Assembly: GCA_963814275.1 (NCBI GenBank) | Contig: CAWFCE010000001.1 | Coordinates: forward strand, 387,307 to 451,306 | Direction of reading: 5' to 3' | Source: Candidatus Parcubacteria bacterium | GTDB lineage: Bacteria; Patescibacteriota; Patescibacteriia; Patescibacteriales; UBA12075 | Length of the DNA stretch: 64,000 nt | Shown: one piece after another, positions 1-64,000 of the stretch | Layout of the letters: the number at the start of each line of letters is the position of its first letter | Position numbering within the stretch: position 1 is the stretch's first letter | Position numbers and translations under genes: made by a program | The notes under the pieces: generated by a model | The model's database searches: none | What the model saw: the letters and a program-made list of their open reading frames with translations, nothing else | Told to the model about the DNA's origin: nothing

Positions 1-68
1 GTGAACCGGCCAGCGAAGGGACCGAAGAACCGACACCGCCAGCAATGTAAAATTTTCGACCGAAAACC

Positions 69-131
69 GCCCCGTTAAAGAAGCTCGTTTCTACTATCGG
101 CAGATGAGCTTCTCTAACGGGGCTTTAGTTT
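69..131 (+). terminator. Hairpin terminator-like element downstream of an off-window gene
   Basis: 18-nt arms at 69-86 and 106-123 (GCCCCGTTAAAGAAGCTC / GAGCTTCTCTAACGGGGC, 1 mismatch), followed by TTTAGTTT. Confidence 0.45.
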
Positions 132-322
132 ATAGCTAAATATTGCTTTATTATACTATAGATATTGGCACCGATGAGAAATTTAATTTTAACCCGATCA
201 ATTTCCAGTGATCAATCAATATCTAATTTTCAGCATCAAATAAACCAAAAGATATTTTGCAGTTTAATAATCAGATATTTGATATTGAAAATTGGATTAT
301 TAAAATTGGTAATTACTGTATT

Positions 323-1162
323 ATGCTAATCGACACCCATTCGCATGTGAATTTCAATAATTTCCGTGAAGACGCGGATGAAGTGATCCAGCGCGCGCTC
401 GAAGAGGATACCTGGCTGATCAACGTCGGCGCCGATTATAAGACGAGCCGGCGCGCCTTGGACTATGCCAACAAATACGAGCATGGGGTGTACGCGGCCG
501 TCGGCCTCCACCCGATGCATATCTTCAGTTTCAACGCCAAATCCGATGATTATGACTTTACCACCCGCGGTGAGGAGTATAATCACGATGCATACGAAAA
601 ATTGGCGAAATTCGAAAAAGTGGTGGCAATAGGGGAGATCGGCTTGGATTATTATCATATGGATATCGGGCAGGATATCGCGGTTATCAAACAGGCGCAA
701 AGAGAGGTGCTTTGGCAGCAATTATTGCTGGCTCGCCAGCTGGATTTGCCGGTCATTATCCACTGCCGCCAGGCCCATGATGATATGCTTGATTTACTCA
801 AGGATTTTCGCAAAGAATTTCGCGATTTGATCCCCAAAGGACGGCCCTGGGGAGTGATGCATTGTTTTTCGGGAGATGAAGATTTGGCCTGGCAATACTT
901 CGGCCTGGGCTTGATAGTCTCTTTTACCGGACTTATCACCTTCAGCAGGCAGTGGGATGATCTGATCCGTAAATTGCCGGATGATAAGTACATGGTAGAG
1001 ACTGATTGTCCCTTTATGACGCCGGAGCCGCATCGCGGCGAGCGCAATGAACCGCTTCTGGTCAGTTTCGTTGCCCGGCGGATAGCCGAGATAAAGAACC
1101 AGCCAAATGAAAGGATTGCCGAATTAACCACGCATAACGCGCGAAATTTGTTTAAAATATAA
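323..1162 (+). CDS. tatD: TatD-family metal-dependent hydrolase/DNase
   Basis: ORF 257-1162 trimmed to the ATG at 323 (MLIDTHSHVNF). TatD motifs present: DTHSH, GEIGLDYY, HCR, ETDCPFMTP. Confidence 0.85.
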   Translation: MLIDTHSHVNFNNFREDADEVIQRALEEDTWLINVGADYKTSRRALDYANKYEHGVYAAVGLHPMHIFSFNAKSDDYDFTTRGEEYNHDAYEKLAKFEKVVAIGEIGLDYYHMDIGQDIAVIKQAQREVLWQQLLLARQLDLPVIIHCRQAHDDMLDLLKDFRKEFRDLIPKGRPWGVMHCFSGDEDLAWQYFGLGLIVSFTGLITFSRQWDDLIRKLPDDKYMVETDCPFMTPEPHRGERNEPLLVSFVARRIAEIKNQPNERIAELTTHNARNLFKI

Positions 1163-1239
1163 TAAAAAGGCCGTCAAATGAATTGACAGCCGAATTTATT
1201 TTGTTTAATATTAGTGTATTAAAATATTTTCTCTAAGGG

Positions 1240-1267
1240 TTGACAATTAGCGGCTTTTTCTTACAAT
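1240..1267 (+). promoter_or_regulatory. Sigma70-like promoter upstream of the atp operon
   Basis: TTGACA (1240-1245), 16-nt spacer, TACAAT (1262-1267). Confidence 0.4.
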
Positions 1268-1354
1268 AGATATAGGTGGACAATTTAATTATATTCGCCA
1301 CATAATAACGTAAACGTCAAGGGTTCTATCGCCCTTGCTGTTTATTTTTCGCTC

Positions 1355-1696
1355 ATGACAGCGAATAAAGACGATATTCAACCGGAAATGAATAAGAATA
1401 AACCGGAAATACCCGGCAGTATTGAAAGCTCGAAAAACAGTAAATCTAACGGAAATTGGTGGCAGCCCGCAGTGGCAATGTTTGCCCGTATGTCAGGCTG
1501 GATCGTGGCGCCGGTGCTTATCGCTACATTTCTCGGTAACTGGCTTGACCGCAAATATTCTACCGCCCCCTGGATGCTTATTGGAACAGTAGGGGCCGCA
1601 TTCGTCATTTCGATGATCGGGTTAATAATGGAAGCAACTAAGGAATACAAAAAGATCGTTAATGGGGGGAAGAAAAAGAAAGAAAAAAGAAACTAG
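1355..1696 (+). CDS. AtpZ/AtpI-like small membrane protein preceding the F0 genes
   Basis: 113 aa with two hydrophobic helices (WIVAPVLIATFLGNWLD, WMLIGTVGAAFVISMIGLI). It occupies the first position of the atp operon. Confidence 0.5.
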   Translation: MTANKDDIQPEMNKNKPEIPGSIESSKNSKSNGNWWQPAVAMFARMSGWIVAPVLIATFLGNWLDRKYSTAPWMLIGTVGAAFVISMIGLIMEATKEYKKIVNGGKKKKEKRN

Positions 1697-1740
1697 ATAT
1701 AAATTATATAAGAATATTTTTTATTGATAAAATGTCGAGA

Positions 1741-1869
1741 ATAACCAATAACCAAGATACAATGACCAAACAATGACCAAATTTCAATAACCAATGACCA
1801 AGTACCCAAACTGCTTGATTATTGGTTATTGGGATTTGTTTGGTTATTGTATCTTGGCTATTGGTTATT
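1741..1869. repeat. Long imperfect intergenic hairpin built from AACCAAT/GACCAA words
   Basis: The left arm (1741-1802) is the near reverse complement of the right arm (1814-1869). The first 38 nt recur at 63963-64000. Confidence 0.8.
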
Positions 1870-1909
1870 AATTAATTATTTACATTTTGATTATAATAGT
1901 ATTGCAAAC

Positions 1910-2797
1910 ATGCCGGATAACATAACATCAGATAATCCCGTGCAAGCCACCGAACACGCGATAGAATCTGACGTCAGCGGGGTGGCCCATGAGGAAATAG
2001 CGCATGAGAGTACGCTATTCGCCGAACCGATATTCCATATCGGCGGTTTTACCGTCACCAATTCATTGATGAATTCCTGGTTCGTGGTTATTCTGGTGCT
2101 TGTCCTGTCGCTTTTGATAAGGAGCCGGATAAAAGCTATTCCGGGCAAGCTCCAAAATGCACTTGAGATAGTAGTGGAAGGCTTCCTGGGTATTTTCGAT
2201 TCGATTACCGGTTCGCGCGAGCGCAGCCTCAAGTTTTTTCCACTGGTTTTCAGCTTCTTCCTGTTTATCCTGATATCGAACTGGATGGGGCTCTTGCCCG
2301 GCGTCGGCTCGATCGGACAGGTGGTAAGCGAAGGGGGGCGTAAAGTCTTTATACCTTATTTCCGGGGCGGTACCGCCGATCTCAATACTACGCTTGCCCT
2401 GGCGATCGTCGGCGTGGTTATGAGCCATATCTTCGGCGTGGTCGCCTTGGGAGTATGGAAATATCTGAATAAATTCATCAATATCCAGGCGTTTATCGAT
2501 ATTCCGAAGAAGATCAGGCGCGATCCGACCATAATAATCGTCAATCCGATTAAAGCTTTTGTCGGGCTGATCGAAGTGATCGGTGAAGTCGCCAAAGTGG
2601 CCTCGCTGTCCTTCCGGTTGTTCGGCAATATTTTTGCGGGCGAGGTGCTCCTGGCATCGATGGCCGCGATTCTGGCTTTCGGCCTGCCGATCCCTTTCAT
2701 GTTTCTGGAAGTGATCGTCGGGTTGATCCAGGCGTTGATCTTCTCGATGTTGATATTGGCGTATCTGACCATGAATACGACCGCTGAAGAACATTAA
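1910..2797 (+). CDS. atpB: F0F1 ATP synthase subunit a
   Basis: ORF 1829-2797; start moved to the ATG at 1910 because 1829-1869 lies in the hairpin repeat. Polytopic, with the C-terminal motif SFRLFGNIFAGE typical of subunit a. Confidence 0.85.
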   Translation: MPDNITSDNPVQATEHAIESDVSGVAHEEIAHESTLFAEPIFHIGGFTVTNSLMNSWFVVILVLVLSLLIRSRIKAIPGKLQNALEIVVEGFLGIFDSITGSRERSLKFFPLVFSFFLFILISNWMGLLPGVGSIGQVVSEGGRKVFIPYFRGGTADLNTTLALAIVGVVMSHIFGVVALGVWKYLNKFINIQAFIDIPKKIRRDPTIIIVNPIKAFVGLIEVIGEVAKVASLSFRLFGNIFAGEVLLASMAAILAFGLPIPFMFLEVIVGLIQALIFSMLILAYLTMNTTAEEH

Positions 2798-2800
2798 TTA

Positions 2801-3133
<333 letters not shown>

Positions 3134-3193
3134 TTATTTTAATGGTGTTACGGATTGCCCCGATCATTCTCGGGGCAGAGGTAAGATTATTAA

Positions 3194-3269
3194 AACAGAT
3201 AACAGATAATAGATAACAGATAACAGTTTTTCCTGTCGTCTGTTATCTGTTATCTGCCGTCTGTTATCT
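3194..3269. repeat. Intergenic word hairpin (AACAGAT words)
   Basis: (AACAGAT)n at 3194-3226, loop TTTTTC, then complementary (ATCTGTT)n at 3233-3269. Confidence 0.8.
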
Positions 3270-3274
3270 AAAAT

Positions 3275-3763
3275 ATGGGTTCACTTATCGAAACATTCCA
3301 TATCGACGTAAAATTGTTGATCGCGCAGATCATCAATTTTGCGATCGTCATTTCGGTTTTGTATTATTTCGCCTTGAAGCCATTGATCAAAGTAATGCGC
3401 GACCGCACCGCCAAGATCGAGAAGTCGCTCGAAGACGCCAAGCGGATAGACGAGAAGATGGATAAGACCGAAGCGGAATACAAAGAAGCGCTGGCCAGCG
3501 CCAAAAAAGAGGCGAATGAAATTTTGACCCAGGCGCGGGCGGACGCGGACGTGAAGAAGGAGGAGTTGGTCAAGAAGGCCAAAGAAGAGATCGGCAAGCT
3601 GATCAATGAAGAAAAGGCCAAAATGCAGCAGGAAAAAGCCCGCACCCTGAAAGAGATCCGCTCGGAAGTGGCCGATCTGGTGGCGGCCGGACTGGAAAAA
3701 GTATTGGAGAAGAAGATCGACGGAAAAACGGATAAGGAGCTGATCAAAAAATTAATTAAATAA
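3275..3763 (+). CDS. atpF: F0F1 ATP synthase subunit b
   Basis: N-terminal TM helix followed by a long charged coiled-coil (EKSLEDAKR...). Position in the operon fits. Confidence 0.8.
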   Translation: MGSLIETFHIDVKLLIAQIINFAIVISVLYYFALKPLIKVMRDRTAKIEKSLEDAKRIDEKMDKTEAEYKEALASAKKEANEILTQARADADVKKEELVKKAKEEIGKLINEEKAKMQQEKARTLKEIRSEVADLVAAGLEKVLEKKIDGKTDKELIKKLIK

Positions 3764-3869
3764 AATCTCCCACGAAATACGAATCGGTAATAATACGCGA
3801 AATTAATTACGTTTATTAAAAAGCGTTTATTCGTAAATTAGTAAGAACCATAAACAAGTAGGATCAGAT

Positions 3870-4271
3870 ATGAAAATTACCCCCAAAAAATACGCCCAGG
3901 CCCTGTATGACGGTATTAAGGATAAGAGCGCGGACGAAGGAAGGGAAATAATCCGGACTTTCGCCGGAATTTTGGCGCGGGACAACAAGTTGGCGCAAGC
4001 AGACAAAATAATCGCCGAATTCGTGAAAATCTGGAACCAAGAGGAGGGGATAGTGGAAACCGTAGTGAATTCCGTCTTACCCCTTGATAGTGAAATGAAA
4101 AAAATAATATCCGACCACATATTGCGATATAGCGGCGCCAAGAAACTGGAAATGAAAACCGCCGAGGACAAAAGCCTGCTCGGCGGCGTAGTGGTGCGCT
4201 ATGGCGATAAGCTGCTTGATGGGAGTCTGAAGTCGCGTCTCGATAATATGAAAAAAGAAATGAAGAAATAA
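3870..4271 (+). CDS. atpH: F0F1 ATP synthase subunit delta (short, 133 aa)
   Basis: OSCP-like C-terminus LLGGVVVRYGDKLLDGSLKSRL. Located between atpF and atpA. Confidence 0.7.
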   Translation: MKITPKKYAQALYDGIKDKSADEGREIIRTFAGILARDNKLAQADKIIAEFVKIWNQEEGIVETVVNSVLPLDSEMKKIISDHILRYSGAKKLEMKTAEDKSLLGGVVVRYGDKLLDGSLKSRLDNMKKEMKK

Positions 4272-4396
4272 GTTTAGCCTGCGTGAGTTATTAAATTTAA
4301 ACTTGTAATCAATAAAATATATTTTTGTAATTAAAATTTGCTTTTTGGCCAATTTTACCAATTACAAATTTCCAGTTACAAATTACAAAATACAAT

Positions 4397-5920
<1,524 letters not shown>

Positions 5921-6025
5921 ATTTTTCCCCGGTTTTAGCGGAAGGGAACATATACCAGGCTAAAGCCTGGCGAACCCGGCTTGAAGGCCGGTAGAAGCCA
6001 AGCGGAAGCCGGTGAAAAATCATAT

Positions 6026-7009
6026 ATGCCAAATACCAAGGACATACAACGCAGGATAAAATCCGTTTCCAATACAAAAAAGATCACGCGGGCAATGGAG
6101 ATGGTGGCGGCGGCCAAGATGCGAAAAGCCGTCGAGGCGGTTTTGCGGACAAGGCCGTACGCCAATTTGAGCTGGGCGACGGTTTTGAATTTGTCCCGGG
6201 CCGCGAGTAGCGGCAATGGCAACGGCCAGGAGCCGCACCCGCTCCTGAAAACGCGCAACGAAATTAAAAAGGTCGGGATCATACTGATCACCTCGAACCG
6301 CGGCCTTTGCGGCGGCTTCAATACGGCCGTGATCAACAAAGTCCACGAATCGATCAAAAAATACCAGATGCTGGGCGAAAAAGTGGTGATCGAGGCGGAG
6401 TTCGTGCTGATGGGCAAAAAGGGCGCCGGCATCCACCACCATGGCCATAAGATAATTGCCGATTTTCCCAAGCTGGATCTGGCCAGCGAGATCGCCGAAA
6501 TCGTGCCGGTTGCCCAGCTCCTGGTGTCCGAATTCCTGGCCGGCGTTTACGACAAGGTGATGGTTGCCTATACCGACTTCGTCAGTCCGGCCAGACAGGA
6601 ACCGCGCGTCAAACAGCTTCTGCCGGTCGAGATCGATGTAGAGGAAAAATATCTGGGTGTGATCGGCGAGGATACGCGTTTGGGCCTGGACCGCGAATTT
6701 ATCGATAAAAAGCAGGATAAATACCTGAAATCCGATGATTATACGTATGAATACACCTTCGAACCCAGCCCGAATGAGGTTTTGGATGAAATGATACCCC
6801 GCCTGATCGAGGTGCAGCTGTATCAAGCACTGCTTGAGTCGAACGCTTCAGAACATAGCGCCCGGATGAACGCGATGCACCAAGCCACGGACGCGGCCGA
6901 AGACATGGTGAGCGAGCTTAACCTATATTACAACAAAGCCCGCCAGGCGGCCATTACCCGCGAGATCGCCGAGATCAGCGCGGGGGCGAATGCGTTGGCA
7001 GATTCGTAG
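6026..7009 (+). CDS. atpG: F0F1 ATP synthase subunit gamma
   Basis: ORF 5981-7009 trimmed to the ATG at 6026 (MPNTKDIQRRIKSVSNTKKITRAMEMVAAAK). C-terminus ITREIAEISAGANAL. Confidence 0.9.
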   Translation: MPNTKDIQRRIKSVSNTKKITRAMEMVAAAKMRKAVEAVLRTRPYANLSWATVLNLSRAASSGNGNGQEPHPLLKTRNEIKKVGIILITSNRGLCGGFNTAVINKVHESIKKYQMLGEKVVIEAEFVLMGKKGAGIHHHGHKIIADFPKLDLASEIAEIVPVAQLLVSEFLAGVYDKVMVAYTDFVSPARQEPRVKQLLPVEIDVEEKYLGVIGEDTRLGLDREFIDKKQDKYLKSDDYTYEYTFEPSPNEVLDEMIPRLIEVQLYQALLESNASEHSARMNAMHQATDAAEDMVSELNLYYNKARQAAITREIAEISAGANALADS

Positions 7010-7088
7010 ATCCCTTCGACTCGTTTCACTCGCTCAGGGCAGGCGTGAATCGGGGAGCGGGGAGTGGAGATCGGAGAGCGTGAATCGT
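7010..7088 (+). repeat. G/A-rich post-stop word motif (CGTGAATCGGGGAGCGGGGAG family)
   Basis: Starts immediately after the atpG stop. Related word strings occur at 22515-22572 and 43168-43213, with a partial one at 40339-40400. Confidence 0.6.
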
Positions 7089-7104
7089 AAATTATAATTT
7101 AGCT

Positions 7105-7142
7105 AAAAGAAAGCCGGTCGTCCCATGTAAGAGACAACCGGC
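7105..7142 (-). terminator. Intrinsic terminator of the antisense mini-gene
   Basis: On the minus strand GCCGGT...ACCGGC (7137-7142 / 7113-7118, extended by GTC/GAC) is followed by TTTCTTTT. Confidence 0.5.
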
Positions 7143-7151
7143 GAACGTGCG

Positions 7152-7325
7152 CTAGGTACGGATATTAATAAGTTTAATGAGAAAATCCCATCGTTTTTTT
7201 TTGCGAGCCTCTTCAAGCTCGCGCTCCTTAGCCATTCTATCCGCCAAGATATTCGAACAATCCCAGGCGATTTGATCATGACGGATTTGATCCGATAGTG
7301 GCCATCCTGAAGTATAAGTGTTCAT
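7152..7325 (-). CDS. Hypothetical 57-aa protein encoded antisense between atpG and atpD
   Basis: My own translation gives MNTYTSGWPLSDQIRHDQIAWDCSNILADRMAKERELEEARKKKRWDFLIKLINIRT. It is below the ORF-track cutoff. AAGGGGGGGG lies 6 nt upstream of the ATG. It has its own promoter and terminator. Confidence 0.4.
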   Translation of the reverse strand: MNTYTSGWPLSDQIRHDQIAWDCSNILADRMAKERELEEARKKKRWDFLIKLINIRT

Positions 7326-7374
7326 GCTACACCCCCCCCTTGTTTATATGGTACAGTTTCAAATAAGTAAATAT

Positions 7375-7403
7375 ATTGTAATATAATAATTAATATATGT
7401 CAA
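7375..7403 (-). promoter_or_regulatory. Sigma70-like promoter for the antisense mini-gene
   Basis: On the minus strand: TTGACA (7403-7398), 17-nt spacer, TACAAT (7380-7375). Confidence 0.45.
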
Positions 7404-7484
7404 TAGATATAATAATTTTTTTACTTATATTAAATTAAAAATTACTAAATTATAAATTATAATTACTAATAAAATATTAATTAA

Positions 7485-8944
<1,460 letters not shown>

Positions 8945-8979
8945 AGAAGGGTTTTATTAGGTTTAATATAGTGATATTT

Positions 8980-9396
8980 ATGGACAAGGAGGCGCCATAC
9001 AAAAAATTGATTGTATGGAAAAACCTATGTGAACTTAGAAAGGAAATTTTTCTTGTTACCGAGAAACTCAATAAACCCGGCAATTACCGCCTGGTTGAGC
9101 AGATGAGAGCGGCAGCAAGATCAGCAAAACAAAACTTTGCTGAAGGATATAAGAAAGGACACATCGGTCATTTTATAAATTTTTGCGGGATTAGCAGGGC
9201 CTCACTTGAAGAGTTAGATGAAGATATTCAGGATTGCCATGAAGATAATTTAATTGAACAGAAAGATTATGAAACAATTAATTCTTTATGCAAAAGGACT
9301 ATGTATCTTTTGGATAAATATATAAAATCCTTACATTTAATGAAAGATAAGGGAACCTGGAAAAATAAACAAGATAGTTTTCACAATAAAAAATAA
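8980..9396 (+). CDS. Four-helix-bundle protein (23S rRNA intervening-sequence protein family)
   Basis: YKKLIVWKNLCELRKEIFLVTEKL...QMRAAARSAKQNFAEGY...SRASLEELDEDI matches the family pattern recalled from memory. ATG at 8980. Confidence 0.75.
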   Translation: MDKEAPYKKLIVWKNLCELRKEIFLVTEKLNKPGNYRLVEQMRAAARSAKQNFAEGYKKGHIGHFINFCGISRASLEELDEDIQDCHEDNLIEQKDYETINSLCKRTMYLLDKYIKSLHLMKDKGTWKNKQDSFHNKK

Positions 9397-9410
9397 AACA
9401 CAGAAGATAG

Positions 9411-9454
9411 CAACCCATCTTAACCTCTCTTAACTTATCTTAACCTATCTCAAC
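9411..9454. repeat. Right arm of the 44-nt inverted repeat enclosing the four-helix-bundle gene
   Basis: Its reverse complement aligns word-for-word with 8901-8944. It ends 6 nt before the atpC ATG. Confidence 0.8.
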
Positions 9455-9460
9455 ATAGTT

Positions 9461-9892
9461 ATGAAAATAATCAAATTCGAAATAGTCACTCCCGAGCGGA
9501 CGGTGCTCAAGGAAGATATCTTCCAGGTGAGCGTGCCGACCAGGAACGGCGAGATAACCGTATTGCCCAACCATATTCCTTTGGTTGCCAGCCTTCAGCC
9601 GGGCGTGATCGAGATCGTAAAAAACGGTGGAATACGCGACGTGATGTCCGTTTCCGGCGGTTTTATCGAAGTTTTGAAGGATAAGGTGGTGATTTTGGCG
9701 GATACCGCCGAACGGGCGGAAGAGATTAATCTCGAACGGGTCGAGGAAGCGAGGGTACGGGCGGAAGCGGCGATCAAGGAAGTGCGCCTGATCGATCGTG
9801 CCCAATTCGCCAACATCAGCGCCAAGATCGCCAAAGAGCTGGCCCGCAGCCGGGCCGTTAACCGCTGGAAGCGGATCAAGGGCGAAGATTAA
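9461..9892 (+). CDS. atpC: F0F1 ATP synthase subunit epsilon
   Basis: 143 aa with an N-terminal beta-sandwich pattern (IVTPERTVLKEDIFQVSVPTRNGEITVLPNHIPLVASL) and a C-terminal helical hairpin. Confidence 0.9.
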   Translation: MKIIKFEIVTPERTVLKEDIFQVSVPTRNGEITVLPNHIPLVASLQPGVIEIVKNGGIRDVMSVSGGFIEVLKDKVVILADTAERAEEINLERVEEARVRAEAAIKEVRLIDRAQFANISAKIAKELARSRAVNRWKRIKGED

Positions 9893-9905
9893 TATTAATG
9901 AGATA

Positions 9906-10001
9906 GTTGGGATAGTGGTGATTTTTGGGATTGTCGGAAATAGAAAACTATGATTTTTTCCCAACAATCCCAAAAATCACAACCATCCCAACCATCCCGA
10001 C
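9906..10001. terminator. Word hairpin after atpC (GGGAT/TTTTTGGGATTGT words)
   Basis: 9906-9937 is the near reverse complement of 9960-10001. Confidence 0.6.
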
Positions 10002-10006
10002 AAAAT

Positions 10007-10429
10007 ATGTCCCATACTTGCCACAATATCTTATTCCATTGCATGGATTTCCGTTTGACGCGCGAGATCAGGCGCTGGCTGGAAGCAGAAGGAATGATGG
10101 GGGACTGCGATATCGTTTCCCTGGCCGGCTCGGCCAAGGAGATCGTCGACGGTGATGAAGCGTCCCGGAATATGCTCTTGAAACAGATCGAGATCAGCGC
10201 GAACCTGCACCAGGCCAGCCGCGTCATCCTGATGCATCACACCCAATGCGGCGCCTATGCCCAAAGCTATAAGTTCGCCACTGACGAAGAAGAACTGGCC
10301 AAACACAGTGACGACTTGACAAAAGCCGAGAATATCATTAAAGTGAAGTTTCCCGATATAGAAATTATTAAAATAATAGCCGTTATGAAAGATGATGATG
10401 GCAAAGAAGTTGAATTTAAAAAAATTTAA
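10007..10429 (+). CDS. Small beta-carbonic-anhydrase-like protein (CxDxR / HxxC motifs)
   Basis: ORF 9950-10429 trimmed to the ATG at 10007 because upstream codons lie in the hairpin. Motifs: HCMDFR (CxDxR), GDCDIVSLAGSA, VILMHHTQCGAY (HxxCG). Confidence 0.45.
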   Translation: MSHTCHNILFHCMDFRLTREIRRWLEAEGMMGDCDIVSLAGSAKEIVDGDEASRNMLLKQIEISANLHQASRVILMHHTQCGAYAQSYKFATDEEELAKHSDDLTKAENIIKVKFPDIEIIKIIAVMKDDDGKEVEFKKI

Positions 10430-10452
10430 ACAGTGAAAAAGGAGGAGATGGG

Positions 10453-10896
10453 ATGCACAAATTCAAAGCAGCAATGTTAAGTTGCCAGGATCCGAGATTG
10501 AATGAAGCTCATTTTAATTTTCTTACCGAAAAGGCGATCATGAACCAAACGGATACGATCTTTTGCGCAAATCCACTGCTAATATTGATCGATCCCGAGG
10601 ACAAGGAAAATCGCAGTGATCTGAATTTCATTAAAAAAAAGACCGATATCGCGGTCGACCATCATCAAATAAGTGAATTTCATATTTGCAATCATATTGA
10701 TTGCGGTTATTACCGGATCAGGGGATATTTTCATGGCAGTGAAGGTTCGCTCGATAATGAGATGAACATATTGACGGCCCACACCATAAGGGCGGAAGGC
10801 ATGGTCAGGAGGATGTACCCCGATTTTAACGGTGAGGTATTCGGCTACATATTTTTTCCTCAAAATGGCAGTTGGTTATGTCGCCAGATATTTTGA
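10453..10896 (+). CDS. Second beta-carbonic-anhydrase-like paralog
   Basis: SCQDPR (CxDxR) and ICNHIDCGYY (HxxCG), spaced as in the upstream gene. GGAGG lies upstream of the ATG. Confidence 0.4.
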   Translation: MHKFKAAMLSCQDPRLNEAHFNFLTEKAIMNQTDTIFCANPLLILIDPEDKENRSDLNFIKKKTDIAVDHHQISEFHICNHIDCGYYRIRGYFHGSEGSLDNEMNILTAHTIRAEGMVRRMYPDFNGEVFGYIFFPQNGSWLCRQIF

Positions 10897-11035
10897 CCGG
10901 ATTAAAAGTCCGCAAGCCGTTCGAATTTTATACGGCTTGCGGACATTGTTTTTCCAATTGACAAGTTAAAAATAAGGTTTAAAATTAATTGTGTATAATT
11001 AATAATAAAAATTACAGCAATACGAATTCGACATT

Positions 11036-11055
11036 CCTGCCTATCGGCAGGCAGG
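11036..11055. repeat. Variant copy of the dispersed 20-nt GC palindrome
   Basis: CCTGCCTATCGGCAGGCAGG, 27 nt upstream of the CBS gene ATG. Confidence 0.8.
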
Positions 11056-11082
11056 CGTAATTCGTAATTCGACATTTGAAAT

Positions 11083-11601
11083 ATGTGGGTCAAAGATTAC
11101 ATGTTCAAAAACGTTTGCACGATTTCGCCCGATACCACTATTGGCGAAGCTGTCAAATTCATGGTCGAGAATAAAACCAATAGTGTCGTCGTGGTTGACG
11201 AAAACCGTAAACCGATCGGTACTCTGTCCTCCTATACCCTGGTGCGCGAAGTCGTGCCGGCATATCTGAAGGACGACCCGATATTTTCCCAATACGGCAA
11301 AGAAGGCACATTCAATAAGTACGCCCAGCGCATGAAAGACGGAAAGGTCAGGGACCTCATGCATAAGGATTTCCATATCCTGAGCGTCCATGACGCCATG
11401 ATCGAGGCCGCGTCCTATTCCATCAAAGCTGAACGGCGCATTCTGCCGGTGGTTGACGATGAGGGCAAGCTGATCGGAGCGGTGACGCGTACTTGCATCA
11501 AGAACGCTTTATACAACACCCTATTCAAAGACGCGCCGATCAATCCGGAAAACGGCGGCTGTGCCAGCTGCAGCGAACGGGTGTCGAGCCATAAGGAATA
11601 A
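11083..11601 (+). CDS. CBS-pair domain protein
   Basis: Two CBS-like units: VKDYMFKNVCTISPDTTIGEAVKFMVENKTNSVVVVD and VRDLMHKDFHILSVHDAMIEAASYSIKAERRILPVVD. Confidence 0.8.
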   Translation: MWVKDYMFKNVCTISPDTTIGEAVKFMVENKTNSVVVVDENRKPIGTLSSYTLVREVVPAYLKDDPIFSQYGKEGTFNKYAQRMKDGKVRDLMHKDFHILSVHDAMIEAASYSIKAERRILPVVDDEGKLIGAVTRTCIKNALYNTLFKDAPINPENGGCASCSERVSSHKE

Positions 11602-11728
11602 ATTTAAATATAATTCAACATCATCTGTTGGCATGGGCCGATAAGTTTAATCGAAAGAAAAGAGCCGTTAACCAAACGGGCTAACATCCTTTCTTTTCGC
11701 TTGTACTGGTCGGTTTCGTGCGTAATAG

Positions 11729-13099
11729 ATGAAATTACGTAACCAGCGGGAGACGTTTTTTATGGTTTCCCGGAAAAAACATATGCACGAAACCGCTTTA
11801 GCCATAACCCCCGGCATTTTCAGTGCCGCGGGTGCCGTTGCCCTGCTGATATTTCTGGGCGCCTATACTCTCATTATTTTGGAAAAAGTCCATCGGACGA
11901 CGATCGCCATTTTCGGCGCGGCTTTGATGATCATTGCCGGAGTTTTTATGAGCTTCTATTCCCAGGAAGCGGCCATTGCCGAGATCGATTTCAACACCAT
12001 CGGCCTTTTGATCGGTATGATGATAATTGTCGGCGTAACCAAGGACACGGGCCTGTTCCAATACGTGGCGATCCGCGCCGCCAAGCTGGCCAAAGGCGAA
12101 CCCTGGCGGATCATGGTCATGTTTGCCGTTATTACCGCGCTGTTTTCCGCCCTACTCGACAATGTGACGACCGTACTCCTGATGGTGCCGATGACACTCG
12201 TAATTTGCGACCATTTGAACCTCAAACCACTGCCTTTTTTATTTATAGAGATATTCATGAGCAATATCGGCGGCACAGCCACCCTGATCGGTGATCCGCC
12301 GAATATATTGATCGGCAGCGCCGCCGGACTTTCATTTATGGATTTTATTGTCAACCTTACTCCGGTAATAATAATAATTTTCCTCGTGATGATCCCGATC
12401 TTTAAGTTAATATACGGCCGCCATATCACGGCCAGCCAGGAGGACAAAGATTCGATAGCCCGCCTGAACGAACGCGACTCCATCAATGACCCGGTTTTGA
12501 TGAAAAAAGCCCTGGTCGTACTGGCTATCGTTATAATCGGCTTTTTCCTGCACGGGTTCCTACACATGGAGGCGGCGACGATCGCCCTATTCGGGGCGGG
12601 ATTGCTTCTGTTCCTGGACAACAAGAATCCGGAACGGGCGCTTCATGAAGTCGAGTGGACCACGATCTTCTTCTTCGTGGGACTTTTCATCCTGGTCGGA
12701 GGGTTGGTGCAGATCGGGGCGATCAGCTGGGCCGCCCGGCAAATGATCGCGTTGACCAAAGGCAATCTGGCGGTGACTGCCGTCGCCGTATTATGGGGCG
12801 GTGCATTCTTTTCCGCGTTTGTCGATAATATTCCCTTTGTCGCCACGATGATACCGCTGGTGCATGAGATGGGCAGCACATTTTCTAACTTAAATCCGAT
12901 TTGGTGGTCGCTCGCCCTGGGCGCGTGCCTGGGGGGAAACGGCACTTTGGTCGGCGCCAGCGCCAATCTGGTAGTGGCCGGTCTGGCCAGCAAAAGCGGC
13001 TATGAGATCAAATTCAAGGATTTTATGAAAATCGGCCTGCTGGTGATGATAGTGACGGTTGTCATATCGAATATTTATCTTTGGGTAAGGTATCTATAA
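11729..13099 (+). CDS. ArsB/NhaD-superfamily ion permease
   Basis: 456 aa, polytopic, with an internal duplication and motifs such as LLDNVTTVLLMVP and FVDNIPFVATMIP. The start could instead be 11762 or 11783. Confidence 0.75.
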   Translation: MKLRNQRETFFMVSRKKHMHETALAITPGIFSAAGAVALLIFLGAYTLIILEKVHRTTIAIFGAALMIIAGVFMSFYSQEAAIAEIDFNTIGLLIGMMIIVGVTKDTGLFQYVAIRAAKLAKGEPWRIMVMFAVITALFSALLDNVTTVLLMVPMTLVICDHLNLKPLPFLFIEIFMSNIGGTATLIGDPPNILIGSAAGLSFMDFIVNLTPVIIIIFLVMIPIFKLIYGRHITASQEDKDSIARLNERDSINDPVLMKKALVVLAIVIIGFFLHGFLHMEAATIALFGAGLLLFLDNKNPERALHEVEWTTIFFFVGLFILVGGLVQIGAISWAARQMIALTKGNLAVTAVAVLWGGAFFSAFVDNIPFVATMIPLVHEMGSTFSNLNPIWWSLALGACLGGNGTLVGASANLVVAGLASKSGYEIKFKDFMKIGLLVMIVTVVISNIYLWVRYL

Positions 13100-13152
13100 T
13101 TGCGACCGAGCCCTGCTGATAATATAAATATATATTAGAAATTCACGTTTTA

Positions 13153-13240
13153 AGTAAGCAGTAAACAGTAAAAAGTAAGCAGAACTATAATTTTACCAGC
13201 CTCTGTTTACTTTTTACTGTTTACTGCTTACTGTTTTATT
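13153..13240 (+). terminator. Word hairpin terminator (GTAAGCAGTAAACAG words)
   Basis: 13153-13182 pairs with 13203-13233 (about 1 mismatch), followed by TTTTATT. Confidence 0.65.
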
Positions 13241-13279
13241 AGCTGACATTAAGGCTAATTTTTGTTTTTTATTAAGCGC

Positions 13280-13308
13280 TTGACAATTTTCATTTCACTT
13301 TATAAAAT
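13280..13308 (+). promoter_or_regulatory. groESL promoter
   Basis: TTGACA (13280-13285), 17-nt spacer, TAAAAT (13303-13308). Confidence 0.5.
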
Positions 13309-13325
13309 ACATTAATAGAGACGTT

Positions 13326-13352
13326 TTAGCACTCTAAGTCTAATAGTGCTAA
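13326..13352 (+). promoter_or_regulatory. CIRCE operator (HrcA binding site)
   Basis: TTAGCACTC-N9-TAGTGCTAA against the consensus TTAGCACTC-N9-GAGTGCTAA. It lies between the promoter and groES. Confidence 0.85.
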
Positions 13353-13457
13353 TAAAATTTATCGTAAATTAGTAAAAATTATTAATAATATAATTAACAA
13401 GACGGTTCGTTGGGGGCGGTGTTTCGTCCTCATGGTCCGTATTGTTTCTGCCGGTTT

Positions 13458-13748
13458 ATGAAGATCAAACCGATTAACGACAAAGTGGTGGTTAAACCCA
13501 TCTCCCAGGACGAGGTAACCAAAAGCGGCATCGTCCTGCCGGACACGGTCGATAAAGAACGTCCGGAAAAAGGCGAGGTTATCGCGGTTGGCGAAGGCAA
13601 GCCGCTCGATAACGGCCAGCGCATGCCAATGAGCGTGAAGATCGGGGATACGGTTATGTTCAAGAAATATTCCCCGGACGAAATCAAGATCGATGACGAG
13701 GAATATCTGGTCATAAGCGAGGGGGATATTTTGGCGATTATTAATTAA
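13458..13748 (+). CDS. groES: Co-chaperonin GroES
   Basis: ORF 13410-13748 trimmed to the ATG at 13458 (MKIKPINDKVVVKP...GIVLPDT). Confidence 0.95.
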   Translation: MKIKPINDKVVVKPISQDEVTKSGIVLPDTVDKERPEKGEVIAVGEGKPLDNGQRMPMSVKIGDTVMFKKYSPDEIKIDDEEYLVISEGDILAIIN

Positions 13749-13814
13749 TTCCTAAGACCTTAATTTTATTTCCTGGTTAATTGTAAATCAGGGATTAGAA
13801 ATTAAGAATTTTGA

Positions 13815-15479
<1,665 letters not shown>

Positions 15480-15533
15480 TAAACGACGGATAGGCACGGA
15501 ATTGTAACTGATTTACACGAATAATTTAAATAT

Positions 15534-15565
15534 GAAAACAGAGCTTATTGGCTCTGTTTTCATTT
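15534..15565 (+). terminator. Intrinsic terminator after groEL
   Basis: GAAAACAGAGC-TTATTG-GCTCTGTTTTC, followed by ATTT. Confidence 0.7.
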
Positions 15566-15754
15566 GCCTGGATTTGGGAATTATTGTATAATTTAATTGA
15601 TATATGGATTGATTTTGTTTAAATTAGGGAATTCTACAAGGAATTAAATTAATGCTTTCTAATTGTTTTAAGAAAACAGATAGTTGGCAGCAGAATGATA
15701 TAATATCTGTTTTTTTAAGATAAATTTTGTTTTCTGCTGTTTGTTTTCTGAGGT

Positions 15755-16813
15755 ATGGATATTAAGAGACCGATTTATATCAATATTACGACCATGACGA
15801 TCGTTAAGATCGTGCTGGTTTTGCTTTTGTTTTATTTTCTTTATCTTATCCGCGAGATATTGGCGGTATTGTTCATATCGCTGATCCTGGCGAGCGCAGT
15901 CGATCCTTGGGTTGATTGGCTGCAGGCACGGAAGGTACCGCGGGCAGTAGGGATTTTTTTGATCTATGTGGCGATGTTTGCCGCCGTAATAGTGGTAATT
16001 TACCTGGTCGTGCCGCCAATCGTGGTGCAAGTAAATGAACTGGCGCATAATTTTCCGGCGATATTCGAGAAGGTAATATCCGGAGTCGAATCTTTGAGGC
16101 AATTTTCCCTCGAGTACGGGATATTGGATAATTTAAAAAACAGCTTGGCTTCCATTACCGGTAATCTTCAGGGCGCTGCCGGCGGCGTCCTCTCGACCGT
16201 AAGCGGTATTTTCGGCGGAATTGTCACTTTTTTTCTGATCTTGGTCATTACGTTTTACATGGTAGTCGAGGAAAATGCGATGAAAAAAGTCGTCTGGTCG
16301 GTCGTGCCCGAACAGCATCAAGTATATGTCATGCAGCTTATCAATCGGATGCAGAAAAAAGTTGGATTGTGGCTCCGGGGGCAGCTGATACTCTCTTTTA
16401 TCATATTTTGCTTGATATTTGCCGCTCTTGAAACCATCCATCTCGTTACGGGGCAAATGGAATACGCCTTGGTTTTAGCGCTTTTGGCCGGTCTGACCGA
16501 ATTCGTTCCGTATTTAGGGCCGATAATGGCGGCTATTCCCGCGATTTTTTTGGCTTTGACCCAATCTCCGCTTCTGGCTGTCATTGTGGGCTTGACCTAC
16601 TATGTCATCCAGTTGGCTGAGAACAATATTATTGTTCCGAAGCTGATGCAAAAAGTGGTCGGCTTGAATCCGATCGTCAGCATTGCGGTCTTGATAATCG
16701 GTTTCAAAATCGGCGGCATCGTCGGAGCGGTACTTTCCATTCCTGTCGCTACAGCCGTTAGCGTATTTGTGCGCGACATTTTCGAGCGTCGGACGGCTGA
16801 GAAAGAAGAATAA
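15755..16813 (+). CDS. AI-2E family transporter (PerM/YhhT-like)
   Basis: 352 aa, polytopic. The layout is typical of the family, including the C-terminal EFVPYLGPIMAAIPA motif. Confidence 0.8.
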   Translation: MDIKRPIYINITTMTIVKIVLVLLLFYFLYLIREILAVLFISLILASAVDPWVDWLQARKVPRAVGIFLIYVAMFAAVIVVIYLVVPPIVVQVNELAHNFPAIFEKVISGVESLRQFSLEYGILDNLKNSLASITGNLQGAAGGVLSTVSGIFGGIVTFFLILVITFYMVVEENAMKKVVWSVVPEQHQVYVMQLINRMQKKVGLWLRGQLILSFIIFCLIFAALETIHLVTGQMEYALVLALLAGLTEFVPYLGPIMAAIPAIFLALTQSPLLAVIVGLTYYVIQLAENNIIVPKLMQKVVGLNPIVSIAVLIIGFKIGGIVGAVLSIPVATAVSVFVRDIFERRTAEKEE

Positions 16814-16816
16814 GAT

Positions 16817-19057
16817 ATGCAAAAAACCCTTAAAATAGGTCTAATCGGAATGGCGGTTATCCTGCCATATTTTTTTCTACCCTGGTCCCTGAATCGCGCC
16901 GGAATCGACAATCTCAACAAGTCATATCTGCTTTGGCTGATAGTTCCCGTGATCTTGGCTATGTGGTGGTATTCCGGCCTAAGGCAAGGCGAATATCGCG
17001 TCCGTTGGTCGCCCTTGGCTATTCTGCTGTTTTCGTTCTGCGCAGTGATGGCCTTGGCAGCCACTTTCGGTCTCGATACATACATTTCATTTTTCGGTTC
17101 GCCCGGTAGCGGCCAATCGCCGCTTTTTACCCTGTTATCACTGTGCGTTTTGTATCTCGTTCTCTCGAATATTTTCACCAATAAGGCATGGCGGGGCCAA
17201 TTCATTTCCGCCATGATCTGGTCATTTACCGCAGGGACAGGTATCGTTTCCGTTTTGCTTTTGTTGGGCTGGACCAAGATATTGCCGGTTGGCAGCCCGG
17301 TATACCAGGTCTTGCGTATGGCTGTCGGTACGCTGGAATACTGGTCGATATATTTATCCGTAATGGCCGCGGCGGTTTTTGGTATTTTTTTGTCGCCGGA
17401 TGCGCTTGTCCGCTGGCTGCCGAAACGATCCGCGAGATTATTCGCGGGCGGGGCGCTGCTTGCCTCGTTCTTCCAATTAGTGCTTTTTAATTTTATTCCT
17501 GCCTGGATTTGTTTCGGCGCCGGAATAGCCGCGGCTTACTTGAGCGTCAATCTGGCAGTCCCAAAAATAAGCCGAACTTGGCGCGGAACCAATCGAACCG
17601 TAATAATGGTCGTTGTTGCCGGCCTGTTCCTGTTTATGGACATTAGCGCCCTGGGAGCCAGTGTTACCACCCGCCGCCTGGCCGGACAGTTGCAGCTGGG
17701 TTTGGCCGATACCTCCCGAATTGCCGGCCAAGCGTTTCTTAGCCGGCCATTATTAGGTTTCGGCAGCGAGCATTTCAGTACGGTTTTTTCCCGTTTTCGA
17801 CCGACAGATTTCAATAATTCGCCTTTTTGGTATGTCCGCTTCAATGGCGGCGCTTCCTACCTATTGGATATACTGGTTTCTGCCGGTGTATTGGGCATAG
17901 CGGCATATTTGTCGGTACTGTTTTATTTGATCATACGTTTTCGCCGCTGGTACAGGCAGAAATCCCCCGAGAGCGGACAGTTGACCGGTTTTCTGTCCGG
18001 ATCCCTAGCCGCACTGATTGCCGGACAAATAGTATTTGCGATGGATATAACGCTTTTGTTCCTGTTTTTTGTGTTTATTGCCATCGTCGAGTCCTTGAAT
18101 TATGAAAAAGAAAGCGATCCGTTTTTTTTGATAAACCATGGTTCTTACCGCGTGTATTACGGAGCGGTTTTGGGAGCTTTGATTTTGTTTTCGGCCTGGT
18201 TCGGAACCGACATCTGGCTTCTCAGGCATTGGGCCGCGGTATATTATTATTCCGTGGGTATCGGGGATCCGTCCGCGGCAATAGAACATCCGGCAAATTT
18301 AGCCTATTTAAACCGCGCTATAGATTTGAATCCTTATATTTACCAATATCAATTAGCTGCCGCCAAGTATTATAAGGATCGCGCCCTGGACGTAAGCGCC
18401 GTAAACGACACCGCTGCCTTAAAAAATATGGAAACCGACGTTAATGCCGCTCTGGGTCTGGCCCGTAAGGCGATAGTAACTGCGCCATATGCCGTGGCGC
18501 CGTATGAAACCCTGGCGACGATCTATCGCGACCTGGTACCGTACTCGCCGGACAGCGCGAGTCAGGCGATATCGGTTTTTGTCCAGGCGGCAGGGAAAGA
18601 GCCGAGCAATCCGGTCTTACCGGCTGAATTGGGTAAATTGGAGCTGGAACAGGGAATTACTGACAGCGCTATTGCCCATTTGGAAACCGCCCGTGCGCTC
18701 AAACCGAATTATGCCAGCGTAAATTTTCAGCTCGCCCGCGCCTATATCGCCGCCGGCCGTGAGGCCGATGCGCTGCCGATCCTGGACCAGTTGGCCCAGG
18801 AAAGTCCAAGCGCCGATATTTATTATGAACAGGGCCGGGCCGACTTCAACCTTAAGCGTTATGAGCAGGCGATAGAACGTTTTGGGCAGGCAATCGTCCT
18901 AAATCCTCTTCATGCCAACGCGCTTTATTCCCTTGGCCTTTCCTACGAAGCGCTGGGCGAGAATAAAGAGGCGCTGTATTACTACAATAAGGTCGCTGAC
19001 CTCAATCCGGATGATGAGGGAGTGAAAACGAAGGTCAAAGCGCTTGAAGGGAATTGA
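16817..19057 (+). CDS. O-antigen-ligase-like polytopic membrane protein with C-terminal TPR repeats
   Basis: 746 aa. About 10 or more TM helices are followed by TPR-like repeats (ARAYIAAGREADALPILDQL, YEQAIERFGQAIVLNPLHANALYSLGLSYEALGENKEALYYYNKV). Confidence 0.5.
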   Translation: MQKTLKIGLIGMAVILPYFFLPWSLNRAGIDNLNKSYLLWLIVPVILAMWWYSGLRQGEYRVRWSPLAILLFSFCAVMALAATFGLDTYISFFGSPGSGQSPLFTLLSLCVLYLVLSNIFTNKAWRGQFISAMIWSFTAGTGIVSVLLLLGWTKILPVGSPVYQVLRMAVGTLEYWSIYLSVMAAAVFGIFLSPDALVRWLPKRSARLFAGGALLASFFQLVLFNFIPAWICFGAGIAAAYLSVNLAVPKISRTWRGTNRTVIMVVVAGLFLFMDISALGASVTTRRLAGQLQLGLADTSRIAGQAFLSRPLLGFGSEHFSTVFSRFRPTDFNNSPFWYVRFNGGASYLLDILVSAGVLGIAAYLSVLFYLIIRFRRWYRQKSPESGQLTGFLSGSLAALIAGQIVFAMDITLLFLFFVFIAIVESLNYEKESDPFFLINHGSYRVYYGAVLGALILFSAWFGTDIWLLRHWAAVYYYSVGIGDPSAAIEHPANLAYLNRAIDLNPYIYQYQLAAAKYYKDRALDVSAVNDTAALKNMETDVNAALGLARKAIVTAPYAVAPYETLATIYRDLVPYSPDSASQAISVFVQAAGKEPSNPVLPAELGKLELEQGITDSAIAHLETARALKPNYASVNFQLARAYIAAGREADALPILDQLAQESPSADIYYEQGRADFNLKRYEQAIERFGQAIVLNPLHANALYSLGLSYEALGENKEALYYYNKVADLNPDDEGVKTKVKALEGN

Positions 19058-19078
19058 ATATAAATTGTATGAATCTAC

Positions 19079-19676
19079 TATTCCTCGGGGCTCTGCCCCG
19101 GGGTTTCCTTCAGGAGGGAAAGTTTGAAAACCGTAGGTTTTCAAGAGGTTGATTAACAGCTAAACTATGTATATATGGATAAAGATGATAAACATATATA
19201 CAAAAGGCACAGCAAGACATTGCTACTCTACCACATAGTTTTTCCTGTAAAATATCGACGCTCTATTCTAACTCCTGAAGTTGAAAATTCATTGAAAGAT
19301 ATTTGTCTGGAAATTGGAATTTGCTATGAAATGAATTTTGTAGAAATCGGAGCCGACGAAAATCACGTACACTATTTAGTCCAGGGAATTCCAAGCATGT
19401 CGGTTTCAGAAATGGTGAAAACGATCAAAAGCATAACTGGAAAAGGGCTATTCAAGAAGCATCCGGAAATCAGGAAAATATTGTGGGGTGGAAATCTTTG
19501 GACATCAGGTTTTTATGCAAACACGGTCGGACAATACGGTAATGAAAAGATGATTAAGGAATATATCGAAAAACAGGGCGGAAGCTACAAAAAGATACAC
19601 GAAGGTCAGCTAAAACTGTTTGATTAACAAAAACATCGGAACATCCCCGATACCTCGGGGCTCTGCCCCGGGGTAA
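19079..19676 (+). mobile_element. IS200/IS605-family insertion sequence
   Basis: A Y1 transposase gene is flanked on both sides by the same motif CCTCGGGGCTCTGCCCCGGGG (19083-19103 and 19652-19672), which forms a GGGGC/GCCCC hairpin. Confidence 0.8.
19175..19627 (+). CDS. tnpA: IS200/IS605 family transposase TnpA (HUH Y1)
   Basis: 150 aa. Contains LLLYHIVFPVKYRR, HVHYLVQ (HUH) and GFYANTVGQYG (catalytic Tyr region). Confidence 0.9.
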   Translation: MDKDDKHIYKRHSKTLLLYHIVFPVKYRRSILTPEVENSLKDICLEIGICYEMNFVEIGADENHVHYLVQGIPSMSVSEMVKTIKSITGKGLFKKHPEIRKILWGGNLWTSGFYANTVGQYGNEKMIKEYIEKQGGSYKKIHEGQLKLFD

Positions 19677-19682
19677 TTCATT

Positions 19683-19718
19683 AAAAACACTGGCCCTAAA
19701 AAGGCCAGTGTTTTTTTA
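19683..19718. terminator. Bidirectional hairpin terminator
   Basis: AAAAACACTGGCC-CTAAAAA-GGCCAGTGTTTTT, with A and T tracts on the two sides. It lies between the IS200 element and the 3' end of tRNA-Leu. Confidence 0.7.
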
Positions 19719-19743
19719 TATTCTATTATGAGTAATATATCCG

Positions 19744-19827
19744 TGCCCAGGGAGGGAATCGAACCCTCATGAGATTACTCCCACACGATTTTGAGTCGTG
19801 CGCGTCTACCAATTCCGCCACCTGGGC
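19744..19827 (-). tRNA. tRNA-Leu(CAA), intact, class II
   Basis: The reverse complement folds by hand into a cloverleaf. Acceptor stem GCCCAGG/CCTGGGC. The D region GGCGGAATTGGTAGACGCG matches my recollection of E. coli tRNA-Leu. Anticodon loop CTCAAAA, long variable arm, T arm GAGGG-TTCGATT-CCCTC. No CCA is encoded. Confidence 0.9.
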
Positions 19828-20066
19828 TAATGTATAGATTTAATATATTCTCTGCCGCAGCCCGATTTTAAAAATATTTCTCTTTTTCTTGCTTCGGCTC
19901 TTGATGAATATTTTTCAACTATTAAAGTTGTAAAAGGTCTATATGGTTTAGTAGTTTTATTATAGCCATAATTATGTTGTTTTATTCTTCTTGCCGGGTT
20001 ATCAGAAATGCCGATGTAAATGTAATTAAGTTTTAAGCTTTTAATAGCGTATACAAAGTAATCCAT
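19827..20066 (-). CDS. GIY-YIG nuclease family protein (79 aa, URI/COG2827-like), copy 1
   Basis: Contains YFVYAIKS...NYIYIGISDNPARRIKQHN...SRAEARKREIFLK. The TAG stop shares one nucleotide with G1 of the intact tRNA-Leu. Confidence 0.85.
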   Translation of the reverse strand: MDYFVYAIKSLKLNYIYIGISDNPARRIKQHNYGYNKTTKPYRPFTTLIVEKYSSRAEARKREIFLKSGCGREYIKSIH

Positions 20067-20130
20067 GTCGATTTTGAGCCTGCCTGCCGGCAGGCAGGTC
20101 GTGCGCGTCTACCAATTCCGCCACCTGGGC
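20067..20130 (-). other. tRNA-Leu 5' fragment disrupted by the 20-nt palindrome (copy 1)
   Basis: It is identical to tRNA-Leu from nt 1 to the end of the 5' anticodon-stem strand. CCTGCCTGCCGGCAGGCAGG (20079-20098) follows, then CTCAAAATCG, then AC plus the ORF ATG. Confidence 0.9.
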
Positions 20131-20369
20131 TAATGTATAGATTTAATATATTCTCTGCCGCAGCCCGATTTTAAAAATATTTCCCTTTTTCTTGCTTCGG
20201 CTCTTGATGAATATTTTTCAACTATTAAAGTTGTAAAAGGTCTATATGGTTTAGTAGTTTTATTATAGCCATAATTATGTTGTTTTATTCTTCTTGCCGG
20301 GTTATCAGAAATGCCGATGTAAATGTAATTAAGTTTTAAGCTTTTAATAGCGTATACAAAGTAATCCAT
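20130..20369 (-). CDS. GIY-YIG nuclease family protein, copy 2
   Basis: Its protein is identical to copy 1. There is one synonymous nucleotide difference (20184 c versus 19881 t). Confidence 0.85.
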   Translation of the reverse strand: MDYFVYAIKSLKLNYIYIGISDNPARRIKQHNYGYNKTTKPYRPFTTLIVEKYSSRAEARKREIFLKSGCGREYIKSIH

Positions 20370-20433
20370 GTCGATTTTGAGCCTGCCTGCCGGCAGGCAG
20401 GTCGTGCGCGTCTACCAATTCCGCCACCTGGGC
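20370..20433 (-). other. tRNA-Leu 5' fragment disrupted by the 20-nt palindrome (copy 2)
   Basis: Same structure as 20067-20130, with the palindrome at 20382-20401. Confidence 0.9.
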
Positions 20434-20749
20434 CTTTTAAATTTCGAATTGCGATTTTCGATTTACGAATTATTTTTGTCTTAATTTGGTATACAAATAT
20501 TAGCAAAAAAATAAATAACTGCTATCTATCGCAGTTAATTACTGTAGAAATTATAAGGGAAAAATTAAAAAAAGTCAAAATTTGCCAAAACAAGCCGATT
20601 ACGTTATAATAAAGCAGATGAATTGTTGTATGGACAGTAATGAATATAAAAAGGGAATGTGGTTTGCTGCGATTATTCACGGCTGGCATCGTAGTGATAA
20701 ATAACAGCAAATTGGAGCAAAAATTAATTAAGATCTCCGATTCACAAAT

Positions 20750-21514
20750 ATGGGCAGAATAATATCCATCGTCAATCAAAAGGGGGGGGTTGGCAAAACC
20801 ACGACCGCGGTTAACCTGGGGGCATATTTGGCGCACTTCGGCAAACATGTACTTCTGGTCGATATCGATCCGCAGGCCAACGCTACCTCGGGGATCGGCA
20901 TTGATCACCGCAGTTTGCCGCACGGCGTCTACGAAGCGATCATTGGTCAGAAGCCTTTTTATAGCATAATCAAGCATACCCTGCAGGATAAATACAAAGT
21001 AGCGCCTTCTTCGATTTCCCTGGCCGGTGCCGGTATCGAGCTGGTAACGATGGAAGACCGCGAATACCGTTTGGCCAAAGCGCTCGAAGAAATTCGCAAT
21101 GAATATGACTATATTATCATCGACGGGCCGCCGTCGCTTGGGCTTTTGACCGTGAACAGTCTGGTGGCGGCCGATGAGGTATTGATCCCGATCCAAAGCG
21201 AATATTACGCCCTGGAAGGCTTGAGCCAGCTGCTCGAAACCATCGGCCTGGTGCAGAACCACCTTAAGCCGGAACTGGCTATCCTGGGCGCGGTAATCAC
21301 GCTTTACGATCCCCGCAACCGCCTGTCCCGTTCGGTCATGAGCGAGCTGTACCAGTATTTTCCCAACCGGGTATTCCGTTCGGTCATCCCGCGGAGCGTC
21401 CGCCTGGCCGAGGCCCCCAGCTACGGCCGCTCGATCCTGCACTATGACCCGAAATCCAAGGGGGCGAAGGCGTATGAAAGATTGGCGAGGGAATTGATAG
21501 AGCAAGATAGATAA
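20750..21514 (+). CDS. parA: Chromosome partitioning ATPase ParA/Soj
   Basis: Deviant Walker A NQKGGVGKTTTAVNL. 254 aa. Confidence 0.95.
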   Translation: MGRIISIVNQKGGVGKTTTAVNLGAYLAHFGKHVLLVDIDPQANATSGIGIDHRSLPHGVYEAIIGQKPFYSIIKHTLQDKYKVAPSSISLAGAGIELVTMEDREYRLAKALEEIRNEYDYIIIDGPPSLGLLTVNSLVAADEVLIPIQSEYYALEGLSQLLETIGLVQNHLKPELAILGAVITLYDPRNRLSRSVMSELYQYFPNRVFRSVIPRSVRLAEAPSYGRSILHYDPKSKGAKAYERLARELIEQDR

Positions 21515-21641
21515 TTCTACACAGATATAATTAACAAAAAGATACAAGAAACAAGTTACAAGATACAAAAGTTTATTACGGATTTAATTTTTCGATATTT
21601 TTGTGTCTTGTATCTTGTATCTTGGTAATTAAAGCAAATAT

Positions 21642-22514
21642 ATGGCAAACACAGGTTTGGGCAGGGGGCTGGGTTCCCTGATCCCCAATAAGAATAATCC
21701 GCCGGCGGCCAGCGCTGGCAAGCCGGCGGCCAGCACAGCCGAAGATACCGGCAAGGGGGTCATGCAACTGGCCATAGACAAGATAGCCGCCAACCCCCGC
21801 CAACCGCGCACAGATTTCAACGAATTGGCTTTGAACGAATTGGCCGCTTCGATCAAGGATTATGGCGTCATCCAGCCGCTGATAGTCAATCCGAAAGGCA
21901 GTGGGTATGAACTGATCGCCGGCGAAAGGCGCTTGCGGGCGAGCAAGATCGCCGGGCTCAAGACCGTACCGGCGATCGTCAGGAAGACCGACGAACAGGA
22001 AAAGCTGGAACTGGCCCTGATCGAGAATATCCAGCGGGAAGACCTGGACGTGATCGAGCTGGCGCATGCCTACCGGAAGCTGATCGATGAGTTCGGCCTG
22101 GGCCAGGAAGACGTGGCCAAACGCGTGGGCAAGAGCCGTCCCTCAGTAACCAATATTTTACGTATGCTCAGTCTGCCCGAAGAGGTCCAGCTGGCCCTGA
22201 AAGAAGGGAAGATCACGGAAGGCCATGCCAAATACCTGGCAGGGATCGAGGGCGAAGAACGCCAGATGAACCTGTTCCGCAAGATCGTCCATAACCAGTT
22301 GACCGTAGTGGATACCGGCCGCGAATCGCGGCGCATGGGCGGCACCAAGAATGCCCGGATCAAGATCAATTACCAGGATAAGGACAAGGAATTCGCCCTG
22401 CGGGAATTCTTCGGCACCCGGGTGGAGGTCAAACGCAAAGGCAAGGGCGGCCAGATCATCATCGAATTCTTCAGCGAGGACGAACTTCTGGGGATTGTGG
22501 GGAAAGTGAAGTGA
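21642..22514 (+). CDS. parB: Chromosome partitioning protein ParB/Spo0J
   Basis: Contains GLGRGLGSLIP, NPRQPR, LIAGERRLRAS and an HTH region. Confidence 0.95.
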   Translation: MANTGLGRGLGSLIPNKNNPPAASAGKPAASTAEDTGKGVMQLAIDKIAANPRQPRTDFNELALNELAASIKDYGVIQPLIVNPKGSGYELIAGERRLRASKIAGLKTVPAIVRKTDEQEKLELALIENIQREDLDVIELAHAYRKLIDEFGLGQEDVAKRVGKSRPSVTNILRMLSLPEEVQLALKEGKITEGHAKYLAGIEGEERQMNLFRKIVHNQLTVVDTGRESRRMGGTKNARIKINYQDKDKEFALREFFGTRVEVKRKGKGGQIIIEFFSEDELLGIVGKVK

Positions 22515-22572
22515 GGTCGGGGAGTGGGGATCGTGAATCGGGGAGCAGGGAGCGTGAATTTGGGTTCGGAGA
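22515..22572 (+). repeat. G/A-rich post-stop word motif
   Basis: GGTCGGGGAGTGGGGATCGTGAATCGGGGAGCAGGGAGCGTGAAT sits directly after the parB stop. Confidence 0.6.
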
Positions 22573-22753
22573 TTATTGGTTGTTTTGATTTTTATATCAC
22601 AATATATAATTCTAATTACCCCGCCAACATCGGTGGGGTATTAATATATATATAACGATTTACGATTTGTATACTCAGAAATTACTGTTTGACACATATC
22701 ATTTTATATGATATAATAATTTTTTAAATTAAAAAGCTGGAATATACACAAAG

Positions 22754-23023
22754 ATGTCCCAAGAAAAAATCGTCCACTATTTTAAAAAAGTCATGTTATT
22801 TTGGATCGGCGCCTGTTTGGTGGTGATCGGCTTAGTGGGAATTATCGTGCCGATCCTGCCGGGTATCATTCCGATCATATTCGGCGCCGGGCTGATCGCC
22901 CGCAGCCAGGAGAGCTTCGAGGAATATCTGATCAAACGGAAATTCCAAGCGATCAAGTCGCGCCTTTCCTTTGACCGCCCGCGCGTAAACCGTGCGGTAT
23001 ATGCGGGAATCAAAGAAAAATAA
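22754..23023 (+). CDS. Hypothetical small membrane protein
   Basis: 89 aa with two hydrophobic helices. Preceded by TTGACA-17-TATAAT at about 22699-22727. Confidence 0.45.
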   Translation: MSQEKIVHYFKKVMLFWIGACLVVIGLVGIIVPILPGIIPIIFGAGLIARSQESFEEYLIKRKFQAIKSRLSFDRPRVNRAVYAGIKEK

Positions 23024-23128
23024 TAATAATTTTTTTTATACATAAAAAACAGCCCCGCTATCGCGGAGCCGTTTTATTTTGTAGACTATTGCATTGAGGA
23101 TTGGAACTCTTTTGCTGAGGAAATCCAT

Positions 23129-23170
23129 AAAATAAAAAACCTATTGTCGACATAAATCAACAATAGGTTT
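23129..23170 (-). terminator. Intrinsic terminator downstream of the HIT gene
   Basis: Minus strand: AACCTATTG-N14-CAATAGGTT, followed by TTTTTTATTTT. Confidence 0.65.
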
Positions 23171-23195
23171 GACTGGGAATAACTCCGAAATAAAA

Positions 23196-23595
23196 TTAAG
23201 AAAATTCTTTTTTAAGTTCTGATAAGAAATCTTCACTAATTTCCGGTCGCTTCCCACCTTTCTTTAGAGGTGTTAAGGGACTACTGGAAAAAACAAGATG
23301 GACATGAACATGCTTGGTGTGCGGTCCGGGATGAAGAACGCAACTCTGCTACGGCTGGGCCATAGCCCTTTTCAAGGTAGAACTCCTGAACTTTTCTTAC
23401 AGCTATCATAAAAATACAATATTCCATTTCGCTCATCTCAGAAATGGATTCGTAATGATTTTTGGGTGCCACCAAAATATGAAGTGGCTTTTTGCAATTT
23501 TCATCAAGATCTGGAAACAGACTTGTATAAACATTATTTTTATACATTGAACCCAAAAAACATTTCCCTGCCTCACATAAAAAACACTCCATCAC
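23196..23595 (-). pseudogene. HIT-family hydrolase with an apparent frameshift
   Basis: Frame A (23281-23595) carries CFLCE and HILVAPKNH but ends before the histidine triad. The triad HVHVHLV and the remaining 50 codons are in another frame (23196-23348). The terminator follows the second frame. Confidence 0.55.
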
Positions 23596-23721
23596 AAATC
23601 CTCCTTTTGTTTTTTTATCTGCTTATTATAAATTTAAAAGATTTTTTATACTAACATTTTTTTCTTACAATGTCAACCATAAAAACAAAAAATCACCTAA
23701 AATTAGGTGATTTTTATGCCG

Positions 23722-23793
23722 TAGCCCATAGGGGAATCGAACCCCTGTTTCATGGATGAGAACCATGCGTCCTAACCATTAGACGAATGGGCC
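23722..23793 (-). tRNA. tRNA-Glu(CUC), intact
   Basis: The reverse complement is GGCCCAT-TC-GTCT-AATGGTTA-GGAC-G-CATGG-TTCTCAT-CCATG-AAAC-AGGGG-TTCGATT-CCCCT-ATGGGCT-A. Its layout parallels E. coli tRNA-Glu as I recall it. It has a G1-U72 wobble pair. Confidence 0.85.
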
Positions 23794-24147
23794 ATATTGA
23801 TTAAATTTATCAAATAAGAAATTTATATTTCATAAAATATGATTTTGCGAATAATTTTATTTGACGAAGGGAATCGCCATGTCATCCGACATGGCGCCCC
23901 GTCGGATGACGGGGCGAACCCCTGTTTCATGGATGAGAACCATGCGTCCTAACCATTAGACGAATGGGCCATATTGATTAAATTTATCAAATAAGAAATT
24001 TATATTTCATAAAATATGATTTTGCGAATAATTTTATTTGACGAAGGGAATCGCCATGTCATCCGACATGGCGCCCCGTCGGATGACGGGGCGAACCCCT
24101 GTTTCATGGATGAGAACCATGCGTCCTAACCATTAGACGAATGGGCC
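23794..24147 (-). repeat. Two head-to-tail 177-bp units (tRNA-Glu nt 1-56 + 40-nt double hairpin + ATTCCC + 75-nt AT-rich tail)
   Basis: 23794-23970 and 23971-24147 look identical by eye. The hairpin inserts are at 23875-23914 and 24052-24091. Confidence 0.9.
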
Positions 24148-24464
24148 AGTAAAATGACGAATGACGAATTACGAATGACGAATTATTTTATGATAATTGT
24201 GAAAAAATTATATCAATATGAATTAATCTAGATTATAATATAGATTAAAATATTTCAATATTCCAGTTATCTGTTGTCTGCTATCTGTTATCTTTCGTCA
24301 TTTAATATCAGTAGTTATTGTAAAATATAATAATAACTTAGTCAATCGCACTGTTTTTCCACAAAATTATAAACAGAACTGTACACATTTTTTGTGCATT
24401 AACCCACATTATAGGCACTTAGGAGGGGTATTGACAAAATCTGCAATTGTTCTATAGTTTAGTG

Positions 24465-24593
24465 AGACTGTGAATAACCCGGGAAAAATGGCCCTAGAGC
24501 CGAATTTCCCCGCCCCTTTACCGGGGCTATATTCATGGGTCTAAGCATGGGGATTAAAGCGCCCGCATTTCACCCGAAATGCGGGTGCTTTGT
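24465..24593 (+). ncRNA. Candidate small RNA of unknown family
   Basis: Promoter: TTGACA (24431-24436), 16-nt spacer, TATAGT (24453-24458). Internal stems TGAATA/TATTCA and CCCCG/CGGGG. A 13-bp GC-rich terminator stem (24559-24571 / 24576-24588) is followed by TTTGT. There is no + strand ORF downstream. Confidence 0.3.
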
Positions 24594-24717
24594 ATATAAG
24601 ATAATTTGAGAAGAAGCATTTTCACTGTTTGCGTAAGGCAGAAATAATCTAAATAATATCACACTTTCCGCTGATTTTACGCTGATTAAAACGCGGATTT
24701 AACGCAAAAGACACCTT

Positions 24718-25668
24718 TTATTTCAAAACTTGTCCGATCATTTTACTATAGCCATGGATAAATTCTTCTCCGGTGATCTCATTTTTTCCCTCAAGCTGCA
24801 GTTTCTTTATAAGCAAAGCGCCTTTGCCGCATTGAATTGCCAGTTTTCCGTTATAAATAAATAATTCGCCTAGACTGTATTTATCTATATCCAATACATT
24901 GTTATCTGTGCTAATTATTTTTACCATTCGTAATTCATCATTTGACATTTGACATTTGCCCCAGGCTCCCGGCCAGGGACTCATAGCCCGAACATGCCTT
25001 TCGATCTCTTCCGCGGCTTTAGCCCAATCGATATGGCCGGCGGATTTCCTGAGCTGTTTCGTGAGACTGGCTTTGCCCCCGTCCTGCGGAATTGGTTCGA
25101 TCTCACCGTTAATATATTTCCGGGCCGTCGGCAAGAGCAGTGCGGCACCCAGCTGCGCCAATTTATTGAACAGCGCTCCGGCCGTATCATTCGCAGCGAT
25201 TGCAATGCTTTGCATGGCTAGCGTGGGGCCGGTATCTAACCCCTCGTCCATTTTCATAATCGTCACGCCGGTTTCCTTGTCCCCGTTCAGTATCGCCTGC
25301 TGGATCGGGGAAGCGCCGCGATAGCGGGGGAGCAGGGAAGCGTGGACATTGAGGCAGCCGTATTTCGGGTATTCCAATACGGCTTTGGGCAATATCTGGG
25401 CGTAAGCGGCCACTATGATCAGGTCGATATTATTTGCCGGAAATTCAAAATCTTTTATCCTCTCCGGCTGGTGGACGGGGATATTATGTTTTTCCGCCGC
25501 TATTTTTATCGGCGGCGCGCTCAGGATCTGTTTGCGGCCGACCGGCTTGTCGGGCTGGGTAATAACGCCGGCAAGGTCGATATCGCCAGCTTTGGCCAGA
25601 GCCTCCAGGCTGGGAATCCCGAAATCGGGAGTGCCGATGAAGATAGTGGTAATTCTCCGGTTAGACAT
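24718..25668 (-). CDS. fmt: Methionyl-tRNA formyltransferase
   Basis: 316 aa. Contains FIGTPDFGIPSLEAL, QPDKPVGRKQ and LNVHASLLPRYRGASPIQ. Confidence 0.95.
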   Translation of the reverse strand: MSNRRITTIFIGTPDFGIPSLEALAKAGDIDLAGVITQPDKPVGRKQILSAPPIKIAAEKHNIPVHQPERIKDFEFPANNIDLIIVAAYAQILPKAVLEYPKYGCLNVHASLLPRYRGASPIQQAILNGDKETGVTIMKMDEGLDTGPTLAMQSIAIAANDTAGALFNKLAQLGAALLLPTARKYINGEIEPIPQDGGKASLTKQLRKSAGHIDWAKAAEEIERHVRAMSPWPGAWGKCQMSNDELRMVKIISTDNNVLDIDKYSLGELFIYNGKLAIQCGKGALLIKKLQLEGKNEITGEEFIHGYSKMIGQVLK

Positions 25669-25815
25669 TGAGTAGTCGATTATGTTAGAATTAATCTTGT
25701 ATGAATATTAAGATGTTTTAGAAATCAGCAACCGGAAATCGGCAATTTGGTTTTACCGGCATTAATGCCGTTTTGCGCCCAATTTCAAATTTCCAATTAC
25801 CAATTACATCAATTT

Positions 25816-26460
25816 ATGTCCACAATCACCGCCTTACTTTTGTCATTCAGTATGCATATGGGCTACCCCGGGATCGTGCTGCTTATGACCGTCGAGTCGT
25901 CTTTTATTCCGTTCCCGTCGGAAGTCGTTATCCCTCCCGCCGCCTATCTGGCGGCGCAGGGGCAGTTCAATATCTATCTGGTGATCGTTTCCGGCATCCT
26001 CGGCTCGCTTTTGGGCGCAATATTCAATTATTTTCTGGCCATTACCTTGGGACGGACAATTATCTATTCGCTGATAGATAAAAAAATAGCCAGATGGCTG
26101 CTTCTTGACCGCTGCAAACTTGAACGATCCGAGGAATATTTCCGCCGCTATGGCGCGTTGTCTACCTTTGTCGGCCGTCTTATACCGGCGGTGCGGCAGC
26201 TGATTTCGATCCCGGCCGGCTTCAGCCGCATGAAGTTCGGCCGCTTTTTGTTGTTCACCGCTCTCGGCAGCGGACTCTGGACGACGGTCCTCGCGGTGGT
26301 AGGCTATGTATTCGGCGCCAACCAGGAAGCTATTCTGCGCTATTACGATATATTCAAATACTTTATATACGGAGTTATCGGTATCGGATTTATCGCCTTG
26401 GTAATTTATTGGATAATGAAAAAAGCCCGTAAAGGACAGCCGGAAGAACGGGAGCGGTAA
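25816..26460 (+). CDS. DedA/VTT-family membrane protein
   Basis: ORF 25747-26460 trimmed to the ATG at 25816. Contains ESSFIPFPSEVVIPPAAYLA and RLIPAVRQLISIPAG. Confidence 0.85.
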   Translation: MSTITALLLSFSMHMGYPGIVLLMTVESSFIPFPSEVVIPPAAYLAAQGQFNIYLVIVSGILGSLLGAIFNYFLAITLGRTIIYSLIDKKIARWLLLDRCKLERSEEYFRRYGALSTFVGRLIPAVRQLISIPAGFSRMKFGRFLLFTALGSGLWTTVLAVVGYVFGANQEAILRYYDIFKYFIYGVIGIGFIALVIYWIMKKARKGQPEERER

Positions 26461-26563
26461 CTTGAGATTGGATATTTGGATATATTTTTGTTATCTATCC
26501 CAATTTCAAGTTTCAGTTTCGAATGACAATATCTATTTATTTCCTGTCTGCCAATCGCTCTGA

Positions 26564-27055
26564 CTAGTCCTTTTGCCCGCCGTCAATATCCATCTTCACT
26601 ATATTCTTCGCCTTATCGATAAACAAAATCCCGTCGAGATGATCGATCTCATGTTGGAGAATGCGCGCCATCAGCCCCTTGGCTTCGATGGTTTTTTCAT
26701 TTCCCTCTGAATCGGTAAAACGGCAAGTTGCCTGGCGGTGGCGCTTAACGTCGCCGAAAGTACGGGGGACGGATAGGCAGCCTTCCTGGCCCCATTCTTT
26801 GGAGAGGGATTTTTTGGTAAAAACGGGATTAATGAGGCAAACCGTACCGTCCTTGGTGGCAACCGTGATTACCCGGATGTTCTTACCGACTTGGGGCGCG
26901 GCCAGCCCGACTCCGTCCTTTTTCTCCATAGTGATCGCCATATCAGCGCAAAACGATGTAAGATCCGCGTTTCTTATTTTGTCATCCGGAACTTCCCCTG
27001 AGCGCTTGCGCAATATGGGATTAGGGTTGGTAATTATATCCAAGATGTTGGCCAT
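26564..27055 (-). CDS. def: Peptide deformylase
   Basis: ORF 26564-27292 trimmed to the ATG at 27055 (163 aa). Motifs GVGLAAPQVG, EGCLSVP and QHEIDHLDG. Confidence 0.95.
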   Translation of the reverse strand: MANILDIITNPNPILRKRSGEVPDDKIRNADLTSFCADMAITMEKKDGVGLAAPQVGKNIRVITVATKDGTVCLINPVFTKKSLSKEWGQEGCLSVPRTFGDVKRHRQATCRFTDSEGNEKTIEAKGLMARILQHEIDHLDGILFIDKAKNIVKMDIDGGQKD

Positions 27056-27265
27056 ATTGACAAATTGTTCATAATTAATTACTTTATAACGATAACAGAA
27101 TAGAAGACAAAAATCAAGGAAGATAGAAAGGAGAAGTTCGTGTTGGAATCGAATAAGATCGTATTGGACGAAGTGTGCAGCGTTCCCAAAAAAGCAGGCA
27201 GTATGCCCTGCTTTTTTTCTGTAGTTTTTTTTGCTATAATGGGAGAAATAGTTATATTTATAATT

Positions 27266-28306
27266 ATGGAAAATAGTCCGGCGGTGGCACAATCAAATAG
27301 CGATAAAGTCATTAAGCTTTGGCAGCGGCTTAAGGCTCAGGGGACCGATAACGGCACTTTATGCGAAATCATCAAATCCATTCCCCAAATCCGCATCGAG
27401 GCCTGGGCCTTGCTCAAAGAACAGTCGGCCACCAACAACGACTTGCGTTTTATAATCGAGCACGTACCGGAAATGAGGGCTGATGCCTGGGCGTTGCTCA
27501 AAAGCCGGCGGCCGAGCGCTATGGAGCTCAAGAATATAGTGGAATATGTACCGGAATACAGGGCCGAAGCTTGGAAATTGTTTTTAAAAAGCGACCCCGG
27601 CCGCTTGGAGCTGCGCGAAATAGTACGATATGTCGCACCGCTTAGGCGCGAAGCCTGGAAGAAGTTGCAAAAGTTAAAACCGATGGTACAGGATTTTTTC
27701 TATGTTGCCCGGTTTGTCGAGGAATTGCGGGAGGATGCCTGGAAAAAACTCCTCAAATCCAAACCTGAAGTAAATGACCTTCTAAGCGTAATGAAATATA
27801 TCCCGTCACTTAAGGACAAGAGCTGGGAACAATTCAAGCGGATCAGGCTGAGTAATGATATGCTCCGGCGCGTAATTATCGAGGTGCCGGAGCTCCGGCG
27901 CGAGGCGTGGGAAGAGCTTAAGCGCCAAGGCGCGTCGAACAATGACCTTTGTCTTGTTATGCGCGACATAGAGGACCTGCGCCATGAAGCCTGGGCGGAA
28001 TTCTTCAAGCGACAGCCGACGAACGAGGACCTGCGCTTCGTGATGAAGACAATTCCGTCATTGCGGGGGGAGGCCTGGCTTAAGCTTAACGACCAGGGTG
28101 CGACGAATGACGACCTTTGCTTTATTATCAAGGATGTGCCGCGGCTTCGCGTCGAAGCCTGGGATAAGCTCAAAAACCAGAATCCGAATATGAGCGAACT
28201 ACAGTTTGTGATCAAATATGTCGATGAATTGGCGCCGGAAGCCCGCGATATAATGAATACCCGGAATCAGGTGACCTTGAACGAGCTTAAGAAATACAGC
28301 ACTTGA
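27266..28306 (+). CDS. Hypothetical protein made of 11 tandem 28-aa helical repeats
   Basis: ORF 27140-28306 trimmed to the ATG at 27266. Repeat consensus xxDLxxVhxxVPxLRxEAWxxLxxxxPxx. Confidence 0.6.
   Translation: MENSPAVAQSNSDKVIKLWQRLKAQGTDNGTLCEIIKSIPQIRIEAWALLKEQSATNNDLRFIIEHVPEMRADAWALLKSRRPSAMELKNIVEYVPEYRAEAWKLFLKSDPGRLELREIVRYVAPLRREAWKKLQKLKPMVQDFFYVARFVEELREDAWKKLLKSKPEVNDLLSVMKYIPSLKDKSWEQFKRIRLSNDMLRRVIIEVPELRREAWEELKRQGASNNDLCLVMRDIEDLRHEAWAEFFKRQPTNEDLRFVMKTIPSLRGEAWLKLNDQGATNDDLCFIIKDVPRLRVEAWDKLKNQNPNMSELQFVIKYVDELAPEARDIMNTRNQVTLNELKKYST
27353..28276 (+). repeat. 11 x 84-nt in-frame coding repeat (28-aa units, no indels)
   Basis: By hand alignment, each unit has EAW or an equivalent at the same offset. 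924 nt = 11 x 84. Confidence 0.8.
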
Positions 28307-28671
28307 TCTGGAAATTTGGCGCTGGAGAATGGGAATTTGAAATTGGAAATACGGTTCTTCGAAAAAATTTGCCGGTTAATTCCATTATTTTTTGCGCCTG
28401 ATTCGATATTCAGGTTTTGAACAGATAAGCCTATCCGGTTAATAGTTTATCATGGAGCGGGGGCTGGAAATAAGGGATACCAGGCAAATATACTTCACCA
28501 ATACTCCAGCAGTCAGACATCCCTTTCCTGTTACCCCTGATCGCCTGATAGTTTTCAGATTAAAATTTGAAGAATTAATAAAAAGACGAAATTTAAATTT
28601 CGCTTAAAGTAATTATACAAAATAATCAGACTCTAATTTCCAATCTCGAATTTCAAATTTCATCATATTCT

Positions 28672-28938
28672 ATGTCCGAAAATAAAATCCAATCCCTATC
28701 CGACATATTCAAGAATAAAAAAAGCGTTAAGCCGCCGGCCCATGAGTGGCAGGATCTGGCTTTGCGCGTGATCAAAGAGTTGTCCATCCCGGACAATAAA
28801 CGCAGCGCCGTGTTCAAGACTTGCAAACAGTTCCCCAAAACCGCCATTCTAATCGCCCTAAACGACACCAAAGAGCTCTGTACGACTGGCGACAAATGGA
28901 AATATTTTTTTAAGATATTATCCTCAAAAAAAGAATAA
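28672..28938 (+). CDS. Hypothetical protein (88 aa)
   Basis: ORF only, with a GC hairpin at 28968-28993 downstream. I recognise no family. Confidence 0.4.
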   Translation: MSENKIQSLSDIFKNKKSVKPPAHEWQDLALRVIKELSIPDNKRSAVFKTCKQFPKTAILIALNDTKELCTTGDKWKYFFKILSSKKE

Positions 28939-29030
28939 ATTAAGATAGGTATTTTATAATATCAAAAAAGTGCCCCGGTTTTGCCGGGGCTCTTGTTGTG
29001 TATAAGTTAAAAAAGTTTTATTTATCCGAT

Positions 29031-29828
29031 TTACGACTGTCCGATTACGAAATTCATTACTAGGTATCCCACCCCGAAGGGGGATTCGTAGGACAAGGGG
29101 CGCGGTTCGTAGTCCAGGCCGTCCAGTATTCCGAGCAGGATCAATATTGATTTGAGGCCGCATTCGCTCGCTTCACTCACTAGATCGGGGGGCAGAGCAG
29201 CGATAGCAGCGGTGTTTTTCGTCTTGAGAAGCTCTTTCAGTTTATTGTCGAATTTCTTGCCGCGGGGTGAGTATCCGCCCGGGGCATCTTTGGTCAGGCG
29301 GTGGGACAAATCGCCGGAAGCGATCACCGCCACCCGTTCCCGCGTTTTCATAAGCGTCGGCTGGAGTTGGCGGCCGAATTCGAGATGGGCCGAATTGTCG
29401 AGGCCTGAGTAGGTAAGGGGGATTATGCGCAGATTTTTGAGCTTTTCCGCCAGCATAACCAGGGGGATAGCCGCGCCATGATCAAGCGCTTCGCTCGTAT
29501 AGAATCTCAGCAAGCCGTTGGATTCGATCGGCGCCTTAAGCTTTTGCGCCAGTCCGGGATGGCCGTCCCATTCCGGTTTGGTGCCGAAATCGCCAAATTC
29601 CTCGAAATTCGCCTGATAGCGGAAATTTTGATTCAAGGCCATAGCTGAGTCCAGAATGGTTCCGTGCGGTGATATGATCAGGATGGTTTGGATCCGTTTG
29701 GCTTTTATTTCATCAGCCAGTACGGCATAGGCCTGGATGGTGTTTTTCAGGCGCTCCCTGTTCTCTTTGCCGATTGCCGGTATCAGTACCGGCGGATGGG
29801 GGACAATAGCGGCGAATTTTATGGACAT
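29031..29828 (-). CDS. LigB/Memo-superfamily protein (class III extradiol dioxygenase subunit B-like)
   Basis: Contains FAAIVPHPPVLIP, ILIISPHG and ASGDLSHRL. Confidence 0.6.
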   Translation of the reverse strand: MSIKFAAIVPHPPVLIPAIGKENRERLKNTIQAYAVLADEIKAKRIQTILIISPHGTILDSAMALNQNFRYQANFEEFGDFGTKPEWDGHPGLAQKLKAPIESNGLLRFYTSEALDHGAAIPLVMLAEKLKNLRIIPLTYSGLDNSAHLEFGRQLQPTLMKTRERVAVIASGDLSHRLTKDAPGGYSPRGKKFDNKLKELLKTKNTAAIAALPPDLVSEASECGLKSILILLGILDGLDYEPRPLSYESPFGVGYLVMNFVIGQS

Positions 29829-29901
29829 AGGGCAGATTGCGAATTACGAATGTCGAATGTCGAATATATTCGTCATTCGTAATTCGTCGTTCGACACTTG
29901 T

Positions 29902-31500
29902 CTAGGGATTTAATATACTATTGATTTCCTGCTGTAGCGCTTCATCGTCGGTAGTCGTGGCTACCGGAGTATCGATTATTTCCGGCGTGCCGGAGGCGGC
30001 GGTGGTTTCGTCTTCTGTAGTAGTGGCGGCTGTTCCTTCCTGGACTATGCCGTCTTCATCCGTATATATCTGGCTGATCGGTTGGCCTTCGGGATAGAGG
30101 TCGAATATTTTTTTCGGTACGGTAATGATATTGCCCCATTTGTATCCCAGGGCCTCGAAGATCGCACCGCTCGTGAAGGCGCGGCGGCTGCCATTGTCGA
30201 TAACGAAGACGCCCGGGCCGCCATCAAGCTTGATGAGCTCGCCGTCGCCGAAGATCGCCGGTTCGACTGTCTTGTAGCTGGCCAATTTCTCCGGGGTTTC
30301 CGGTATTATCACCCGGCCGCGGAACTTAGTCTGCAAAAGTACTTTATCCCAGAGCGGAGCTTTGGTTCCCTCAAATACGTAGAAGATGCCACCGGTCGAT
30401 TTATCCTGCAGGAGGGCTCCCATCGGGTAGCTTGATGTAGCGGTTATCGGCTGGCCTTCCTTATATACATTGATATCGTCCCAGCCGGCATTGACGATCT
30501 CTTCCGGGTTAATGCCGATCATCCGGAGCGCTTCCTGGCTATTGAAGCCGCGGCGGGTGTCGTCAACCAAGAGATATACCGTGCCGCGCGGACTGCGGAC
30601 GAGCGAATATTGCGCGAATTTGATCGGATCGCCCGTGGGGTATTTGTCCAGGTCGGATTGAGCTACGCTGACTATCTTATTCGGGTCATAGCGCGAGGTG
30701 AGAGCGCCCTTGGAGAGGAAAGGCCGGCGGTAGCCATTCTGGATAAGCCATACCCCGGGTTCGCCCCTGACCTGCATCAGGGTGTTGTTGGGGTATTGGC
30801 GGGTGAAATAGCGGTTCCAGATATTATAAAAATTATAATTTCCGTTATAGACATGCGGCGTATAGTTGTAGAGGGCGGCGGTCGCCTGGTTTTTGGGCTG
30901 GATGTTCATATCCGGCTTGTTGGTATTGGATACGCGGTAAGAATTACCCTGTTTATAGGTATAGAGCCGCGGATTTTGGAGATAATCGAAGAACTGGAGC
31001 GAAGCCGAATTGACCTGCTTGCCGAATCCGCGCCAATGGTCGTTGCAGCCGCCGCCGTCCGGACAGCCGTAGCCGGTCGCCCAGTCGAGCTGGCTCTGCT
31101 TGGGGCTTTTTTCCTCGATCAGGCTTTGCTCTTTTTGCAGAAGGACGATCAGGAATTTGGGGTTGATCGTCACCGGCTGGCACTTCAGGCGCCTTTCCGC
31201 TTCGGTCGGAGTGTCGGATAGGCTTACGCCGTCGCAGTCCCAGTTGTGGGCGGCGTCATAGATGATCTCGGCCGCGGTCTTCATTTTCCCTTCAAAATTG
31301 GGAAAGCTGTGGTAGGCGATATAGCCGCCCTTGGACTTGAGAAAAGCGTCGATTTCCTGAAGGGTCATTGAGTCAGCTTCGAGTATCTCCTGGTCGCTCA
31401 GGATGTAATTGGGGTCAAAACCGACCGCGAGCGTAGTGCCGGCGAGCGCAAAAATACCGATTATAGCGAAAATAGCGGAGTAAATCGAATGTTTTTTCAT
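29902..31500 (-). CDS. Secreted hypothetical protein (532 aa)
   Basis: N-terminal signal/anchor MKKHSIYSAIFAIIGIFALAGTTLA and a Thr/Asp-rich C-terminal tail. Confidence 0.55.
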   Translation of the reverse strand: MKKHSIYSAIFAIIGIFALAGTTLAVGFDPNYILSDQEILEADSMTLQEIDAFLKSKGGYIAYHSFPNFEGKMKTAAEIIYDAAHNWDCDGVSLSDTPTEAERRLKCQPVTINPKFLIVLLQKEQSLIEEKSPKQSQLDWATGYGCPDGGGCNDHWRGFGKQVNSASLQFFDYLQNPRLYTYKQGNSYRVSNTNKPDMNIQPKNQATAALYNYTPHVYNGNYNFYNIWNRYFTRQYPNNTLMQVRGEPGVWLIQNGYRRPFLSKGALTSRYDPNKIVSVAQSDLDKYPTGDPIKFAQYSLVRSPRGTVYLLVDDTRRGFNSQEALRMIGINPEEIVNAGWDDINVYKEGQPITATSSYPMGALLQDKSTGGIFYVFEGTKAPLWDKVLLQTKFRGRVIIPETPEKLASYKTVEPAIFGDGELIKLDGGPGVFVIDNGSRRAFTSGAIFEALGYKWGNIITVPKKIFDLYPEGQPISQIYTDEDGIVQEGTAATTTEDETTAASGTPEIIDTPVATTTDDEALQQEINSILNP

Positions 31501-31637
31501 ATTAAATGGGGATTATTGGCTTAAGTTAAATTGCCTGTCGACAATATGGATATTATACAATATTCGGGGTTAGAAAACAAATAAAATAGCCGCAGACTGA
31601 TCTTTCTGTCTGCGGCTATATCTTCAGTTGAGAGAGG

Positions 31638-32804
31638 TTAATCTCCGGTATATTGCGGCAAACTGCCGCGATTGCCGTTATAAGCGGAATAAAAAGTTAG
31701 ATCCGCCATGTCGATCCTCCCGCTGGCATTCATGTCGCCCAGGACAATCCCGGTAAACGGTAACAGGGGGTAGAGATATTGAGAAGGATATTGGTCGATA
31801 GTCGGCCGGCTGATAGATTTAAAAATGTTTCCGGAAATTACCGCTAAGTCGGCCATGTTGACATATGAATCGCGCCAATCGATACCGTCGTTGTAGGTGC
31901 CGACCAGATTGCCCACCAGATGCCAGGCATAGGTTATGGTCCCTGTTTGCCCGGTATCCAGATTGACAGAACGCACATTGGCGAATACCATTCGGTAGGC
32001 GAATGGTATATCGTAGTAAATGTTGTTGGTGTTCGCGTCAAATGACGCGATGTCGCCAAGCGCTTCCGGTTCGTGGGCCCTGTTGTAGGTCGAAAAGAGA
32101 TCGACCTGATAAGTATAATGGGCGAAATCCATGTTCTCTGCCGGATCTTGGACACCGATCAGCAAGCGGTGCGGTCCGCCATTGCGGTAGACCATACCGA
32201 TACGGGTGTCGGGCAAGGGATACCCGATATTAGCGGTGAATACCTCGAAATAATCCACCATCCGGTCTCCTGCCTCGTTAATCAGGACGATCTGGATTTG
32301 CCATGAGCCGGGCGCCAAATCGACGAAATCCTCGAACACGTTTTGATCGAAATCAAGGGTGTGTTCTGTCGTATCGATCTTGCCGTAATTTAGTCCGATC
32401 TTCGTAATATCATCCGGATGTTCAAGGAATTCGATCCAGAGCCCATCCGGCATTTCTTCAATGCGGATTTTTCCATGAAGAAATTTTAATCCGTCTTCAT
32501 AAACCACTATTTCATTGGAAAATCCACTTTCGTTGGCATCTGCATCATGGGCAGTTAATTTGAAGTAGTATACACCGGAACTACTCAACGTAATAACCGT
32601 AACGGTTTCGGTGCCAACACTGTCCCAGATCGGAAGATACGTGCCGCCCATGGGCTTCATATACAATGTATAGCCGGCCAGATCCGGTTCGGTGTTCGCG
32701 TCCCAGGCAATGGTCACAGGGAAGCTGGCTTCAGCTGCCTGGATCATGCCAAGCGCGAGCAAGGGCGCCATAGCCATTAACATTATGATTCGTTTTCTAA
32801 CCAT
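31638..32804 (-). CDS. Secreted protein with FN3-like N-terminal module and C-terminal dockerin-like duplicated segment
   Basis: Signal peptide ...GMIQAAEA. TIAWDANTEPDLAGYTLYMKP is FN3-like. The C-terminus has DWRDSYVNMADL and GDMNASGRIDMADL, which are DxNxxGxIDxxDL-type. Confidence 0.55.
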   Translation of the reverse strand: MVRKRIIMLMAMAPLLALGMIQAAEASFPVTIAWDANTEPDLAGYTLYMKPMGGTYLPIWDSVGTETVTVITLSSSGVYYFKLTAHDADANESGFSNEIVVYEDGLKFLHGKIRIEEMPDGLWIEFLEHPDDITKIGLNYGKIDTTEHTLDFDQNVFEDFVDLAPGSWQIQIVLINEAGDRMVDYFEVFTANIGYPLPDTRIGMVYRNGGPHRLLIGVQDPAENMDFAHYTYQVDLFSTYNRAHEPEALGDIASFDANTNNIYYDIPFAYRMVFANVRSVNLDTGQTGTITYAWHLVGNLVGTYNDGIDWRDSYVNMADLAVISGNIFKSISRPTIDQYPSQYLYPLLPFTGIVLGDMNASGRIDMADLTFYSAYNGNRGSLPQYTGD

Positions 32805-33208
32805 TTTTTGTCCTCCTTCCGTTTTGAAATATTTTTGTCTTATTTCCTCTCAAACTGAGTTTTCAATGATCTGTTTTCCTCCCTTGTGGATATAATATCA
32901 CACAAATATTAAATTTCTAATTTTGATGAAAGATATATATCCAGTAAACAGATGACCATAACACCAAACTTTAATTATGTCAATCAGTATTGTCAAATAA
33001 ATATTATTTAATATTGGTTAAAATATATTTTTGAGATACCCCTTGACAGATTGTTAATAATTTGTTAAGGTTCACTGTTTAACCATAGAAATAATAATGG
33101 TATCAATAAAAAATGTTTAATATTAGAAAATAATTAATTAATATAATATAAATTTTAATTCAATTACTATTTATTTTTGAATTATTAAAATTATTTAATA
33201 GAAGGTTT

Positions 33209-36200
33209 ATGAAAAATTTACAAACAGTAAAAAACTTTTCAAAGAATTATTTTTTGCAGGCGGCCTTGATCCTAATTTTTGGCTGTCTCATTTTGCCCGG
33301 CGTATCGTATGCCGCCAGTATCACGACCGATCAATCAAACTATACGGTCGCTCCCGGTTCGACTTTTGTCATTCCGGTGGTACTAACTGGTGCCAACGAT
33401 ATTCCTACGGTCGGCTTCGACCTGGGCTATGACCCGGCCGTTTTGACCTATGTCAGTATGACCCCGGGTTCTTTTATTGATGGCGGCTGCGCCTTGTTTG
33501 CCGACGCCAATGAAATCATGCCCGGTACCGTATCGGTGGCGATAAGCCGTATGTGCGGAACCGGTGTTACCGGAACCGGCGTCGTTGCCAATATCACCAT
33601 GCAAGCCGGCAATGCTCCCGGAACCGCTGATATAACTTTCGCCAATGCGGGTGTGTGCTATATGGATACTTCCTGCGATACGGCGACTTTTACCGGCGCG
33701 ACCGTAACGGTCCAGGCGGCGGTGAACAATCCGCCGGTTATAAGCGGAGTGACTGCCAACGCCGGCAACAACAGCGCGGCCGTTAACTGGACAACCAATG
33801 AGGCGGCTACCAGCCGCGTCGATTACGGTCCGACCGCCAGCTATGGCAGCCAAACGGCGCTTAATTCAACTTTAAGTACCGCTCATTCGGCAACTATTTC
33901 CGGCTTGAGCGAAAATACTACATATCATTACCGCGTCAGATCGGCCGATGGCCAGGGCGCGGAATCTGTCAGTGCTGATTATACTTTCACCACGGGTACC
34001 AGCCAAAACACGGTTCCGTTCGCGGGCAGGGTGGTTCAGGTGAAAGACAGCCGCACCTATTTTGATTTCGACTCTAAGCTTGACGCCAACTGGGAGTTGT
34101 GGCAGGAATTCGGCCTGACCCGCCAATACGAATTTTACCGCGCCTACGACGCCCCCTTCGGTTTCGGTTCGTATTCCGGCGCCGCGGAAGCGCTCGGCTT
34201 GCCGCAGAACCGCTGGCAGGCCGGCATCGTGACCAAGAACCGTTTTCACGTCGACAACGGAACTGATTACAATCTGTTGTTTTATGCCAAGGCTTCGGCC
34301 AACGCGGCGGTGAATCTGTACCTGCAGAACCCCACTACCTATCAAGCGGTGACCGATGTCAAAACTTTCGCTCTGACGGGCGACTGGCAGCGTTATATCA
34401 TGAACTTCGATCCCAGCCAAACGGTTGACGCGCTGGTCACTTACAGCTTCGGCGATCTGCCGGCCGGTGTGACGGTTTATTTCGACGGTTTGTCGCTTAT
34501 GAAGTCGAGTATGTCATTCAATACCCCTACCGTCAAAGGTAATATCGGCGATACCAACAAATCATTAAGCATTTCCAATATCGGTATTTATAGCACTGAC
34601 GACATCGAGGTCGAACTGCCGTATTACGATCCGGTCACCGGACAGGCAACGACCAAGCGCTATCACCCGGTCAGCATGACCACCGGCGATGTCAAGATCA
34701 ATATGCCTGAAGGCACTTTTTCCGGCGTCGGCAAGGTCTATGTCCTGGACAGCGAGATCGGCCAGTTCAACTATGACGTTTTGACCAGGATCACAAACAT
34801 TTATCCCAGCCAGGTAAGGGCGGATGAAGATGTGACGATCGTCGGCAGCGGTTTCGATCCGCGGATCAACGAAGGCAAGATCAATGTGCTGGTGCGCACG
34901 ATCGATACCAGCGGTAAGACCTACGAACATTGGCTCGAACCGCACACGATCGATTCTCTTTTGAAACAGGTGACTGTCACCCTGCCGACCGGTATCGTAA
35001 ACGGCAACCTCTATGTCCGGACGAATTTCTTCGATAAAGACGATAAAAACGTTGTCAACACATCGAACACATTGGCTTACAAAGTCAAACCGGTTATTTA
35101 TAACGTGCAATGGAGCGAACGCGGCTACGAACAGGTTGGCGATAAGCTTCTGATCTACGGCAAGGGCATCAGCAATGCCCCCAAAGTCAATTTTTACGCC
35201 GAAGACGGAACCAAGATCGAAACCAAAGCGGCCAAAGTCGTCGACATTTACAGCGATGAAGTGATCGAGGCGGTTTCTACCAGCAAAAGCAATGTCTATA
35301 AAGTTACGGTCGTAGCCGGCGGTGTCGAATCCGACCAGGAGCAGGCGCTGGAATTCATGGCCAAGCCGAAATTGACCAGTATGATCACCAAAAATAAACG
35401 CCGGCTCTATGCCAGCAACGAAGATATCAATGCCGCCAAAGTCGGCGAAGAGATCACTGTCCGCGGTTTCGGCCTGAAGCCGGGAACCGATCCGATCATC
35501 GTTGAATTCCAGGGCGTAGGAGGCAGGATCCAGACGCAAATTTCCGCTGATGCCGTCGCTACCGACAACCAAAGCCTGAAGGTGATGATACCCTCCGGCG
35601 TAGTCAACGGATATATGAATGTGCAGGTAAACGGCGAAGTTTCGAACAGCCTGCCGCTTGAGATCATACCGACCATCGAGTCGATCACGCCTGATCCGGT
35701 CGTACCGGGACAGGATGTCGCGATCCGCGCCCAGGGCGTGGGGAATAACCTGAACCTGGCCCGGGTGAAATTTTCGCTCGGAAACGGTTCTGAAGTGACG
35801 GTTGTACCCAGCGCGATCAATTATACCCCGCAGTATACGATGGTATACGCGAAAGCGCCGTTGTCCCTGCCCAACCAGAGCGGAACTATCCGTCTGCAGT
35901 ATGACAATTGGACTGATGATTCGAAACCGAATCTGAATGTCTATCCGACCATTACTAACGCCTCGTTCAATACCGATACCAGCATCCTGTCGATTCGCGG
36001 CTATGGATTCTCGATCAAACCGCTTGAAAACAAGATCACCTATATGTACGCGGACGAAAGCAGGACCGTGATCAATCCGAAAGTAAAATTACTCGGCGTT
36101 TATCCGACCGAAGAGGGACAGGAAATCCGGATCCAGGTGCTGGACGACTACCACTACGGTTGGGTGCGGGTACAAGTGGGCGACCAGGTGTCCAACGACG

Positions 36201-36433
36201 CCAACTTCGGCCCGGTATCCATCAGCCGGATTGCCCGCCGCGTCGAATACGTGAAAAGCCTTGACCGGGTGATGGGCGTGCTCTATATCAGCGGCTATAA
36301 CTTCGGCCCGAACGGCGGAGTCAAAGTTGGTGATAATTGGGCTGATGTCCATTACCGCTCCGACTTTTTCATAATCGCGGTGATCGACCAGCAATATGTA
36401 TATGATAACCCGGTTCTCGTTGCCAAGGAATAA
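33209..36433 (+). CDS. Large surface protein: cohesin-like module, FN3, then IPT/TIG-like repeats
   Basis: Signal/anchor, then APGSTFVIPVVLTGANDIPTVGFDLGYDPAVLTYVSMTPGSF (cohesin-like). FN3: TTYHYRVRSADGQG. Repeated Ig-like segments follow. Confidence 0.6.
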   Translation: MKNLQTVKNFSKNYFLQAALILIFGCLILPGVSYAASITTDQSNYTVAPGSTFVIPVVLTGANDIPTVGFDLGYDPAVLTYVSMTPGSFIDGGCALFADANEIMPGTVSVAISRMCGTGVTGTGVVANITMQAGNAPGTADITFANAGVCYMDTSCDTATFTGATVTVQAAVNNPPVISGVTANAGNNSAAVNWTTNEAATSRVDYGPTASYGSQTALNSTLSTAHSATISGLSENTTYHYRVRSADGQGAESVSADYTFTTGTSQNTVPFAGRVVQVKDSRTYFDFDSKLDANWELWQEFGLTRQYEFYRAYDAPFGFGSYSGAAEALGLPQNRWQAGIVTKNRFHVDNGTDYNLLFYAKASANAAVNLYLQNPTTYQAVTDVKTFALTGDWQRYIMNFDPSQTVDALVTYSFGDLPAGVTVYFDGLSLMKSSMSFNTPTVKGNIGDTNKSLSISNIGIYSTDDIEVELPYYDPVTGQATTKRYHPVSMTTGDVKINMPEGTFSGVGKVYVLDSEIGQFNYDVLTRITNIYPSQVRADEDVTIVGSGFDPRINEGKINVLVRTIDTSGKTYEHWLEPHTIDSLLKQVTVTLPTGIVNGNLYVRTNFFDKDDKNVVNTSNTLAYKVKPVIYNVQWSERGYEQVGDKLLIYGKGISNAPKVNFYAEDGTKIETKAAKVVDIYSDEVIEAVSTSKSNVYKVTVVAGGVESDQEQALEFMAKPKLTSMITKNKRRLYASNEDINAAKVGEEITVRGFGLKPGTDPIIVEFQGVGGRIQTQISADAVATDNQSLKVMIPSGVVNGYMNVQVNGEVSNSLPLEIIPTIESITPDPVVPGQDVAIRAQGVGNNLNLARVKFSLGNGSEVTVVPSAINYTPQYTMVYAKAPLSLPNQSGTIRLQYDNWTDDSKPNLNVYPTITNASFNTDTSILSIRGYGFSIKPLENKITYMYADESRTVINPKVKLLGVYPTEEGQEIRIQVLDDYHYGWVRVQVGDQVSNDANFGPVSISRIARRVEYVKSLDRVMGVLYISGYNFGPNGGVKVGDNWADVHYRSDFFIIAVIDQQYVYDNPVLVAKE

Positions 36434-36525
36434 GCGGCGTGCTATACTGGAATGATTGAAAATATAATATAACTACAATTGCCCCGCGGTAAATAACCGT
36501 GGGGCAATTGGGTATTTAGAAAAAT

Positions 36526-39500
36526 ATGATGTTTTTTAACCGTTTTTTAACCAACCGTAAACGCGCATTTATCATTATGCTTATGGCGGTGTTATCCATA
36601 ACTGTTTTGCCTCAGGTAAGTTTAGCGGAAGGATATGATTTTGACGCCGCGACATATTCGGTTGCCCCCGATCAGGACTTTACCGTGGGCGTAATTTTAA
36701 CGGATATGCAAAATGTTAATGGTATTGGCTTTGACCTGGTATTTGACCCTGCCGTAATATCTTTTGTATCGATGGATGTTGATGATTTATTTACTGATAC
36801 CGGTACTTGCCCTTATTTTCCCGCCGCCAGCGAAATAGCATCCGGAACGGTTGCCGTGGCGATAGCACGTTTGTGCGCAACCGGGGTAAGCGGCACTGGT
36901 GAAGTGGCGGTTTTTCATATGCATTCCAGCACAACACCGGGCAGCACTGCAGTTGACTTCAGCGGCCAAGTTATGGTGTGTTATCCTGATACATCCTGCA
37001 ACTACCTGGTTACCACGGATTCAGCTACCGTTAATGTCGTATCGCAGGATACCACCGCGCCGACCCTGGCTCAGGTCGCCCCGGTCCCAAGTCCGACCAA
37101 TGATACCACACCCAGTTATACTTTTTCCTCGAGTGAAGCGGGAATTATCAGTTATGGCGGCGATTGTTCTTCGGTCACGACCGATGCTATCGCCGGTGAT
37201 AATAATATTACCTTTGAAACTCTTTCCGCGGGTGTCCACAATAATTGCACTATCAGTGTTACTGATGCGGCCAACAACCAAAGTTCAGTTTTAAATGTCG
37301 GTTCATTTACGATCGACACATCTGCGCCGACCCTGGCCCAGGTAACGGCAGTGCCCAGTCCGACCAATGACACTACGCCGAATTATACTTTTTCCTCGAG
37401 TGAAGCCGGTACGATCTCATATGGTAACTGCCAGTCGGGTACTACGAATGCCGTAGCCGGCAGCAATACAATCACTTTTAATACTCTTTCCGCCGGAACC
37501 CATTCCAACTGTACGATTAGAGTAACTGATGCCGCCGGCAACCAAAGCTCGGTATTGTCTGTCAACTCATTCACGATCGACACCACCGCGCCGACCCTGG
37601 CTCAGGTCACCCCGGTTCCCAGCCCGACCAAGGATAATACCCCGGATTATACTTTTTCCTCGAGTGAAGCCGGTACGATCGTATATGGCAATTGCCAGTC
37701 GGGTACTACGAATGCTGTAGCCGGCAGCAATACAATCACTTACAATACTCTTTCCGCCGGAACCCATTCCAACTGTACCATCCGGGTGACCGATACAGCC
37801 GGCAACCAGAGCTCAGCATTGAGCGTAAACACTTTTACGATTGATACTACCAAGCCGGTAATCACAGTAACGGGCGCCAATCCGGTATCGATTAACAAAG
37901 GTCAGATATATTCTGATGCCGGCGCAACCGCCAGCGATAATTATGACGGCAATCTGACCGGTTCGATCGCAACCGGCGGTTCGGTCAATACTGATTTGGT
38001 TGGTGATTATACTATTTCCTATAATGTCAGCGATAGCTCAGGTAACACAGCTGACCAAAAGACACGTTTAGTCCATGTGGTCGATGGGGCCAAGCCGGTT
38101 ATTACCCGTCTGGGCTCAAATCCGGTCAATGCAGAGGCTAAAACTTCATACACCGATGCTGGTGCCACGGCCAGCGATGATGTCGATGGGGATATTACCG
38201 GTAATATTATAACGACCAATCCGGTAAATATAAATTTACTCGGCAATTATACCGTGCGATATAACGTATCCGATACCGCCGGCAATCCGGCTGACGAAGT
38301 TACCCGAACGGTGCAAGTGGTCGATACGACCAAGCCGGTTATTGCTTTGAACGGCGACAATCCAATGACGGTCGCTTACGGCAGTTCATACGTCGAACCA
38401 GGAGCCAGTGCCAGCGATAATTACGACGGTGATCTGACCGGTTCGATCGTTATTGGCGGTGATACGGTTGACGAGAACACTTCCGGTACATATAACGTGA
38501 CATATAACGTCATGGATACCTCAGGAAATTCGGCCGCTCAGGTTACGCGTGAAGTTACAGTGGGTAATCCTACTCCGGAAATTAATTTCGATCAGACGGA
38601 CTATCCGACAGATATAGCGACGAGCGTAGATGTCAGCTTGATTTTGGGTAGCGCGACAGATGTCGCGGGCGTTGGTTTTAATTTGAATTATGATACTGCG
38701 TTTTTGCGTTATCTTGGTTATACGGAAGGGGATTTTATTGGCACTGGTACCTGTTTTGGCCTGTCACTGGTTGATGAAACCGCCTCCGGTACGATTAGTG
38801 TATCTCTTAACCGTTTTTGCGGTACCGGCGTAACCGGTTCGGCCGGTCTTTTATCGCTAGAATTCCTGGCCAGCACATCGCCCGGAACGAGTGATTTGAC
38901 CCTTGGCCAGGCGGAAGTCAGTTATCCTGATACGAGCATCGGGACAGTTTTGGCGGATAGCGCCACTGTTACCGTGTCCTTGCCGGATACGACCGCGCCA
39001 GTCCGCTCGGGCGGCGCTCCGTCCGGCGAGTTGGCTGCCGGAACGACCCAGACGACATTGCAATTAACGACCAATGAGATCGCCGAGTGCCGCTATTCGA
39101 CCACGGCCAATACCGCCTTCGATACTATGACCGCTCTATTTACCAATACCAATTCCACTGCCCACTCTAAAACCATAAGCGGTTTGGGCAACGGCAATAG
39201 TTATAAATATTATATTCGCTGCCAGGACGGCAATGGTAACGCCAATTCTGACGATTACGCGGTCTCATTCTCCGTCAAATCCGCTTCATCCGGCGGCGGC
39301 GGTGGCGGCGGTGGCGGCGGCGGGGGATCATCCGGCGGAAGCAGCGGGGGAGGAACTTCCAGCGGGGGAGGAGGCACTACAGCTTCAGCCCCACCGGTAG
39401 TGACCGGAGCGTCATTAACCAAACAGGGAAAACAAATCACCATAAACTGGACCAACCCGGCCAGCGGATTGTACTCCAATATTATAATCATCCGTACCAC

Positions 39501-40338
39501 TGAAGCGATTGCCAGCCATATGACCTATGAAGCTATAGCCGGATTCGGTGAGAGCGTGTATGAAGGAACCGGTACGACTTACTCCGACCAGAAACTCGCG
39601 AATAACCTTACTTATTATTACGCCATCTTTACCACCAATACGGCCGGCCTATTTTCCGATCCGGTGATCTTGGTGAAGGCGGGCACCAGCGATAAGCCGG
39701 GCGGATCCGATACGAAGCCGACCCCGCCCGGAAAGGACAAAAAATACCAGAATTTGGGCGGCGTGGGGAGTGATATCGTCGAACAAGTCAGTGTCCAGGA
39801 AGCGGACGAGATCCTGTCGCAAACCCAGCGTATCGACCTCAATGACACCAGCAACCGCCTCTATCTGTTCATCGTCGGCCGCAGCCCGCACGATCTGAAA
39901 GACAACGAGAAATACGCGATCGCCTATTATATCCAGGACGGTACGCCGACGACCATCTCGCTGGGGGCAGGGGAGCGTACCGGCGTATTGAATTCCTACT
40001 TAGCGGCTTTCAACAAACTGCCCCGGCAGGAATCAGAATGGCAGGACGTGATCAAGATCGCCAACGGCCGCTGGCCGACGGAGAGGAACGAAACCATGGA
40101 AAAAAACGCCAAAGACAGTGTGTTCTCCGTTATCTATAAGAGGCACGCCGATGTAACGAACCAGAATGACGACGCGGCAGTGACGGTCATCGCCTACGGT
40201 CTCCGTCCGGCGAACCGCAACCTGGACAGCGAGAAAAACGCAATCAGGATCTACAAAGCGATTTTCGGCCACAACCCGGTCGAAGCCCAGGAATGGGATA
40301 TTGTGAGGGCAATCGCTTACAGCGGAGCGACGAGATAG
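36526..40338 (+). CDS. Giant surface protein: two cohesin-like modules, Ig-like and DUF5011/HYR-like repeats, FN3, Gly/Ser linker
   Basis: First cohesin-like block: VNGIGFDLVFDPAVISFVSMDV. Second cohesin-like block: VAGVGFNLNYDTAFLRYLGYTEGDF. There are three KPVITxxGxNP...DAGATASDxxDG units, and a poly-G/S tract at 39290-39375. Confidence 0.6.
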   Translation: MMFFNRFLTNRKRAFIIMLMAVLSITVLPQVSLAEGYDFDAATYSVAPDQDFTVGVILTDMQNVNGIGFDLVFDPAVISFVSMDVDDLFTDTGTCPYFPAASEIASGTVAVAIARLCATGVSGTGEVAVFHMHSSTTPGSTAVDFSGQVMVCYPDTSCNYLVTTDSATVNVVSQDTTAPTLAQVAPVPSPTNDTTPSYTFSSSEAGIISYGGDCSSVTTDAIAGDNNITFETLSAGVHNNCTISVTDAANNQSSVLNVGSFTIDTSAPTLAQVTAVPSPTNDTTPNYTFSSSEAGTISYGNCQSGTTNAVAGSNTITFNTLSAGTHSNCTIRVTDAAGNQSSVLSVNSFTIDTTAPTLAQVTPVPSPTKDNTPDYTFSSSEAGTIVYGNCQSGTTNAVAGSNTITYNTLSAGTHSNCTIRVTDTAGNQSSALSVNTFTIDTTKPVITVTGANPVSINKGQIYSDAGATASDNYDGNLTGSIATGGSVNTDLVGDYTISYNVSDSSGNTADQKTRLVHVVDGAKPVITRLGSNPVNAEAKTSYTDAGATASDDVDGDITGNIITTNPVNINLLGNYTVRYNVSDTAGNPADEVTRTVQVVDTTKPVIALNGDNPMTVAYGSSYVEPGASASDNYDGDLTGSIVIGGDTVDENTSGTYNVTYNVMDTSGNSAAQVTREVTVGNPTPEINFDQTDYPTDIATSVDVSLILGSATDVAGVGFNLNYDTAFLRYLGYTEGDFIGTGTCFGLSLVDETASGTISVSLNRFCGTGVTGSAGLLSLEFLASTSPGTSDLTLGQAEVSYPDTSIGTVLADSATVTVSLPDTTAPVRSGGAPSGELAAGTTQTTLQLTTNEIAECRYSTTANTAFDTMTALFTNTNSTAHSKTISGLGNGNSYKYYIRCQDGNGNANSDDYAVSFSVKSASSGGGGGGGGGGGGSSGGSSGGGTSSGGGGTTASAPPVVTGASLTKQGKQITINWTNPASGLYSNIIIIRTTEAIASHMTYEAIAGFGESVYEGTGTTYSDQKLANNLTYYYAIFTTNTAGLFSDPVILVKAGTSDKPGGSDTKPTPPGKDKKYQNLGGVGSDIVEQVSVQEADEILSQTQRIDLNDTSNRLYLFIVGRSPHDLKDNEKYAIAYYIQDGTPTTISLGAGERTGVLNSYLAAFNKLPRQESEWQDVIKIANGRWPTERNETMEKNAKDSVFSVIYKRHADVTNQNDDAAVTVIAYGLRPANRNLDSEKNAIRIYKAIFGHNPVEAQEWDIVRAIAYSGATR
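37048..37842 (+). repeat. Three tandem coding repeats of 264-267 nt (88-89 aa Ig-like units)
   Basis: Units start at 37048, 37315 and 37579 (DTTAPTLAQV...FTI). Units 2 and 3 are nearly identical at the nucleotide level. Confidence 0.85.
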
Positions 40339-40685
40339 GTGCCGGGAATCGGAGAACCCCTCGACTCGGCTCGGGACAGGCGTAAATCGGGTCAGGCCTT
40401 GAATTGTCAGGTTTAATTTATGTGTTTATAGTTATCGGCATAACTTAATCCCTCAATAAAACCCCAAACATTAATAAGTTTGGGGTTTTGATATTTTAAA
40501 AATCTGTTATTGCGTTGTATTTATTGACAAAAATCACGCATCACATATATACTAATAATTGTAAATTACCGGCAAATTCCTAATACCGGTATATCTAAGG
40601 CAAATTTTAACTATTTTTTAATAGAATTTGTGTTATAATGGTATTAGAATACAATTAAAATTATCCACAAGGAGGTACCTGAGCT

Positions 40686-42269
40686 ATGATTAGACGAATT
40701 TTAAACATTTCGATCGCCCTCCTAATAATGATTACCGCGGCCTGGCCTTTGGCGCCGGCGGCGGCTTATTATTTCGACGGCGGTAATTTTAACTACGGTT
40801 TCACCAAACTGGGAACCGATTATCGCAAAATCAACAATGAGGAATACGACATTGTGGGACAGCGGACGAATTTTGGCGTCAATGACCATATCGTGGTCCT
40901 GACCAAATTGAACGATATCAGCAACATCGACCGTTTTCGCTACCGCCATGAAGTGAGGAACAGGAATGGCGGAGTGGTGCGTTCCTGGGATTCGCCGGAA
41001 TACCGTCCGGGCGGCGATTCCTGGAAAGTGAATTATACCTGGCATGATTTCGATCGCTTGCCGGCCGGCGACTATGATATGCGCGTACTGGTCAGTATCA
41101 ATAATGGCGGCTTCCAGGAGATCGATACCCAGCGCTTTACGGTCGGGGATGCTTACAAAAATTACGACAACAGCCACTACAATTATAATGATAATTATTA
41201 TAACAATAATTATAATAATTATCATAACAATAACGGAGAGTGCTATGGATACAATTGCGCCGTAAATGCCGGTTATTATTATCCGACTTACGCGAATTCC
41301 CCGCAGTATGAGCTGGACTGGCTCAAAGTCGGTACACAGGCAAGGAATATCGGTTCCTGGCGCTGGCAGCTGAATAGCGACAAATCCAGCTTCACCACCG
41401 GCGACCGGATCGTAGCCATGACCGCGCTCAAAAATATCCGCTATACCGACCAGTTCCAGGTCAAACACGAGATCTACCAGGGTAGCCGCCTGGTTTACAG
41501 CAAAATTTCCCCGATCCAATACCCGCACGGCGCTTATTGGGAGGGGAATTACGCTTGGGCCGATTTCGGCACCTTGCCGTCCGGCAGCTACCAGGTTAAA
41601 TCCTATGTCAGCGTTAACGGCGGCAGCTACAGCTATCTGACCGCCAAGACCATCAGTGTATCAGGCGCCACCAACGCCAATTATTGCCGGGACAACCGCT
41701 GTTACCCGAATTACAAAGAAGCTTACCATTACGACTGGACGTACGCGGATTACAACGTACGGCAAATCAGTACTTATAATTTCACCGTCGATAATCCGAA
41801 AACCAGCTTCTATACCGATGAACGGGTCATGGTGCTGACCAAGCTGACAGCTTTGAGCGGCATCGACACTTTCCGCGTTAAGCAGGAGCTCTACCGCGAT
41901 AACACGATGATCAAAAACCTGATATCAACCACCCGCACGCCGCATTACCAATACTGGGATTACAACTACACCCAGGCGGATTACGGGTTGTTGCCTGCCG
42001 GCTCATACAGCGTCAAAGCGTATATTCAGATCAATGACGGTTCATACCGCTATCTGGGCAGCCAGAGCTTCACGGTAAAAGCCAGGTATAATTATCAATA
42101 TAGCTATCACCCCGACAGCTACAATTACAACAACGATAACAATTACAACTACAATAATTATTACAGCCAGCCGTCATACCAATATGGGGGAACGCAGTTC
42201 AGCACGAATGCCGGTAATTATCAGAATTATCCATATTCACCTTACGGAACTTACGCTTATTACCGATAG
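40686..42269 (+). CDS. Secreted protein with three roughly 90-aa domain repeats and Asn/Tyr-rich linkers
   Basis: AAGGAGG lies upstream and a signal peptide is present. The repeats share the pattern F..D.IV.LTKL....D.F..K.E...........Y....W...Y.W.DFG.LP.G.Y.V. N/Y tracts such as NYNDNYYNNNYNNYHNNN are present. Confidence 0.6.
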   Translation: MIRRILNISIALLIMITAAWPLAPAAAYYFDGGNFNYGFTKLGTDYRKINNEEYDIVGQRTNFGVNDHIVVLTKLNDISNIDRFRYRHEVRNRNGGVVRSWDSPEYRPGGDSWKVNYTWHDFDRLPAGDYDMRVLVSINNGGFQEIDTQRFTVGDAYKNYDNSHYNYNDNYYNNNYNNYHNNNGECYGYNCAVNAGYYYPTYANSPQYELDWLKVGTQARNIGSWRWQLNSDKSSFTTGDRIVAMTALKNIRYTDQFQVKHEIYQGSRLVYSKISPIQYPHGAYWEGNYAWADFGTLPSGSYQVKSYVSVNGGSYSYLTAKTISVSGATNANYCRDNRCYPNYKEAYHYDWTYADYNVRQISTYNFTVDNPKTSFYTDERVMVLTKLTALSGIDTFRVKQELYRDNTMIKNLISTTRTPHYQYWDYNYTQADYGLLPAGSYSVKAYIQINDGSYRYLGSQSFTVKARYNYQYSYHPDSYNYNNDNNYNYNNYYSQPSYQYGGTQFSTNAGNYQNYPYSPYGTYAYYR

Positions 42270-42301
42270 TACACGCAACACATAACATAGAACACATATC
42301 A

Positions 42302-42336
42302 CCAGGGATCAATTAGCAATGATTCCTGGTTTTTTA
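42302..42336 (+). terminator. Intrinsic terminator
   Basis: CCAGGGATC-N10-GATTCCTGG (one G-U pair), followed by TTTTTTA. Confidence 0.7.
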
Positions 42337-42363
42337 TTTAATATTATTATTTATTTATAGGTA

Positions 42364-42392
42364 TTGACTTTCGTCTTTTGTTCGTGTATAAT
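42364..42392 (+). promoter_or_regulatory. lexA promoter
   Basis: TTGACT (42364-42369), 17-nt spacer, TATAAT (42387-42392). Confidence 0.5.
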
Positions 42393-42407
42393 AATAGTAG
42401 GCGTAGT

Positions 42408-42495
42408 GTAGGCTTGTAGGCTTGTAGGCTTGTAGGCTTGTAGGCTTGTAGGCTTGTAGGCTTGTAGGCTTGTAGGCTTGTAGGCTTGTAGGCTT
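42408..42495 (+). repeat. Perfect tandem octamer (GTAGGCTT) x 11 in the lexA leader
   Basis: Counted by hand from 42408 to 42495. Degenerate copies flank it (GTAGGCGTAGT upstream, GTAGGCGGTAGGCGG downstream). Confidence 0.95.
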
Positions 42496-42561
42496 GTAGG
42501 CGGTAGGCGGTTTATTAATTTTATACTTAATACTTAATACTAAATACTAAATACTAATCAC

Positions 42562-43173
42562 ATGGGTAATCAACTTACCAAACGCCAGCGGGAGATCCTT
42601 GATTTTATCACCGATTTCACCGGAGAAAAGGGATACGCGCCCAGCATCCGCGAGATCGGCGAGCATTTCGGATTGACTTCGCCGGCGACAGTCCATGCCC
42701 ATCTGGAAAATCTCAAGAATAAGGGATTTCTCAAAAAGGGCTACAACGAGGCCCGGTCCGTCGAGCTCAATCCGGTGTCAGTCAGCTGGTCGCAGGCTTT
42801 TGAGCTGCCTTTGGCCGGTTTGATCACTGCCGGGGAACCGATCGAGGCGATCGAAGAAAAAGAGACTATTGCCGTACCTGCCAATTTCGTGTCCGACCGC
42901 GCCAACAGCTATGTGCTCAAAGTCCGGGGCGAATCAATGATCGAGGACGGTATCCTGGACGGGGATTACGTGATCGTCGAGCGCAACCCATCGCCGCATA
43001 ACGGCGATATCGTGGTGGCGCTCCTCAACAACGCTTACGCCACCCTCAAGAAATTCTACCGGGAAACCAACCGCATCCGCCTCCAGCCGGCAAATTCCAG
43101 CATGAAGCCGATCTACGCCAAGGACCCGCTGATCCAGGGGATTGTGCGCGGCGTGATCAGGCGCTTCGCGTGA
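42562..43173 (+). CDS. lexA: LexA repressor (S24 peptidase)
   Basis: Winged-helix N-terminus: LTKRQREILDFI...GYAPSIREIG. VRGESMIEDGILDGDYVIVE contains the catalytic Ser, and LKKF contains the Lys. Confidence 0.95.
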   Translation: MGNQLTKRQREILDFITDFTGEKGYAPSIREIGEHFGLTSPATVHAHLENLKNKGFLKKGYNEARSVELNPVSVSWSQAFELPLAGLITAGEPIEAIEEKETIAVPANFVSDRANSYVLKVRGESMIEDGILDGDYVIVERNPSPHNGDIVVALLNNAYATLKKFYRETNRIRLQPANSSMKPIYAKDPLIQGIVRGVIRRFA

Positions 43174-43213
43174 ATCGTGGAGCGGAGAGTGGGGATCGGA
43201 GAGCGGGGAGCGT
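43168..43213 (+). repeat. G/A-rich post-stop word motif
   Basis: GCGTGAATCGTGGAGCGGAGAGTGGGGATCGGAGAGCGGGGAGCG. The lexA TGA stop lies inside the CGTGAATCG word. Confidence 0.6.
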
Positions 43214-43367
43214 TTATTTGTTTTGAATAATGGCATACATATTTATGATTTAAATTTTGTAGTGAATTAAAATGATTTACGATTTTTGATTTCCGATTTA
43301 CGAAAAGAATTAATGTTTAACAGGAAATAATTTAGTTGCCAGCGGCAACTTTTTTATTTTTAAAATC

Positions 43368-43429
43368 TTGACAATACTAGACCACTGGTCTACAATACTA
43401 TTAGACCACTGGTCTAGACTAATAGTCTA
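43368..43429 (+). promoter_or_regulatory. Promoter with three 15-bp palindromic operators (presumed TetR sites)
   Basis: TTGACA lies at 43368-43373. TAGACCAcTGGTCTA occurs at 43378-43392 and 43402-43416. TAGACTAaTAGTCTA occurs at 43415-43429. Confidence 0.7.
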
Positions 43430-43445
43430 AAATAATTTGTTTAAT

Positions 43446-44141
43446 ATGAGCAAAAATTTGGAAAATAAAAATTTTCAACAGGGTAAGATAATGGATGTGA
43501 CTGAAAAAATTTTGCTGGAACAGGGTTATGAGAATACTTCGGTAAACGACATAATAAAGCGCCAGGGTATTGCCAAAGGCACCTTTTACCATTATTTTCC
43601 TTCCAAAGAAAGCCTGTTAGACCGTATCATCGAGCGGTTAATGGATAAGGCTATGCCTGGCGTGTTAGCCATTGTCGATGATGCGGAATTAAACGCCCTG
43701 GACAAGCTAAACCGGATTTTCTATTATTCCAAGAATTACAAAATGGCGAATATGAGTTTGCTGCGGCCGCTCACCCGCTGGCTGCTAAGCGAGAATAACA
43801 TCCGTTTTCGCCACAAGATTATGAGCGGCTATACGGTGAAAATTACCCCGCTTATAACCCGCATTTTGGAACAGGGCAAACAAGAAGGAGTGTTTGAAAT
43901 TAACGACCCGCAGGCAACCGCGGAAATGATCTTACACCTGGCCATAGACATGGGTGAAAGCGTCTCACCCTTGGTAACAAAGTCTAAATTGGATGCGGAT
44001 TTGCTCGAAATGTTAAAGAGAAAAATAAACGCCTATACCGGGGCGATCGAACGGATACTGGGGGTCGGTCCGGGAAAGGTCAAATTGATGGATGAAAAAG
44101 AAATCGCAGGATATTTGGCTGAATTTATGTCTGAAAAATAG
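43446..44141 (+). CDS. TetR/AcrR-family transcriptional regulator
   Basis: The HTH is GYENTSVNDIIKRQGIAKGTFYHYFPSKESLL. The first ATG is at 43446; the track ORF starts at TTG 43437. Confidence 0.85.
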   Translation: MSKNLENKNFQQGKIMDVTEKILLEQGYENTSVNDIIKRQGIAKGTFYHYFPSKESLLDRIIERLMDKAMPGVLAIVDDAELNALDKLNRIFYYSKNYKMANMSLLRPLTRWLLSENNIRFRHKIMSGYTVKITPLITRILEQGKQEGVFEINDPQATAEMILHLAIDMGESVSPLVTKSKLDADLLEMLKRKINAYTGAIERILGVGPGKVKLMDEKEIAGYLAEFMSEK

Positions 44142-44201
44142 ATATTTTTTGCAAAATATGTTATAATATTTATATTGATAATATCGTAAAAATCAATATA
44201 A

Positions 44202-44600
44202 ATGAATAAATTGTTTATAATCGAGGATGATATCAATTTGCTGACCGCTATCCGGGCGAAATTCAATGTCATGGGGTACGGGACGGAAGTCAGCAACGGG
44301 GAAGATACGCTGAATGGCATTGTCGAGAAGATAAAATTGTCCAAGGCCGATTATATAATCCTGGATCTGCTGTTGCCCCGGCTGGATGGCTTCGATCTAT
44401 TGTATGCCATCAAAGCCGATCCCGATACGGCAGCCATTCCCGTATTCGTGTTCAGTGACCTGAGCGAAGCGGACGCGGGGCAAAGATGCCGCAGGCTGGG
44501 GGCGGACTTTTATTTCATTAAAACCGATTTTGGCCTGGACCTGTTTACGGATAAAATAAATAAAATAATCATTAATCGCGACAAAAAGCATGGCGGCTAA
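44202..44600 (+). CDS. Stand-alone response-regulator receiver domain (CheY-like)
   Basis: Contains FIIEDD, ILDLLLPRLDG (phospho-acceptor Asp) and VFVFSD...FIKTD. It overlaps the next gene by 11 nt. Confidence 0.8.
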   Translation: MNKLFIIEDDINLLTAIRAKFNVMGYGTEVSNGEDTLNGIVEKIKLSKADYIILDLLLPRLDGFDLLYAIKADPDTAAIPVFVFSDLSEADAGQRCRRLGADFYFIKTDFGLDLFTDKINKIIINRDKKHGG

Positions 44601-46500
44601 AAAAAAGACAAAAAGAATAATCATCATCATATCGATCGCGGCGCTTATCGGCGTGATCGCGTTTTTCTCTTTTTCATCCGGCAAAACCAAGACTCAATAT
44701 GTTACGGCCAAAGCCGAGCGCGGCACGATCATCCAGACAGTCAGTGAGACCGGTACCGTAAAAAGCGACCAGGAGATCAATTTGAGCTTTATCAACTCGG
44801 GCCGTTTGGCAAAGAGCTACGTAAAGACCGGCGACGCGGTTACCGCCGGACAGCTTTTGGCCGAATTGGATTATAGCGATCTGGCCGCCAGCCGCGAACA
44901 GTACAATGCCAGTTTGTCGGTAGCACAATACGAGCTGAGCAAACTGATGTCTGGCGCCACCAGCGAGGATATTTCGATCGCCCAGGCCGGCGTGAATCAG
45001 GCCAAAGCCAGCTATGACGCCGCCCAGCGCGAATTGGACCGCGCCCACACTACCGTCAGCGAATCGATCAGCCAAGCCGATAAAACATACAACGATCTTA
45101 TGTCAACGGCTCCCGATACCCTGACGGCTGCCGAGCAGGCGGTTTCTACTGCCCAAACCAATCTGGAGAACGGCAAGGCGGTTTATCAGAAAGCCCTTGA
45201 TGACGCGCGCGAAACCGGCCTGACCGCGGCCAGCAACAAAAACGCGTCCGCTGAAGCTGCTTTAGCGGGGATAAATCGAATTTTGACCGACGAAGATGCC
45301 AAAGACCTTTTGGGGCAAAAAGATCCGCAAACGAAAATTTCCGTGGAAGGCGCCTATAATGAAGCCATGATTTTGCTGACATCTGCCAATAATAGCGTAG
45401 TGATAGCGACCGCCAATTCATCCGAGGATGCGGTCAGACAAGCGCTGGATACTTCGCTTATGTTATTGAATAAGGTTTTTTCGGCCTTGAATTATTGCTT
45501 CAGCGCCCTGGATAGTTCCGTAACTTCATCCGATTTTTCCCAGACTGACGTAGATGCATTTAAAGCAAATATCAATACTCAGCAAACCGCTATAGCCGCC
45601 GCCATCAGTTCGGTAGAATCGTCCCGGCAGGTATTCAATACGGCCAAATTGAACTATGATACGAAAACGGAAGAGCTGCAGGCGGCATTGGAATCGGCCC
45701 GGACCGCCCTGGACCAGGCCAAGCTTAACGCCAAGAATGCCCTGGCTACGGCGCGGGCGGCGGGAGACCAGCAGATAACAGCAGCCGAATCGAGAGTCGC
45801 AACCGCGAAGGAAGCATGGCTTCTGGCCCAAAGCCAACTGAACAAGCAATTGGCTCCGGCCGATTCGCATGACGTATCCCTATATCAGGCGCGGGTGGCG
45901 CAAGCCGACGCTTCGCTCAAAACTATCGATAGCCAGATAGAAAAATCAAAAATATATGCGCCAATCGACGGTACGATCACTCAGGCCAATTATGAAGTCG
46001 GCGAACCGGTAATGCCGGGGGGACAGCCGGCCATGGCTATGCTGGGCGAAAATAATTATGAGATCGAAGTATTGATATCCGAAGCGGATATCGCCAAGAT
46101 CCAGGTGGAGGACCCGGTGGAGATTACGCTTGACGCCTACGGGGAAGACGTGAAATTTATCGGTACGCTGAAGTTTATCGAGCCGGCGGAGACGGTGATC
46201 CAGGATGTGGTCTATTATAAGGTGACGGTCAGTTTCGACCCCCTGGAGAAAGAAGTAAAAACCGGTATGACCGCCAATGCCATTATTACCACCGCCAAAA
46301 AGGATGACGTGTTGATCGTCCCCAGTCGGGCTGTGGTCGACAAGAACAGCGATGGGAAATTTATCCGTATTTTGGATAACGGACAGCTCCAGGAATATCC
46401 GGTTACGCTTGGTCTGCGCGGCGATGACGGCTTGGTGGAAATATTGACCGGTGTCGAACCGGGACAGGTGGTGGTGACGTCAGTGGTAAACGGGAATTAA
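44590..46500 (+). CDS. Efflux adaptor (HlyD/MacA-type membrane fusion protein) with a very long coiled-coil
   Basis: N-terminal TM helix. Lipoyl/beta-barrel motifs VKTGDAVTAGQLLAELD, IYAPIDGTITQANYEVGEPV and LIVPSRAVV. 636 aa. Confidence 0.8.
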   Translation: MAAKKKTKRIIIIISIAALIGVIAFFSFSSGKTKTQYVTAKAERGTIIQTVSETGTVKSDQEINLSFINSGRLAKSYVKTGDAVTAGQLLAELDYSDLAASREQYNASLSVAQYELSKLMSGATSEDISIAQAGVNQAKASYDAAQRELDRAHTTVSESISQADKTYNDLMSTAPDTLTAAEQAVSTAQTNLENGKAVYQKALDDARETGLTAASNKNASAEAALAGINRILTDEDAKDLLGQKDPQTKISVEGAYNEAMILLTSANNSVVIATANSSEDAVRQALDTSLMLLNKVFSALNYCFSALDSSVTSSDFSQTDVDAFKANINTQQTAIAAAISSVESSRQVFNTAKLNYDTKTEELQAALESARTALDQAKLNAKNALATARAAGDQQITAAESRVATAKEAWLLAQSQLNKQLAPADSHDVSLYQARVAQADASLKTIDSQIEKSKIYAPIDGTITQANYEVGEPVMPGGQPAMAMLGENNYEIEVLISEADIAKIQVEDPVEITLDAYGEDVKFIGTLKFIEPAETVIQDVVYYKVTVSFDPLEKEVKTGMTANAIITTAKKDDVLIVPSRAVVDKNSDGKFIRILDNGQLQEYPVTLGLRGDDGLVEILTGVEPGQVVVTSVVNGN

Positions 46501-46872
46501 AAATTATATTTTGCAGTTAGTGTGATGATCTAATAAACAATCTGAATATTTTTCAAGACTGGAAATTGAGACTCGAGAAAAACCTTATAAAATTAAAAAT
46601 TCGTGAGAATCCGTGTGAAAACGTCTAATATTGCATTATCGTATTTTTCCGCAATCGGCCGAAAAAACAGATTTTCTCATCTCTCAAATTAGAAATTTGG
46701 CTTGTAATACTCCCTAATTTCAAGTATCAAATTTCAAATTTCTAACAATAATTACAGAATTAACTCTGTAATTAAATATTTCAGCGTTAAATCCACGGCA
46801 TAATTGTTTAATATTCCTGCCAACTATGTTTGTCGTAAAAGCTAAAAGAAACACTTTACGAAGTTTACAAAT

Positions 46873-47586
46873 ATGCTAATTACAGTTAAAGACCTGAGAA
46901 AACGCTACGAGAACGAAGGGCTGGTGACAAAGGTGTTGCACGGCCTTTCTTTTGTAATTGAAGAAGGGGAATTCGTCGCGATCATGGGTCCGAGCGGCTC
47001 GGGCAAATCGACCCTCATGCATATTCTGGGACTACTCGACCGGGCTTCGAGCGGCTCGTACCGATTTGCCGACCGTGAAGTGACGAATCTGGATGACAAT
47101 GAGCTGGCCCAGCTGCGCAACCGCCAGATCGGCTTCGTTTTCCAGTCCTTCAATCTTCTGCCGCGTACGACCGTTTTGGACAACGTCAAACTGCCGCTCA
47201 CCTATGCCCAGGACAAAAGCCGGGCGGACGAACGGGCCGCCGCGGTCCTCGAAAGCGTCGGTCTCGGGCACCGGCTCAGGTATTATACCAACCAGATATC
47301 CGGCGGCGAGAAGCAGCGGGTGGCGATCGCCCGGGCGCTGGTCAATAAGCCGTCGATTATTTTCGCCGATGAGCCGACCGGCAATCTTGATTCCAAGTCA
47401 GGCATCCAGGTAATGGAAATATTGCAGAAGCTCAATGACGCCGGCAATACGATCATTCTGGTCACCCATGAGACCTATACCGCCGAACATGCCAAGCGGA
47501 TAATCAACATCCGCGACGGCCGGATCACGAGCGACCAGCCGGTCGCCAACCGCCGCATCGCGCATGATGGGGAAATACTGAAGTGA
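46873..47586 (+). CDS. ABC transporter ATP-binding protein (MacB/LolD type)
   Basis: Walker A GPSGSGKST, signature SGGEKQRVAIARAL, Walker B IIFADEPTGNLD. Confidence 0.95.
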   Translation: MLITVKDLRKRYENEGLVTKVLHGLSFVIEEGEFVAIMGPSGSGKSTLMHILGLLDRASSGSYRFADREVTNLDDNELAQLRNRQIGFVFQSFNLLPRTTVLDNVKLPLTYAQDKSRADERAAAVLESVGLGHRLRYYTNQISGGEKQRVAIARALVNKPSIIFADEPTGNLDSKSGIQVMEILQKLNDAGNTIILVTHETYTAEHAKRIINIRDGRITSDQPVANRRIAHDGEILK

Positions 47587-47763
47587 TTTTTCATATTTCA
47601 ATATTTTTTAGTAAGCAAACAAAGAATTGGCCGTTATTGAAGTTTAATCAAACAATTTTCAATAATCCAATTTTCAATTTTCAATCAATATAAGATATTA
47701 ACATTTAATTTTCAACGTTTTGTTTTGATATTAAATATTGAAAATTAAATATTGATTGAATTA

Positions 47764-47783
47764 CCTGCCTGCCGGCAGGCAGG
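47764..47783. repeat. Exact copy of the dispersed 20-nt GC palindrome
   Basis: CCTGCCTGCCGGCAGGCAGG lies at the centre of an AT-rich spacer, 31 nt upstream of the permease ATG. Confidence 0.9.
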
Positions 47784-47814
47784 TTGGATTATTGAAAATT
47801 TTAAAATTTAAATC

Positions 47815-49068
47815 ATGTTTGCCGCTTTCCGCCAATCTATCCGTTCTTCCACCACCGCGCTCCTCGCCAATAAAGCGCGGAGTTTTTTGACTATGCTCGG
47901 CATCATCATCGGCGTGGGCGCGGTCGTTATCATTATCGCGGTCGGCGCCGGCGCCCAGAGCCTGATCCTGGCCCAGGTCAAGTCCCTGGGGACGAATATG
48001 ATCGGCGTCTTGCCGGGCAATTCCGGCAAAGACGAACCGCCGGCTTCGGCAATGGGAGTGGTCATTACTACTTTGACCTATGACGACGCGAAAGCCCTGG
48101 AAAAGCCGCAAAATGTGCCGAATTTATCCGGCCTGGTGGCGTACAGCAAGGGCGTCGGCACCCTGGAATGGGGAAGCAACAGCTATGAAGGCAATTTGAG
48201 CGGCTGTACGGTCGGTTATCTGGACGTCGAGGGCGGGGAAGTGGATAAAGGCCGGTTTTTCACGGCTGAAGAAGAAGTCAATCTGTCACGGGTGGTGGTA
48301 TTGGGCAGCACCGTCAAGCAGGAATTATTCGGAGAATCGGAGGCGGTCGGCCAGCGGATCAAGGTCAAGAACCACAGTTTCGAGGTAATCGGCGTGATGA
48401 AAGAGCGGGGAACGGTCGCGTTCCAGAACTATGATGACCAGGTATTCATACCGATCAAGACTATGCAAAAAACCCTCGAGGGGGTGAACCACATCAGCAT
48501 GATCCGCGCCAAGGTGGACTCGGCCGAAAATATCGATCGGGCGTTGGAGGACGTAAAGATGACTCTGCGCGAGCGGCATGATATCACCGACCAAAGCGGG
48601 GCGAATGACGATTTCACCGTCCGGAGCGCCGCCCAGGCATTGGACATGATCACGACCATCACTAATGCGCTTAAATATTTCCTGGCCGCCATGGCTGCTT
48701 TGTCCTTATTGGTGGGCGGGATCGGTATTATGAACATCATGCTGGTGGCGGTATCCGAGCGGACGCGCGAGATCGGCCTGAGGAAAGCGGTCGGCGCGAA
48801 CCATGCGGACATCCTGAGCCAGTTCCTGATCGAATCCGTTACCGTAACGATGTTCGGCGGCATATTCGGTATCGTCGGCGGCAGTATTATATCTTTTTTG
48901 GTAGCGGTGGTTGCCCGGTATCTCGATTATGACTGGGCTTTTATCGTATCCTGGCAGTCAATTGCCTTATCGGTCGGCGTATCGACCCTGGTCGGGATAA
49001 TCTTCGGCCTCTATCCGGCGAGTAAAGCCAGCAAGCTCGATCCGATCGAAGCCCTTAGATACGAATGA
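47815..49068 (+). CDS. ABC transporter permease (MacB periplasmic domain + FtsX)
   Basis: 417 aa. Contains ANKARSFLTMLGIIIGVGAVV and RTREIGLRKAVGA, with a C-terminal FGLYPASKASKLDPIEALRYE. Confidence 0.9.
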   Translation: MFAAFRQSIRSSTTALLANKARSFLTMLGIIIGVGAVVIIIAVGAGAQSLILAQVKSLGTNMIGVLPGNSGKDEPPASAMGVVITTLTYDDAKALEKPQNVPNLSGLVAYSKGVGTLEWGSNSYEGNLSGCTVGYLDVEGGEVDKGRFFTAEEEVNLSRVVVLGSTVKQELFGESEAVGQRIKVKNHSFEVIGVMKERGTVAFQNYDDQVFIPIKTMQKTLEGVNHISMIRAKVDSAENIDRALEDVKMTLRERHDITDQSGANDDFTVRSAAQALDMITTITNALKYFLAAMAALSLLVGGIGIMNIMLVAVSERTREIGLRKAVGANHADILSQFLIESVTVTMFGGIFGIVGGSIISFLVAVVARYLDYDWAFIVSWQSIALSVGVSTLVGIIFGLYPASKASKLDPIEALRYE

Positions 49069-49205
49069 AATTTGAATTCACGAAAATATAATCCGAATGC
49101 TACGAATCGCATTTGCCGGATTATTCGGATCGTCATTCGGGGCATTCGGATCGTCATTCGGGGCATTCGGATTAATACTATTCGTAGATTCGGATTACAT
49201 CAAAT

Positions 49206-50477
49206 ATGAGTATATTATCTTCAATCAAAACTTCCATCATCGCCTTGCAGGCTAATAAGCTCAGGACCGCCCTGACCGTTTTGGGTATCGTGATCGGGAT
49301 TGCCAGCGTTATTATCGTGTTTTCGGCCGGCGCCGGTATCGAGGATCTGATCCTGGGACAGGTCGAGACATTTGGCACTAATATAATCGAAACCGAGATC
49401 AAAGTGCCGACCAATAAAAAGGGTTCGAACACGGATTCTTCAGGTTCGATGCAATTGGTCCAGGGAGCGCAGATCACTACGCTGACCCTGGATGATATGG
49501 CTGATCTGAACAAATTGCCGAACGTGAAGGACAGCTATGCCGGTATCATGGGCCAGGAACAGGTCGGTTACGGTAATGAGCTGGAAAAAGCCGCGCTTTT
49601 CGGCACCAATGCCAGCTATATCGATATCGACAAGAGCGAAGTCGAGTTCGGGCGGTTTTATACCGAGGAGGAGGACAAATCCCTGGCGGAAGTGGTTGTC
49701 CTGGGTTCTAAGATAAAAGATAAATTATTCGGCGATACCGATCCGCTGGGCAAAACGATCAGTATCAGGAAGAAAAAATTCCGGGTGCTGGGGGTGATGA
49801 AGGAGCGTGGCGCGGTTATGACCATGGATCTGGACAATTATGTCTACGTACCGGTCAGAACCCTGCAGAAACGGATCATGGGCATTGACCATGTCCTGTA
49901 TATCGTCAGTGAGCTGGAAAATAACGATCTGGCCGCCGATACGGCGCTTGACGCCCGCCGCCTGCTGCGCGAAAACCACAATATTACGGTGGAGCATGAC
50001 GACGATTACTATAAGGACGATTTTCGCGTTTCGACCATGACCGAAATGATGGACTTGCTTTCCACTATCACGGGAGCGATCACCCTGTTATTGCTGGCCA
50101 TAGTCGCGATTTCGCTCGTGGTCGGCGGTGTCGGGATCATGAATATAATGTATGTGGTCGTCACCGAACGGACCGCGGAGATCGGCCTGAGGAAAGCGGT
50201 CGGCGCCAGCTACAGCGATATCATGTGGCAGTTTTTGATCGAATCGGTCCTGATCACGATTCTAGGCGGAATACTGGGGATACTGATCGGCGTGGGTATT
50301 TCCTGGCTGATCGCATTCGGCGCGAACCGTTACGGACTGGACTGGAAGTTTTCCGTTCCGCTAAAAGCATTTATCACTTCGCTCGGTTTTTCCTGCTTCT
50401 TCGGCCTGGCTTTCGGCCTGTATCCGGCCCGCAAAGCGGCCCGCCTCCAGCCGGTAGAGGCTTTGCGGTCAGAATAG
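49206..50477 (+). CDS. ABC transporter permease (MacB periplasmic domain + FtsX), paralog
   Basis: 423 aa with the same motif set (RTAEIGLRKAVGA, FGLYPARKAARLQPVEALRSE). Confidence 0.9.
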   Translation: MSILSSIKTSIIALQANKLRTALTVLGIVIGIASVIIVFSAGAGIEDLILGQVETFGTNIIETEIKVPTNKKGSNTDSSGSMQLVQGAQITTLTLDDMADLNKLPNVKDSYAGIMGQEQVGYGNELEKAALFGTNASYIDIDKSEVEFGRFYTEEEDKSLAEVVVLGSKIKDKLFGDTDPLGKTISIRKKKFRVLGVMKERGAVMTMDLDNYVYVPVRTLQKRIMGIDHVLYIVSELENNDLAADTALDARRLLRENHNITVEHDDDYYKDDFRVSTMTEMMDLLSTITGAITLLLLAIVAISLVVGGVGIMNIMYVVVTERTAEIGLRKAVGASYSDIMWQFLIESVLITILGGILGILIGVGISWLIAFGANRYGLDWKFSVPLKAFITSLGFSCFFGLAFGLYPARKAARLQPVEALRSE

Positions 50478-50491
50478 CCCTCGCCCCCCAA

Positions 50492-50542
50492 CCCCTCTCC
50501 CGCTCGTGCGGCTCGCAGGAGAGGGGAGACGGAGTTTCTTTT
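50492..50542 (+). terminator. GC hairpin after the efflux operon
   Basis: CCCCTCTCC (50492-50500) pairs with GGAGAGGGG (50518-50526). A T-rich tract lies 9 nt downstream. Confidence 0.4.
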
Positions 50543-50888
50543 CCGCCACTCGTTGTTTCGCATCTATTAATAAAATGAAAATTTGAGTGCCAATTTTTAT
50601 CCTGAAAAGGAATGTGTCCCCATGGGGATTTGCATCCTTAACAAATCCGAAAAAACACATTATCAAAAACTCGAAACAATTATTCACAGTTTTCACTTAA
50701 ACTTTAGATGTTTTGGATTTAAAGCCTTGGTTATCGAAATATGTTTAGAAATTAGGATTTAGATACTAGGAATTCATCAAACAGGGCAGGTTATTCGCGC
50801 CTTGTTTTTTAAACGGAAATTTGTTATAGTAATAACGTTATAAGCGCTTATTTGCTATTGCTAAAGCCGTTTTTTTATGTTTTAATTT

Positions 50889-52901
50889 ATGTTTGTGTTT
50901 AGCCGGGCAAAGCATATTAATTTTGCCAAATTATACGGGCAAGCCAGGGAGGCGGTAATGGACCTGCCGCCGCTTAAAAAGCGGAGGCGGACAAAAAGCA
51001 TTTTGCGCTTTTTAAAATGGTTTTTTATCGCCCTTATCTGCCTGGTCGCCATTGCCGGATTTTATCTGGCTGCCCACCTGCTAACATTCAAAATGATCTA
51101 CCAGCGCGCCCTGACCGGTAAGGATAATATTGCCTATGCCGTGGCTTTGATCAAAGAGCGGGATTACGAAAGCGGCATTGCCTTTGCCACGGCCGCGGAA
51201 GAGGATTTTTCCGCCGCCATCGAACAATTGGGCAAGCTTTCCGCGGACCCCGTATTGGGTAGGCTGAATATTGCAGCTTCCCAGATTAACGATCTCGGGT
51301 ATCTGCTGTCTGCCGCCGAAACCCTGTCCCGGGCGGCGGCCAAAGGAGCGTCTATCGGGAGGGCGTTTGACCAGGTTATGGCCGGGCAATCCAGTTTTAA
51401 CCGGCTGACACCCGATAATAAGACGGTGGTATTGTCCTTGCTTTATGAATCAACGCCGGAAATAGTCGGACTTAAGGCGAATTTCGATCTGGCGAAATAT
51501 AATCTGGACCGGGTGTCCTACCGGGGTATACTGCTGCCGTTTAAAGGCCAAATTTCCGAATTACTCGGTAATATCGATACGGTCAGTGAAACGATCGACG
51601 GTCTGGTGCCGGCGGTAAAGCTCTTACCCGTCCTGGCCGGTTATCCCGATCCCGCCGCGTATTTGGTGTTGCTCCAGAACAGCGACGAATTGCGCCCCAC
51701 CGGCGGTTTCATCGGCACTTACGGCATCGCCACCACTCATGAAGGGGATTTACTCCGCTTTGATACGCACGATATTTACCATCTCGATATGCCGGTCAAG
51801 GATAAGCTGTCTATTGCGCCGCCGGAGCCTTTGAAAAAGTATCTGGGCATTGATAAATGGTATATGCGCGACGCGAACTGGTCCCCGGACTGGCCGACAG
51901 CGGCCCGGACAATCCAGGATTTTTACCGCCAGGAAAACGCTTTACTGCCTCCCCGCGACCGTGTAAATGATTTTGACGGCGATTTCGACGGAGTTATCGG
52001 GATAACGCCCCGTTTTGTTGTTAGTCTGCTGGCATATACCGGTCCCGTAATGATCGAAGGGGTGGCTTATGACAAAGACAATTTTATGGACTTATTGCAG
52101 TACCGTGTCGAAATGGGTTATGAACAATTGGGCGTGTCCTCGTGGCAGCGCAAAGAAGTGATCGGTGAGATACTCGCTGAAATGGAGCGGATAATCCTCA
52201 ATAAGCCGTTGAATGAATTATATCCGGTGTACAATATCATTTCGGATAATCTGCGGGAAAGAAATATTATCGCATATTTCAACGATGCCGAGCTGGAAGC
52301 GATTGCCGGCGAACAGAATTGGTCGGGTGCGGTTACGGAAACGGATGGAGACTATCTTTATGTGGTCGACGCCAACGTCGCGGCATTGAAAACGGACGCG
52401 GTAATGGACCGCAATTTGACTTATGAATTGGATGAAGGGGCAAACGGTTTATTCGCCCGCTTGACCCTACATTATTCGCACCAGGGCGATTTTGACTGGA
52501 AAACCACGCGTTACCGGTCATATACCAGGGTGTATGTCCCAGCCGGCAGCGAGCTGATCGAAGCGAAGGGATTCAGCGAAGAAATGGCTGAGCCTTACGA
52601 CGAGCTGGGCAAAACGGTTTTCGGCGGTTTTATATCGATCGAACCGGGCAAGATCGGGACGATAGAACTGTATTACAAGCTGCCGGACGCGATCGAGCAA
52701 GCCGCCGGGAGCGGCGAATATACGCTGCTCCTGCAAAAACAACCGGGCATGCGCGACCATCCGGGCACGATAAAGATGAATTTTGCCCGGCCCATTGACA
52801 GCTATACACCGACCGGGTTTTTCGGATATTTGACCGGATCGAACAGTATATCGTGGGAGGATGAGTTGAAAATCGATCAGACGTATAGTGTGTCTTTCTG
52901 A
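50889..52901 (+). CDS. DUF4012-like membrane-anchored protein
   Basis: It has an N-terminal TM helix. The central motif LLQNSDELRPTGGFIGTYG resembles the DUF4012 hallmark as I recall it. The start may instead be the ATG at 50958. Confidence 0.55.
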   Translation: MFVFSRAKHINFAKLYGQAREAVMDLPPLKKRRRTKSILRFLKWFFIALICLVAIAGFYLAAHLLTFKMIYQRALTGKDNIAYAVALIKERDYESGIAFATAAEEDFSAAIEQLGKLSADPVLGRLNIAASQINDLGYLLSAAETLSRAAAKGASIGRAFDQVMAGQSSFNRLTPDNKTVVLSLLYESTPEIVGLKANFDLAKYNLDRVSYRGILLPFKGQISELLGNIDTVSETIDGLVPAVKLLPVLAGYPDPAAYLVLLQNSDELRPTGGFIGTYGIATTHEGDLLRFDTHDIYHLDMPVKDKLSIAPPEPLKKYLGIDKWYMRDANWSPDWPTAARTIQDFYRQENALLPPRDRVNDFDGDFDGVIGITPRFVVSLLAYTGPVMIEGVAYDKDNFMDLLQYRVEMGYEQLGVSSWQRKEVIGEILAEMERIILNKPLNELYPVYNIISDNLRERNIIAYFNDAELEAIAGEQNWSGAVTETDGDYLYVVDANVAALKTDAVMDRNLTYELDEGANGLFARLTLHYSHQGDFDWKTTRYRSYTRVYVPAGSELIEAKGFSEEMAEPYDELGKTVFGGFISIEPGKIGTIELYYKLPDAIEQAAGSGEYTLLLQKQPGMRDHPGTIKMNFARPIDSYTPTGFFGYLTGSNSISWEDELKIDQTYSVSF

Positions 52902-53083
52902 AGATAGATACATATAATTTTCAATTTTCAATGATCCAATCAATATTAAATTTTTAAATATTTAATATTTAATTAAATAGGAAAATTTAAATTTGATAAT
53001 TACTTATTGATTGAAAATTGAAAATTGGATTATTGAAAATTTTTAAATTTATAAAATTAAATTATATTTAGAATTGATTACCA

Positions 53084-54168
53084 ACTTAGTTTCTAGAATT
53101 TAACGCAACACTATTATTAATTAGCTCATTGAATACTTGATAGGGTTTTCTGAATCCCAATGCCGCCCGGGGGCGTCCATTAAGCAAGTCCTGCACTTTT
53201 TTCACTTCATATCTGGATACTTTGTTGAAATCGGTTCCTTTGGGGAAAAATTGTCTGATCAGGCCGTTGGTGTTTTCGTTGGTGCCCCGCTCCCAAGGGC
53301 TTCTCGGATGGGCAAAATATACTTTGACGCCGGTGATGCCGGTAAACAGCTTGTGCTTGGCCATTTCCCGCCCTTGGTCGTAGGTCAGCGTCAGTTTCAT
53401 CTGCTGGGGCAGTTTTTTCACTTCCTTGGCGAAGGCTTTGGCCACCACTTCGGCGTCTTTGCTTTTGACCGGGATGAGGATAGTCGTGCGGGTCGTGCGC
53501 TCCACCAGGGTGCCAAGAGCCGAGCGATTGTACTTGCCAATGATCAGATCGCCCTCCCAGTGACCGGGGATGATCCTGTATTCAACCTCTTTCGGCCGCT
53601 CTTCGATTGAGAGCATATCCTCTATTTTCCGCTCCATTTTGACGCCCCGGGCTTGTTTATACCGCCTTTTATGGTTACGGCGCAAGCAGGCAGTCAGCTC
53701 TTTTTTAAGCGAACCCCTGGGTAACACGTAAATGTAGGTATAGATCGCTTCGGGCGATATATGCATAGTCATATCTAGAGGATAATCTATTTCCAGCTCT
53801 TCGGCAATCTGGCGGGGCGACCATTTCTTTTTCAGTTTCTTTCTGATATACGTCCACAGCTTCGGATTGTCGTTCAGTTTATGCTTGCCGGATTTCCTTT
53901 TAGCGGCATTCCGCCTGGCCCGATTCTGCGCCCTAACGGCCCGATAGGTATATTTATTGCCGCCACCAGCGTTGATTTCCCGACTGATGGTACTGACGTT
54001 CCTGCCCAAGATACCGGCAATCTGACGGAAAGAGCATTTTTGCGAGAGTAAACGACTGATTTCCTCCCGCTCTAAATCGCTTAATCTTTTAAAATTTGAC
54101 ATAGGAATCTAACATAGCATTATTGGCGCTTCGCGCCAAATATGTTGCGTTAAATTCTAGTCTCAAAC
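53084..54168 (-). mobile_element. IS30-family insertion sequence, copy 1 (1085 bp)
   Basis: Bounded by identity with copy 2. Terminal inverted repeats contain CTAGAATTTAACGCAAC at both ends. Confidence 0.85.
53086..54102 (-). CDS. IS30 family transposase
   Basis: 338 aa with an HTH (SFRQIAGILGRNVSTISREI) and a DDE core (IPGHWEGDLI). It has Tyr where copy 2 has Asp (EVEYR versus EVEDR). Confidence 0.9.
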   Translation of the reverse strand: MSNFKRLSDLEREEISRLLSQKCSFRQIAGILGRNVSTISREINAGGGNKYTYRAVRAQNRARRNAAKRKSGKHKLNDNPKLWTYIRKKLKKKWSPRQIAEELEIDYPLDMTMHISPEAIYTYIYVLPRGSLKKELTACLRRNHKRRYKQARGVKMERKIEDMLSIEERPKEVEYRIIPGHWEGDLIIGKYNRSALGTLVERTTRTTILIPVKSKDAEVVAKAFAKEVKKLPQQMKLTLTYDQGREMAKHKLFTGITGVKVYFAHPRSPWERGTNENTNGLIRQFFPKGTDFNKVSRYEVKKVQDLLNGRPRAALGFRKPYQVFNELINNSVALNSRN

Positions 54169-54208
54169 CAATGTTATAACCGGTTAATCATTAATATTGC
54201 AAATAAAC

Positions 54209-55216
54209 ATGTTCATAAAACGCATAGGAATAGATCTGGGGACGACATATACGCTCGTACATTTGCCGAAGCGGGGGATTGTGATCAATGAACCGAGCGT
54301 AGTGGCGGTATCGGTCAGCGACAAAAAAATACTGGCGGTCGGCAACGAAGCCAAGGATATGCTCGGGCGTACTCCCGACAGCATAATCGCGGTTAAGCCT
54401 CTGAAGGATGGAGTGATAGCGGATTACCGTACTACGGAAGCGATGCTTAGGTATTTCATCAACAAAGCGGTCGGCGGCGTCCGGCTGTTCCGGCCGGAAG
54501 TGATGGTGGCCGTACCGGCCGGCATTTCCTCGACCGAACGGCGGGCAGTGATCGATGCTACGATCGCGGCCGGAGCGAAGGCGGCTTATATCATCAAAGA
54601 GCCGGTGGCGGCGGCAATCGGCGCCGATATTCCGATCGGTTCGGCGTCGGGGCATATGATAATCGATATCGGCGGCGGTACAGCGGAAATGGCGGTTATC
54701 TCCCTGGGCGGGATCGTCGCTTCGACTTCGGTCAGGGTGGGAGGCAACCGTTTCGATGATGCAATAGTGGAATTCATCCGCAAGAAGTACAATCTGGCGA
54801 TTGGCGAACGCACGGCCGAAGAGGTCAAGATCAATATCGGTTCGGCCCTGTATCTGGAGAATAAACTGAGCCAGGAGATCCGCGGCCGCGATATTTTGAC
54901 CGGGCTGCCGCGCAGTATCACTGTTACCTCGAGCGACGTGACCGAAGCGCTCCAGGACGAACTGGAGGCAATCGTCAATGCCGCCAAAAAGGTTCTGCAC
55001 GAAACACCGCCGGAATTATCGGCTGATATCATGGATAAGGGGCTGGTGCTATCCGGCGGCAGTTCGCTTCTTAGGAATATCGAGCAGCTCCTGTCCCGGA
55101 CCACCGGCGTACCGGCCTATATCGCCGATGAACCATTGTTGTGTGTAGCCAAAGGGACCGGTATTGCCCTGGAAAATCTCGATTCATATAAACGCTCGAT
55201 CTTAGCCACGAAGTAG
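54209..55216 (+). CDS. mreB: Rod-shape-determining protein MreB
   Basis: ORF 54197-55216 with the ATG at 54209 (MFIKRIGIDLGTTYT). Actin-fold motifs DIGGGTAE and LSGGSSLLRN. Confidence 0.93.
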   Translation: MFIKRIGIDLGTTYTLVHLPKRGIVINEPSVVAVSVSDKKILAVGNEAKDMLGRTPDSIIAVKPLKDGVIADYRTTEAMLRYFINKAVGGVRLFRPEVMVAVPAGISSTERRAVIDATIAAGAKAAYIIKEPVAAAIGADIPIGSASGHMIIDIGGGTAEMAVISLGGIVASTSVRVGGNRFDDAIVEFIRKKYNLAIGERTAEEVKINIGSALYLENKLSQEIRGRDILTGLPRSITVTSSDVTEALQDELEAIVNAAKKVLHETPPELSADIMDKGLVLSGGSSLLRNIEQLLSRTTGVPAYIADEPLLCVAKGTGIALENLDSYKRSILATK

Positions 55217-55317
55217 GCAATAGGTTTTAGGCAATAGGCAATAGGCAATAGGAAAAAGCTAGAGCCTAGAGCCTATAGCCTAAAGCCTATTGCCTAAAAC
55301 CTATAGCCTAAAAACCT

Positions 55318-56604
55318 ATGATAATCGGCATTGATGCCAGCCGCGCCAATCGCGACCATAAGACCGGAACCGAATGGTACTCTTATTACCTGATCCGGGA
55401 GTTGGCCCGGCTGGATGCGGAGAACAAATACATCCTTTATACCGACAAACCGCTGGTAGGCGGTTTGATGGATTTGACCGTGGATCCGTTCGGACCGGGC
55501 TGGAGCCCCTCAGAGATCGAATACGACCGTTATGGGTATCAGATCATCTGTTCGCCGCACGATAATTTCCGGGCCAAAACCCTCAAGTGGCCGTTTACGT
55601 ATTTCTGGACCCAGGGCAGGCTATCGCTGGAGATGATGAAGCGGCCGGTCGATGTCCTGTTCGTGCCCGCCCACACCCTGCCGCTGATCCATCCCCGCCG
55701 TTCGGTAGTGACTATCCATGACATCGGCTACGACCGCACGTTTGCGGCCTATGAGAATCTGCATATCATAAAAAGCAGCGGCCATAGGCGGCGATTCCTG
55801 AATTTGCTCACCTGGCTGTTCACCCGCGGGCGCTACCGGGCCACCGCAGTCGATTATTTGCGGTGGTCGACGGAATTCGCCCTGGACAAGGCCGATCGGA
55901 TCATCGCGATATCGGAATACACCAAGCGCGACATCGAACAGTTTTACCGCGCCAAGAGCGAAAAGATCCGGGTTGTTTACAATGGATTCAATCAATCGCT
56001 TTACCGGCCGATCAATGACCGTGAGATCGTGGATAAAGTTTTGGCGAAATACGGCCTGGAACGCCCGTATCTATTCTATATCGGCCGGATCGAACGCAAG
56101 AAGAATATTCCCAATCTGATCGAGGCCTTCGCGATCCTGAAGGAGAAGAATCCGCAGATCAAGGAAAAGCTGCTTTTGGTCGGCGATGCCAGCTATGGTT
56201 ACGACGAATCCAAATATATGATACGCGAATTCGACCTGGTTAACGACGTGATCTTGCCCGGCTGGATCGATGAAATTGATATACCCTATATATATAACGG
56301 CGCCACGGCATTCGTATTTCCCTCTCTTTATGAAGGATTCGGCATTCCGCTGATGCAGGCAATGGCTTGCGGGGTGCCTGTTGCCGCCTCGGACGTGACT
56401 TCATTGCCCGAGGTCGCCGGCGGCGCGGCCCTGTTCTTCAATCCCAATTATTCACTTTCCATAGCCGATGCCCTGGCCAAGGTGATAACCGATAAAAAAT
56501 TGCGCGAAGAGCTTATCAGAAAGGGGATAGAACGGGCGAAGCATTTCAGCTGGGAAAAGACCGCGGAGAAAACGCTAGATATTATAACTTATAAATCAAG
56601 TTAA
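55318..56604 (+). CDS. Glycosyltransferase, GT4 (GT-B) family
   Basis: C-terminal [32 protein letters not shown] (EX7E region). 428 aa. Confidence 0.85.
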
Positions 56605-56698
56605 GGCCTTGATCGATATTTTTAATATTCCAATAATTCAAACAATATTTAATTTTCAAAATCAAATATTCAACAGAACAAATTGAAAATTTAATATT

Positions 56699-57783
56699 AC
56701 TTAGTTTCTAGAATTTAACGCAACACTATTATTAATTAGCTCATTGAATACTTGATAGGGTTTTCTGAATCCCAATGCCGCCCGGGGGCGTCCATTAAGC
56801 AAGTCCTGCACTTTTTTCACTTCATATCTGGATACTTTGTTGAAATCGGTTCCTTTGGGGAAAAATTGTCTGATCAGGCCGTTGGTGTTTTCGTTGGTGC
56901 CCCGCTCCCAAGGGCTTCTCGGATGGGCAAAATATACTTTGACGCCGGTGATGCCGGTAAACAGCTTGTGCTTGGCCATTTCCCGCCCTTGGTCGTAGGT
57001 CAGCGTCAGTTTCATCTGCTGGGGCAGTTTTTTCACTTCCTTGGCGAAGGCTTTGGCCACCACTTCGGCGTCTTTGCTTTTGACCGGGATGAGGATAGTC
57101 GTGCGGGTCGTGCGCTCCACCAGGGTGCCAAGAGCCGAGCGATTGTACTTGCCAATGATCAGATCGCCCTCCCAGTGACCGGGGATGATCCTGTCTTCAA
57201 CCTCTTTCGGCCGCTCTTCGATTGAGAGCATATCCTCTATTTTCCGCTCCATTTTGACGCCCCGGGCTTGTTTATACCGCCTTTTATGGTTACGGCGCAA
57301 GCAGGCAGTCAGCTCTTTTTTAAGCGAACCCCTGGGTAACACGTAAATGTAGGTATAGATCGCTTCGGGCGATATATGCATAGTCATATCTAGAGGATAA
57401 TCTATTTCCAGCTCTTCGGCAATCTGGCGGGGCGACCATTTCTTTTTCAGTTTCTTTCTGATATACGTCCACAGCTTCGGATTGTCGTTCAGTTTATGCT
57501 TGCCGGATTTCCTTTTAGCGGCATTCCGCCTGGCCCGATTCTGCGCCCTAACGGCCCGATAGGTATATTTATTGCCGCCACCAGCGTTGATTTCCCGACT
57601 GATGGTACTGACGTTCCTGCCCAAGATACCGGCAATCTGACGGAAAGAGCATTTTTGCGAGAGTAAACGACTGATTTCCTCCCGCTCTAAATCGCTTAAT
57701 CTTTTAAAATTTGACATAGGAATCTAACATAGCATTATTGGCGCTTCGCGCCAAATATGTTGCGTTAAATTCTAGTCTCAAAC
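56699..57783 (-). mobile_element. IS30-family insertion sequence, copy 2 (1085 bp)
   Basis: Same length and orientation as copy 1. One difference seen: 57195 c versus 53580 a. Confidence 0.85.
56701..57717 (-). CDS. IS30 family transposase
   Basis: 338 aa, differing from copy 1 at one residue. Confidence 0.9.
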   Translation of the reverse strand: MSNFKRLSDLEREEISRLLSQKCSFRQIAGILGRNVSTISREINAGGGNKYTYRAVRAQNRARRNAAKRKSGKHKLNDNPKLWTYIRKKLKKKWSPRQIAEELEIDYPLDMTMHISPEAIYTYIYVLPRGSLKKELTACLRRNHKRRYKQARGVKMERKIEDMLSIEERPKEVEDRIIPGHWEGDLIIGKYNRSALGTLVERTTRTTILIPVKSKDAEVVAKAFAKEVKKLPQQMKLTLTYDQGREMAKHKLFTGITGVKVYFAHPRSPWERGTNENTNGLIRQFFPKGTDFNKVSRYEVKKVQDLLNGRPRAALGFRKPYQVFNELINNSVALNSRN

Positions 57784-57928
57784 TTAGTTATTAAATATTA
57801 ATTGAAAATTGGATTATTGGATCATTGGGTTATTAATTATAATTTTGGATTATTGAAAATTATTTCTTCAATTATCTGCCAGTGATCTTAGTTTTGCTAA
57901 TACTTATTAAAAGTAAATATAATTCAGA

Positions 57929-60900
57929 ATGAAATTTGTCCATCTCCATGTCCATACCCATTATTCGCTCCTTGACGGCCTGACCAAGATCGACGAATTG
58001 GTCGGGGAAGCCAAGCAGGAAGGGGCGCCGGCCGTGGCCATCACCGACCATGGCGTGATGTACGGGGTGATCGAATTCTACCAGAAATGCCTGAAAGCCG
58101 AGATCAAGCCGATCATCGGGGTCGAGACGTATCTCGCTCCCGGATCGCGCTTCGACAAGATCACCAAAGAGCATGAAAAAACCAATTACCATATTTTGCT
58201 ATTGGCGAAAAACAACCAGGGCTACAAGAACCTGATCGCCCTGACGACCATCGCCCATTTGGAAGGGTTCTATTATAAGCCGCGTATCGACTGGGAGACG
58301 CTGGTCAAATACCACGAGGGACTGATCTGCTCGAGCGCCTGTCTGGCCGGTGAGATACCGACCCTCATCAGGGCGGGCAAGACCGACCGGGCGCGGCAAA
58401 GGATAGAGGAATATCGCGACCTATTCGGTGAAGGGAATTATTATCTCGAACTGATGCACCATCCCGAACTGCCCGAACTGCCGCCGGTCAACGAACAGCT
58501 GATCGGATTTTCCCGCGAGTTGGGCGTGCCGCTGGTCGCGACCAACGACGTCCATTATCTGCATCGCGACGATGACGAGGCGCAAGATATCCTTCTCTGC
58601 CTGCAGAACAAGAAAAAGAAAGAAGACAGCGACCGGCTCAATATGACCGGCGCCGATTTCTCCTTCCGCTCTATGCGCAGTATGATCGATGCTTTTAAGG
58701 ATACGCCGGACGCGATCGACAATACGGTCAAGATCGCCGAACAATGCAACGTCGAGATCGAACTGGAAAAGATCCAGCTGCCATATTTTTCCGTGCCGGA
58801 CAAGACCAGCGGCAATGAATATTTGCGCCATTTATGCGAAGAAGGCCTGAAAAAACGATATAATACCGAATATGCGGTGGCGAGACAGGATCTTAAAGAG
58901 CGGATGGACTATGAACTGTCGGTGATCGAAGGGATGGGGTGGCCGTCTTACTTCCTGATCGTATCCGATTTCGTCAATTGGGCGAAAGAAAACGGCATAG
59001 TCGTGGGGCCCGGACGGGGCAGCGCCGCGGGATCGCTGGTATGTTATCTGACCGGAATCACCAATATCGATCCGATGAAATACGGTTTGCTATTCGAACG
59101 CTTCCTTAATCCCGACCGCATTTCGATGCCGGATATCGACCTTGACTTCGCCGATATCCGGCGCGATGAAGTTATCCGCTACGTAGAGGATAAATACGGC
59201 AAAGACCATGTGGCGCAGATCATCACTTTCGGTACGATGGCGGCCCGGGCGGCGGTCCGCGATGTGGGCCGGGTGCTCGGCGCCAGCTATGATTATTGCG
59301 ACCGGCTGGCCAAATTGATCCCGATGTTCGTCAAACTCGATGAAGCTGTCAAGACCGTACCGGAATTATCCCAGATCTATCGGCAGGAAGAAGAAGCTAA
59401 GCGGATCATCGATTTTGCCCGCCGTTTGGAAGGTGTTGCCCGCCACGCTTCGACCCATGCCTGCGGGGTGTTGATCACCAAGGAGCCTTTGACCGAACAT
59501 GTGCCGATACAGTATGCCTCGTCATCCGACCGCACCATTGTTTCCCAATATTCACTTCATCCGGTGGAAGATCTGGGCCTCTTAAAAATGGATTTTTTGG
59601 GCCTTAAGAACCTGACGATCATCGAATCGGCAATCAGGATAATAAAGAATACGCGCGGCCTGCCGATCCTGATCGACAGCATTCCCCTGGACGACCAGAA
59701 AACATTCGAGTTGTTCAAGAAGGGGGAGACCACCGGTGTATTCCAATTCGAATCAAGCGGTATGCGCCGGTATCTGAAGGAACTGAAGCCGACCGAATTC
59801 GAGGATATTATCGCCATGGTGGCGCTTTACCGGCCCGGTCCTATGGAATGGATACCGGACTATATTTCCGGCAAGCACGGCCACAAAAAACCGGTATACC
59901 TCCATCCGAAACTGGAGCCGATATTGAACAAGACTTACGGCGTGGCGATATACCAGGAGCAAGTGATGCAGATGGCCAGGGATCTGGCGGGTTTTACCAT
60001 GGCCCAGGCCGATGTCCTGCGCAAGGCAGTTGGCAAAAAAATAGCAAAATTGCTCGCCGAACAAAAAGAAAAGTTCGTTACCGGTTGTGTCAAGAACGGG
60101 ATATCGAGCCAGCTGGCAGAGAAGATCTTTTCGTTCATTGAGCCTTTTGCCGGCTACGGTTTCAACCGATCCCACGCCGCCTGTTACGCCCTGATCGCGT
60201 ACCAGACCGCGTATCTCAAGTCGCATTGGCCGACGGAATTCATGGCCGCGTTATTGACTGCCGACCAACAGAATATCGACCGGCTGGCGGTCGAGATCGA
60301 AGAATGCCGGCGCATGGGCATCGAGGTGAAAAGTCCGGATGTCAACCAGTCGTACGAATCATTTACCGTAGTTACCACGGGTACTGAACAGAACCAGGTT
60401 GCCGGCCAGGATGAGACCATCGATACGGTCAGATTCGGACTGCATGCGATCAAGAATATCGGTGAGCATATCGCCGAAGTGCTGATCGCCGAACGGAAGC
60501 AAAACGGACCTTACTCCAGTTTAAGCGACTTGCTCGAGCGGATAACTGACAAGGACCTGAACAAGAAGTCGCTGGAAAGCCTGATCAAAAGCGGCTCGCT
60601 GGACCAGTTTGGCGAGCGCGGCCAGCTGCTTTTCAATATGGAGAATATCCTGGCATACAATAAGGAGTCGGCCCTGCACAAGACAAACGGTCAGACCAGT
60701 CTGTTCGCCGACGCGCCCCAGGCCGGCCTGAAGCACGATATTACGCTCGCCCCCCATCAGCCGATCGACCGCCAGGCGAAATTATCATGGGAGAAGGAGC
60801 TCATGGGTCTTTATATTTCCGAACATCCTTTTGCTGATTTCAAAAAGCACGTGGAGAGTTTGACCGTTCCCTTGCGTGAACTCAGCCGTCTGGGTGATAA

Positions 60901-61468
60901 TCAAGAGGTTACGGTAGCGGGAACAATAACTAAAATCAAGAAAATATTGACACGAACGGGCAAATCAATGGTTTTCGTTAAGATCGAGGATGATACTTCG
61001 GGCACGGAATTGCTGGTATTCCCCAAAGTGCTGGAAAGCACCGCCGCAATCTGGGAGGACGGCCGTACGGTCATTTGTCTGGGCAAAATCTCGGATAAAG
61101 ATCGGGAAAGAAAAGTTATCGTGAATAATGCCCAGTCTTTGACGCTGGAAGGCGCTGAAAGCCAGGTCGGTGAATTTGCCCGCCAGGCGAAAAATAACGG
61201 CCATACCGGCGGTTACGGCCAAATGTCCCGTTACCAGATGAAAAAAGATTTGAAGTTGCATTTTATCCGGCAGTTAGACGCTTCCGCCCTTGGCCTTTTG
61301 AAGCAGATTCTGGAAAAATATCCCGGACGGGACAAAGTGATTTTCGTTATCAAATCGGCTTCCGGGGAACAGATCATGGAAACCGAATATTTTGTGGGGA
61401 ATAATGCGTTTTTGAACCAGGAAATCCGTTCGAAAATGGGAAATTATGTGGTTATTTCGGATAAGTAG
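57929..61468 (+). CDS. dnaE: DNA polymerase III alpha subunit
   Basis: 1179 aa with a PHP domain (FVHLHVHTHYSLLDG), polymerase core and an OB fold near the C-terminus. Confidence 0.97.
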   Translation: MKFVHLHVHTHYSLLDGLTKIDELVGEAKQEGAPAVAITDHGVMYGVIEFYQKCLKAEIKPIIGVETYLAPGSRFDKITKEHEKTNYHILLLAKNNQGYKNLIALTTIAHLEGFYYKPRIDWETLVKYHEGLICSSACLAGEIPTLIRAGKTDRARQRIEEYRDLFGEGNYYLELMHHPELPELPPVNEQLIGFSRELGVPLVATNDVHYLHRDDDEAQDILLCLQNKKKKEDSDRLNMTGADFSFRSMRSMIDAFKDTPDAIDNTVKIAEQCNVEIELEKIQLPYFSVPDKTSGNEYLRHLCEEGLKKRYNTEYAVARQDLKERMDYELSVIEGMGWPSYFLIVSDFVNWAKENGIVVGPGRGSAAGSLVCYLTGITNIDPMKYGLLFERFLNPDRISMPDIDLDFADIRRDEVIRYVEDKYGKDHVAQIITFGTMAARAAVRDVGRVLGASYDYCDRLAKLIPMFVKLDEAVKTVPELSQIYRQEEEAKRIIDFARRLEGVARHASTHACGVLITKEPLTEHVPIQYASSSDRTIVSQYSLHPVEDLGLLKMDFLGLKNLTIIESAIRIIKNTRGLPILIDSIPLDDQKTFELFKKGETTGVFQFESSGMRRYLKELKPTEFEDIIAMVALYRPGPMEWIPDYISGKHGHKKPVYLHPKLEPILNKTYGVAIYQEQVMQMARDLAGFTMAQADVLRKAVGKKIAKLLAEQKEKFVTGCVKNGISSQLAEKIFSFIEPFAGYGFNRSHAACYALIAYQTAYLKSHWPTEFMAALLTADQQNIDRLAVEIEECRRMGIEVKSPDVNQSYESFTVVTTGTEQNQVAGQDETIDTVRFGLHAIKNIGEHIAEVLIAERKQNGPYSSLSDLLERITDKDLNKKSLESLIKSGSLDQFGERGQLLFNMENILAYNKESALHKTNGQTSLFADAPQAGLKHDITLAPHQPIDRQAKLSWEKELMGLYISEHPFADFKKHVESLTVPLRELSRLGDNQEVTVAGTITKIKKILTRTGKSMVFVKIEDDTSGTELLVFPKVLESTAAIWEDGRTVICLGKISDKDRERKVIVNNAQSLTLEGAESQVGEFARQAKNNGHTGGYGQMSRYQMKKDLKLHFIRQLDASALGLLKQILEKYPGRDKVIFVIKSASGEQIMETEYFVGNNAFLNQEIRSKMGNYVVISDK

Positions 61469-61774
61469 TCAATAATAGAAAACAAATAACAGATTATTGG
61501 AAGGTAGGCTATTATTATTTATTGCTAATAAATATCAAAAACAATAATCGTTAGACATAAATGAAAAAAGTTGTTATAATATTATAGAGGGTCTTTAATA
61601 TTGTGCATAAAATAAGATATAGAAAATCAGTATCGAAGGAACTTAAGCAAAAGCTAAATCATAATATAGGTTCTAGTTTGTTGCCTGCTTTTTGTTATCA
61701 CAAAAATTTATTATTCGATATCAAACTAAATAAACATTTTGTAACTTATTAGGTTCAAGATTATTATAATAAGT

Positions 61775-63505
61775 ATGAGCCCAGCTAAAAAAATCACAAA
61801 AATAAAAGTTAAAGATGCCGAAGAGATCCAGGATGAACAATCCGGATCAGCGGTAAAAAAGGCCGCTAAAACGGTGAAGAAATCCAGCCGGCCGAAGGCC
61901 AAATCAACGTCCATCAAAAAAGTGGCGGGGAAAAAGAAAAGTGAGCCAGTAAAAGTATCAGTTGACCCAAAAGCCGAGCTTAAACCGGAAATTGAAACCA
62001 AGCCTGAACCGCGGAAAATTAACGTAATCAATGAAGATGAGGCGGAAATTAAAGACCAGCCAGAAAACAAGGAGGCAGAGGAAGAAATGGACAGTCAAAT
62101 GTTAAACCCGTTAAGTATAAAATCCCGCTCATTGGCCCGTACCAAGAAGATCGCCCAAACCGAAGTCGAACGGGCGTTATCGAGTGATCGGAGCGTGGTC
62201 AAGGACCTGGTGAAGAGCGAAACGAAGCAGGGCACGGCAAACAGCGAGGAGACCCATCCGGCCGCGGTTGATCAAGCGCGGCCGCAGGATGGACCGGAGG
62301 CGGTGAAAGCGGTTCCGCTGGCAAGGACAGCGGATCAGGAGAGCACAGCTCCGGCTGTGCCGATCAGGCGTTCAGTCGGGCTTTATCGGAAGATCGCCAT
62401 CAGTTTTATGGTGCTTACGCTGGTTCTGGTTGCGGTCATATTCTATTTTACCTTCGTATCGGTCACGATCATATTGGTACCGAATCAGGAACGTATCAGC
62501 AATAATATGATCTTTACGGTCAGCGGCGCCGATAGCGGAACGGCAGGAACCGATGCGGCCATAATACCGGGTACGGTCGAACAGATACAGATAAGCCACG
62601 AGGGCACTTACCCGGCGACAGGCGAGGAAATTATCGGCCAGGAGGCGGTAGGGGAGGTGACAATAATCAATAGCTACACCAAAAACCAGCCGCTGGTGGC
62701 CACGACAAGGCTGTTATCATCGGATGGCAAATTATTCCGCTTGAAGACTACGGTGAATGTCCCGGCCGGAGGTTCCGCCCAAGCATTGATATACGCCGAT
62801 GAGCCCAGTCCGGAAATGGCAATCGGGCCGTCAAAGTTCACTATTCCCGGCCTCTGGGCCGGCCTTCAGGATAAGATTTACGCCGAAAGCGCGAACGATA
62901 TCGTTTACCAGCAAAAAGTGAAGAAGCATATTGCCGCCGAAGACATCGAAAATGCCGTCCGCGATATGAAACAGACTCTCCTGGCACTGGTCCAACAGGA
63001 GGTAAGCGACGCTTATAAGGATTACAGCCAGACGAAGTATAAGATCGACGAAAATTCGATTATCAGCCAGGTAAGTGGGAAAGCCGGCGATGAAGTTGAG
63101 GATTTTCCCGTTTCCATGAAAGCTAATGTGGTCGTGGTTGCATTCGACGGCGAGGCGGCGGCCAATATGACCCGCCAGAAATTTTTGAGCGCCTTGCCTT
63201 CCAATAAGGAGCTGATCAGCTTCGATGATGCCAATATTATATATTCCCTGAATTCATTCGATTACGTGGAGGGTGAGGCGACCATGAACGCGACTTTTGA
63301 AGGCAAAGTAAGCCTAAAGGATAATACGGAAATAGTCGACTTGGACGCGATCAAGGGGCTCAATGCCAGCCAACTGGACCTGTATTTGTCCGACTTGAAA
63401 GAAATAGCCGGATACGAGATCCGCTTTTCCCCGTCTTTTCTGCCCGGTTTCCTCAAGCGCGTACCCCGCCTGGTAGATAGGATCAAGGTGGAGATAAAGA
63501 AATAA
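61775..63505 (+). CDS. Hypothetical membrane-anchored protein with a Lys-rich disordered N-terminus
   Basis: 576 aa with a single TM helix (IAISFMVLTLVLVAVIFYFTFVSVTIILV). I cannot name a family for the C-terminal ectodomain. Confidence 0.5.
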   Translation: MSPAKKITKIKVKDAEEIQDEQSGSAVKKAAKTVKKSSRPKAKSTSIKKVAGKKKSEPVKVSVDPKAELKPEIETKPEPRKINVINEDEAEIKDQPENKEAEEEMDSQMLNPLSIKSRSLARTKKIAQTEVERALSSDRSVVKDLVKSETKQGTANSEETHPAAVDQARPQDGPEAVKAVPLARTADQESTAPAVPIRRSVGLYRKIAISFMVLTLVLVAVIFYFTFVSVTIILVPNQERISNNMIFTVSGADSGTAGTDAAIIPGTVEQIQISHEGTYPATGEEIIGQEAVGEVTIINSYTKNQPLVATTRLLSSDGKLFRLKTTVNVPAGGSAQALIYADEPSPEMAIGPSKFTIPGLWAGLQDKIYAESANDIVYQQKVKKHIAAEDIENAVRDMKQTLLALVQQEVSDAYKDYSQTKYKIDENSIISQVSGKAGDEVEDFPVSMKANVVVVAFDGEAAANMTRQKFLSALPSNKELISFDDANIIYSLNSFDYVEGEATMNATFEGKVSLKDNTEIVDLDAIKGLNASQLDLYLSDLKEIAGYEIRFSPSFLPGFLKRVPRLVDRIKVEIKK

Positions 63506-63657
63506 TTGTAACTGGAGACTTGAGATTTGAAATTAGGGCTTGTCTGTGAGCCAGTAAAATAAACCAAATTTCTTGTTTCTAATTTCCAATTTCTGGTTTT
63601 TGAGAGAAATTTTCCATTAATATTGACAATTATTTTCGATTCATTTATATTGTATTA

Positions 63658-63893
63658 AGTATAGCCGGTGATTGCTATGGCCACCAACCATAGTCCCGCG
63701 TGATCGGGAACCCCAGCAGGGGGCTAAGCCGACGACTAATTGAGAGCCTGGCGCTTACACAGTGGGGGCGTAGCGAGCTACGCCCGAGCCGTGGATAAAC
63801 GCGATACCGGGAAGCTAGATGGAACCGCGGGGAAAAGCCTCGTTCTAGCGTTATAAATTTTTTGTAACGCAGGAATGAGGTTTTATTATTTTT
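63658..63893 (+). ncRNA. Candidate structured RNA of unknown family (about 235 nt)
   Basis: Promoter: TTGACA (63623-63628), 17-nt spacer, TATATT (63646-63651). Multiple GC stems: CTATGG/CCATAG, TCCCG/CGGGA, CCCC-AGCA-GGGG, GGGCGTAGC/GCTACGCCC. Closing helix CCGGT...ACCGG. A terminator hairpin at 63838-63880 is followed by a T tract. There is no ORF. Confidence 0.35.
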
Positions 63894-63962
63894 ATGCAGT
63901 TTGTGGAAGGTTCCGATAATTAATATTTAAAAAAGTTAAAATAAATGAAACCCGACCTTAAA

Positions 63963-64000
63963 ATAACCAATAACCAAGATGCAATAACCAAACAATGACC
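63963..64000. repeat. Second copy of the AACCAAT-word arm seen at 1741-1778
   Basis: 38 nt with 2 mismatches relative to 1741-1778. It is truncated by the window end. Confidence 0.8.

Follow-up and report, generated by a model that had tools for sequence, protein, structure and literature searches.

The closest described analogues of the locus reported here are the mobile ORFs (mORFs) of fungal mitochondria, known from atp6 of Allomyces macrogynus and from atp6, atp9, cox2 and nad3 of Glomus (PMC3630166). An mORF is a free-standing ORF for a LAGLIDADG or GIY-YIG endonuclease inserted in a gene; a part of the target gene is brought along and restores its function, the displaced native part persists in fragmentary form beside the ORF, the genes become hybrids or mosaics and mobility is ascribed to the encoded endonuclease (PMC3630166). 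The same traits are seen or, as regards restored function and mobility, inferred for a 303-bp cassette in a stretch of 64,000 nucleotides of a Candidatus Parcubacteria genome, called the window below. Unlike the mORFs, the cassette resides in bacterial chromosomes of many phyla, it targets a tRNA gene and not a protein gene, its ORF of 79 aa is a bare catalytic domain, versions carrying the 5' and versions carrying the 3' part of the target exist, tandem arrays are formed and many GC-rich hairpins lie in the dead fragments. The original prediction, made from the sequence of the window, had known of no described element with this architecture; full-text literature searches found no description of it either, but the mORFs come close.

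In phage T4, the GIY-YIG nuclease gene of SegB lies, like the cassette ORF, among tRNA genes and not in an intron, and SegB furthers the inheritance of its own gene as well as of the adjoining tRNA region (PMC2330249). For the window protein, in contrast, no phage or viral homolog was found in INPHARED at E 1e-5 or in IMG/VR. SegB is phage-borne and has about 220 aa including a DNA-binding part, and no partial duplication of its target is known. Where an integrase island or a prophage sits in a tRNA gene, a complete copy of the tRNA is left together with a partial one (PMC9897764). Such islands have a size of 9-23 kb or more and a tyrosine integrase, whereas the cassette is only ~0.3 kb long, duplicates the 5' or the 3' part of the tRNA and forms tandem arrays. 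The partial copy left by islands is usually the 3' part. Since the 79-aa ORF is the sole gene of the 303-bp unit, without any tyrosine or serine recombinase, an integrase-type island was ruled out, as predicted. Group I introns with homing endonuclease genes occur in tRNA genes of Patescibacteria (PMC13011429). They share with the cassette that a tRNA gene is interrupted near the anticodon loop and that a nuclease can be encoded. A group I intron is also found in the tRNA-Leu of cyanobacteria. The cassette differs in that no ribozyme core was detected by Rfam, that the ORF is followed by nt 1 of another tRNA 5' part or of a whole tRNA and not by a 3' exon, and that an uninterrupted tRNA gene is present; the earlier exclusion of a group I intron therefore holds. 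Other Rfam families were rejected as well, because only the intact tRNA was significant (no other match at E <= 1) and three more hits were far below their gathering scores.

The features of the array, all of which are read on the minus strand except where noted, are:

19683 to 19715, both strands: intrinsic-terminator-like hairpin, bidirectional, directly after the tRNA
19744 to 19827, minus strand: intact tRNA-Leu(CAA), downstream end of the array and putative regenerated target (ARAGORN, Rfam)
19827 to 20066, minus strand: proximal GIY-YIG ORF, 79 aa, TAG shares G19827 with G1 of the tRNA (ORF list, Pfam)
20067 to 20130, minus strand: tRNA-Leu 5' pseudo-fragment of the proximal unit (sequence and alignment to the tRNA)
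20130 to 20369, minus strand: distal GIY-YIG ORF, one synonymous change compared to the proximal copy
20370 to 20433, minus strand: tRNA-Leu 5' pseudo-fragment of the distal unit, with the palindrome at 20382-20401
20550 to 20578, minus strand: sigma-70-like promoter TTGACT-17-TATAAT upstream of the array (consensus match only)

The intact tRNA-Leu(CAA) was called by ARAGORN at 19743-19827(-) and matched the Rfam tRNA model at 19744-19827(-) with 61 bits. It is preceded by two head-to-tail 303-bp units, for which TRF gave a period of 303, 2.1 copies and 99% match over 19795-20433. Direct reading of the sequence confirmed the predicted anatomy to the base: aligned to the tRNA, each unit is made up of tRNA nt 1-32, CCTGCCTGCCGGCAGGCAGG, nt 33-42 (CTCAAAATCG), AC and the ATG of the ORF, in this order and in raw numbering of the tRNA. 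The nt 1-32 piece ends with CACGA, the 5' strand of the anticodon stem, and CCTGCCTGCCGGCAGGCAGG is a 20-nt palindrome inside the tRNA-Leu 5' pseudo-fragment of each unit. In the proximal fragment, nt 1-32 correspond to 20130-20099, the palindrome to 20098-20079, nt 33-42 to 20078-20069 and AC to 20068-20067. The G of each ORF's stop codon TAG doubles as G1 of the next tRNA copy. Apart from the palindrome, the fragments are 100% identical to the intact tRNA, and the only difference between the units is T at 19881 versus C at 20184; it makes codon 62 AGA (proximal) or AGG (distal) and is synonymous, as had been claimed. Comparison with empty sites (L159, L161) revealed that the distal fragment sits where +1 of the original tRNA was, after the native leader. 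The promoter at 20550-20578 is the only strong promoter-like site for the array, leaving the ORFs without space for a promoter of their own, and comparable promoters are present upstream of the tRNA in the same two empty sites. RNA folding of the fragment with the palindrome gave the expected palindrome hairpin, but the overall stability was not unusual (z = -0.12).

The two ORFs were correctly predicted to encode GIY-YIG proteins: the match to Pfam PF01541 reached 57.1 bits (E 2e-15), above the cut-off of 22.6. The catalytic set of the superfamily (Tyr of GIY, Tyr-x-Gly of YIG, Arg, His or Tyr and the metal-binding Glu) is complete in the window protein; in 26 diverse homologs Y6, Y17, G19, R27 and E63 were invariant and H31 was present in at least 90%. 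The AF2 model (pLDDT 94.7) has an alpha/beta fold with a three-stranded sheet in the order E-E-H-E-H-H. Foldseek matched it to Slx1 (TM 0.66-0.69), UPF0213 and the catalytic domain of I-TevI, with Slx1 and UPF0213 ranking above I-TevI, and the best PDB sequence matches were UPF0213 EF2693 and Slx1; taken together, the best sequence and fold matches were 1ywl, 1zg2, 4xlg, 6seh and 7cq2. The protein thus fits the stand-alone Slx1-like/UPF0213 subgroup (COG2827; PMC1564403), with which it shares the minimal domain without auxiliary domains, and is nearer to Slx1 than to UvrC or I-TevI. Unlike the cassette protein, Slx1 is a host repair nuclease that depends on Slx4. Neither tRNA-gene linkage nor mobility of bacterial Slx1/UPF0213 proteins was described in the literature searched. 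Further, the window protein matched a PHROG homing-endonuclease family, whereas a search for defence systems with PADLOC gave nothing meaningful. The whole 79-aa protein is catalytic domain, a DNA-binding module is absent, and dN/dS values of 0.09-0.19 indicate strong purifying selection.

Homologs next to fragments of other tRNA genes were to be expected if the cassette is an element of its own, and such loci were found. A same-strand tRNA of varied identity abuts the ORF in 28 of 34 GTDB loci with a homolog, from many phyla; three of the remaining loci are interrupted by contig ends. The tRNA is located downstream of the ORF in 23 of the 28 and upstream in five, and in the 23 the ORF stop mostly lies -50 to +30 nt from +1 of the tRNA. 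Usually, the ORF is flanked by a partial pseudo-copy of the abutting tRNA: 5' or 3' pseudo-fragments were present in more than 20 loci, and in at least 15 a duplicate of the downstream tRNA lies upstream of the ORF, starting with nt 1 and stopping 0-14 nt before the ATG. In many phyla, the order of tRNA 5' pseudo-fragment, GIY-YIG ORF and intact tRNA was found again at tRNA genes for Leu, Asn, Arg, Gln, Ser, Glu and Lys. The mirror image, a tRNA followed by the ORF and then by a 3' fragment or a full pseudo-tRNA, was seen in L002, L003, L004, L030 and L037. Arrays exist elsewhere, too, with two units in L002 and L022 and 7.1 units at 99% identity in L030. In L006, the fragment differs from the tRNA downstream of it and agrees with that of a related element, L011, including one hairpin; the tRNA fragment therefore travels with the ORF. 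Protein clades track tRNA identity across phyla and not host phylum, and proteins of Bacteroidota and Patescibacteria are 64-67% identical and interleaved in the tree.

Related genomes were screened for the number of units at the same tRNA-Leu locus, where the gene order is TPR, tRNA-Leu, ParA and ParB, and 0, 1 and 2 units were found: none in L159-L162 (ParA 85% identical), one in L035 and L036 (ParA 63-66%) and two in the window. Hence, the nearest relatives by ParA have no GIY-YIG gene at this site, and presence/absence polymorphism at a conserved target site, here tRNA-Leu(CAA)/ParA, as known for homing genes, is fulfilled. The tRNA of the window is itself a mosaic. Its nt 1-26 and 59-84 resemble those of element-free relatives (1/26 and 0/26 mismatches to the empty L159) but nt 27-58 do not (14/32 mismatches); this central part resembles distant, element-bearing genomes and differs from L036 and L011 at only 2/32 positions. 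Judged from sequence alone, the mosaic would be consistent with co-conversion; fast compensatory evolution in the close relatives is not excluded.

From the observed architecture, its recurrence, the polymorphism, the mosaic tRNA, purifying selection and the intact catalytic residues, the 303-bp unit is probably a minimal selfish, homing-endonuclease-like cassette of the Slx1/UPF0213 type and, in the manner of the mitochondrial mobile ORFs, contains a piece of its target tRNA gene. As a selfish element it seems to be widespread and has apparently not been described. The core of the original prediction, a very small nuclease-encoding element with its own copy of the tRNA 5' part, is thereby supported comparatively. 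The hallmark of mobile ORFs, a carried part of the target gene and a displaced native part left as fragment, is met (more than 20 loci; foreign fragment in L006). Nuclease activity, cleavage of the tRNA gene, choice of target and homing by break repair are inferred only. According to this model, the nuclease would cut an element-free tRNA gene and the break would be repaired from an element-bearing copy, with the tRNA-derived fragment and the intact tRNA as homology arms. The ORF would be copied in along with a stretch of donor tRNA sequence, one intact tRNA would be regenerated and the displaced part would stay as a pseudo-fragment. Since an intact tRNA is regenerated, the host would lose nothing, and since this tRNA is again an intact target, the process could recur. 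Tandem arrays such as the two units in the window may be built by rounds of homing or by unequal crossing-over between repeats; two separate insertions, as had been proposed, and unequal crossing-over cannot be told apart. The ORF is probably transcribed from the tRNA promoter, a co-transcription that is likewise inferred, and cleavage by RNase P at +1 would free the tRNA directly after the stop codon. Separate dispersed hairpins such as the 20-nt palindrome accumulate in the loops of the dead tRNA copies.

Several points argue against homing. I-TevI and SegB have a DNA-binding module that gives them a long recognition site; such a module is not present here, and with a bare catalytic domain of ~79 aa the source of sequence specificity is unclear. 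The regenerated tRNA would stay cleavable unless the element-linked allele is resistant. With a fragment 100% identical to the tRNA, the array in the window could stem from local duplication alone. L035 and L036 point to vertical inheritance at one locus over a long time, so the element may move only rarely, and in the absence of a homolog in the phage and viral collections searched no vector for spread across phyla is evident.

The palindrome had been predicted as a perfect 20-nt insertion in each unit. It is present and not due to chance (0 matches expected in shuffles) but it is not specific for the element. Two more copies are found in the window:

11036 to 11055, no strand: degenerate orphan palindrome CCTGCCTATCGGCAGGCAGG with 2 mismatches, intergenic, ATG 28 nt downstream
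47764 to 47783, no strand: exact orphan palindrome, intergenic, ATG 32 nt downstream

Neither a GIY-YIG gene nor tRNA-like sequence was found near the exact orphan. At least 120 metagenome contigs carry the palindrome, which is spread across phyla, only ~8 of 120 have a GIY-YIG gene nearby and ~92% of the copies are outside tRNA-like DNA. With these numbers and the two orphans, the palindrome was rejected as a private part of the cassette; it is a separate, independently dispersed hairpin element. Its sequence is identical across phyla and in contigs of 29-71% GC, and a full-text search of the literature for it found nothing. Known dispersed palindromic mini-elements include Rickettsia palindromic elements, yeast mitochondrial GC clusters and Allomyces double-hairpin elements. 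Like these, it is a short GC-rich hairpin scattered in AT-rich intergenic DNA; unlike these, it has only 20 nt, is perfect and does not vary across phyla. We know of no enzyme that mobilises it. As in the window, exact copies adjoin the ORF at loci from Omnitrophota, Gracilibacteria, Bacteroidota, Margulisiibacteriota and other Patescibacteria. The idea that hairpin type tracks protein clade was rejected: the window protein (palindrome type) is 73% identical to that of L036 (CGCC type). That palindromes insert into loops of other hairpins as a general rule was dropped as well, because the flanks were no more complementary than those of random positions, with stems >=5 in 3.3% versus 3.8%. Unlike this general picture, every hairpin insertion in tRNA pseudo-copies is in a D-, anticodon- or T-loop or at a junction of these.

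The cassette may also be mobile without its target being chosen by the nuclease, an explanation that we regard as unlikely but cannot dismiss. A circular or linear copy with a tRNA segment would then recombine by homology (Campbell-type or homology-facilitated), stimulated by Slx1-like, structure-specific cutting of hairpins or cruciforms; the structures cut would be the palindrome or the cloverleaf-forming tDNA, and orphan palindromes would perhaps be mobilised, too. If a circle bore tRNA nt 1..X, nt Y..end or the entire tRNA, one crossover would be enough to yield all three layouts and the arrays, but no circles were observed. Structure-specific Slx1 nucleases are the closest structural relatives and the protein has no DNA-binding domain, yet it is simpler to account for clades that track tRNA identity if some specificity comes from the protein. 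The restriction of hairpins in dead tRNA copies to loops and junctions, the palindromes adjoining the ORF in several phyla and their in-frame translation in 26 of the 269 homologs called would all fit, but hairpin type is independent of protein clade and most palindromes (~92%) are outside tRNA-like DNA, with few GIY-YIG genes nearby (~8/120). An extension of the idea, which is speculative and in our opinion quite unlikely, is that the bare Slx1-like domain reads DNA structure and not sequence (cloverleaf or hairpin DNA of tRNA genes, GC-rich palindromes) and that the same enzyme mobilises orphan palindromes as non-autonomous partners at nuclease-made breaks in single-stranded loops; the cassette would then belong to a new class of mobile elements that have nothing but a nuclease.

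It is improbable that the ORF is an ordinary, non-mobile host gene of tRNA operons, for example for a repair or RNA-processing nuclease, with fragments and arrays as by-products of slippage or unequal recombination. Strong purifying selection speaks for such a gene, and fusions with tRNA methyltransferases are known for some Slx1-like domains of prokaryotes (PMC1564403), but the geometry of fragment, ORF and tRNA is found at no fewer than seven tRNA identities and in both orientations, and the 64-67% identical proteins of Bacteroidota and Patescibacteria are interleaved. The syntenic position is kept in the window, L035 and L036 but the nearest ParA relatives lack the gene there, and the identity of fragment and tRNA in the window is opposed by the foreign fragment in L006 and by the tRNA mosaic. 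That the tandem duplication is an assembly artefact and the true number of units one or different is hardly credible: a 99.7%-identical tandem repeat of 303 bp is hard for short reads and the window's own proteins (GIY-YIG, ParA) were not found by exact look-up in other assemblies for comparison, but an assembler would not invent the SNP between the copies, which argues that at least two are real, and like arrays arise independently in L002, L022 and L030.

If the selfish tRNA-gene cassette is real, it would represent a new, very small (~0.3 kb) and widespread class of selfish elements in bacteria that lives on tRNA genes without destroying them, and a recurrent source of tRNA gene fragments would be explained. 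It would also account for inflated "GIY-YIG proteins", whose N-terminal extensions are in fact tRNA fragments and palindrome read as protein. Mosaic tRNAs as seen here point to a way in which segments of tRNA genes are replaced horizontally. The uncharacterised stand-alone UPF0213/Slx1-like family gains a concrete, testable role and is linked to a conserved 20-nt palindrome of unexplained spread across phyla, and a nuclease of 79 aa that finds tRNA genes would be of interest to enzymologists and tool builders.

The ORF at 19175-19627 beside the array encodes an ordinary IS200 TnpA (NCBIfam, 122 bits) that reached only 18.9 against a cut-off of 80 with the RAYT model. The palindrome fits neither an IS200/IS605 system, where a Y1 transposase goes with cognate hairpins at both ends of the element, nor a REP-RAYT system, where a RAYT-type protein is needed. 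Mobilisation of the palindrome or the cassette by this transposase was rejected, because it is an ordinary IS200 and missing from the syntenic loci; L035 carries the palindrome although no IS200 gene was seen there. Some copies of the palindrome fall in stop-free spans of genes.

The intact tRNA-Leu(CAA) gene of the original prediction was identified by ARAGORN and Rfam and is present in a single copy, TRF revealed the two head-to-tail units of 303 bp, and the predicted anatomy, including a stop codon that shares G1 of the next tRNA copy, was retrieved by reading the sequence and aligning it to the tRNA. The features are as follows (unit parts 5' to 3' on the minus strand):

19744-19827, minus strand: intact tRNA-Leu(CAA)
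19795-20433: repeat with a period of 303 bp, 2.1 copies, 99% identity
Unit part 1: tRNA nt 1-32, up to the 5' strand of the anticodon stem, CACGA
Unit part 2: perfect palindrome of 20 nt, CCTGCCTGCCGGCAGGCAGG
Unit part 3: tRNA nt 33-42 (CTCAAAATCG), then AC
Unit part 4: ORF of 79 codons, the G of its TAG stop being G1 of the next tRNA copy

The units differ only at 19881 versus 20184 (codon 62, AGA versus AGG), which is synonymous, as claimed before; the copy number is based on a single assembly. The ORF product is a GIY-YIG domain (Pfam, 57 bits). A group I intron, already disfavoured in the original prediction, found no support, since no intron family was matched in the array region by Rfam at E <= 1; at this threshold the intact tRNA was the sole significant match and the other three were far below their gathering scores.

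A survey of one genome per GTDB species revealed 34 loci encoding relatives of the GIY-YIG protein (38-64% identity), many of them on contigs of 100 kb to 1 Mb, in hosts which, according to the MAG titles, include Patescibacteria, Bacteroidota, Omnitrophota, Gracilibacteria, Zixibacteria, Margulisiibacteriota, Kiritimatiellae and others. In 23 of the 34 loci a tRNA on the ORF strand begins close to the stop codon, at a distance of some tens of bases at most and usually at -25 to +12 nt, and in 5 further loci a tRNA precedes the ORF, ending 16-45 nt before it; of the other loci, three are truncated by contig ends. The linked tRNAs are Leu (CAA, GAG, TAG, TAA), Asn, Arg, Gln, Ser, Glu and Lys. 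At least 15 loci, covering many of these identities, carry a pseudo-copy of the downstream tRNA directly upstream of the ATG, and thus homologs abutting other tRNA 5' fragments, to which the original prediction had pointed, do exist. The pseudo-copies start exactly at tRNA nt 1 and end variably between about nt 33 and 71, with the ATG following 0-14 nt later. Other layouts and arrays were also found:

L002 and L030 (mirror image): intact tRNA, spacer, ORF, tRNA 3' fragment
L004 (mirror image): intact tRNA, terminator, ORF, full-length pseudo-tRNA
L003 (mirror image): tRNA fragments on both sides
Arrays: 2 units in L002, 2 units in L022, 7.1 units with 99% identity in L030

In L004, the ORF stop abuts +1 of the pseudo-tRNA, whose only disruption is the 20-nt palindrome. 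Common to all layouts is an ORF between directly repeated copies, partial or complete, of a single tRNA gene, exactly one of which is intact. Besides, in L037/L038 (129-1370) the ORF is followed by a 3' fragment with the exact palindrome, and the encoded protein, the closest homolog (P0001, 74% identity), adjoins a tyrosine integrase gene and a bare tRNA 3' end; cassette and integrase-type element therefore share one tRNA site in this genome.

The two closest protein relatives on long contigs, from L035 (68%) and L036 (73%), are encoded in the same neighbourhood as in the window, with ParB-ParA divergent from GIY-YIG and tRNA-Leu(CAA), and with one unit each. Judged by ParA (85% identity), L159-L162 are the genomes most closely related to the window, and they have kept the synteny of TPR, tRNA-Leu, ParA and ParB. 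Their syntenic site has neither ORF nor fragment, just promoter, leader and tRNA. Since the ParA proteins of the element-bearing L035 and L036 are far more distant (66 and 63%), the distribution of the element is patchy, and the locus indeed occurs with 0, 1 and 2 units, a series raised in the original prediction. Furthermore, the window tRNA is a mosaic:

Mismatches of the window tRNA in nt 1-26, nt 27-58 (anticodon and variable arms) and nt 59-84
L159 (empty, close relative): 1/26, 14/32, 0/26
L036 (element-bearing, distant): 5/26, 2/32, 10/26
L011 (element-bearing, distant): 2/26, 2/32, 6/26

The upstream fragment of L006 is the 5' part of a tRNA-Leu, unlike the adjacent tRNA, and matches the fragment of L011 including a common hairpin insertion, indicating that the fragment travels with the ORF. 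In a neighbour-joining tree, which is without support values and based on a 79-aa protein, the proteins group by linked tRNA identity and not by host phylum: Leu-CAA-linked proteins of Patescibacteria and Bacteroidota form one group, and Glu-linked and Gln-linked proteins likewise each cluster with their own kind. For the Leu-CAA clade, the left junction, directly after CTCAAAATCG(T), is constant to 2 nt in the window, L035, L036 and L011 and also in the translated N-termini of P0005, P0011 and P0018. L035 also has, downstream of its intact tRNA-Leu, the 3' part of an older tRNA-Leu from nt 27 onwards (2329-2425), with the palindrome at the same site as in the upstream 5' fragment; both fragments overlap by CACGA-palindrome-CTCAAAATC (34 nt). 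The intact tRNA that separates them differs in its anticodon stem; the order of events is unresolved.

The ORF is under strong purifying selection (dN/dS 0.09-0.19, dS >= 1), and all GIY-YIG catalytic residues are kept: Y6, Y17, G19, R27 and E63 are invariant, H31 nearly so. The predicted fold is a minimal GIY-YIG domain (pLDDT 94.7) without a DNA-binding extension. The closest solved structures are those of UPF0213 proteins and of the nuclease domain of the structure-specific nuclease Slx1; the catalytic domain of I-TevI matches less well. The family comprises 3022 clusters (50% identity) at E <= 1e-3 and 274 at E <= 1e-10, and about half of the called proteins have at least 92 aa. In 26 of 269 called proteins the palindrome is translated in frame within an N-terminal extension; since this extension reads through tRNA fragment and palindrome, these are gene-calling artefacts. 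Relatives in deposited phage genomes or IMG/VR were not found.

By analogy, the best-supported model is homing of the mitochondrial "mobile ORF" type, in which an endonuclease ORF enters a gene with a replacement part-copy and the native part remains alongside as a fragment (PMC3630166). A break in an element-free tRNA gene would be repaired with fragment-ORF-tRNA as template, copying the ORF and some donor tRNA sequence, which would account for the mosaic tRNA, and regenerating one intact tRNA. Arrays could arise from the regenerated target or by unequal crossing-over between repeats. One possibility is that the regenerated tRNA escapes re-cutting through an element-linked resistant allele with a CACGA-type centre. 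DNA cleavage and the cut site are undemonstrated, as is the means by which a protein that is no more than a catalytic domain would recognise tRNA genes. A rival model, in which a circular or linear cassette integrates by homology and the nuclease recognises structures and not sequence, accounts for the anatomy of the loci equally well.

In agreement with the original prediction, which knew of no such element, no description of this architecture in bacteria was found in the full-text literature (subscription-only papers were not covered). A survey of prokaryotic tRNA gene fragments names as sources only CRISPR spacers and integrated elements of 9-23 kb (PMC9897764); a phylogenomic survey of GIY-YIG proteins describes stand-alone bacterial Slx1-like proteins without linkage to tRNA genes, and notes fusions of Slx1-like domains to tRNA methyltransferase-type domains (PMC1564403). 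Since its logic is known from free-standing homing-endonuclease and mobile-ORF elements, the cassette is not categorically new, but a striking and widespread version of that logic.

The sole strong promoter-like site (20578-20550) is located upstream of the array and has counterparts in the empty sites. Together with the short distance from fragment to ATG, this makes it probable, judged from sequence, that the ORF is expressed by read-through from the tRNA promoter; RNase P would then cut at tRNA +1, directly after the stop codon. A terminator-like hairpin with T-run (TAACTGCGATAGATAGCAGTTA TTTATTTTTT; 20516-20537, minus strand) separates the best promoter match from tRNA +1, and L159 has a similar one at the equivalent position; whether it is an attenuator or the real promoter lies further downstream is unclear.

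The palindrome is not a private part of the cassette, since orphan copies were found in the window and on many metagenome contigs:

47764-47783: exact copy, intergenic, about 30 nt upstream of a start codon
11036-11055: copy with 2 mismatches, intergenic, about 30 nt upstream of a start codon

It is present on at least 120 metagenome contigs (L039-L158; GC 29 to 71%). Among the matches listed, a GIY-YIG relative is close by on only about 8 of the 120 contigs, and 10 of 127 copies fall in tRNA-like sequence, compared with 17 of 1212 control positions. The copies show a preference for intergenic DNA, 63% being outside long stop-free spans (27% of random positions); nevertheless, 47 of 127 are within stop-free spans of at least 450 nt. 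The palindrome is thus a dispersed element in its own right; copies within genes recall in-frame palindromic elements. In L131 it is translated as LPAGRQ within a P-type ATPase, adjoining the GDGINDAPAL motif. The sequence is absent from the searchable literature, which excludes subscription-only papers.

In the window, L003, L004, L007, L008, L012, L017, L035 and L037, from at least 5 phyla, the dead tRNA copy is interrupted by the exact palindrome. Other loci have a second hairpin family, YCCGCC-N4-GGCGGR, palindrome-like variants (CCTGCC-N3-GGCAGG in L030) or CCTGTC-N4-GACAGG (L002). The hairpin type is not tied to the protein clade (palindrome in the window, CGCC type in L036), and L010 has one hairpin more than its relative L015, indicating that hairpins accumulate over time. 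All mapped insertions are in D-, anticodon- or T-loops or at loop/stem junctions. We read the hairpins as independent small elements colonising dead tRNA copies; that the nuclease is mechanistically connected with them cannot be ruled out. A general placement of the palindrome in loops of other hairpins failed when tested. It often lies within AT-rich stretches of short imperfect repeats, e.g. AATTCGTAATTCG and TTGAAAATTGAAAATT. Such stretches occur in the window (20434-20500, 11000-11080, 47640-47810) and at many palindrome flanks (L041, L056, L067, L079, L081, L084, L098, L112, L144). The leader upstream of the array is similarly AT-rich and repetitive (aattcgtaaatcgaaaatcgcaattcgaaattt); whether the repeats are part of a larger element is undecided.

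An IS200-type Y1 transposase gene (19175-19627, plus strand; NCBIfam, 122 bits), flanked by CCCCGGGG-type hairpins near 19090 and 19640-19680, has a TPR/O-antigen-ligase-like gene on one side and the tRNA terminator on the other; since the syntenic L159-L161 lack it, it is a separate recent insertion beside the array. Finally, an ORF-less unit of 66 nt follows the 3' end of tRNA-Leu in element-free relatives, once in L159 (2030-2105) and twice in tandem in L160 (1965-2105; minus strand). It consists of a 53-nt insert with the hairpin CCCCGTGATTGCGAAGCAATTTTACGGGG and a repeat of the final 13 tRNA nucleotides (CCCTCCCTGGGCA), and is another tiny tRNA-end-duplicating repeat of unknown origin.

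Follow-up and report, generated by a model that had tools for sequence, protein, structure and literature searches.

Introduction

Some mobile endonuclease ORFs in fungal mitochondria carry a copy of an end of their host gene, as does the GIY-YIG insertion in Allomyces atp6. Among GIY-YIG enzymes, for which 2-nt staggered cuts are typical, SegB of T4 cuts within a tRNA gene cluster (PMC2330249), and SegB is reported to drive segmental amplification of the tRNA region (PMC13096335). Mitochondrial genomes additionally contain hairpin elements, which include the double-hairpin elements of Allomyces, the GC clusters of yeast, and the GC palindromes that flank mitochondrial tRNA genes in Neurospora (PMC2800124).

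We analysed a stretch of 64,000 nucleotides from a Candidatus Parcubacteria bacterium (hereafter the window), in which two partial copies of a tRNA-Glu(CUC) gene, each interrupted by a 40-nt double hairpin element (DHE), precede the intact gene. We think it rather probable that these units belong to a family of homing-type cassettes that target tRNA genes, as a member that has lost its ORF and been duplicated in tandem. No description of this arrangement of tRNA fragment, hairpin and GIY-YIG gene was found in the literature searched, and the DHE cassette is apparently a widespread and so far undescribed selfish element of ultra-small bacteria.

Results

Structure of the tRNA-Glu(CUC) locus

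The locus and its surroundings contain the following features.

23688–23715, minus strand: terminator-like hairpin and T-run, immediately 3' of tRNA-Glu (consensus scan and sequence)
23721/23722–23793, minus strand: intact tRNA-Glu(CUC) (ARAGORN, tRNA-Glu(ctc); Rfam RF00005, 64.1 bits)
23794–23970, minus strand: unit 2, tRNA-proximal, 177 bp (TRF, 100% identity, and sequence)
23971–24147, minus strand: unit 1, distal, 177 bp (TRF and sequence)
24092–24147 (unit 1) and 23915–23970 (unit 2), minus strand: copy of tRNA-Glu nt 1–56, ending GGTTCG in the T-loop (equal to nt 1–56 of the intact gene)
24052–24091 (unit 1) and 23875–23914 (unit 2), minus strand: DHE (sequence)
24046–24051 (unit 1) and 23869–23874 (unit 2), minus strand: ATTCCC stub, resuming the T-loop and T-stem after the DHE (sequence)
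23971–24045 (unit 1) and 23794–23868 (unit 2), minus strand: AT-rich cargo, 75 nt (sequence)
24317–24345, minus strand: promoter-like site about 170 nt upstream of unit 1 (consensus match only; such matches are not more numerous than in shuffled sequence)

TRF reports a tandem repeat at 23738–24148 with a period of 177, 2.3 copies, 100% matches and 0 indels. The tRNA part of unit 1 adjoins the original upstream flank of the tRNA-Glu gene, and the functional tRNA-Glu is the intact copy 3' of both units. Where the intact gene reads TTCG-ATTCCCC, the copies are interrupted at TTCG/A, placing the DHE in the T-loop between G57 and A58. The full element is CCCCGTCATCCGACGGGGCGCCATGTCGGATGACATGGCG in both units, which resolves into CCCCGTC-ATCC-GACGGGG-CG followed by CCATGTC-GGAT-GACATGG-CG; the 10-nt hairpin cores, GTCATCCGAC and GTCGGATGAC, are reverse complements of each other. 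The 75-nt cargo ends precisely at G1 of the next tRNA-Glu copy and includes ATG AAA TAT AAA TTT CTT ATT TGA, with an in-frame TAA 7 nt before G1. An earlier note, made from the letters alone, had described the intact tRNA-Glu with its two identical 177-bp units, and ARAGORN, Rfam and TRF (100%) agree; the make-up that it gave for the units (nt 1–56, 40-nt double hairpin, ATTCCC, 75 nt to the next G1) and the complementarity of the cores can be read directly from the sequence.

Each hairpin occurs at two places in the 64-kb window, both in the array, against 0–0.07 expected by chance. A REP-like dispersed family in the window was ruled out, with no further DHE copies found in it outside the array. 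The units fold more stably than shuffled sequences (z = -5.1 as DNA, z = -4.5 as RNA), the RNA fold being a stable three-way junction. A consensus scan found no promoter-like site inside the units, and the array and tRNA-Glu are thus probably a single transcript.

In an independent short-read assembly, the Logan contig L205 (run ERR11571143) matches positions 21640–23767 of the window and ends about 29 nt beyond the T-loop junction, as would be expected where an assembly graph branches at a real repeat. The window copy of the HIT-like ORF is frameshifted relative to this contig.

A tRNA intron, whether group I or of the archaeal bulge-helix-bulge kind, was rejected because the 3' acceptor strand is missing after the insert. 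With the DHE removed in silico, no tRNA emerged in the window, nor a convincing one among the 66 instances listed, and Rfam recorded no intron families at the locus. We give almost no credence to the remnant of an integrase-type element with an att duplication, or to a hairpin of REP/IS200 type mobilised by the Y1 transposase nearby. Classic integration sites do include tRNA genes, and an IS200-like TnpA gene lies 4 kb off with GC hairpins on its flanks. However, no tyrosine or serine integrase is present in the neighbourhood, the inserted DNA amounts to just ~120 nt, the duplicated portion is the 5' and not the 3' part of the tRNA, and in relatives any gene between fragment and tRNA is a GIY-YIG, never an integrase. 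The hairpins flanking the IS200-like gene (CCTCGGGGCTCTGCCCCGGGG) are unrelated to the DHE, whose modules are confined in the window to the array, so that a REP/RAYT or IS200/IS605 element was likewise rejected.

Recurrence of the double hairpin element in metagenomes

We searched metagenomes with a pattern consisting of GGTTCG and the first hairpin, leaving the second hairpin out of the pattern. At least 120 metagenome stretches matched, with complementary stems in 75 of the 129 matches listed. Among the matches listed we identified about 60 real DHE loci, beside tRNAs of at least 15 identities; in all of these the element lies exactly between TTCG and A, in the T-loop of a partial tRNA with an intact copy adjacent. 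As a specificity control, the eight pattern matches in viral contigs all lie in GC-rich coding DNA, lack paired stems and are due to chance. The earlier note had suggested a scan of other genomes for similar structures, and the general construction, common to the tRNA-Glu and tRNA-Leu arrays of the window, was indeed found at hundreds of tRNA loci there.

The consensus of the element is CCnnGTC-ATNC-GACnnGG-CG followed by yCnnGTC-GNAT-GACnnGG-CG, to which the window DHE conforms, aligning without gaps with 46 other instances. Both members vary in each of the 7 pairs of the second hairpin, where pairing holds in 98.8% of cells. Over the entire element, none of 500 shuffles reaches the observed score, and slid controls are only 21–46% paired. 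The stems are, on this alignment, maintained by compensatory changes. Pairing between the two 10-nt cores, whether as kissing loops or in an alternative fold, was rejected as a conserved feature, since the loops are often non-complementary in other loci (ATCC with GAAT, or ATAC with GGAT, for example).

The loci fall into two layouts. Where the intact tRNA lies downstream (layout a), the upstream copy is a long 5' part, often the whole of it, and 4–8 nt follow the DHE. Where the intact tRNA lies upstream (layout b), 6–11 nt precede the DHE, and the whole 3' part of 16–18 nt follows it in approximately half of the loci. The hairpin modules come in multiples of 20 nt, with 2, 3 or 4 in a row in alternating orientation and some of them nested. 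With regard to MITE criteria, the same dinucleotide stands on both flanks of a module in 112 of 120 cases, mostly the self-complementary CG, with TG in 3 nested modules.

A GIY-YIG gene linked to the double hairpin element

In 23 of the 66 DHE loci listed we identified a GIY-YIG ORF on the same strand, placed between fragment and intact tRNA and mostly within ~100 nt of the hairpin. The protein is a minimal GIY-YIG domain of ~85 aa, bacterial Slx1-like and of the UPF0213 type, and proteins of this clade match the UPF0213 structures 1ywl and 1zg2. To our knowledge, these bacterial Slx1-like proteins have solved structures but no known function. Starting from the protein, all three loci looked up (P0257, P0310 and P0283) show a 5' fragment, a DHE, the ORF and an intact tRNA, and the element at the P0310 locus is nearly the same as that of the window. 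In 11 of 13 testable cases the nearest relative of an ORF is at the same tRNA type. The DHE always flanks the ORF on the side distal to the intact tRNA, which is the 5' side in layout a and the 3' side in layout b, and in layout b the ATG of the ORF overlaps the 3' end of the tRNA.

This arrangement bears on an RNA-level explanation, in which fragment, ORF and tRNA form one transcript and the double hairpin protects the end of the nuclease mRNA opposite the tRNA, or is a processing site, its T-loop position being incidental. The constant placement of the DHE away from the intact tRNA in both layouts is consistent with it, and the overlap in layout b suggests that tRNA processing makes the mRNA end; the lack of promoter-like sites within the units, the stable three-way junction (RNA z = -4.5) and the stem covariation also fit. 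Yet it explains neither the exact 57/58 insertion point nor the retention of the hairpin in arrays that have no ORF, and the same architecture on both strands, as two modules of opposite orientation, points to recognition of DNA. We regard this explanation as unlikely.

A sister family at tRNA-Leu

The window contains a second array, at tRNA-Leu(CAA), with the following features.

19743–19827, minus strand: intact tRNA-Leu(CAA) (ARAGORN and Rfam)
19828–20433, minus strand: two 303-bp tRNA-Leu units (TRF and sequence)
20079–20098 and 20382–20401, minus strand: 20-nt palindromes of the units
19827–20066 and 20130–20369, minus strand: 79-aa GIY-YIG ORFs of the units

TRF gives a period of 303, 2.1 copies and 99% identity. 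Each unit comprises, in order, tRNA nt 1–32, a 20-nt perfect palindrome, the sequence CTCAAAATCG and a 79-aa GIY-YIG ORF, which matches the Pfam GIY-YIG family at 2e-15 and whose TAG stop overlaps G1 of the next tRNA-Leu copy; the two units have a single difference, which is synonymous. The earlier note had seen the Glu and Leu arrays as parallel constructions, and both do consist of a partial tRNA, a GC hairpin in one of its loops, a few resumed nucleotides, cargo and an intact tRNA.

In the wider family of the Leu type, found across at least six phyla, the GIY-YIG clade stands beside tRNA-Leu in 75 of 83 loci, with the palindrome CCTGCCTGCCGGCAGGCAGG. An alignment of this clade shows conserved Tyr, Arg, His and Glu positions, which we take to be the GIY-YIG catalytic residues. 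Its proteins are 37% identical to those of the DHE clade, and no NCBIfam family matched either clade. Of the 83 Leu-type loci, 64 contain the 20-nt palindrome, with 94 occurrences in total, against 7 occurrences in the 120 DHE loci listed; conversely, no DHE modules were found among the 83 Leu-type loci. By these comparisons the Leu array is a member of a sister family, in which another GIY-YIG clade is accompanied by a 20-nt palindrome in place of the DHE, and hairpin type evidently tracks nuclease clade.

It had been suggested in the earlier note that the Glu units might be a non-autonomous element mobilised in trans, with the GIY-YIG cassette of the window as a possible autonomous partner. 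That the units are non-autonomous is supported by their having no ORF where full-length relatives have a GIY-YIG gene, at the position of the 75-nt cargo. The partnership found no support: because the DHE tracks a different GIY-YIG clade, of which the 64-kb window contains no gene, the Leu cassette is not an obvious partner.

The Leu palindrome lies at many different tRNA positions, with flanks ~100% identical to the local tRNA and no flanking duplication seen; two solo copies lie between genes of the window, at 47764 and 11036. These observations raise a further explanation, in which the 18–20-nt hairpin modules are themselves mobile, as mini elements homing into the loops of tRNA genes with T-loop 57/58 as the site of the DHE. 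They would be seen only in redundant partial tRNAs, since insertion into a single-copy tRNA is lethal, and the GIY-YIG cassettes would merely make the partial copies or give the nuclease in trans. The multiples of 20 nt with alternating and sometimes nested modules are consistent with this, as are the solo palindromes and the many positions with flanks that match the local tRNA, the latter implying repeated local insertion; the identical flanking dinucleotides would fit 2-nt staggered GIY-YIG cuts (PMC2330249), and mitochondrial hairpin elements behave similarly (PMC2800124). Conversely, CG is self-complementary and may just lengthen the stems, the Leu palindrome lacks a flanking duplication, the DHE is not dispersed but present in the window as two array copies only, and the regular stubs of 4–11 nt by the ORF suit an architecture at the level of the cassette better than random colonisation. 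We hold this explanation to be possible, if doubtful; it is compatible with the homing-type cassette, the two not being exclusive. In its boldest form, the hairpins would be the smallest known mobile DNA, inserted into tRNA loops by Slx1-like GIY-YIG proteins through a 2-nt staggered cut, and nuclease, hairpin and tRNA arms would make up a new class of two-component mobile element with one hairpin per clade (palindrome at tRNA-Leu, double hairpin in T-loops), a speculative idea that we consider rather improbable.

Tandem arrays and loss of the ORF

Forms with no ORF and tandem forms are common among the DHE loci listed, and the tRNA-Glu locus was therefore filed as a degenerate (ORF-less) member of the DHE cassette family. 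Arrays are present in L157 (5 x 70 nt), L159, L163, L171 and L140, and the spacer of L085 and L176 corresponds to the 3' end of the L189 ORF (42 of 48 positions identical). L216 has two units against one in L217–L221, although its scaffold gaps leave the extra unit not fully readable; we withdrew L216 as proof of an ORF-less unit, the N-runs being scaffold gaps of arbitrary length.

At tRNA-Glu, we infer the loss of the ORF from position, with the 75-nt cargo lying where full-length relatives have the GIY-YIG ORF. No UPF0213-type GIY-YIG ORF between the tRNA-Glu fragment and the intact tRNA-Glu was found in the cargo, which compared with all fetched loci (blastn-short) gave low-complexity matches only. 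It bears a weak resemblance to GIY-YIG N-termini, at about p = 0.04 (6 of 164 controls do as well). A synteny approach found no empty allele of the tRNA-Glu site, the Fmt of the closest relative being only 58% identical.

These data also bear on whether the units are an assembly artefact, or simply a duplication from strand slippage or unequal crossing-over, with nothing biologically special about it. Units that are 100% identical do not let reads be placed in one copy or the other, the Glu and Leu arrays both have approximately two copies, and short-read contigs end at the array. However, the anatomy, with its exact insertion point and a hairpin that follows the consensus, is repeated in ~60 independent metagenome loci and in MAGs, the Logan contig stops where a true repeat would branch, and one synonymous base separates the two Leu units. 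Copy number alone could be artefactual but the element itself not, and we judge this explanation very improbable.

Discussion

A proposed homing-type cassette and its limits

From sequence comparison we infer that the protein is an active nuclease, where it cuts, that the cassette homes and what the hairpin does; on this reading the cassette would function as follows. A full-length cassette consists of a GIY-YIG gene between an intact tRNA and a partial copy of the same tRNA, the latter extending from the tRNA's outer end to a little beyond the T-loop and holding the DHE between G57 and A58. It would spread like a free-standing homing-endonuclease gene: where a naive genome suffers a break or recombination in its cognate tRNA gene, repair would use an occupied allele. 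The intact tRNA and the partial copy would act as portable homology arms, because only tRNA sequence is common to unrelated genomes. The cassette would bring a fresh 5' part (layout a, as at tRNA-Glu here) or a fresh 3' part (layout b), so that the tRNA stays functional, and the displaced resident part would be left behind as a fragment.

The hairpin occupies the one T-loop that lies between direct repeats, where a break would lead to loss of the cassette through single-strand annealing. In our view it therefore plugs the presumed target site, and it may in addition be a structure bound by the Slx1-like nuclease. Extra units may arise by out-of-register recombination, or by break repair between fragment and intact tRNA, giving tandem copies. 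At the tRNA-Glu locus the nuclease gene would have been lost with 75 nt left, and further movement would need a nuclease in trans.

Some points count against parts of this scheme. The intact neighbouring tRNA keeps an unaltered T-loop, such that a T-loop cutter would cut its own host gene, and all other tRNA genes besides, unless specificity resides elsewhere. Moreover, plugging alone would not call for a double hairpin that is conserved and covaries, and its conservation suggests a further function. For layout a, we rejected the hairpin as a poison against direct-repeat deletion, since a crossover anywhere in nt 1–56 would yield a clean tRNA.

Implications

If this reading is true, Patescibacteria carry common, so far unannotated genome parasites that live on tRNA genes without destroying them, and the Leu type would extend such parasites to Bacteroidota, Ignavibacteriota and others. 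It would give bacterial Slx1-like UPF0213 GIY-YIG proteins their first biological context, and would account for many assembly breaks at tRNA genes, and many tRNA 'pseudogenes', in the genomes of ultra-small bacteria. The cassettes offer a testable system for how a nuclease of ~80 residues chooses its target, possibly via DNA structure, and their nucleases may prove attractive as compact enzymes specific for a structure or a sequence. Further cassettes are easy to find by the exact, conserved hairpin insertions in tRNA loops, which act as markers.

Comparison with known systems

The DHE cassettes resemble REP/RAYT and IS200/IS605 palindromes in having short GC-rich hairpins and a dedicated small nuclease as presumed driver, but this driver would be a GIY-YIG and not an HUH Y1 protein, and the hairpins, instead of being scattered between genes, are confined to tRNA fragments. 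Tyrosine-integrase elements likewise target tRNA genes, often in the T-loop, restore the tRNA with a partial copy of the gene that the element carries, and leave a fragment as a direct repeat. In contrast to these, DHE cassettes have no integrase, measure 70–400 bp rather than kilobases, and duplicate one part of the tRNA, which may be the 5' or the 3' one, with a hairpin at the junction. Such mobile endonuclease ORFs of fungal mitochondria also enter an essential gene and replace the displaced part, so that the gene stays intact and the old part is left as a fragment; their target, however, is a protein-coding gene to which the element is fused in frame, with no loop hairpin and another nuclease architecture.

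Free-standing GIY-YIG homing-endonuclease genes of the T4 type share with the cassettes a small GIY-YIG gene between or next to tRNA genes and, as we would suppose for DHE cassettes, selfish spread by break-induced gene conversion. The tandem units seen here parallel the break-induced tandem amplification reported for SegB (PMC13096335). Unlike Seg- or I-TevI-type enzymes, the cassette proteins lack a DNA-binding domain and consist of a minimal Slx1-like (UPF0213) domain of ~80 aa, and the cassette has a partial duplicate of its target tRNA and a conserved hairpin exactly in the tRNA loop. Its hosts are bacterial chromosomes, with none found in viral contigs.

Finally, the mitochondrial hairpin elements are similarly short, GC-rich, single or double hairpins of AT-rich genomes, apparently mobile and non-coding, and often lie by tRNA genes or in dispensable parts of genes (PMC2800124). 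The DHE belongs to an unrelated sequence family with bacterial and not organellar hosts, and differs from them in its exact insertion at T-loop 57/58, in its link to a nuclease clade, and in lying always in a partial tRNA duplicate.

The tRNA-Glu array and its parallel at tRNA-Leu

Two tRNA genes in the window are preceded by tandem units of similar construction.

tRNA arrays in the window
23721-23793 (ARAGORN) or 23722-23793 (Rfam, 64 bits), minus strand: intact tRNA-Glu(CUC)
19743-20433, minus strand: tRNA-Leu array, two 303-bp units before tRNA-Leu(CAA), 3.9 kb from tRNA-Glu

A terminator-like hairpin lies directly 3' of tRNA-Glu(CUC), and on its 5' side are two head-to-tail units of 177 bp, 100% identical (TRF: period 177, 2.3 copies). 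Each comprises tRNA nt 1-56, with GGTTCG as its last bases; a 40-nt insert, CCCCGTCATCCGACGGGGCGCCATGTCGGATGACATGGCG, the double hairpin element (DHE); ATTCCC, which resumes the T-loop; and 75 nt of AT-rich DNA ending exactly at G1 of the next copy. The unit folds far more strongly than shuffled sequence, and its hairpins have no further copies elsewhere in the 64-kb window. Each tRNA-Leu unit consists of tRNA nt 1-32, a perfect 20-nt palindrome CCTGCCTGCCGGCAGGCAGG, CTCAAAATCG and a 79-aa GIY-YIG ORF, the stop codon of which overlaps G1. ARAGORN, Rfam, TRF and direct reading of the sequence bear out the tRNA-Glu anatomy proposed in an earlier note, and the parallel it drew between the two arrays holds.

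The host DNA is a stretch of bacterial chromosome that includes fmt, def, parB and dnaE, from a Patescibacteria lineage in which Fmt of the nearest sequenced relatives is just 58% identical. In an independent Logan assembly of ERR11571143, one contig (L205) matches window 21640-23767 and ends ~29 nt beyond the T-loop junction, the place where a true repeat would branch the assembly graph, indicating that the tRNA-Glu element is real (two copies being the number as assembled) and contradicting an assembly artefact. The same contig shows a 1-nt indel relative to the window at the HIT-family gene just downstream of tRNA-Glu (23281-23595), whose ORF has 104 aa in the window and 131 aa in L205; either the window's gene is frameshifted or its assembly is in error here.

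Other repeats in the window

Repeated AT-rich heptamers (AATTCGT, CATTCGT, AATGACG) are found on the 5' side of both tRNA arrays and also of other genes, at 24153-24183, 29840-29893 (where they form a long palindrome), 11056-11080 and 20440-20475. An IS200/IS605-like Y1 transposase gene (19175-19627, Pfam Y1_Tnp 7e-34, within 19085-19675) has inserted between the gene for a TPR protein and the terminator of tRNA-Leu, with the same hairpin, CCTCGGGGCTCTGCCCCGGGG, on both flanks. A REP/IS200 origin of the DHE was rejected: the hairpins of this gene are unrelated to the DHE, and within the window DHE modules are confined to the array. Two copies of an IS30-like element (HTH_38 and rve integrase core, 338 aa; 53086-54102 and 56701-57717) are 99.9% identical over 1085 nt, each followed by a hairpin, TTGGCGCTTCGCGCCAA. 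There is also an intergenic perfect 8-nt tandem repeat, TGTAGGCT x 11.9 (42407-42501, 100% matches), and 264-nt tandem repeats (37252-37822, 2.2 copies, 83% matches) within a 1270-aa surface protein with bacterial Ig-like domains.

A family of double hairpin elements

We scanned metagenome contigs for GGTTCG plus a generalised first hairpin (GGTTCGCCNNGTCNNNNGACNNGGCG), and at least 120 stretches matched. Among the matches listed, variable stem positions were complementary in 75 of 129; the unpaired ones were chance matches in GC-rich coding DNA, as were all viral-contig matches (8/8). About 60 real DHE loci among the matches listed fall under one consensus: GGTTCG, CCnnGTC-ATNC-GACnnGG-CG, yCnnGTC-GNAT-GACnnGG-CG, A(A/T/G)TCC, which the window insert fits exactly. 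The second hairpin lay outside the search pattern, and shows both-sided changes in all seven pairs, with 98.8% of cells paired. For the whole structure the observed values were reached by 0 of 500 shuffles, and slid controls were only 21-46% paired. One reading of the DHE is as a pair of oppositely oriented 18-nt hairpin modules, with CG after each; some loci contain nested modules, or 20-nt modules in other numbers.

Among the matches listed, nearly all DHEs have an intact same-strand tRNA gene as neighbour. These tRNAs cover 15 or more identities: Ser, Gly, Val, Leu, Arg, Gln, Asn and Lys, and further Asp, Thr, Glu, Ile, Pro, Tyr, Ala and others.

Layouts of DHE loci
Layout a (as in the window): tRNA 5' part, DHE, stub, short spacer, ORF or short cargo, intact tRNA; on the ORF side, 4-8 nt of tRNA resumed after the DHE
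Layout b: intact tRNA, ORF, GGTTCG, DHE, tRNA 3' part; on the ORF side, 6-11 nt tRNA-derived before the DHE

In layout b, the ATG of the ORF often overlaps the tRNA 3' end. When the DHE was excised in silico, no locus gave a convincing complete tRNA, so the DHE is no intron of a functional gene. An integrase att remnant was also rejected for the tRNA-Glu units, with no integrase gene nearby and the duplicated part of the tRNA being 5'. GGTTCG/AATCC-flanked DHEs with no tRNA nearby by ARAGORN (contigs L106, ~8262, and L156, ~9708, also L155, L123 and L170) may be fragments of tmRNA or of other T-arm genes, or orphan fragments.

ORF-less units are frequent among DHE loci. In two of these (L085, L176) the 45-nt spacer between tRNA-Ser and DHE corresponds to the 3' end of the ORF in L189 (42/48 identical), showing that ORF-less units originate through loss of the ORF by deletion; at three tRNA-Asn loci (L101, L130, L194) the ORFs are frameshifted. 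Tandem arrays occur on contigs L157, L159, L163, L171 and L140. In L157 (1385-1735), five 70-nt units of spacer, GGTTCG, DHE and tRNA-Asp 3' part lie downstream of an intact tRNA-Asp, and, next to tRNA-Met, the same contig has a Leu-type-like GIY-YIG accompanied by 20-nt palindromes. A Giovannonibacteria assembly (L216, with scaffold gaps) has two units, versus one in five near-identical relatives (L217-L221).

The window's tRNA-Glu units have layout a, with the 75 nt in the place expected for the ORF. This cargo contains ATG AAA TAT AAA TTT CTT ATT TGA and an in-frame TAA 7 nt upstream of G1; its likeness to GIY-YIG N-termini is weak, being matched by 6 of 164 AT-rich controls, and there is no DHE-clade ORF within the 64-kb window. 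The tRNA-Glu locus is best read as a degenerate, tandemly duplicated cassette member, and its value is that it reveals two widespread sister families of tRNA-gene cassettes.

Two nuclease clades, each with its own hairpin

Among the matches listed, a same-strand GIY-YIG ORF was present in 23 of 66 DHE loci, mostly within ~100 nt of the DHE, with the conserved pattern ...YKGxTxDLKRRxxEHxxGKVxSTKxxRPxxLIHYEAYLLKSDAxRREKFLKTTEGRRLLKQQ... Look-ups on long contigs that started from the protein gave layout a with a DHE in all three cases (P0257, tRNA-Ser; P0310, tRNA-Arg; P0283, tRNA-Ser), the DHE at P0310, CCCCATCATCCGATAGGGCG CCATGTCGGATTACATGGCG, being almost identical to that in the window. The clade comprises more than 400 sequence clusters, those named mostly Patescibacteria, with subclades for Ser, Gly, Gln and Arg. 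In 11 of 13 cases open to testing, the nearest protein relative lies at a tRNA of the same type; the exceptions suggest occasional target switching. The clade matches the structural-genomics proteins 1ywl and 1zg2 (UPF0213), a type corresponding to the bacterial Slx1-like "minimal" GIY-YIG domains of Dunin-Horkawicz et al. (PMC1564403).

For the Leu-type protein we found more than 130 close homologues, and retrieved 80 reference-genome loci. In 75 of 83 loci the ORF is the immediate same-strand neighbour of a tRNA-Leu, whatever its anticodon, and in most of the 75 a partial tRNA-Leu copy lies on the far side of the ORF. These copies, usually 100% identical to the local tRNA, are interrupted by CCTGCCTGCCGGCAGGCAGG or palindromes very similar to it, in some cases as tandem pairs or triplets, in the D-loop, position 24, anticodon loop, variable region or T-arm; 51 of the 64 insertions recorded are 19-21 nt. 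Hosts in the fetched loci include Patescibacteria, Bacteroidota, Ignavibacteriota, Nitrospirota, Planctomycetota and Omnitrophota. The window also contains solo Leu-type palindromes at 47764-47783 and 11036-11055 (one exact, one with 2 mismatches), in AT-rich intergenic DNA flanked by AATTCG-type heptamer repeats, outside recognisable tRNA fragments.

DHE-clade and Leu-type proteins are 37% identical, and neither clade is represented by an NCBIfam model. We counted 94 occurrences of the 20-nt palindrome, spread over 64 of the 83 Leu-type loci, versus 7 in 732 kb of DHE loci, and DHE modules are absent from Leu-type loci: hairpin type follows nuclease clade. The shared design and non-autonomous element envisaged in the earlier note stand; its proposal of the window GIY-YIG as partner is probably wrong, as that protein belongs to a different clade.

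A model for cassette mobility

Judged from sequence, the cassette most likely behaves like a free-standing homing-endonuclease gene with tRNA sequence as homology arms. Since tRNA sequence would be the sole DNA common to unrelated genomes, break repair or recombination could copy the cassette into a naive genome at the cognate tRNA gene. The essential tRNA would survive because the cassette brings a new 5' part in layout a, or a new 3' part in layout b, the displaced resident part staying behind as a fragment. The fragment's T-loop would be the only copy of the site between direct repeats, so that the cassette would be lost through single-strand annealing after a break at this site, while a break in the intact gene would fall outside the repeats; this would give a reason for a plug at exactly that site. 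A possible RNA-level role of the hairpin, in mRNA end protection or processing, leaves this exact insertion point unexplained. Under the homing model, out-of-register repair against the fragment would add one unit, explaining the tandem arrays, and SegB-driven amplification in T4 offers a precedent (PMC13096335).

The model has weak points: the T-loop of the intact tRNA beside the cassette is unaltered, a difficulty for specificity and self-immunity, and plugging alone would not require a double hairpin that is conserved, covarying and strand-symmetric. Slx1-type enzymes are structure-specific (background in PMC1564403), so the hairpin may be a binding or cleavage structure of the nuclease. 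The main rival reading is that the 18-20-nt hairpins may themselves be mobile, and tolerated solely in redundant tRNA fragments, as favoured by the 20-nt modularity, the many tRNA positions at which the Leu palindrome occurs, its solo copies at 47764 and 11036, and identical flanking dinucleotides in 112 of 120 modules, the last being ambiguous because CG is self-complementary. We consider it unlikely that the hairpins constitute a truly novel type of minimal mobile element that a structure-specific GIY-YIG nuclease inserts.

Relation to known systems

In the literature covered, chiefly outside subscription journals, we found no account of partial tRNA copies that flank GIY-YIG genes and are interrupted by hairpins, and both sister families appear undescribed. 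A survey of tRNA introns in Patescibacteria reports group I introns at position 35/36, and mentions neither GIY-YIG nor hairpins of the DHE or palindrome type (PMC13011429). The tRNA-gene cassettes would belong to a known kind, the homing-endonuclease cassettes. Mitochondrial endonuclease ORFs carrying a replacement for the displaced gene end are a further analogue. The closest analogues of the cassettes are the Seg endonucleases in the T4 tRNA cluster (PMC2330249) and hairpin elements of mitochondria, among them the double-hairpin elements of Allomyces and, in Neurospora, GC palindromes that flank mitochondrial tRNA genes (PMC2800124).

Follow-up and report, generated by a model that had tools for sequence, protein, structure and literature searches.

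Two neighbouring secreted proteins encoded in the window, the whole 64,000-nucleotide stretch of DNA analysed here, carry cohesin modules, and a third secreted protein, divergently transcribed from them, ends in what looks, from its sequence, like a divergent dockerin-like calcium-loop module. This tail is conserved in its protein family, and the pairing of the two kinds of gene is conserved in related loci. We propose that the locus specifies a non-cellulosomal surface assembly of the cohesin-dockerin type, in which the tail would act as a divergent dockerin that binds the cohesins; we give this reading about an even chance of being correct.

The island and its cohesin modules

The island consists of five open reading frames, all of which lie where the sequence-only reading had placed them: protein 1 (29902-31500, minus strand, 532 aa), protein 2 (31638-32804, minus strand, 388 aa), protein 3 (33209-36433, plus strand, 1074 aa), protein 4 (36526-40338, plus strand, 1270 aa) and protein 5 (40686-42269, plus strand, 527 aa). 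Every peptide string quoted in that reading is found in these proteins, and its description of them as secreted or surface proteins agrees with direct inspection of the N-termini: each has a signal-peptide-like start, in which a basic n-region leads into a hydrophobic h-region and then an Ala-rich end. The flanking genes are of cytoplasmic type, namely a LigB/Memo-like gene (29031-29828) and an ORF (42562-43173) that is LexA-like by reading of its translation only.

Judged by its GroEL sequence, which is 74-82% identical to those of Candidatus Falkowbacteria MAGs, the host is a Falkowbacteria-like member of the Patescibacteria/CPR, and it is a tiny, probably host-attached bacterium. Domain scans of the five island proteins find no glycoside hydrolase domain in any of them, as had been claimed before. 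This absence and the Patescibacteria/CPR host both support the non-cellulosomal character that had been suggested. A cellulosome was considered and rejected, since the island has no such domain and its sole carbohydrate module is a CBM_4_9 domain in protein 3.

Protein 3 is composed of a signal peptide, a cohesin, FN3, the CBM_4_9 module and an unassigned beta-rich C-terminal region of ~640 aa. Its cohesin (33314-33724, plus strand; aa 36-172) scores 50.1 bits with Pfam PF00963, the match spanning aa 46-159, and 153 bits with a local HMM. Protein 4 is scaffoldin-like and contains two cohesins: module A (36628-37050, plus strand; aa 35-175) scores 26.9 bits with Pfam when scanned alone and 155 bits with the local HMM, and module B (38575-38988, plus strand; aa 684-821) scores 23.1 bits when scanned alone, slightly under the PF00963 gathering cut-off of 24.1 bits, and 139 bits with the local HMM. 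Module A is 42% identical to the cohesin of protein 3, and module B is 36-39% identical to the other two. A cohesin profile (A4) built from 12 modules, the three of the window and nine from related loci, matches 17 PDB chains, all of which are cohesins; the best is 1g1k_A (E 1.4e-9, profile positions 7-133 of 140), and the matches include an A. fulgidus cohesin (2xdh_A) and the NagJ cohesins (2jh2, 2ozn). By these sequence comparisons, all three modules are genuine cohesins. The earlier designation "cohesin-like" was thus right in three cases out of three, and the Pfam scan for cohesin, set beforehand as a test that could refute it, recovers PF00963.

The other parts of these two proteins are mostly as had been described. 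The expected FN3 is found by Pfam in protein 3, but its supposed IPT-like repeats find no support in Pfam or PDB sequence searches. The CBM_4_9 match (34211-34444, plus strand; aa 335-412; PF02018, 28.5 bits against a cut-off of 25.9) had been missed. In protein 4, the signal peptide is followed by module A, three Big_13 repeats, three surface-Ig stretches and module B, and then by an FN3-like domain, a poly-Gly stretch, a second FN3-like domain and a C-terminal domain. The Big_13 repeats are the three Ig-like 88-aa units noticed earlier, two of which TRF reports with a 264-bp period and 83% matches, and the units that had been called DUF5011/HYR-like are PF16403 (Bact_surface_Ig-like), in three stretches (177.5 bits).

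The conserved C-terminal domain of protein 4 (39748-40335, plus strand; aa 1075-1270, ending ...AYSGATR) matches no Pfam family, and a sequence search of the PDB finds no relative. Its profile (A5) collects 410 proteins, the best 120 of them with E<1e-60, in which the usual architecture is a signal peptide, an FN3-like domain and the C-terminal domain. On this sequence distribution the domain is Patescibacteria-specific, and we consider it a candidate cell-envelope anchor.

The 404-bp region between the divergent genes for proteins 2 and 3 (32805-33208) contains promoter-like sites on both strands, which are consensus matches only (minus strand, 32996-32968 and 32983-32955; plus strand, 33071-33098), and may be a shared control region of the two genes. 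Protein 1, which has no Pfam, NCBIfam or PDB match, has a 59% identical ortholog next to LigB/Memo in a related metagenome locus (L087), and is a conserved neighbour that is not specifically tied to the cohesin genes. Protein 5 is secreted, rich in Asn and Tyr, and contains three beta-rich repeats, with a weak TcfC E-set as its sole match in the domain scan. It is preceded by a terminator-like hairpin (40457-40490) and a promoter-like site (40524-40553), and is probably a separate transcription unit; its membership of the cohesin-dockerin system is unsupported.

The C-terminal module of protein 2

In protein 2, a signal peptide and three FN3-like beta-sandwiches precede a helical, dockerin-like module at the C-terminus (31641-31916, minus strand; aa 297-388), which is the best-conserved part of the family in alignments A1, A2 and A3. 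The sequence-only reading had interpreted this module as a dockerin with a duplicated calcium loop. The second segment (31671-31736, minus strand; aa 357-378; DMNASGRIDMADLTFYSAYNGN), with a helix after its calcium loop, fits this description: it alone of the two has a canonical F-hand loop (DMNASGRIDMADL), with the residues D357, N359, S361, G362, I364, D365, D368 and L369. Positions 1, 3, 5, 9 and 12 of this loop are D, N, S, D and D, all acceptable calcium ligands, and the family consensus is D.N.DG.VD..D. The regular expression D-x-N-x-[DNS]-G-x-I-D-x-x-D-L matches this segment alone across all six frames of the window.

The first segment (31821-31913, minus strand; aa 298-328; GNLVGTYNDGIDWRDSYVNMADLAVISGNIF) does not fit. 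When aligned on D-L, its loop (DWRDSYVNMADL) falls short by one residue. In register with D319, positions 1, 3, 5, 9 and 12 are I, W, D, N and D, so that ligands are absent from positions 1 and 3. The segment is, nevertheless, conserved in the family as GNI.GT.NDG....S.V(D/N)..D(L/Y) followed by a helix, and from this sequence pattern the conserved upstream residues N299, T303, N305 and D306 might serve as substitute ligands. The two loops are separated by 37 residues, from the end of loop 1 (D319) to the start of loop 2 (D357).

Profile searches give the same picture of one recognisable repeat. Dockerin_1 (PF00404, gathering cut-off 22.9 bits) scores 16.9 bits on the tail, aligning model positions 2-21 of 57, that is, one repeat, and 12.0 bits on the whole of protein 2; hhalign and the PDB profile search likewise align one F-hand each, and the first segment is left unaligned by Pfam, by the PDB profile search and by hhalign. 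A standard two-repeat dockerin is therefore not supported for this tail, in view of the sub-threshold Pfam score and the single aligned F-hand. In the family, which was collected by exhaustive phmmer/HMMER searching, Dockerin_1 matches 5 of 12 members at E<=1, with a best E of 2.4e-6, and two short members have a precomputed PF00404 match. The outcome of the Pfam scan proposed for the dockerin is thus divided, one repeat and several homologs being matched while the window protein itself stays under the threshold. Against the PDB, the best matches of the family profile are all dockerins, led by 2y3n_B (E 1.6e-7) and ahead of EF-hand proteins, and its matches include the X-Doc chains 2b59_B, 5g5d_B, 3kcp_A and 4wi0_B.

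Retention of the dockerin-like residues in homologs had also been set beforehand as a refuting test, and they are retained: L296, D319 and D357 do not vary among 23 family members, and G298, N299 and G362 hardly do. An AF2 model built from the alignment of these 23 sequences has a mean pLDDT of 82.1, with 85-97 in the tail, and places tail helices at 317-325, 336-341, 352-356, 366-375 and 383-386. The first and fourth of these directly follow the two MADL segments, an arrangement that, in the model, is as in a dockerin. A Foldseek search of the PDB with the model returns triple-FN3 chains. Short members of the family (~185-190 aa), from Scalindua and others, consist of one sandwich and the tail.

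A meaningless chance match of a short acidic motif, which was already disfavoured, is a very improbable explanation of these data. The match in the window, taken alone, is indeed short (~20 residues) and sub-threshold, but shuffling the island proteins 20,000 times yields a match to the regular expression in just 37 cases (~0.2%), the motif is conserved, in a more canonical form, in remote homologs, and it is dockerins that the family profile ranks first in the PDB. We propose that protein 2 is a docking subunit.

Gene pairing and alternative partners

The long (~380 aa) members of the protein 2 family form a divergent pair with a multi-cohesin giant gene in four independent loci out of five informative ones: the window and the related metagenome loci L083/L084, L086 and L087/L088. 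In the fifth, a transposase occupies the place of the giant gene. Each of the four paired loci thus encodes both cohesin-bearing and dockerin-like-bearing proteins, although the proteins have diverged to 25-35% identity and the other neighbours have been rearranged. Homologs that share the C-terminal architecture of protein 4, which we infer to be its orthologs, adjoin members of the protein 2 family in L083 and L087. This conserved divergent pairing gives independent support to the earlier suggestion that the neighbouring genes work together. Selection need not be the whole reason for it: the organisms that carry the four syntenic loci are related, and common descent could explain part of the pairing. 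Moreover, short (~190 aa) family members have no cohesin in their flanking sequence, of up to 10 kb; therefore, the module is not always linked to cohesins.

L087 also encodes a protein of 236 aa in which a cohesin (33.7 bits) is combined with a complete canonical Dockerin_1 (36.8 bits), and therefore cohesin-dockerin pairing is evidently in use in this lineage. This bears on a reading that we regard as unlikely, in which the cohesin-like modules bind no dockerin and are generic beta-sandwich adhesin or spacer modules, possibly binding host ligands directly, the locus being an adhesin gene cluster. Non-cellulosomal cohesins with no assigned partner are widespread, as stated in PMC9012536 (citing Peer et al. 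2009), and proteins 3 and 4 abound in the Ig, FN3 and CBM modules that adhesins typically have. However, in addition to the L087 protein, the dockerin-like gene has been kept as an adjacent partner, and the cohesins are N-terminal and repeated within a protein, as in scaffoldins.

The same L087 protein raises a different possibility, namely that the cohesins prefer canonical partners encoded elsewhere. According to this alternative, the cohesins are real and bind canonical dockerins elsewhere in the genome; protein 2 ends in an F-hand module that is stabilised by calcium, is joined to the last beta-sandwich and serves folding or stability, or binds another ligand, but not cohesins, and the pairing reflects co-regulation or inheritance. 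We consider it a tentative but serious competitor, less probable than docking by the tail. In its favour are the window protein, which is under the Pfam threshold with one repeat recognised, the canonical dockerin of L087, and the short members that lack cohesin neighbours; in addition, the contig is at least 458 kb long, and the window covers just 64 kb of it. On the other hand, the 64 kb contain no canonical dockerin motif, and the pairing has outlasted both the divergence of the proteins and the rearrangement of the other neighbours. It also counts against partners encoded elsewhere that only one cohesin subtype is present in L086 and in the window, with only the atypical module in view. 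Docking by the tail is further favoured by the number of cohesin subtypes per locus, which loosely tracks the number of dockerin types.

A proposed surface assembly

In the assembly that we favour, protein 4 would be the scaffoldin, exported by its signal peptide, with its two cohesins held apart by Ig-like spacers and its CPR-specific C-terminal domain possibly holding it at the cell envelope. Protein 3 would display a third cohesin, again of this subtype, along with a carbohydrate-binding module, and protein 2 would be a small secreted subunit, encoded divergently, whose three FN3-like domains precede the divergent dockerin tail. The tail would plug into the cohesins of proteins 3 and 4, presumably in a calcium-dependent manner, so that the surface would carry arrays of FN3 and CBM modules. 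Such arrays could plausibly let the cell adhere to a partner cell or to that cell's glycans; a role in host attachment would be in keeping with the lifestyle and the domain content.

A cellulosomal counterpart is the scaffoldin with a type II X-module-dockerin dyad, exemplified by the CipA X-Doc of C. thermocellum in complex with SdbA/OlpB cohesins (PDB 2b59, 3kcp). The likeness is architectural: a multi-cohesin scaffoldin is combined with a partner in which the conserved unit has an Ig-like beta-sandwich with a two-helix calcium module directly behind it. Unlike that system, the island has no enzymes or cellulose-specific CBM3, and the first repeat of the protein 2 tail is not alignable.

Atypical dockerins are known from Ruminococcus flavefaciens (groups 1, ScaA), with long linkers, 11- or 13-residue loops and one unrecognisable repeat, and at least some R. 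flavefaciens dockerins (ScaB, CttA) have been shown to bind cohesins (PMC2930009). The window tail shares the long inter-repeat linker, a loop of other than 12 residues and the unrecognisable repeat, but it belongs to another phylum and has no detectable sequence relationship past the F-hand, and the R. flavefaciens modules are borne by enzymes and scaffoldins that belong to a system for degrading plant cell walls. In Omnitrophota, non-cellulosomal dockerin domains of giant ORFs have been proposed to be adhesins (PMC10066038; bioRxiv 10.1101/2023.11.21.568195). There, as is probable here, an ultra-small, host-dependent bacterium has dockerin-type surface modules with a proposed role in adhesion or predation; however, Omnitrophota have many dockerins in one giant ORF with no adjacent cohesin scaffoldin, whereas the window pairs a separate small dockerin-like protein with cohesin proteins.

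Non-cellulosomal modules are known from Archaeoglobus fulgidus, which has a cohesin/dockerin pair, from C. perfringens, with its NagJ-type cohesin-dockerin toxin complexes, and from ANME archaea, which have scaffoldin-like proteins (Peer et al. 2009 FEMS Microbiol Lett; PMC9012536). Such systems have been proposed to function in surface assembly or in contact between cells (PMC9012536). As in these, the window cohesins are on secreted, non-cellulolytic proteins in a locus with no GH enzymes. The window differs from them in its CPR/Patescibacteria host, in a partner module with one recognisable F-hand, and in a scaffoldin that ends in a CPR-specific domain instead of SLH or sortase signals. The locus would thus be a variation on a known non-cellulosomal cohesin-dockerin theme, in which the interaction itself is presumed.

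Our literature search found no described cohesin-dockerin system of this kind in CPR/Patescibacteria. A more far-reaching reading, which we consider doubtful, is that of a lineage-specific system of Falkowbacteria-like CPR bacteria, in which a new dockerin class docks FN3 subunits on multi-cohesin scaffoldins with a novel CPR-wide anchor, and which episymbionts use for host attachment. The new class would combine a beta-sandwich with a single canonical F-hand and an expanded first loop. In cellulosomes, type I and type II interactions have orthogonal specificities; in lineages with two cohesin subtypes, canonical and atypical dockerins would likewise represent two orthogonal specificities.

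To our knowledge, host attachment in CPR/Patescibacteria is largely unexplained, and most of their surface proteins are without annotation. If the proposed assembly is real, its three cohesins, its docking module and its candidate anchor domain are clonable parts for attachment tests, and cohesin-dockerin assembly extends past the breakdown of polysaccharides to a major radiation of uncultured organisms. From the divergent dockerin-like family one would also learn how much drift a dockerin tolerates when its genomic partnership is retained, which bears on the detection of such modules in metagenomes, and orthogonal cohesin-dockerin pairs are useful building blocks for synthetic biology. Finally, the family that is defined by the C-terminal domain of protein 4 is large, with more than 400 proteins, and CPR-specific, and it is at present unannotated.

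The island and its genomic setting

The island (29902-42269) consists of five ORFs, numbered here in coordinate order: protein 1 (29902-31500, minus strand, 532 aa), protein 2 (31638-32804, minus strand, 388 aa), protein 3 (33209-36433, plus strand, 1074 aa), protein 4 (36526-40338, plus strand, 1270 aa) and protein 5 (40686-42269, plus strand, 527 aa). These coordinates are exactly those of the sequence-only reading. The N-termini of all five, read directly from the translations, pass from basic to hydrophobic to Ala-rich residues, as is typical of signal peptides. The island is flanked by genes of cytoplasmic housekeeping types, namely a LigB/Memo-like gene and a LexA-like ORF (the latter recognized from its translation alone), and the window is an ordinary bacterial chromosome segment that encodes F-type ATP synthase, GroEL, ParB, DnaE, Fmt and Def. 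Since this GroEL is 74-82% identical, in a genome scan, to that of Candidatus Falkowbacteria and other Patescibacteria MAGs, the organism is identified as a member of the Patescibacteria (CPR).

Promoter-like and terminator-like sites were defined by consensus matches only. On this basis, the 404-bp divergent spacer between the genes for proteins 2 and 3 carries promoter-like sites on both strands, the genes for proteins 3 and 4 have no terminator-like site between them, a terminator-like hairpin (40457-40490) is located after that for protein 4, and an 11/12 promoter-like site precedes protein 5 (40524-40553). From this layout, proteins 5 and 1 are probably neighbours of the system rather than components of it.

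Protein 1, which has no match in Pfam, NCBIfam or the PDB, consists of a Cys-containing N-terminal domain followed by four repeats of ~50 aa (GVWLIQNGYRRPF... type), and its counterpart in a related locus (L087, 29-1597) is 59% identical, secreted, and likewise adjoins a LigB/Memo-like gene. Protein 5, also secreted, contains three ~115-aa beta-rich repeats with extremely Asn/Tyr-rich, low-complexity linkers, which at the DNA level form tandem repeats (41179-41233 and 42121-42165); its sole hit is a weak match to the TcfC E-set. At the thresholds used, self-BLAST reported no internal repeats in proteins 1, 3 and 5. The PDB sequence search returned no relatives for protein 5 or the C-terminal region of protein 3, the NCBIfam scan of the island proteins gave nothing relevant except the LapB and OmpL47 Ig-repeat models, and protein 3 as query found no relative in the related-locus scan of GTDB genomes.

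Two further features lie elsewhere in the window. A 388-aa ORF (27140-28306) without a Pfam family, part of which overlaps, on the opposite strand, the deformylase ORF at its annotated start, is made of about nine tandem ~37-aa helical repeats (...L(R/K).(E/D)AW..L....). Near-identical copies of an IS30-like transposase (HTH_38 + rve, 338 aa each) are found at 53084-54102 and 56699-57717 in direct orientation, 3615 bp apart and with their first 496 nt identical. Together with the two or three genes that they bracket, including a GT4 glycosyltransferase (55318-56604), they look like a composite-transposon arrangement.

Cohesins and other modules of proteins 3 and 4

The cohesin-like modules proposed for proteins 3 and 4 are borne out by profile searches. 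Against Pfam Cohesin (PF00963; cut-off 24.1 bits), the module of protein 3 scores 50.1 bits, and the two of protein 4, each scanned alone, score 26.9 and 23.1 bits. The three are 36-42% identical to each other and are therefore assigned to one subtype. A profile of these three and nine modules from related loci matched 17 PDB chains, every one a cohesin; 1g1k_A came first (E 1.4e-9, nearly full length), and the matches include the non-cellulosomal cohesins of A. fulgidus and of C. perfringens NagJ. On this profile evidence, we regard the window modules as genuine cohesins. The single subtype that the scaffoldins of the window and of the related locus L086 each carry has a conserved Cys pattern, R.CGTGV.G.G ... 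C.PDTSC, which suggests that these cohesins may form disulfides.

Among the other modules, the three 88-aa Ig-like units of the sequence-only reading proved to be Big_13 repeats, which TRF detects as a 264-bp period with 83% matches. The units that it called DUF5011/HYR-like belong to PF16403 (three stretches, 177.5 bits). In protein 3, Pfam recovers the expected FN3 and also a CBM_4_9 carbohydrate-binding module that had been overlooked, whereas the supposed IPT-like repeats were recovered by neither Pfam nor PDB sequence searches. As had been stated, none of the five island proteins contains a glycoside hydrolase domain (Pfam, NCBIfam), and a cellulosome interpretation is rejected for this reason.

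The C-terminal domain of protein 4 (aa 1075-1270; 39748-40335, plus strand) ends in ...VRAIAYSGATR, and sequence search found no structurally solved relative of it. A profile built from the final ~196 aa matched 410 proteins, with E<1e-60 for the 120 best. All carry the annotation 'hypothetical' and lack a Pfam family; their sources are Falkowbacteria, Magasanikbacteria, Parcubacteria or Patescibacteria. Judged by these matches, the domain defines a large Patescibacteria-specific family that has no Pfam entry. Its typical members are ~335 aa long and comprise a signal peptide, an FN3-like domain and this C-terminal domain, and one of them is located amid housekeeping genes. From this make-up, protein 4 can be described as a common CPR secreted protein with cohesins and Ig spacers added at its N-terminus, and the domain may plausibly serve as an anchor. 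The domain also contains an internally duplicated motif (Y..AF..LP....EW.DVIKIA and Y..IF...P....EWD.VRAIAY).

The C-terminal tail of protein 2

The C-terminal module of protein 2 (aa 297-388, hereafter the tail) had been read as a dockerin with a duplicated calcium loop, and this holds for one of its two segments. The second, DMNASGRIDMADL (aa 357-369), is the only segment of protein 2 that fits an F-hand loop; the motif has a single match across the six frames of the 64 kb, and by chance it arises in 0.2% of shuffles of the island proteins. The first segment, as originally quoted, does not align in register, and the ligands at positions 1 and 3 are missing from it. Against Pfam Dockerin_1, the tail scores 16.9 bits (cut-off 22.9) and covers model positions 2-21 of 57, that is, one repeat; membership of protein 2 in PF00404 is not established.

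A word-indexed search with protein 2 found homologs for the N-terminal FN3 only, the same type of search with a family profile found only short (~185 aa) forms, and a metagenome scan with this profile found three loci only, all short or short-form. An exhaustive phmmer search with aa 101-388 recovered a small family of mostly ~380-aa proteins, 26-31% identical, with alignments running through to the C-terminus. Conservation is strongest in the C-terminal ~100 aa, where the consensus is Y.L.GNI.GTYNDGV....S.VD..DL ... LPFT...R.D.N.DG.VD..DY; L296, D319 and D357 are invariant, and G298, N299 and G362 nearly so. Five of twelve family members independently match Dockerin_1 at E<=1 (best E 2.4e-6). 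When the family profile was compared with the PDB, dockerins ranked on top (2y3n_B, E 1.6e-7, then 4fl4_A, 1daq, 2mte, 3ul4_B, 2ccl_B and 1ohz_B) and EF-hand proteins after them, the dockerin alignment being limited to profile positions ~66-99, onto which both repeats of real dockerins map. The dockerin-like segment is atypical, yet it is no chance motif.

Single-sequence AF2 prediction of protein 2 gave a pLDDT of 33, and a confident model from a 23-sequence alignment was used in its place (mean pLDDT 82; tail 85-97). In this model, the signal peptide is followed by three beta-sandwiches and then by a helical module, whose helices 317-325 and 366-375 each directly follow one MADL segment. A Foldseek search of the PDB with the whole model returned tandem-FN3 chains only, which confirms the triple FN3-like body and is uninformative on the tail. 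In R. flavefaciens, functional dockerins show irregularities similar to those seen here (PMC2930009): the linker can be long, loops can have 11 or 13 residues, and one repeat can be unrecognisable. The tail is therefore best described as a dockerin-like module in which one loop is canonical and the other expanded.

Gene pairing and the proposed surface assembly

In four of the five informative loci, the window among them, the ~380-aa long form has a scaffoldin-like gene (encoding a multi-cohesin giant protein) as its partner, although the proteins of these pairs have diverged between loci to 25-35% identity. The divergent neighbour is a 1199-aa protein with four cohesins for P0058 (382 aa, L083/L084), a >500-aa protein with two cohesins for P0059 (385 aa, L086), and an 847-aa protein with two cohesins for P0060 (410 aa, L087/L088). 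At L082, P0057 (376 aa) has a transposase fragment upstream and, directly downstream, a 430-aa tandem paralog (2062-3357), so that the family can expand locally. The contigs of L089-L091, which carry several family members, are too short to judge pairing. No cohesin was found in the sequence flanking the short ~190-aa forms of Scalindua japonica and others, up to 10 kb being examined. One of these, from Candidatus Scalindua japonica (P0062, L085 10001-10555, 184 aa), is named 'hydrolase of the metallo-beta-lactamase superfamily' at NCBI, which looks like a mis-annotation given its content of a beta-sandwich and a dockerin-like tail.

The 1199-aa (L083 1579-5178) and 847-aa (L087 5725-8268) proteins have a C-terminal architecture in common with protein 4, in the order FN3-like ('CRYSTT...YYIRCQD'), poly-Gly, FN3-like and a ~200-aa domain ending in AYSGATR, and are therefore taken as its orthologs. 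L087 also carries the protein 1 ortholog, LigB/Memo, Def and Fmt, and thus represents a related genome with rearranged gene order. Immediately downstream of its protein 4 ortholog lies a gene (5013-5723, minus strand) for a 236-aa secreted protein that combines one cohesin, at 33.7 bits, with a complete Dockerin_1 of the canonical type (36.8 bits; positions 2-55 of the 57 in the model) and that resembles an adaptor scaffoldin; the 64 kb window has no counterpart. By hhalign, the protein 2 family profile aligns with this canonical dockerin over one loop only, at 6.5% probability. The main rival explanation has to be weighed here: the partners of the cohesins would be canonical dockerins whose genes lie outside the window, and the tail would be a calcium-stabilised module with another role. 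With the canonical dockerin of L087 on one side and the recurrent pairing of long forms with scaffoldins on the other, we consider this rather unlikely.

The window and L086 scaffoldins each have a single cohesin subtype, with the atypical module alone in view; two subtypes alternate in L083 (alpha-beta-alpha-beta) and L087 (alpha-beta), and L087 has one canonical and one atypical dockerin. That the number of cohesin subtypes goes with the dockerin types at a locus is suggestive only. Whether dockerin-like and cohesin sequences co-vary across loci was dropped as a line of evidence, since the distances are roughly the same for all pairs.

With the observed domain identities, family conservation and synteny, a non-cellulosomal surface assembly of the cohesin-dockerin type is the best-supported interpretation of the island. 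Non-cellulosomal cohesin and dockerin modules are already known as such from bacteria and archaea alike (Peer et al. 2009, as reported by papers citing it), and in ANME archaea and Omnitrophota they have been proposed to act between cells (PMC9012536, PMC10066038); our literature search found no paper describing a CPR cohesin-dockerin system. The new elements here are threefold: a divergent family of dockerin-like proteins, the conserved pairing of this family with cohesin scaffoldins, and a C-terminal domain specific to CPR. In the proposed assembly, protein 4 with its two cohesins, putatively anchored, and protein 3 with one cohesin and a carbohydrate-binding module would offer docking sites to the tail of protein 2, in a putatively calcium-dependent manner, and the docked protein 2 would decorate the surface of a CPR cell that probably depends on a host, where it may serve adhesion.

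Follow-up and report, generated by a model that had tools for sequence, protein, structure and literature searches.

The 20-nt palindrome CCTGCCTGCCGGCAGGCAGG (hereafter PAL) is probably the mobile companion hairpin of ~78-aa GIY-YIG nucleases, related to Ssn, UPF0213 and SLX1, that reside at tRNA genes. Comparison of sequences established PAL insertion, the tight linkage of PAL to the nuclease/tRNA cassette, an empty site in relatives and homology to the Ssn family. PAL is likely to be the cognate hairpin of an Ssn-like nuclease.

Copies of the palindrome in a 64-kb window

We searched the whole 64-kb stretch of DNA (the window) for PAL at up to 3 mismatches. Exact copies were found at 20079-20098, 20382-20401 and 47764-47783, and a copy with 2 mismatches, CCTGCCTATCGGCAGGCAGG, at 11036-11055. 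Besides these four, the window held no match at this threshold. The initial annotation had reported four palindromes, and we recovered the same coordinates, three exact and one with 2 mismatches. Dinucleotide-preserving shuffles of the window yielded 0 matches in 100 shuffles, and none of the four copies is expected by chance.

Folding of PAL as single-stranded DNA (ssDNA) reproduced the 8-bp stem with a CCGG loop proposed earlier for the RNA, at -8 kcal/mol. The variant CCTGCCTATCGGCAGGCAGG keeps a 6-bp stem, CCTGCC/GGCAGG, with loop TATC and tail CAGG. An intrinsic terminator was rejected: none of the four copies received a terminator-like call, and their flanks lack a T-run.

Two copies are solo copies. 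The exact one, at 47764-47783 (no strand assigned), lies in an AT-rich spacer that separates an ABC ATPase gene (46873-47586) from the first of the MacB/FtsX permease genes, whose ATG (47815) is 31 nt away; a weak sigma-70-like match at 47725-47753, a consensus match only, would put it at the 5' end of a transcript. The variant, at 11036-11055 on the plus strand, lies 27 nt from the CBS ORF (11083). It sits in register between heptamer repeats, with ACGAATT CGACATT before it and CGTAATT CGTAATT CGACATT after it, and a promoter-like site at 10958-10985 (11/12 matches) would make it part of a 5' UTR. Both solo copies landed in heptamer-repeat spacers. The two other copies are each 12 nt from a GIY-YIG ATG (20369 and 20066, minus strand), so that all four distances given earlier (31, 12, 12 and 27 nt) were confirmed. 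Pfam searches of the window ORFs identified MacB_PCD/FtsX, CBS, GIY-YIG and an IS200-type Y1 transposase.

The tRNA-Leu/GIY-YIG cassette

The copies at 20079 and 20382 are resident in a cassette that is tandemly duplicated. Its anchor is an intact tRNA-Leu(CAA) at 19743-19827 (minus strand; ARAGORN, Rfam), which we used as the empty-site reference for PAL insertion. Comparison with this tRNA revealed two PAL-interrupted 5' pseudo-copies of tRNA-Leu(CAA) on the minus strand, at 20372-20433 (pseudo-copy 1) and 20069-20130 (pseudo-copy 2). Each consists of nt 1-42 of the intact neighbour plus exactly 20 nt, PAL, after nt 32 in the anticodon loop. In pseudo-copy 1, nt 1-32 correspond to 20433-20402 and nt 33-42 to 20381-20372, with PAL (20382-20401, no strand assigned) between them; in pseudo-copy 2, PAL occupies 20079-20098 (likewise unstranded). 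PAL had been taken to mark the precise point where the tRNA-Leu fragments break off. This is inaccurate: past PAL, each fragment resumes the tRNA sequence for 10 nt and runs to nt 42.

Two GIY-YIG mini-nuclease ORFs of 79 aa, identical in protein sequence, accompany the pseudo-copies on the minus strand: copy 1 at 20130-20369 (PF01541, E = 2e-15) and copy 2 at 19827-20066 (Pfam). The G of the TAG stop of copy 1 is nt 1 of the next tRNA copy, and the stop codon of copy 2 overlaps nt 1 of the intact tRNA. The 303-bp tandem repeat extends over 19795-20433 with 99% identity; its two units differ by one base, which is synonymous where it falls in the GIY-YIG ORF. The gene of the Y1 transposase (19175-19627) lies ~115 nt from the 3' end of the tRNA-Leu. 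The window also contains tRNA-Glu pseudo-copies, which have a different double hairpin and no GIY-YIG gene.

Nuclease-tRNA cassettes in other genomes

The main setting of PAL is a partial tRNA copy with PAL, then a ~78-aa single-domain GIY-YIG nuclease gene, then an intact tRNA, mostly tRNA-Leu. The partial copy almost always contains at least one clean PAL insertion in or beside the D, anticodon or T loop. We sampled 76 GIY-YIG loci by protein alone, independently of PAL. PAL lay within 140 nt 5' of 43 of the 76 homologues (32 exact and 11 with up to 3 mismatches), upholding the proposed link to the tRNA-Leu/GIY-YIG cassette. PAL-family matches numbered 76 within 350 nt of GIY-YIG genes versus 2 in the remaining 110 kb, a density more than 50 times higher beside the nuclease genes than in their flanks, and we found no solo copy in the 110 kb flanking 80 homologous nuclease genes. 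Some homologous ORFs are extended at the N terminus, and in ~27 of ~30, counted from those listed, we recognised the PAL peptide, either unchanged or with one or a few residues altered. The peptide or a variant is encoded by 18 of 68 cluster representatives at 50% identity.

Cassettes occur in two mirror architectures, which intermingle on the protein tree. In both, the palindrome without exception occupies the pseudo-copy, and the duplicated stretch stops precisely at one end of the tRNA, 5' or 3'. In architecture A, PAL lies 8-38 nt 5' of the nuclease ATG; in architecture B, the palindrome follows the nuclease gene on its 3' side. Gene-less derivatives (L001, L004, L030 and L083) keep the tRNA fragment and PAL, and at L060 PAL precedes a GIY-YIG domain outside any tRNA context. 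In relatives, syntenic TPR-tRNA-Leu(CAA)-ParA loci (ParA 86% identical) lack the cassette and represent the empty site. The cassettes often form tandem arrays, and jumps between tRNA species were seen. Presence or absence at a conserved tRNA site, tandem arrays and jumps between tRNA species are compatible with homing of the cassette. A free-standing GIY-YIG homing endonuclease would have a sequence-specific DNA-binding domain and would cut the allele that lacks the cassette; no such domain was found in the nuclease.

The palindrome is a discrete insertion

On the evidence of alignments, PAL is a discrete, insertable 20-nt DNA hairpin. We aligned the pseudo-copies of 44 cassettes from other genomes to their intact tRNAs and obtained 45 insertions: 29 were exactly 20 nt, and the remainder were 16-19-nt variants or doublets. 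Several pseudo-copies hold 2-3 insertions, and PAL is nested in PAL at L018, L042, L021, L223 and L227. PAL sites also fall in long open frames (27/128), and several are true in-frame insertions, read as the peptide LPAGRQ in FtsK, S6 and other genes. At one locus (L043), visual inspection indicated that removing PAL plus one G restores the reading QEGNIF, which points to 21 nt.

The initial annotation had suggested a REP/MITE-like miniature mobile hairpin. The mobile hairpin stands, given the clean 20-nt insertions, the nested copies and the unrelated flanks. A MITE, with terminal inverted repeats around internal sequence and a target-site duplication of fixed length, was rejected because PAL is just two abutted 10-nt arms and its tRNA insertions add exactly 20 nt without duplication. 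We found no consistent target-site duplication at 164 PAL sites: an abutting repeat was absent at 97 and 1 nt long at 49, close to the control. Abutting direct repeats of 7-8 nt occurred at 6/164 sites versus ~0.3 expected. Such repeats are enriched, but most sites have none, and the near-duplicate flanks at 47764, taken earlier as a hint of insertion, are a weak hint only.

Target preference was weak. PAL is preceded by A and followed by T at 41/164 sites, and the flank logo has T at +1 (42%), mirrored by A at -1, and no other bias. The period-7 self-similarity of the flanks was 0.306 versus 0.258 in controls (p = 6e-9). Solo sites were not significantly enriched in predicted hairpin loops (21% versus 19%) or in loops of stems of at least 6 bp (9% versus 7%), and perfect extension of the palindrome into the flanks was only mildly enriched. 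The nuclease gene was not found as cargo between two half-palindromes; the cargos are all small, 9-104 nt.

Variants of the PAL family carry compensatory changes that preserve hairpin pairing. Covariation favours offset 6-bp registers: 0/500 shuffles reached the observed value, versus 60-138/500 for the full register, a hint only because the 19 variants were collected by hand and are partly related. The orientation of asymmetric variants relative to the nuclease gene was 10:3 upstream and 4:5 downstream, which is a trend only.

Spread across genomes and viral contigs

A search of GTDB genomes placed exact PAL in at least 120 stretches, with unrelated flanks. Among the matches listed are Patescibacteria, Bacteroidota, Omnitrophota, Planctomycetota, Gamma- and Deltaproteobacteria, Thermodesulfovibrionales and Chloroflexi, with four cultured isolates. 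A bacterial repeat of 20 nt that is identical between phyla is very unusual. Exact PAL is also present in 35 viral-contig stretches, again with unrelated flanks; in one viral contig of 29 kb we counted at least 5 exact copies over overlapping stretches, and in a phage contig PAL occupies the variable loop of a complete tRNA-Met. We rejected an artefact of sequencing adapters or assembly on account of the isolates, a complete-chromosome MAG and the many independent studies, and further of the in-frame copies and compensatory variants.

Around ~100 of 128 exact genomic PAL sites, the 8-15 kb examined contained no GIY-YIG gene, and the same was true of nearly all viral-contig matches. For these sites, action in trans or simple inheritance must be assumed. 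A literature search returned no match for the PAL sequence, nor for GIY-YIG with tRNA in Patescibacteria, and exact-sequence look-ups of the window proteins found no match on record.

Position relative to genes

PAL had been described as always lying just upstream of a start codon. This did not hold: of 113 intergenic PAL sites in other genomes, 12 were within 40 nt of a start (10.6%) versus 11.1% for random intergenic positions, with crude gene calling that took the longest ORFs from 100 aa upwards and left 11 sites less than 60 nt inside a called start ambiguous; moreover, architecture B has the palindrome downstream of the nuclease gene. By raw counts, PAL was within 40 nt of a stop codon at 24/113 sites versus ~11% of random intergenic positions, about twofold. 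The earlier proposals of a dimeric-regulator operator or of an RNase III or translation-control hairpin are not supported as a general account, with copies in coding genes, tRNAs, other hairpins and phage contigs.

The GIY-YIG protein

The window nuclease has 79 aa. PF01541 is its sole Pfam match, no DNA-binding domain was found, and no NCBIfam family was found for it. In the AlphaFold model (pLDDT 94) the whole protein is one GIY-YIG domain, and structural comparison ranked the Slx1 nuclease domain and UPF0213 highest. The conserved residues Y6, Y17, G19, R26/27, H31 and E63 fit what would be an active GIY-YIG core.

Ssn nucleases are site-specific ssDNA nucleases paired with hairpin repeats (Chenal 2025, Nat Commun, PMC11893778). 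SsnA binds its hairpin repeat strand-specifically, only as ssDNA, and cuts next to it, without activity on dsDNA or RNA; the Ssn repeats include NTS-dRS3, paired with SsnA of Neisseria, and 'SRM' repeats, and the family is CDD cd10448 (PMC11893778). BLASTP of the 79-aa family against NTS-flanked Ssn homologues (L295 and others) gave 28% identity over 60 aa (E = 2e-6), and hhalign a probability of 97.5% (E = 7e-12, 25% identity, 67 columns). UPF0213 structures were matched by both profiles, that of the PAL nuclease and that of Ssn, and are about equally close. Judged by these alignments, the PAL nuclease is homologous to the Ssn family.

Discussion

By analogy with SsnA, the GIY-YIG protein would recognise PAL in ssDNA. 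Nicking by this protein may underlie the spread of PAL as well as the spread and tandem amplification of the cassette, for which the conserved tRNA sequence would be the landing site. That this nuclease binds or cuts PAL, and how the 20 nt would be pasted in, are inferences. To our knowledge, hydrolytic GIY-YIG nucleases have no strand-transfer activity, so pasting would need host ligation or repair. Effects on the MacB, CBS and GIY-YIG messages would be side effects of the landing place. That pseudo-copies and palindromes go together almost 1:1 may be due to selection for cassettes with an interrupted repeat instead of nuclease-driven insertion.

A bolder reading, possible rather than probable, is that PAL and nuclease form a two-part self-propagating element of an undescribed kind, in which the nuclease nicks ssDNA hairpins and its own recognition hairpin is pasted into the nick. 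The nicked targets would be, for example, tRNA-gene stem-loop junctions, slipped heptamer repeats and the hairpin itself, and the nuclease gene would home beside tRNA genes, with their universally conserved sequence as homology arms. Such an element would account for the identity of PAL down to the last letter and for the distribution of the cassette over bacterial phyla; PAL would then be the smallest known actively propagated insertion.

Could the hairpin and the nuclease be unconnected? PAL would then be an independent selfish hairpin moved by another host or mobile factor, and the GIY-YIG gene an unrelated homing-type cassette; tRNA-like DNA would be the preferred target, and pseudo-copies the sole tRNA-like DNA that tolerates insertion. 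The many genomic and phage sites without a nearby GIY-YIG gene, the several independent insertions within pseudo-copies, the phage-contig tRNA-Met and the tRNA-Glu pseudo-copies of the window, with their different hairpin and no nuclease gene, all suit this explanation. We nevertheless consider it unlikely: it leaves aside the more than 50-fold density of PAL beside nuclease genes and the non-tRNA context of L060, the homologous Ssn family has a demonstrated nuclease-hairpin partnership (PMC11893778), and we saw no alternative enzyme, Y1 transposases being absent from ~240 loci bar one weak match. Alternatively, PAL may be retained because it is useful to the cassette and not moved by the nuclease, solo copies being rare by-products of, for example, gene conversion or cassette decay. 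By interrupting the direct repeat that pseudo-copy and intact tRNA form, it could prevent loop-out deletion or keep the tRNA-like fragment from being mis-processed; or it could be the nuclease's own regulatory or binding site in a 5' leader. A palindrome in nearly every pseudo-copy, the short distance to the ATG in architecture A and the deletion derivatives that retain fragment and PAL without the gene (L001, L004, L030 and L083) point this way. Yet a repeat would be broken by any insertion, and still one identical 20-mer is found in phylum after phylum; with the palindrome of architecture B 3' of the gene, a role as leader or operator cannot be general; and in-frame copies in essential genes and nested copies cannot be cassette remnants. 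We regard this account as quite improbable.

That PAL is a host expression signal (an operator, an RNase III site or a 5'-UTR hairpin for the downstream gene) is suggested by the window itself, where each of the four copies has an ATG 12-31 nt downstream and promoter-like matches would make both solo copies part of 5' leaders. An mRNA can gain stability from a stable hairpin at its 5' end. This is very improbable when other genomes are considered: the 113 intergenic sites show no enrichment at starts and about twice the random frequency at stops, 27/128 sites are in long open frames with several true in-frame insertions, the genes downstream of PAL are unrelated, and identity across phyla is ill-suited to a lineage-specific regulator. 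Hardly credible, finally, is a REP/REPIN-type element mobilised by an IS200/IS605 Y1 transposase such as that at 19175-19627, as raised in the initial annotation. The gene is close to the tRNA-Leu, and Y1 enzymes work on ssDNA hairpins and insert without target duplications (PMC11893778). However, a phmmer search with the window protein over ~240 PAL/GIY loci (~1.3 Mb) returned, besides the window's own, a single weak Y1 match (E = 2.5e-4), PAL lacks the tag typical of REPs, and by our reading the IS200 copy of the window has its own, different end hairpins. On the phmmer result we rejected a Y1/RAYT association of PAL.

If PAL is indeed the companion hairpin of the nuclease, the Ssn principle of a mini GIY-YIG nuclease with its own hairpin gains a second, sequence-distinct pair, widespread in Patescibacteria, Bacteroidota and other phyla. 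Direct sequence evidence for the hairpin as an insertable unit is missing from the Ssn work; here it comes from neighbouring tRNA copies with and without the insertion, from nesting and from in-frame copies. The nuclease gene is tied to tRNA genes by a recurring partial-duplication architecture. The findings also explain why annotations of uncultured bacteria repeatedly show 'tRNA fragments' and unusual N-terminal extensions (...LPAGRQ...). The protein is also a candidate new specificity for ssDNA-cutting tools, and 79 aa plus 20 nt make a tractable system for how very small repeats move.

Comparison with known systems

Like PAL, REP/REPIN elements are short, GC-rich, extragenic, non-autonomous hairpins that flank one dedicated enzyme gene and lack a regular target-site duplication. 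Their enzyme is RAYT, an HUH tyrosine transposase (Y1), whereas the candidate enzyme of PAL is a GIY-YIG hydrolase. REPs carry a conserved tetranucleotide tag, GTAG or CGTC, where the palindrome begins at its foot (PMC3733652); neither was found in the PAL sequence or its flank logo. PAL also forms no REPIN doublets, and REPs are lineage-specific whereas PAL is identical across phyla.

Rickettsia palindromic elements and yeast mitochondrial mobile GC clusters are GC-rich palindromes in AT-rich genomes, and we know of no associated nuclease gene for either. As with PAL, some copies persist in genes as short in-frame peptides. Unlike PAL, these elements measure ~30-150 nt, are confined to one lineage each and have no tRNA-linked cassette. 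The yeast GC clusters are mentioned in PMC8811140. By description, PAL can also be likened to the small dispersed repeats (SDRs) of cyanobacteria, with which it shares a hairpin of ~20-27 nt, heptamer arrays and self-nesting. SDRs are reportedly 21-27-nt hairpin elements of heterocyst-forming cyanobacteria, are said to lie often inside tandem heptamer repeats and sometimes within one another, and have reportedly been proposed to be among the smallest mobile elements; we know of no enzyme for them. They belong to one cyanobacterial subgroup, whereas PAL spans many phyla and has a candidate enzyme. The SDR study (Elhai et al., Genome Res 2008;18:1484) is cited in the reference list of PMC3116915.

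Integrative elements that duplicate tRNA sequence at their att sites are reviewed in PMC9897764. The PAL cassette resembles them in having a partial tRNA on one side and an intact tRNA on the other, with a duplication bounded by the tRNA gene. It differs in that the insert is just ~250-300 bp without an integrase, the duplicated part of the tRNA can be 5' or 3', and the partial copy is always interrupted by the palindrome.

The Ssn systems offer the closest parallel in protein and layout. The nucleases of both systems are small single-domain GIY-YIG proteins without a separate DNA-binding domain, their genes are physically flanked by a short GC-rich hairpin repeat, and both repeats are rarely within genes. 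The Ssn repeat is also dispersed in the genome, as PAL may be, judging by its 4 copies in the 64-kb window. The authors of the Ssn study compare the nuclease/repeat architecture to an insertion sequence, and tRNA is not mentioned in their paper (PMC11893778). PAL, a perfect palindrome of 20 nt, is unlike the SRM motif. The SRM consensus HGTCWYN(0-2)YYVSBRHN(0-5)WNVSBRGN(0-2)RNCYNB, run as a regular expression, matched nothing in the window, in 184 kb of GIY loci or in PAL and pal2, versus 262 matches in the NTS loci used as positive control. The PAL nuclease is shorter (~78 versus 94 aa) and lacks the C-terminal KKWxRAWKLxLIE block of Ssn. PAL copy number appears low, a few per genome, against hundreds of Ssn repeats, and the hosts sampled are mainly Patescibacteria and Bacteroidota, those of Ssn Pseudomonadati. 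Unlike Ssn, the PAL system has its gene embedded at tRNA genes and its hairpin inside a partial tRNA duplicate.

PAL interrupts partial tRNA-Leu copies next to a GIY-YIG gene

The palindrome CCTGCCTGCCGGCAGGCAGG (PAL) occurs in the window as three exact copies (20079, 20382, and 47764) and one version with 2 mismatches (11036), as listed in the initial annotation; shuffled window sequences gave zero matches. The distances claimed from PAL to the ATG of the MacB/FtsX, GIY-YIG, and CBS ORFs were also right, and the claimed fold, an 8-bp stem with a CCGG loop, was obtained for single-stranded DNA. These observations stand; the interpretation built on them is supported only in part.

Two copies lie in a tandem array on the minus strand (20433→19743), in which two 303-bp units, 99% identical, precede an intact tRNA-Leu(CAA). 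Each unit consists of tRNA-Leu nt 1–32, PAL, tRNA-Leu nt 33–42, the dinucleotide AC, and a 79-aa GIY-YIG ORF, and the G of its TAG stop codon doubles as nt 1 of the tRNA copy that follows. Compared with the intact tRNA-Leu, these partial tRNA copies (pseudo-copies) carry PAL as a clean +20-nt insertion within their anticodon loop. Thus, PAL interrupts the loop and is not at the exact break point of the tRNA fragments, where it had been placed.

The window is from a genome of Patescibacteria (CPR), and its nearest named relatives are Falkowbacteria and Parcubacteria. In relatives with an 86% identical ParA, the syntenic TPR–tRNA-Leu(CAA)–ParA locus retains the tRNA without tRNA fragment, PAL, or GIY-YIG gene, an empty site. 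Just 3' of tRNA-Leu(CAA) in two relatives of the window genome (L236 and L237, within 1790–2520), a 55-nt hairpin-containing insert is followed by a repeat of the 13 nt that end the tRNA, CCTCCCTGGGCAC (one copy in L236, two in tandem in L237); this is another tiny insertion at this tRNA, at its 3' end.

The window also holds a second tRNA-anchored tandem cassette on the minus strand (23738–24148, upstream of tRNA-Glu(CTC), 23721–23793), with 2.3 units of 177 bp at 100% identity. Its unit comprises tRNA-Glu nt 1–56, a 40-nt double GC hairpin (CCCCGTCATCCGACGGGG + CGCCATGTCGGATGACATGGCG) in the T-loop, and ~80 nt of AT-rich DNA without an ORF. It follows the logic of the tRNA-Leu cassette, with another palindrome and no nuclease gene.

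PAL is linked to the nuclease gene and to tRNA genes

A tRNA lay ≤400 nt away at 17/128 PAL sites, and the order fragment, PAL, nuclease, tRNA recurred with different tRNAs and in different phyla. To take away selection on PAL, we searched with the protein instead. By our count from the 120 best homologues, the extension of ~27 of ~30 N-extended ORFs contains the PAL peptide, or a version of it that differs at one or a few residues, preceded by a tRNA-encoded peptide; the PAL peptide or a variant is likewise found in 18 of 68 N-extended cluster representatives (50% identity). At 76 metagenome loci found via protein alignment, exact PAL was present ≤140 nt 5' of the ATG in 32, and a variant with ≤3 mismatches within the same distance in 11. 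An intact tRNA began 0–45 nt past the nuclease stop in 39 of them. These were mostly tRNA-Leu isoacceptors, plus Arg and Asp; other loci carry Gly, Lys, and Asn cassettes. PAL-family matches numbered 76 at ≤350 nt from the genes versus 2 in the other 110 kb.

Alignment of pseudo-copies to their own intact tRNA revealed 45 insertions, 29 of exactly 20 nt and the others 16–19-nt variants or doublets, after tRNA nt 8, 11, 14/15, 22/23, 31/32, 39, 44, 49, 61–67, and 74. Several pseudo-copies contained two or three. In the protein-selected sample almost all alignable pseudo-copies held a palindrome; one cassette outside it (L074) has none. When the pseudo-copy is 5' of the gene and the intact tRNA 3', the duplication begins exactly at tRNA nt 1. 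In the mirror arrangement, the intact tRNA is followed by the nuclease gene and a 3' tRNA fragment whose T or anticodon loop holds the palindrome, and the duplication stops exactly at the tRNA 3' end. Both architectures and different tRNA hosts are interleaved in the protein tree.

Gene callers routinely read palindromes and tRNA fragments as N-terminal extensions: in one homologous ORF (P0278), three tandem copies of a variant palindrome are translated as SADRQA-SADRQA-SADRQA before the nuclease domain. In L232 (~830 onward), a GIY-YIG cassette is followed by a tRNA that is itself split by an insertion, probably a group I intron, whose Cys-rich ...CxxCHxxIH ORF looks like an HNH endonuclease. 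L093 (4758–5042) holds a more distant GIY-YIG ORF within an insertion in 23S rRNA-like sequence, where the palindrome is absent.

PAL is dispersed in bacterial genomes and viral contigs

Scanning one genome per species, we found exact PAL in at least 120 stretches; the chance expectation for an exact 20-mer is ~1 match in 596 Gb. Hosts among the matches listed include Patescibacteria, Bacteroidota (with isolates of Winogradskyella, Flagellimonas, Longitalea, and Flavivirga), Omnitrophota, Planctomycetota, Gamma- and Deltaproteobacteria, Thermodesulfovibrionales, and Chloroflexi. Viral contigs added exact PAL in 35 stretches. One IMG/VR contig (L225, 2239–2330) has a complete initiator-like tRNA-Met whose variable loop holds the palindrome and which ARAGORN still recognises, at a length of 92 nt; its counterpart in a related contig (L202) is cut off directly 3' of the palindrome.

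Flanking sequences are unrelated between sites. PAL fell within a long open frame at 27/128 sites, versus 63% of random positions, and some of these copies are genuine in-frame insertions (peptide LPAGRQ) in FtsK, ribosomal protein S6, and others. Some PAL copies are nested in the centre of another, and small foreign cargos occupy the centre at other sites.

The initial annotation had PAL always just upstream of a start codon. This pattern did not hold in other genomes: 12/113 intergenic sites were within 40 nt of a start codon, versus 11% in the control. A stop codon was within 40 nt at 24/113 sites versus 11% in the control, a ~2-fold difference in raw counts. Copies outside cassettes showed no enrichment in predicted hairpin loops. 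An A just before the element, or a T just after it, was seen in ~42% of cases, the A|T pair at 41/164 sites, and abutting 7–8-nt direct repeats at 6/164 versus ~0.3 expected. PAL flanks were enriched in self-similarity of period 7 (p = 6e-9) and period 8, and the 11036 copy is placed in register between heptamers. The window spacers hold ~30 intergenic period-7 arrays with differing units (for example 3194–3226, 13203–13236, 24153–24183, 42523–42557, and 55259–55310) and a perfect 8-mer array, TGTAGGCT x 11.9, at 42407–42501; they are largely period-7 tandem repeats, like cyanobacterial STRR heptamers.

Palindrome variants

Recurrent variants include CCTGCCTACCGGCAGGCAGG, CCTGCCTGTCGGCAGACAGG, CCTGACTGCCGTCAGGCAGG, CCTGTCTGCCGACAGGCAGG, and CCTGCCTACCGGTAGGCAGG, together with a second 20-mer, CCTGTCTACCGACAGGTAGA; their changes are compensatory. 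Other palindromes take the same pseudo-tRNA positions in L039 (~1040–1075) and, downstream of the nuclease gene, in L124, L126, L190, and L194. Among them, a 33-nt CCCGCCCG...CGGGCGGG element occupies a tRNA-Val D-loop, and CCTGTCTACCGACAGGTAGA is located in T-loops of tRNA-Leu, where one copy of it harbours a PAL-like element at its centre.

Comparison with Y1 transposases and Ssn nucleases

What moves PAL? An IS200/IS605 Y1 transposase had been proposed, and an IS200-type Y1 gene indeed lies at 19175–19627 (plus strand), ~115 nt beyond the tRNA-Leu 3' end. It has its own end hairpins, and Y1 genes are not associated with PAL in other genomes, where ~240 PAL or GIY-YIG loci gave one weak match; we therefore rejected it as the partner. 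Our preferred reading makes PAL the cognate, insertable hairpin of an Ssn-like mini-nuclease encoded in a tRNA-anchored cassette. The nuclease would bind and nick PAL-containing ssDNA, and nicking could drive the spread of PAL as well as homing of the cassette and its frequent arrangement in tandem. The 20-nt tRNA insertions lack target duplication, and the PAL sequence is invariant across phyla, to which recombination through conserved tRNA sequence plausibly contributes.

The 79-aa protein matched GIY-YIG alone in Pfam and no family in NCBIfam; its own family counts 2,769 representatives at E ≤ 1e-10. Its structure model is confident (pLDDT 94), with the nuclease domain of Slx1, a structure-specific endonuclease, and UPF0213 protein BH0048 as best structural matches, and its conserved residues are consistent with an active GIY-YIG core.

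Ssn proteins (cd10448), single-domain GIY-YIG proteins of ~94 aa, are site-specific ssDNA nucleases (Chenal et al. 2025, PMC11893778). Hairpin repeats (NTS/SRM) flank their genes and occur scattered through the genome as well; the hairpin is bound by SsnA solely in single-stranded form, on one strand, with cleavage next to it. Chenal et al. point out the likeness to an insertion sequence; their paper nowhere mentions tRNA (PMC11893778). NTS-flanked Ssn homologues were found in viral contigs, and the window protein shares 28% identity with them (profile-profile probability 97.5%, E = 7e-12). Judged from these alignments, the two are homologous, and UPF0213 is about equally close to both families. 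The window family differs in lacking the Ssn C-terminal block, and PAL falls outside the SRM motif, for which the window and 184 kb of homologous loci gave zero matches. In 19 variants, a small, hand-collected set, two offset hairpins with 6-bp stems and 4-nt loops (1–6/11–16 and 5–10/15–20) are better supported than the full palindrome; if real, they would make the element directional, as the Ssn repeat is.
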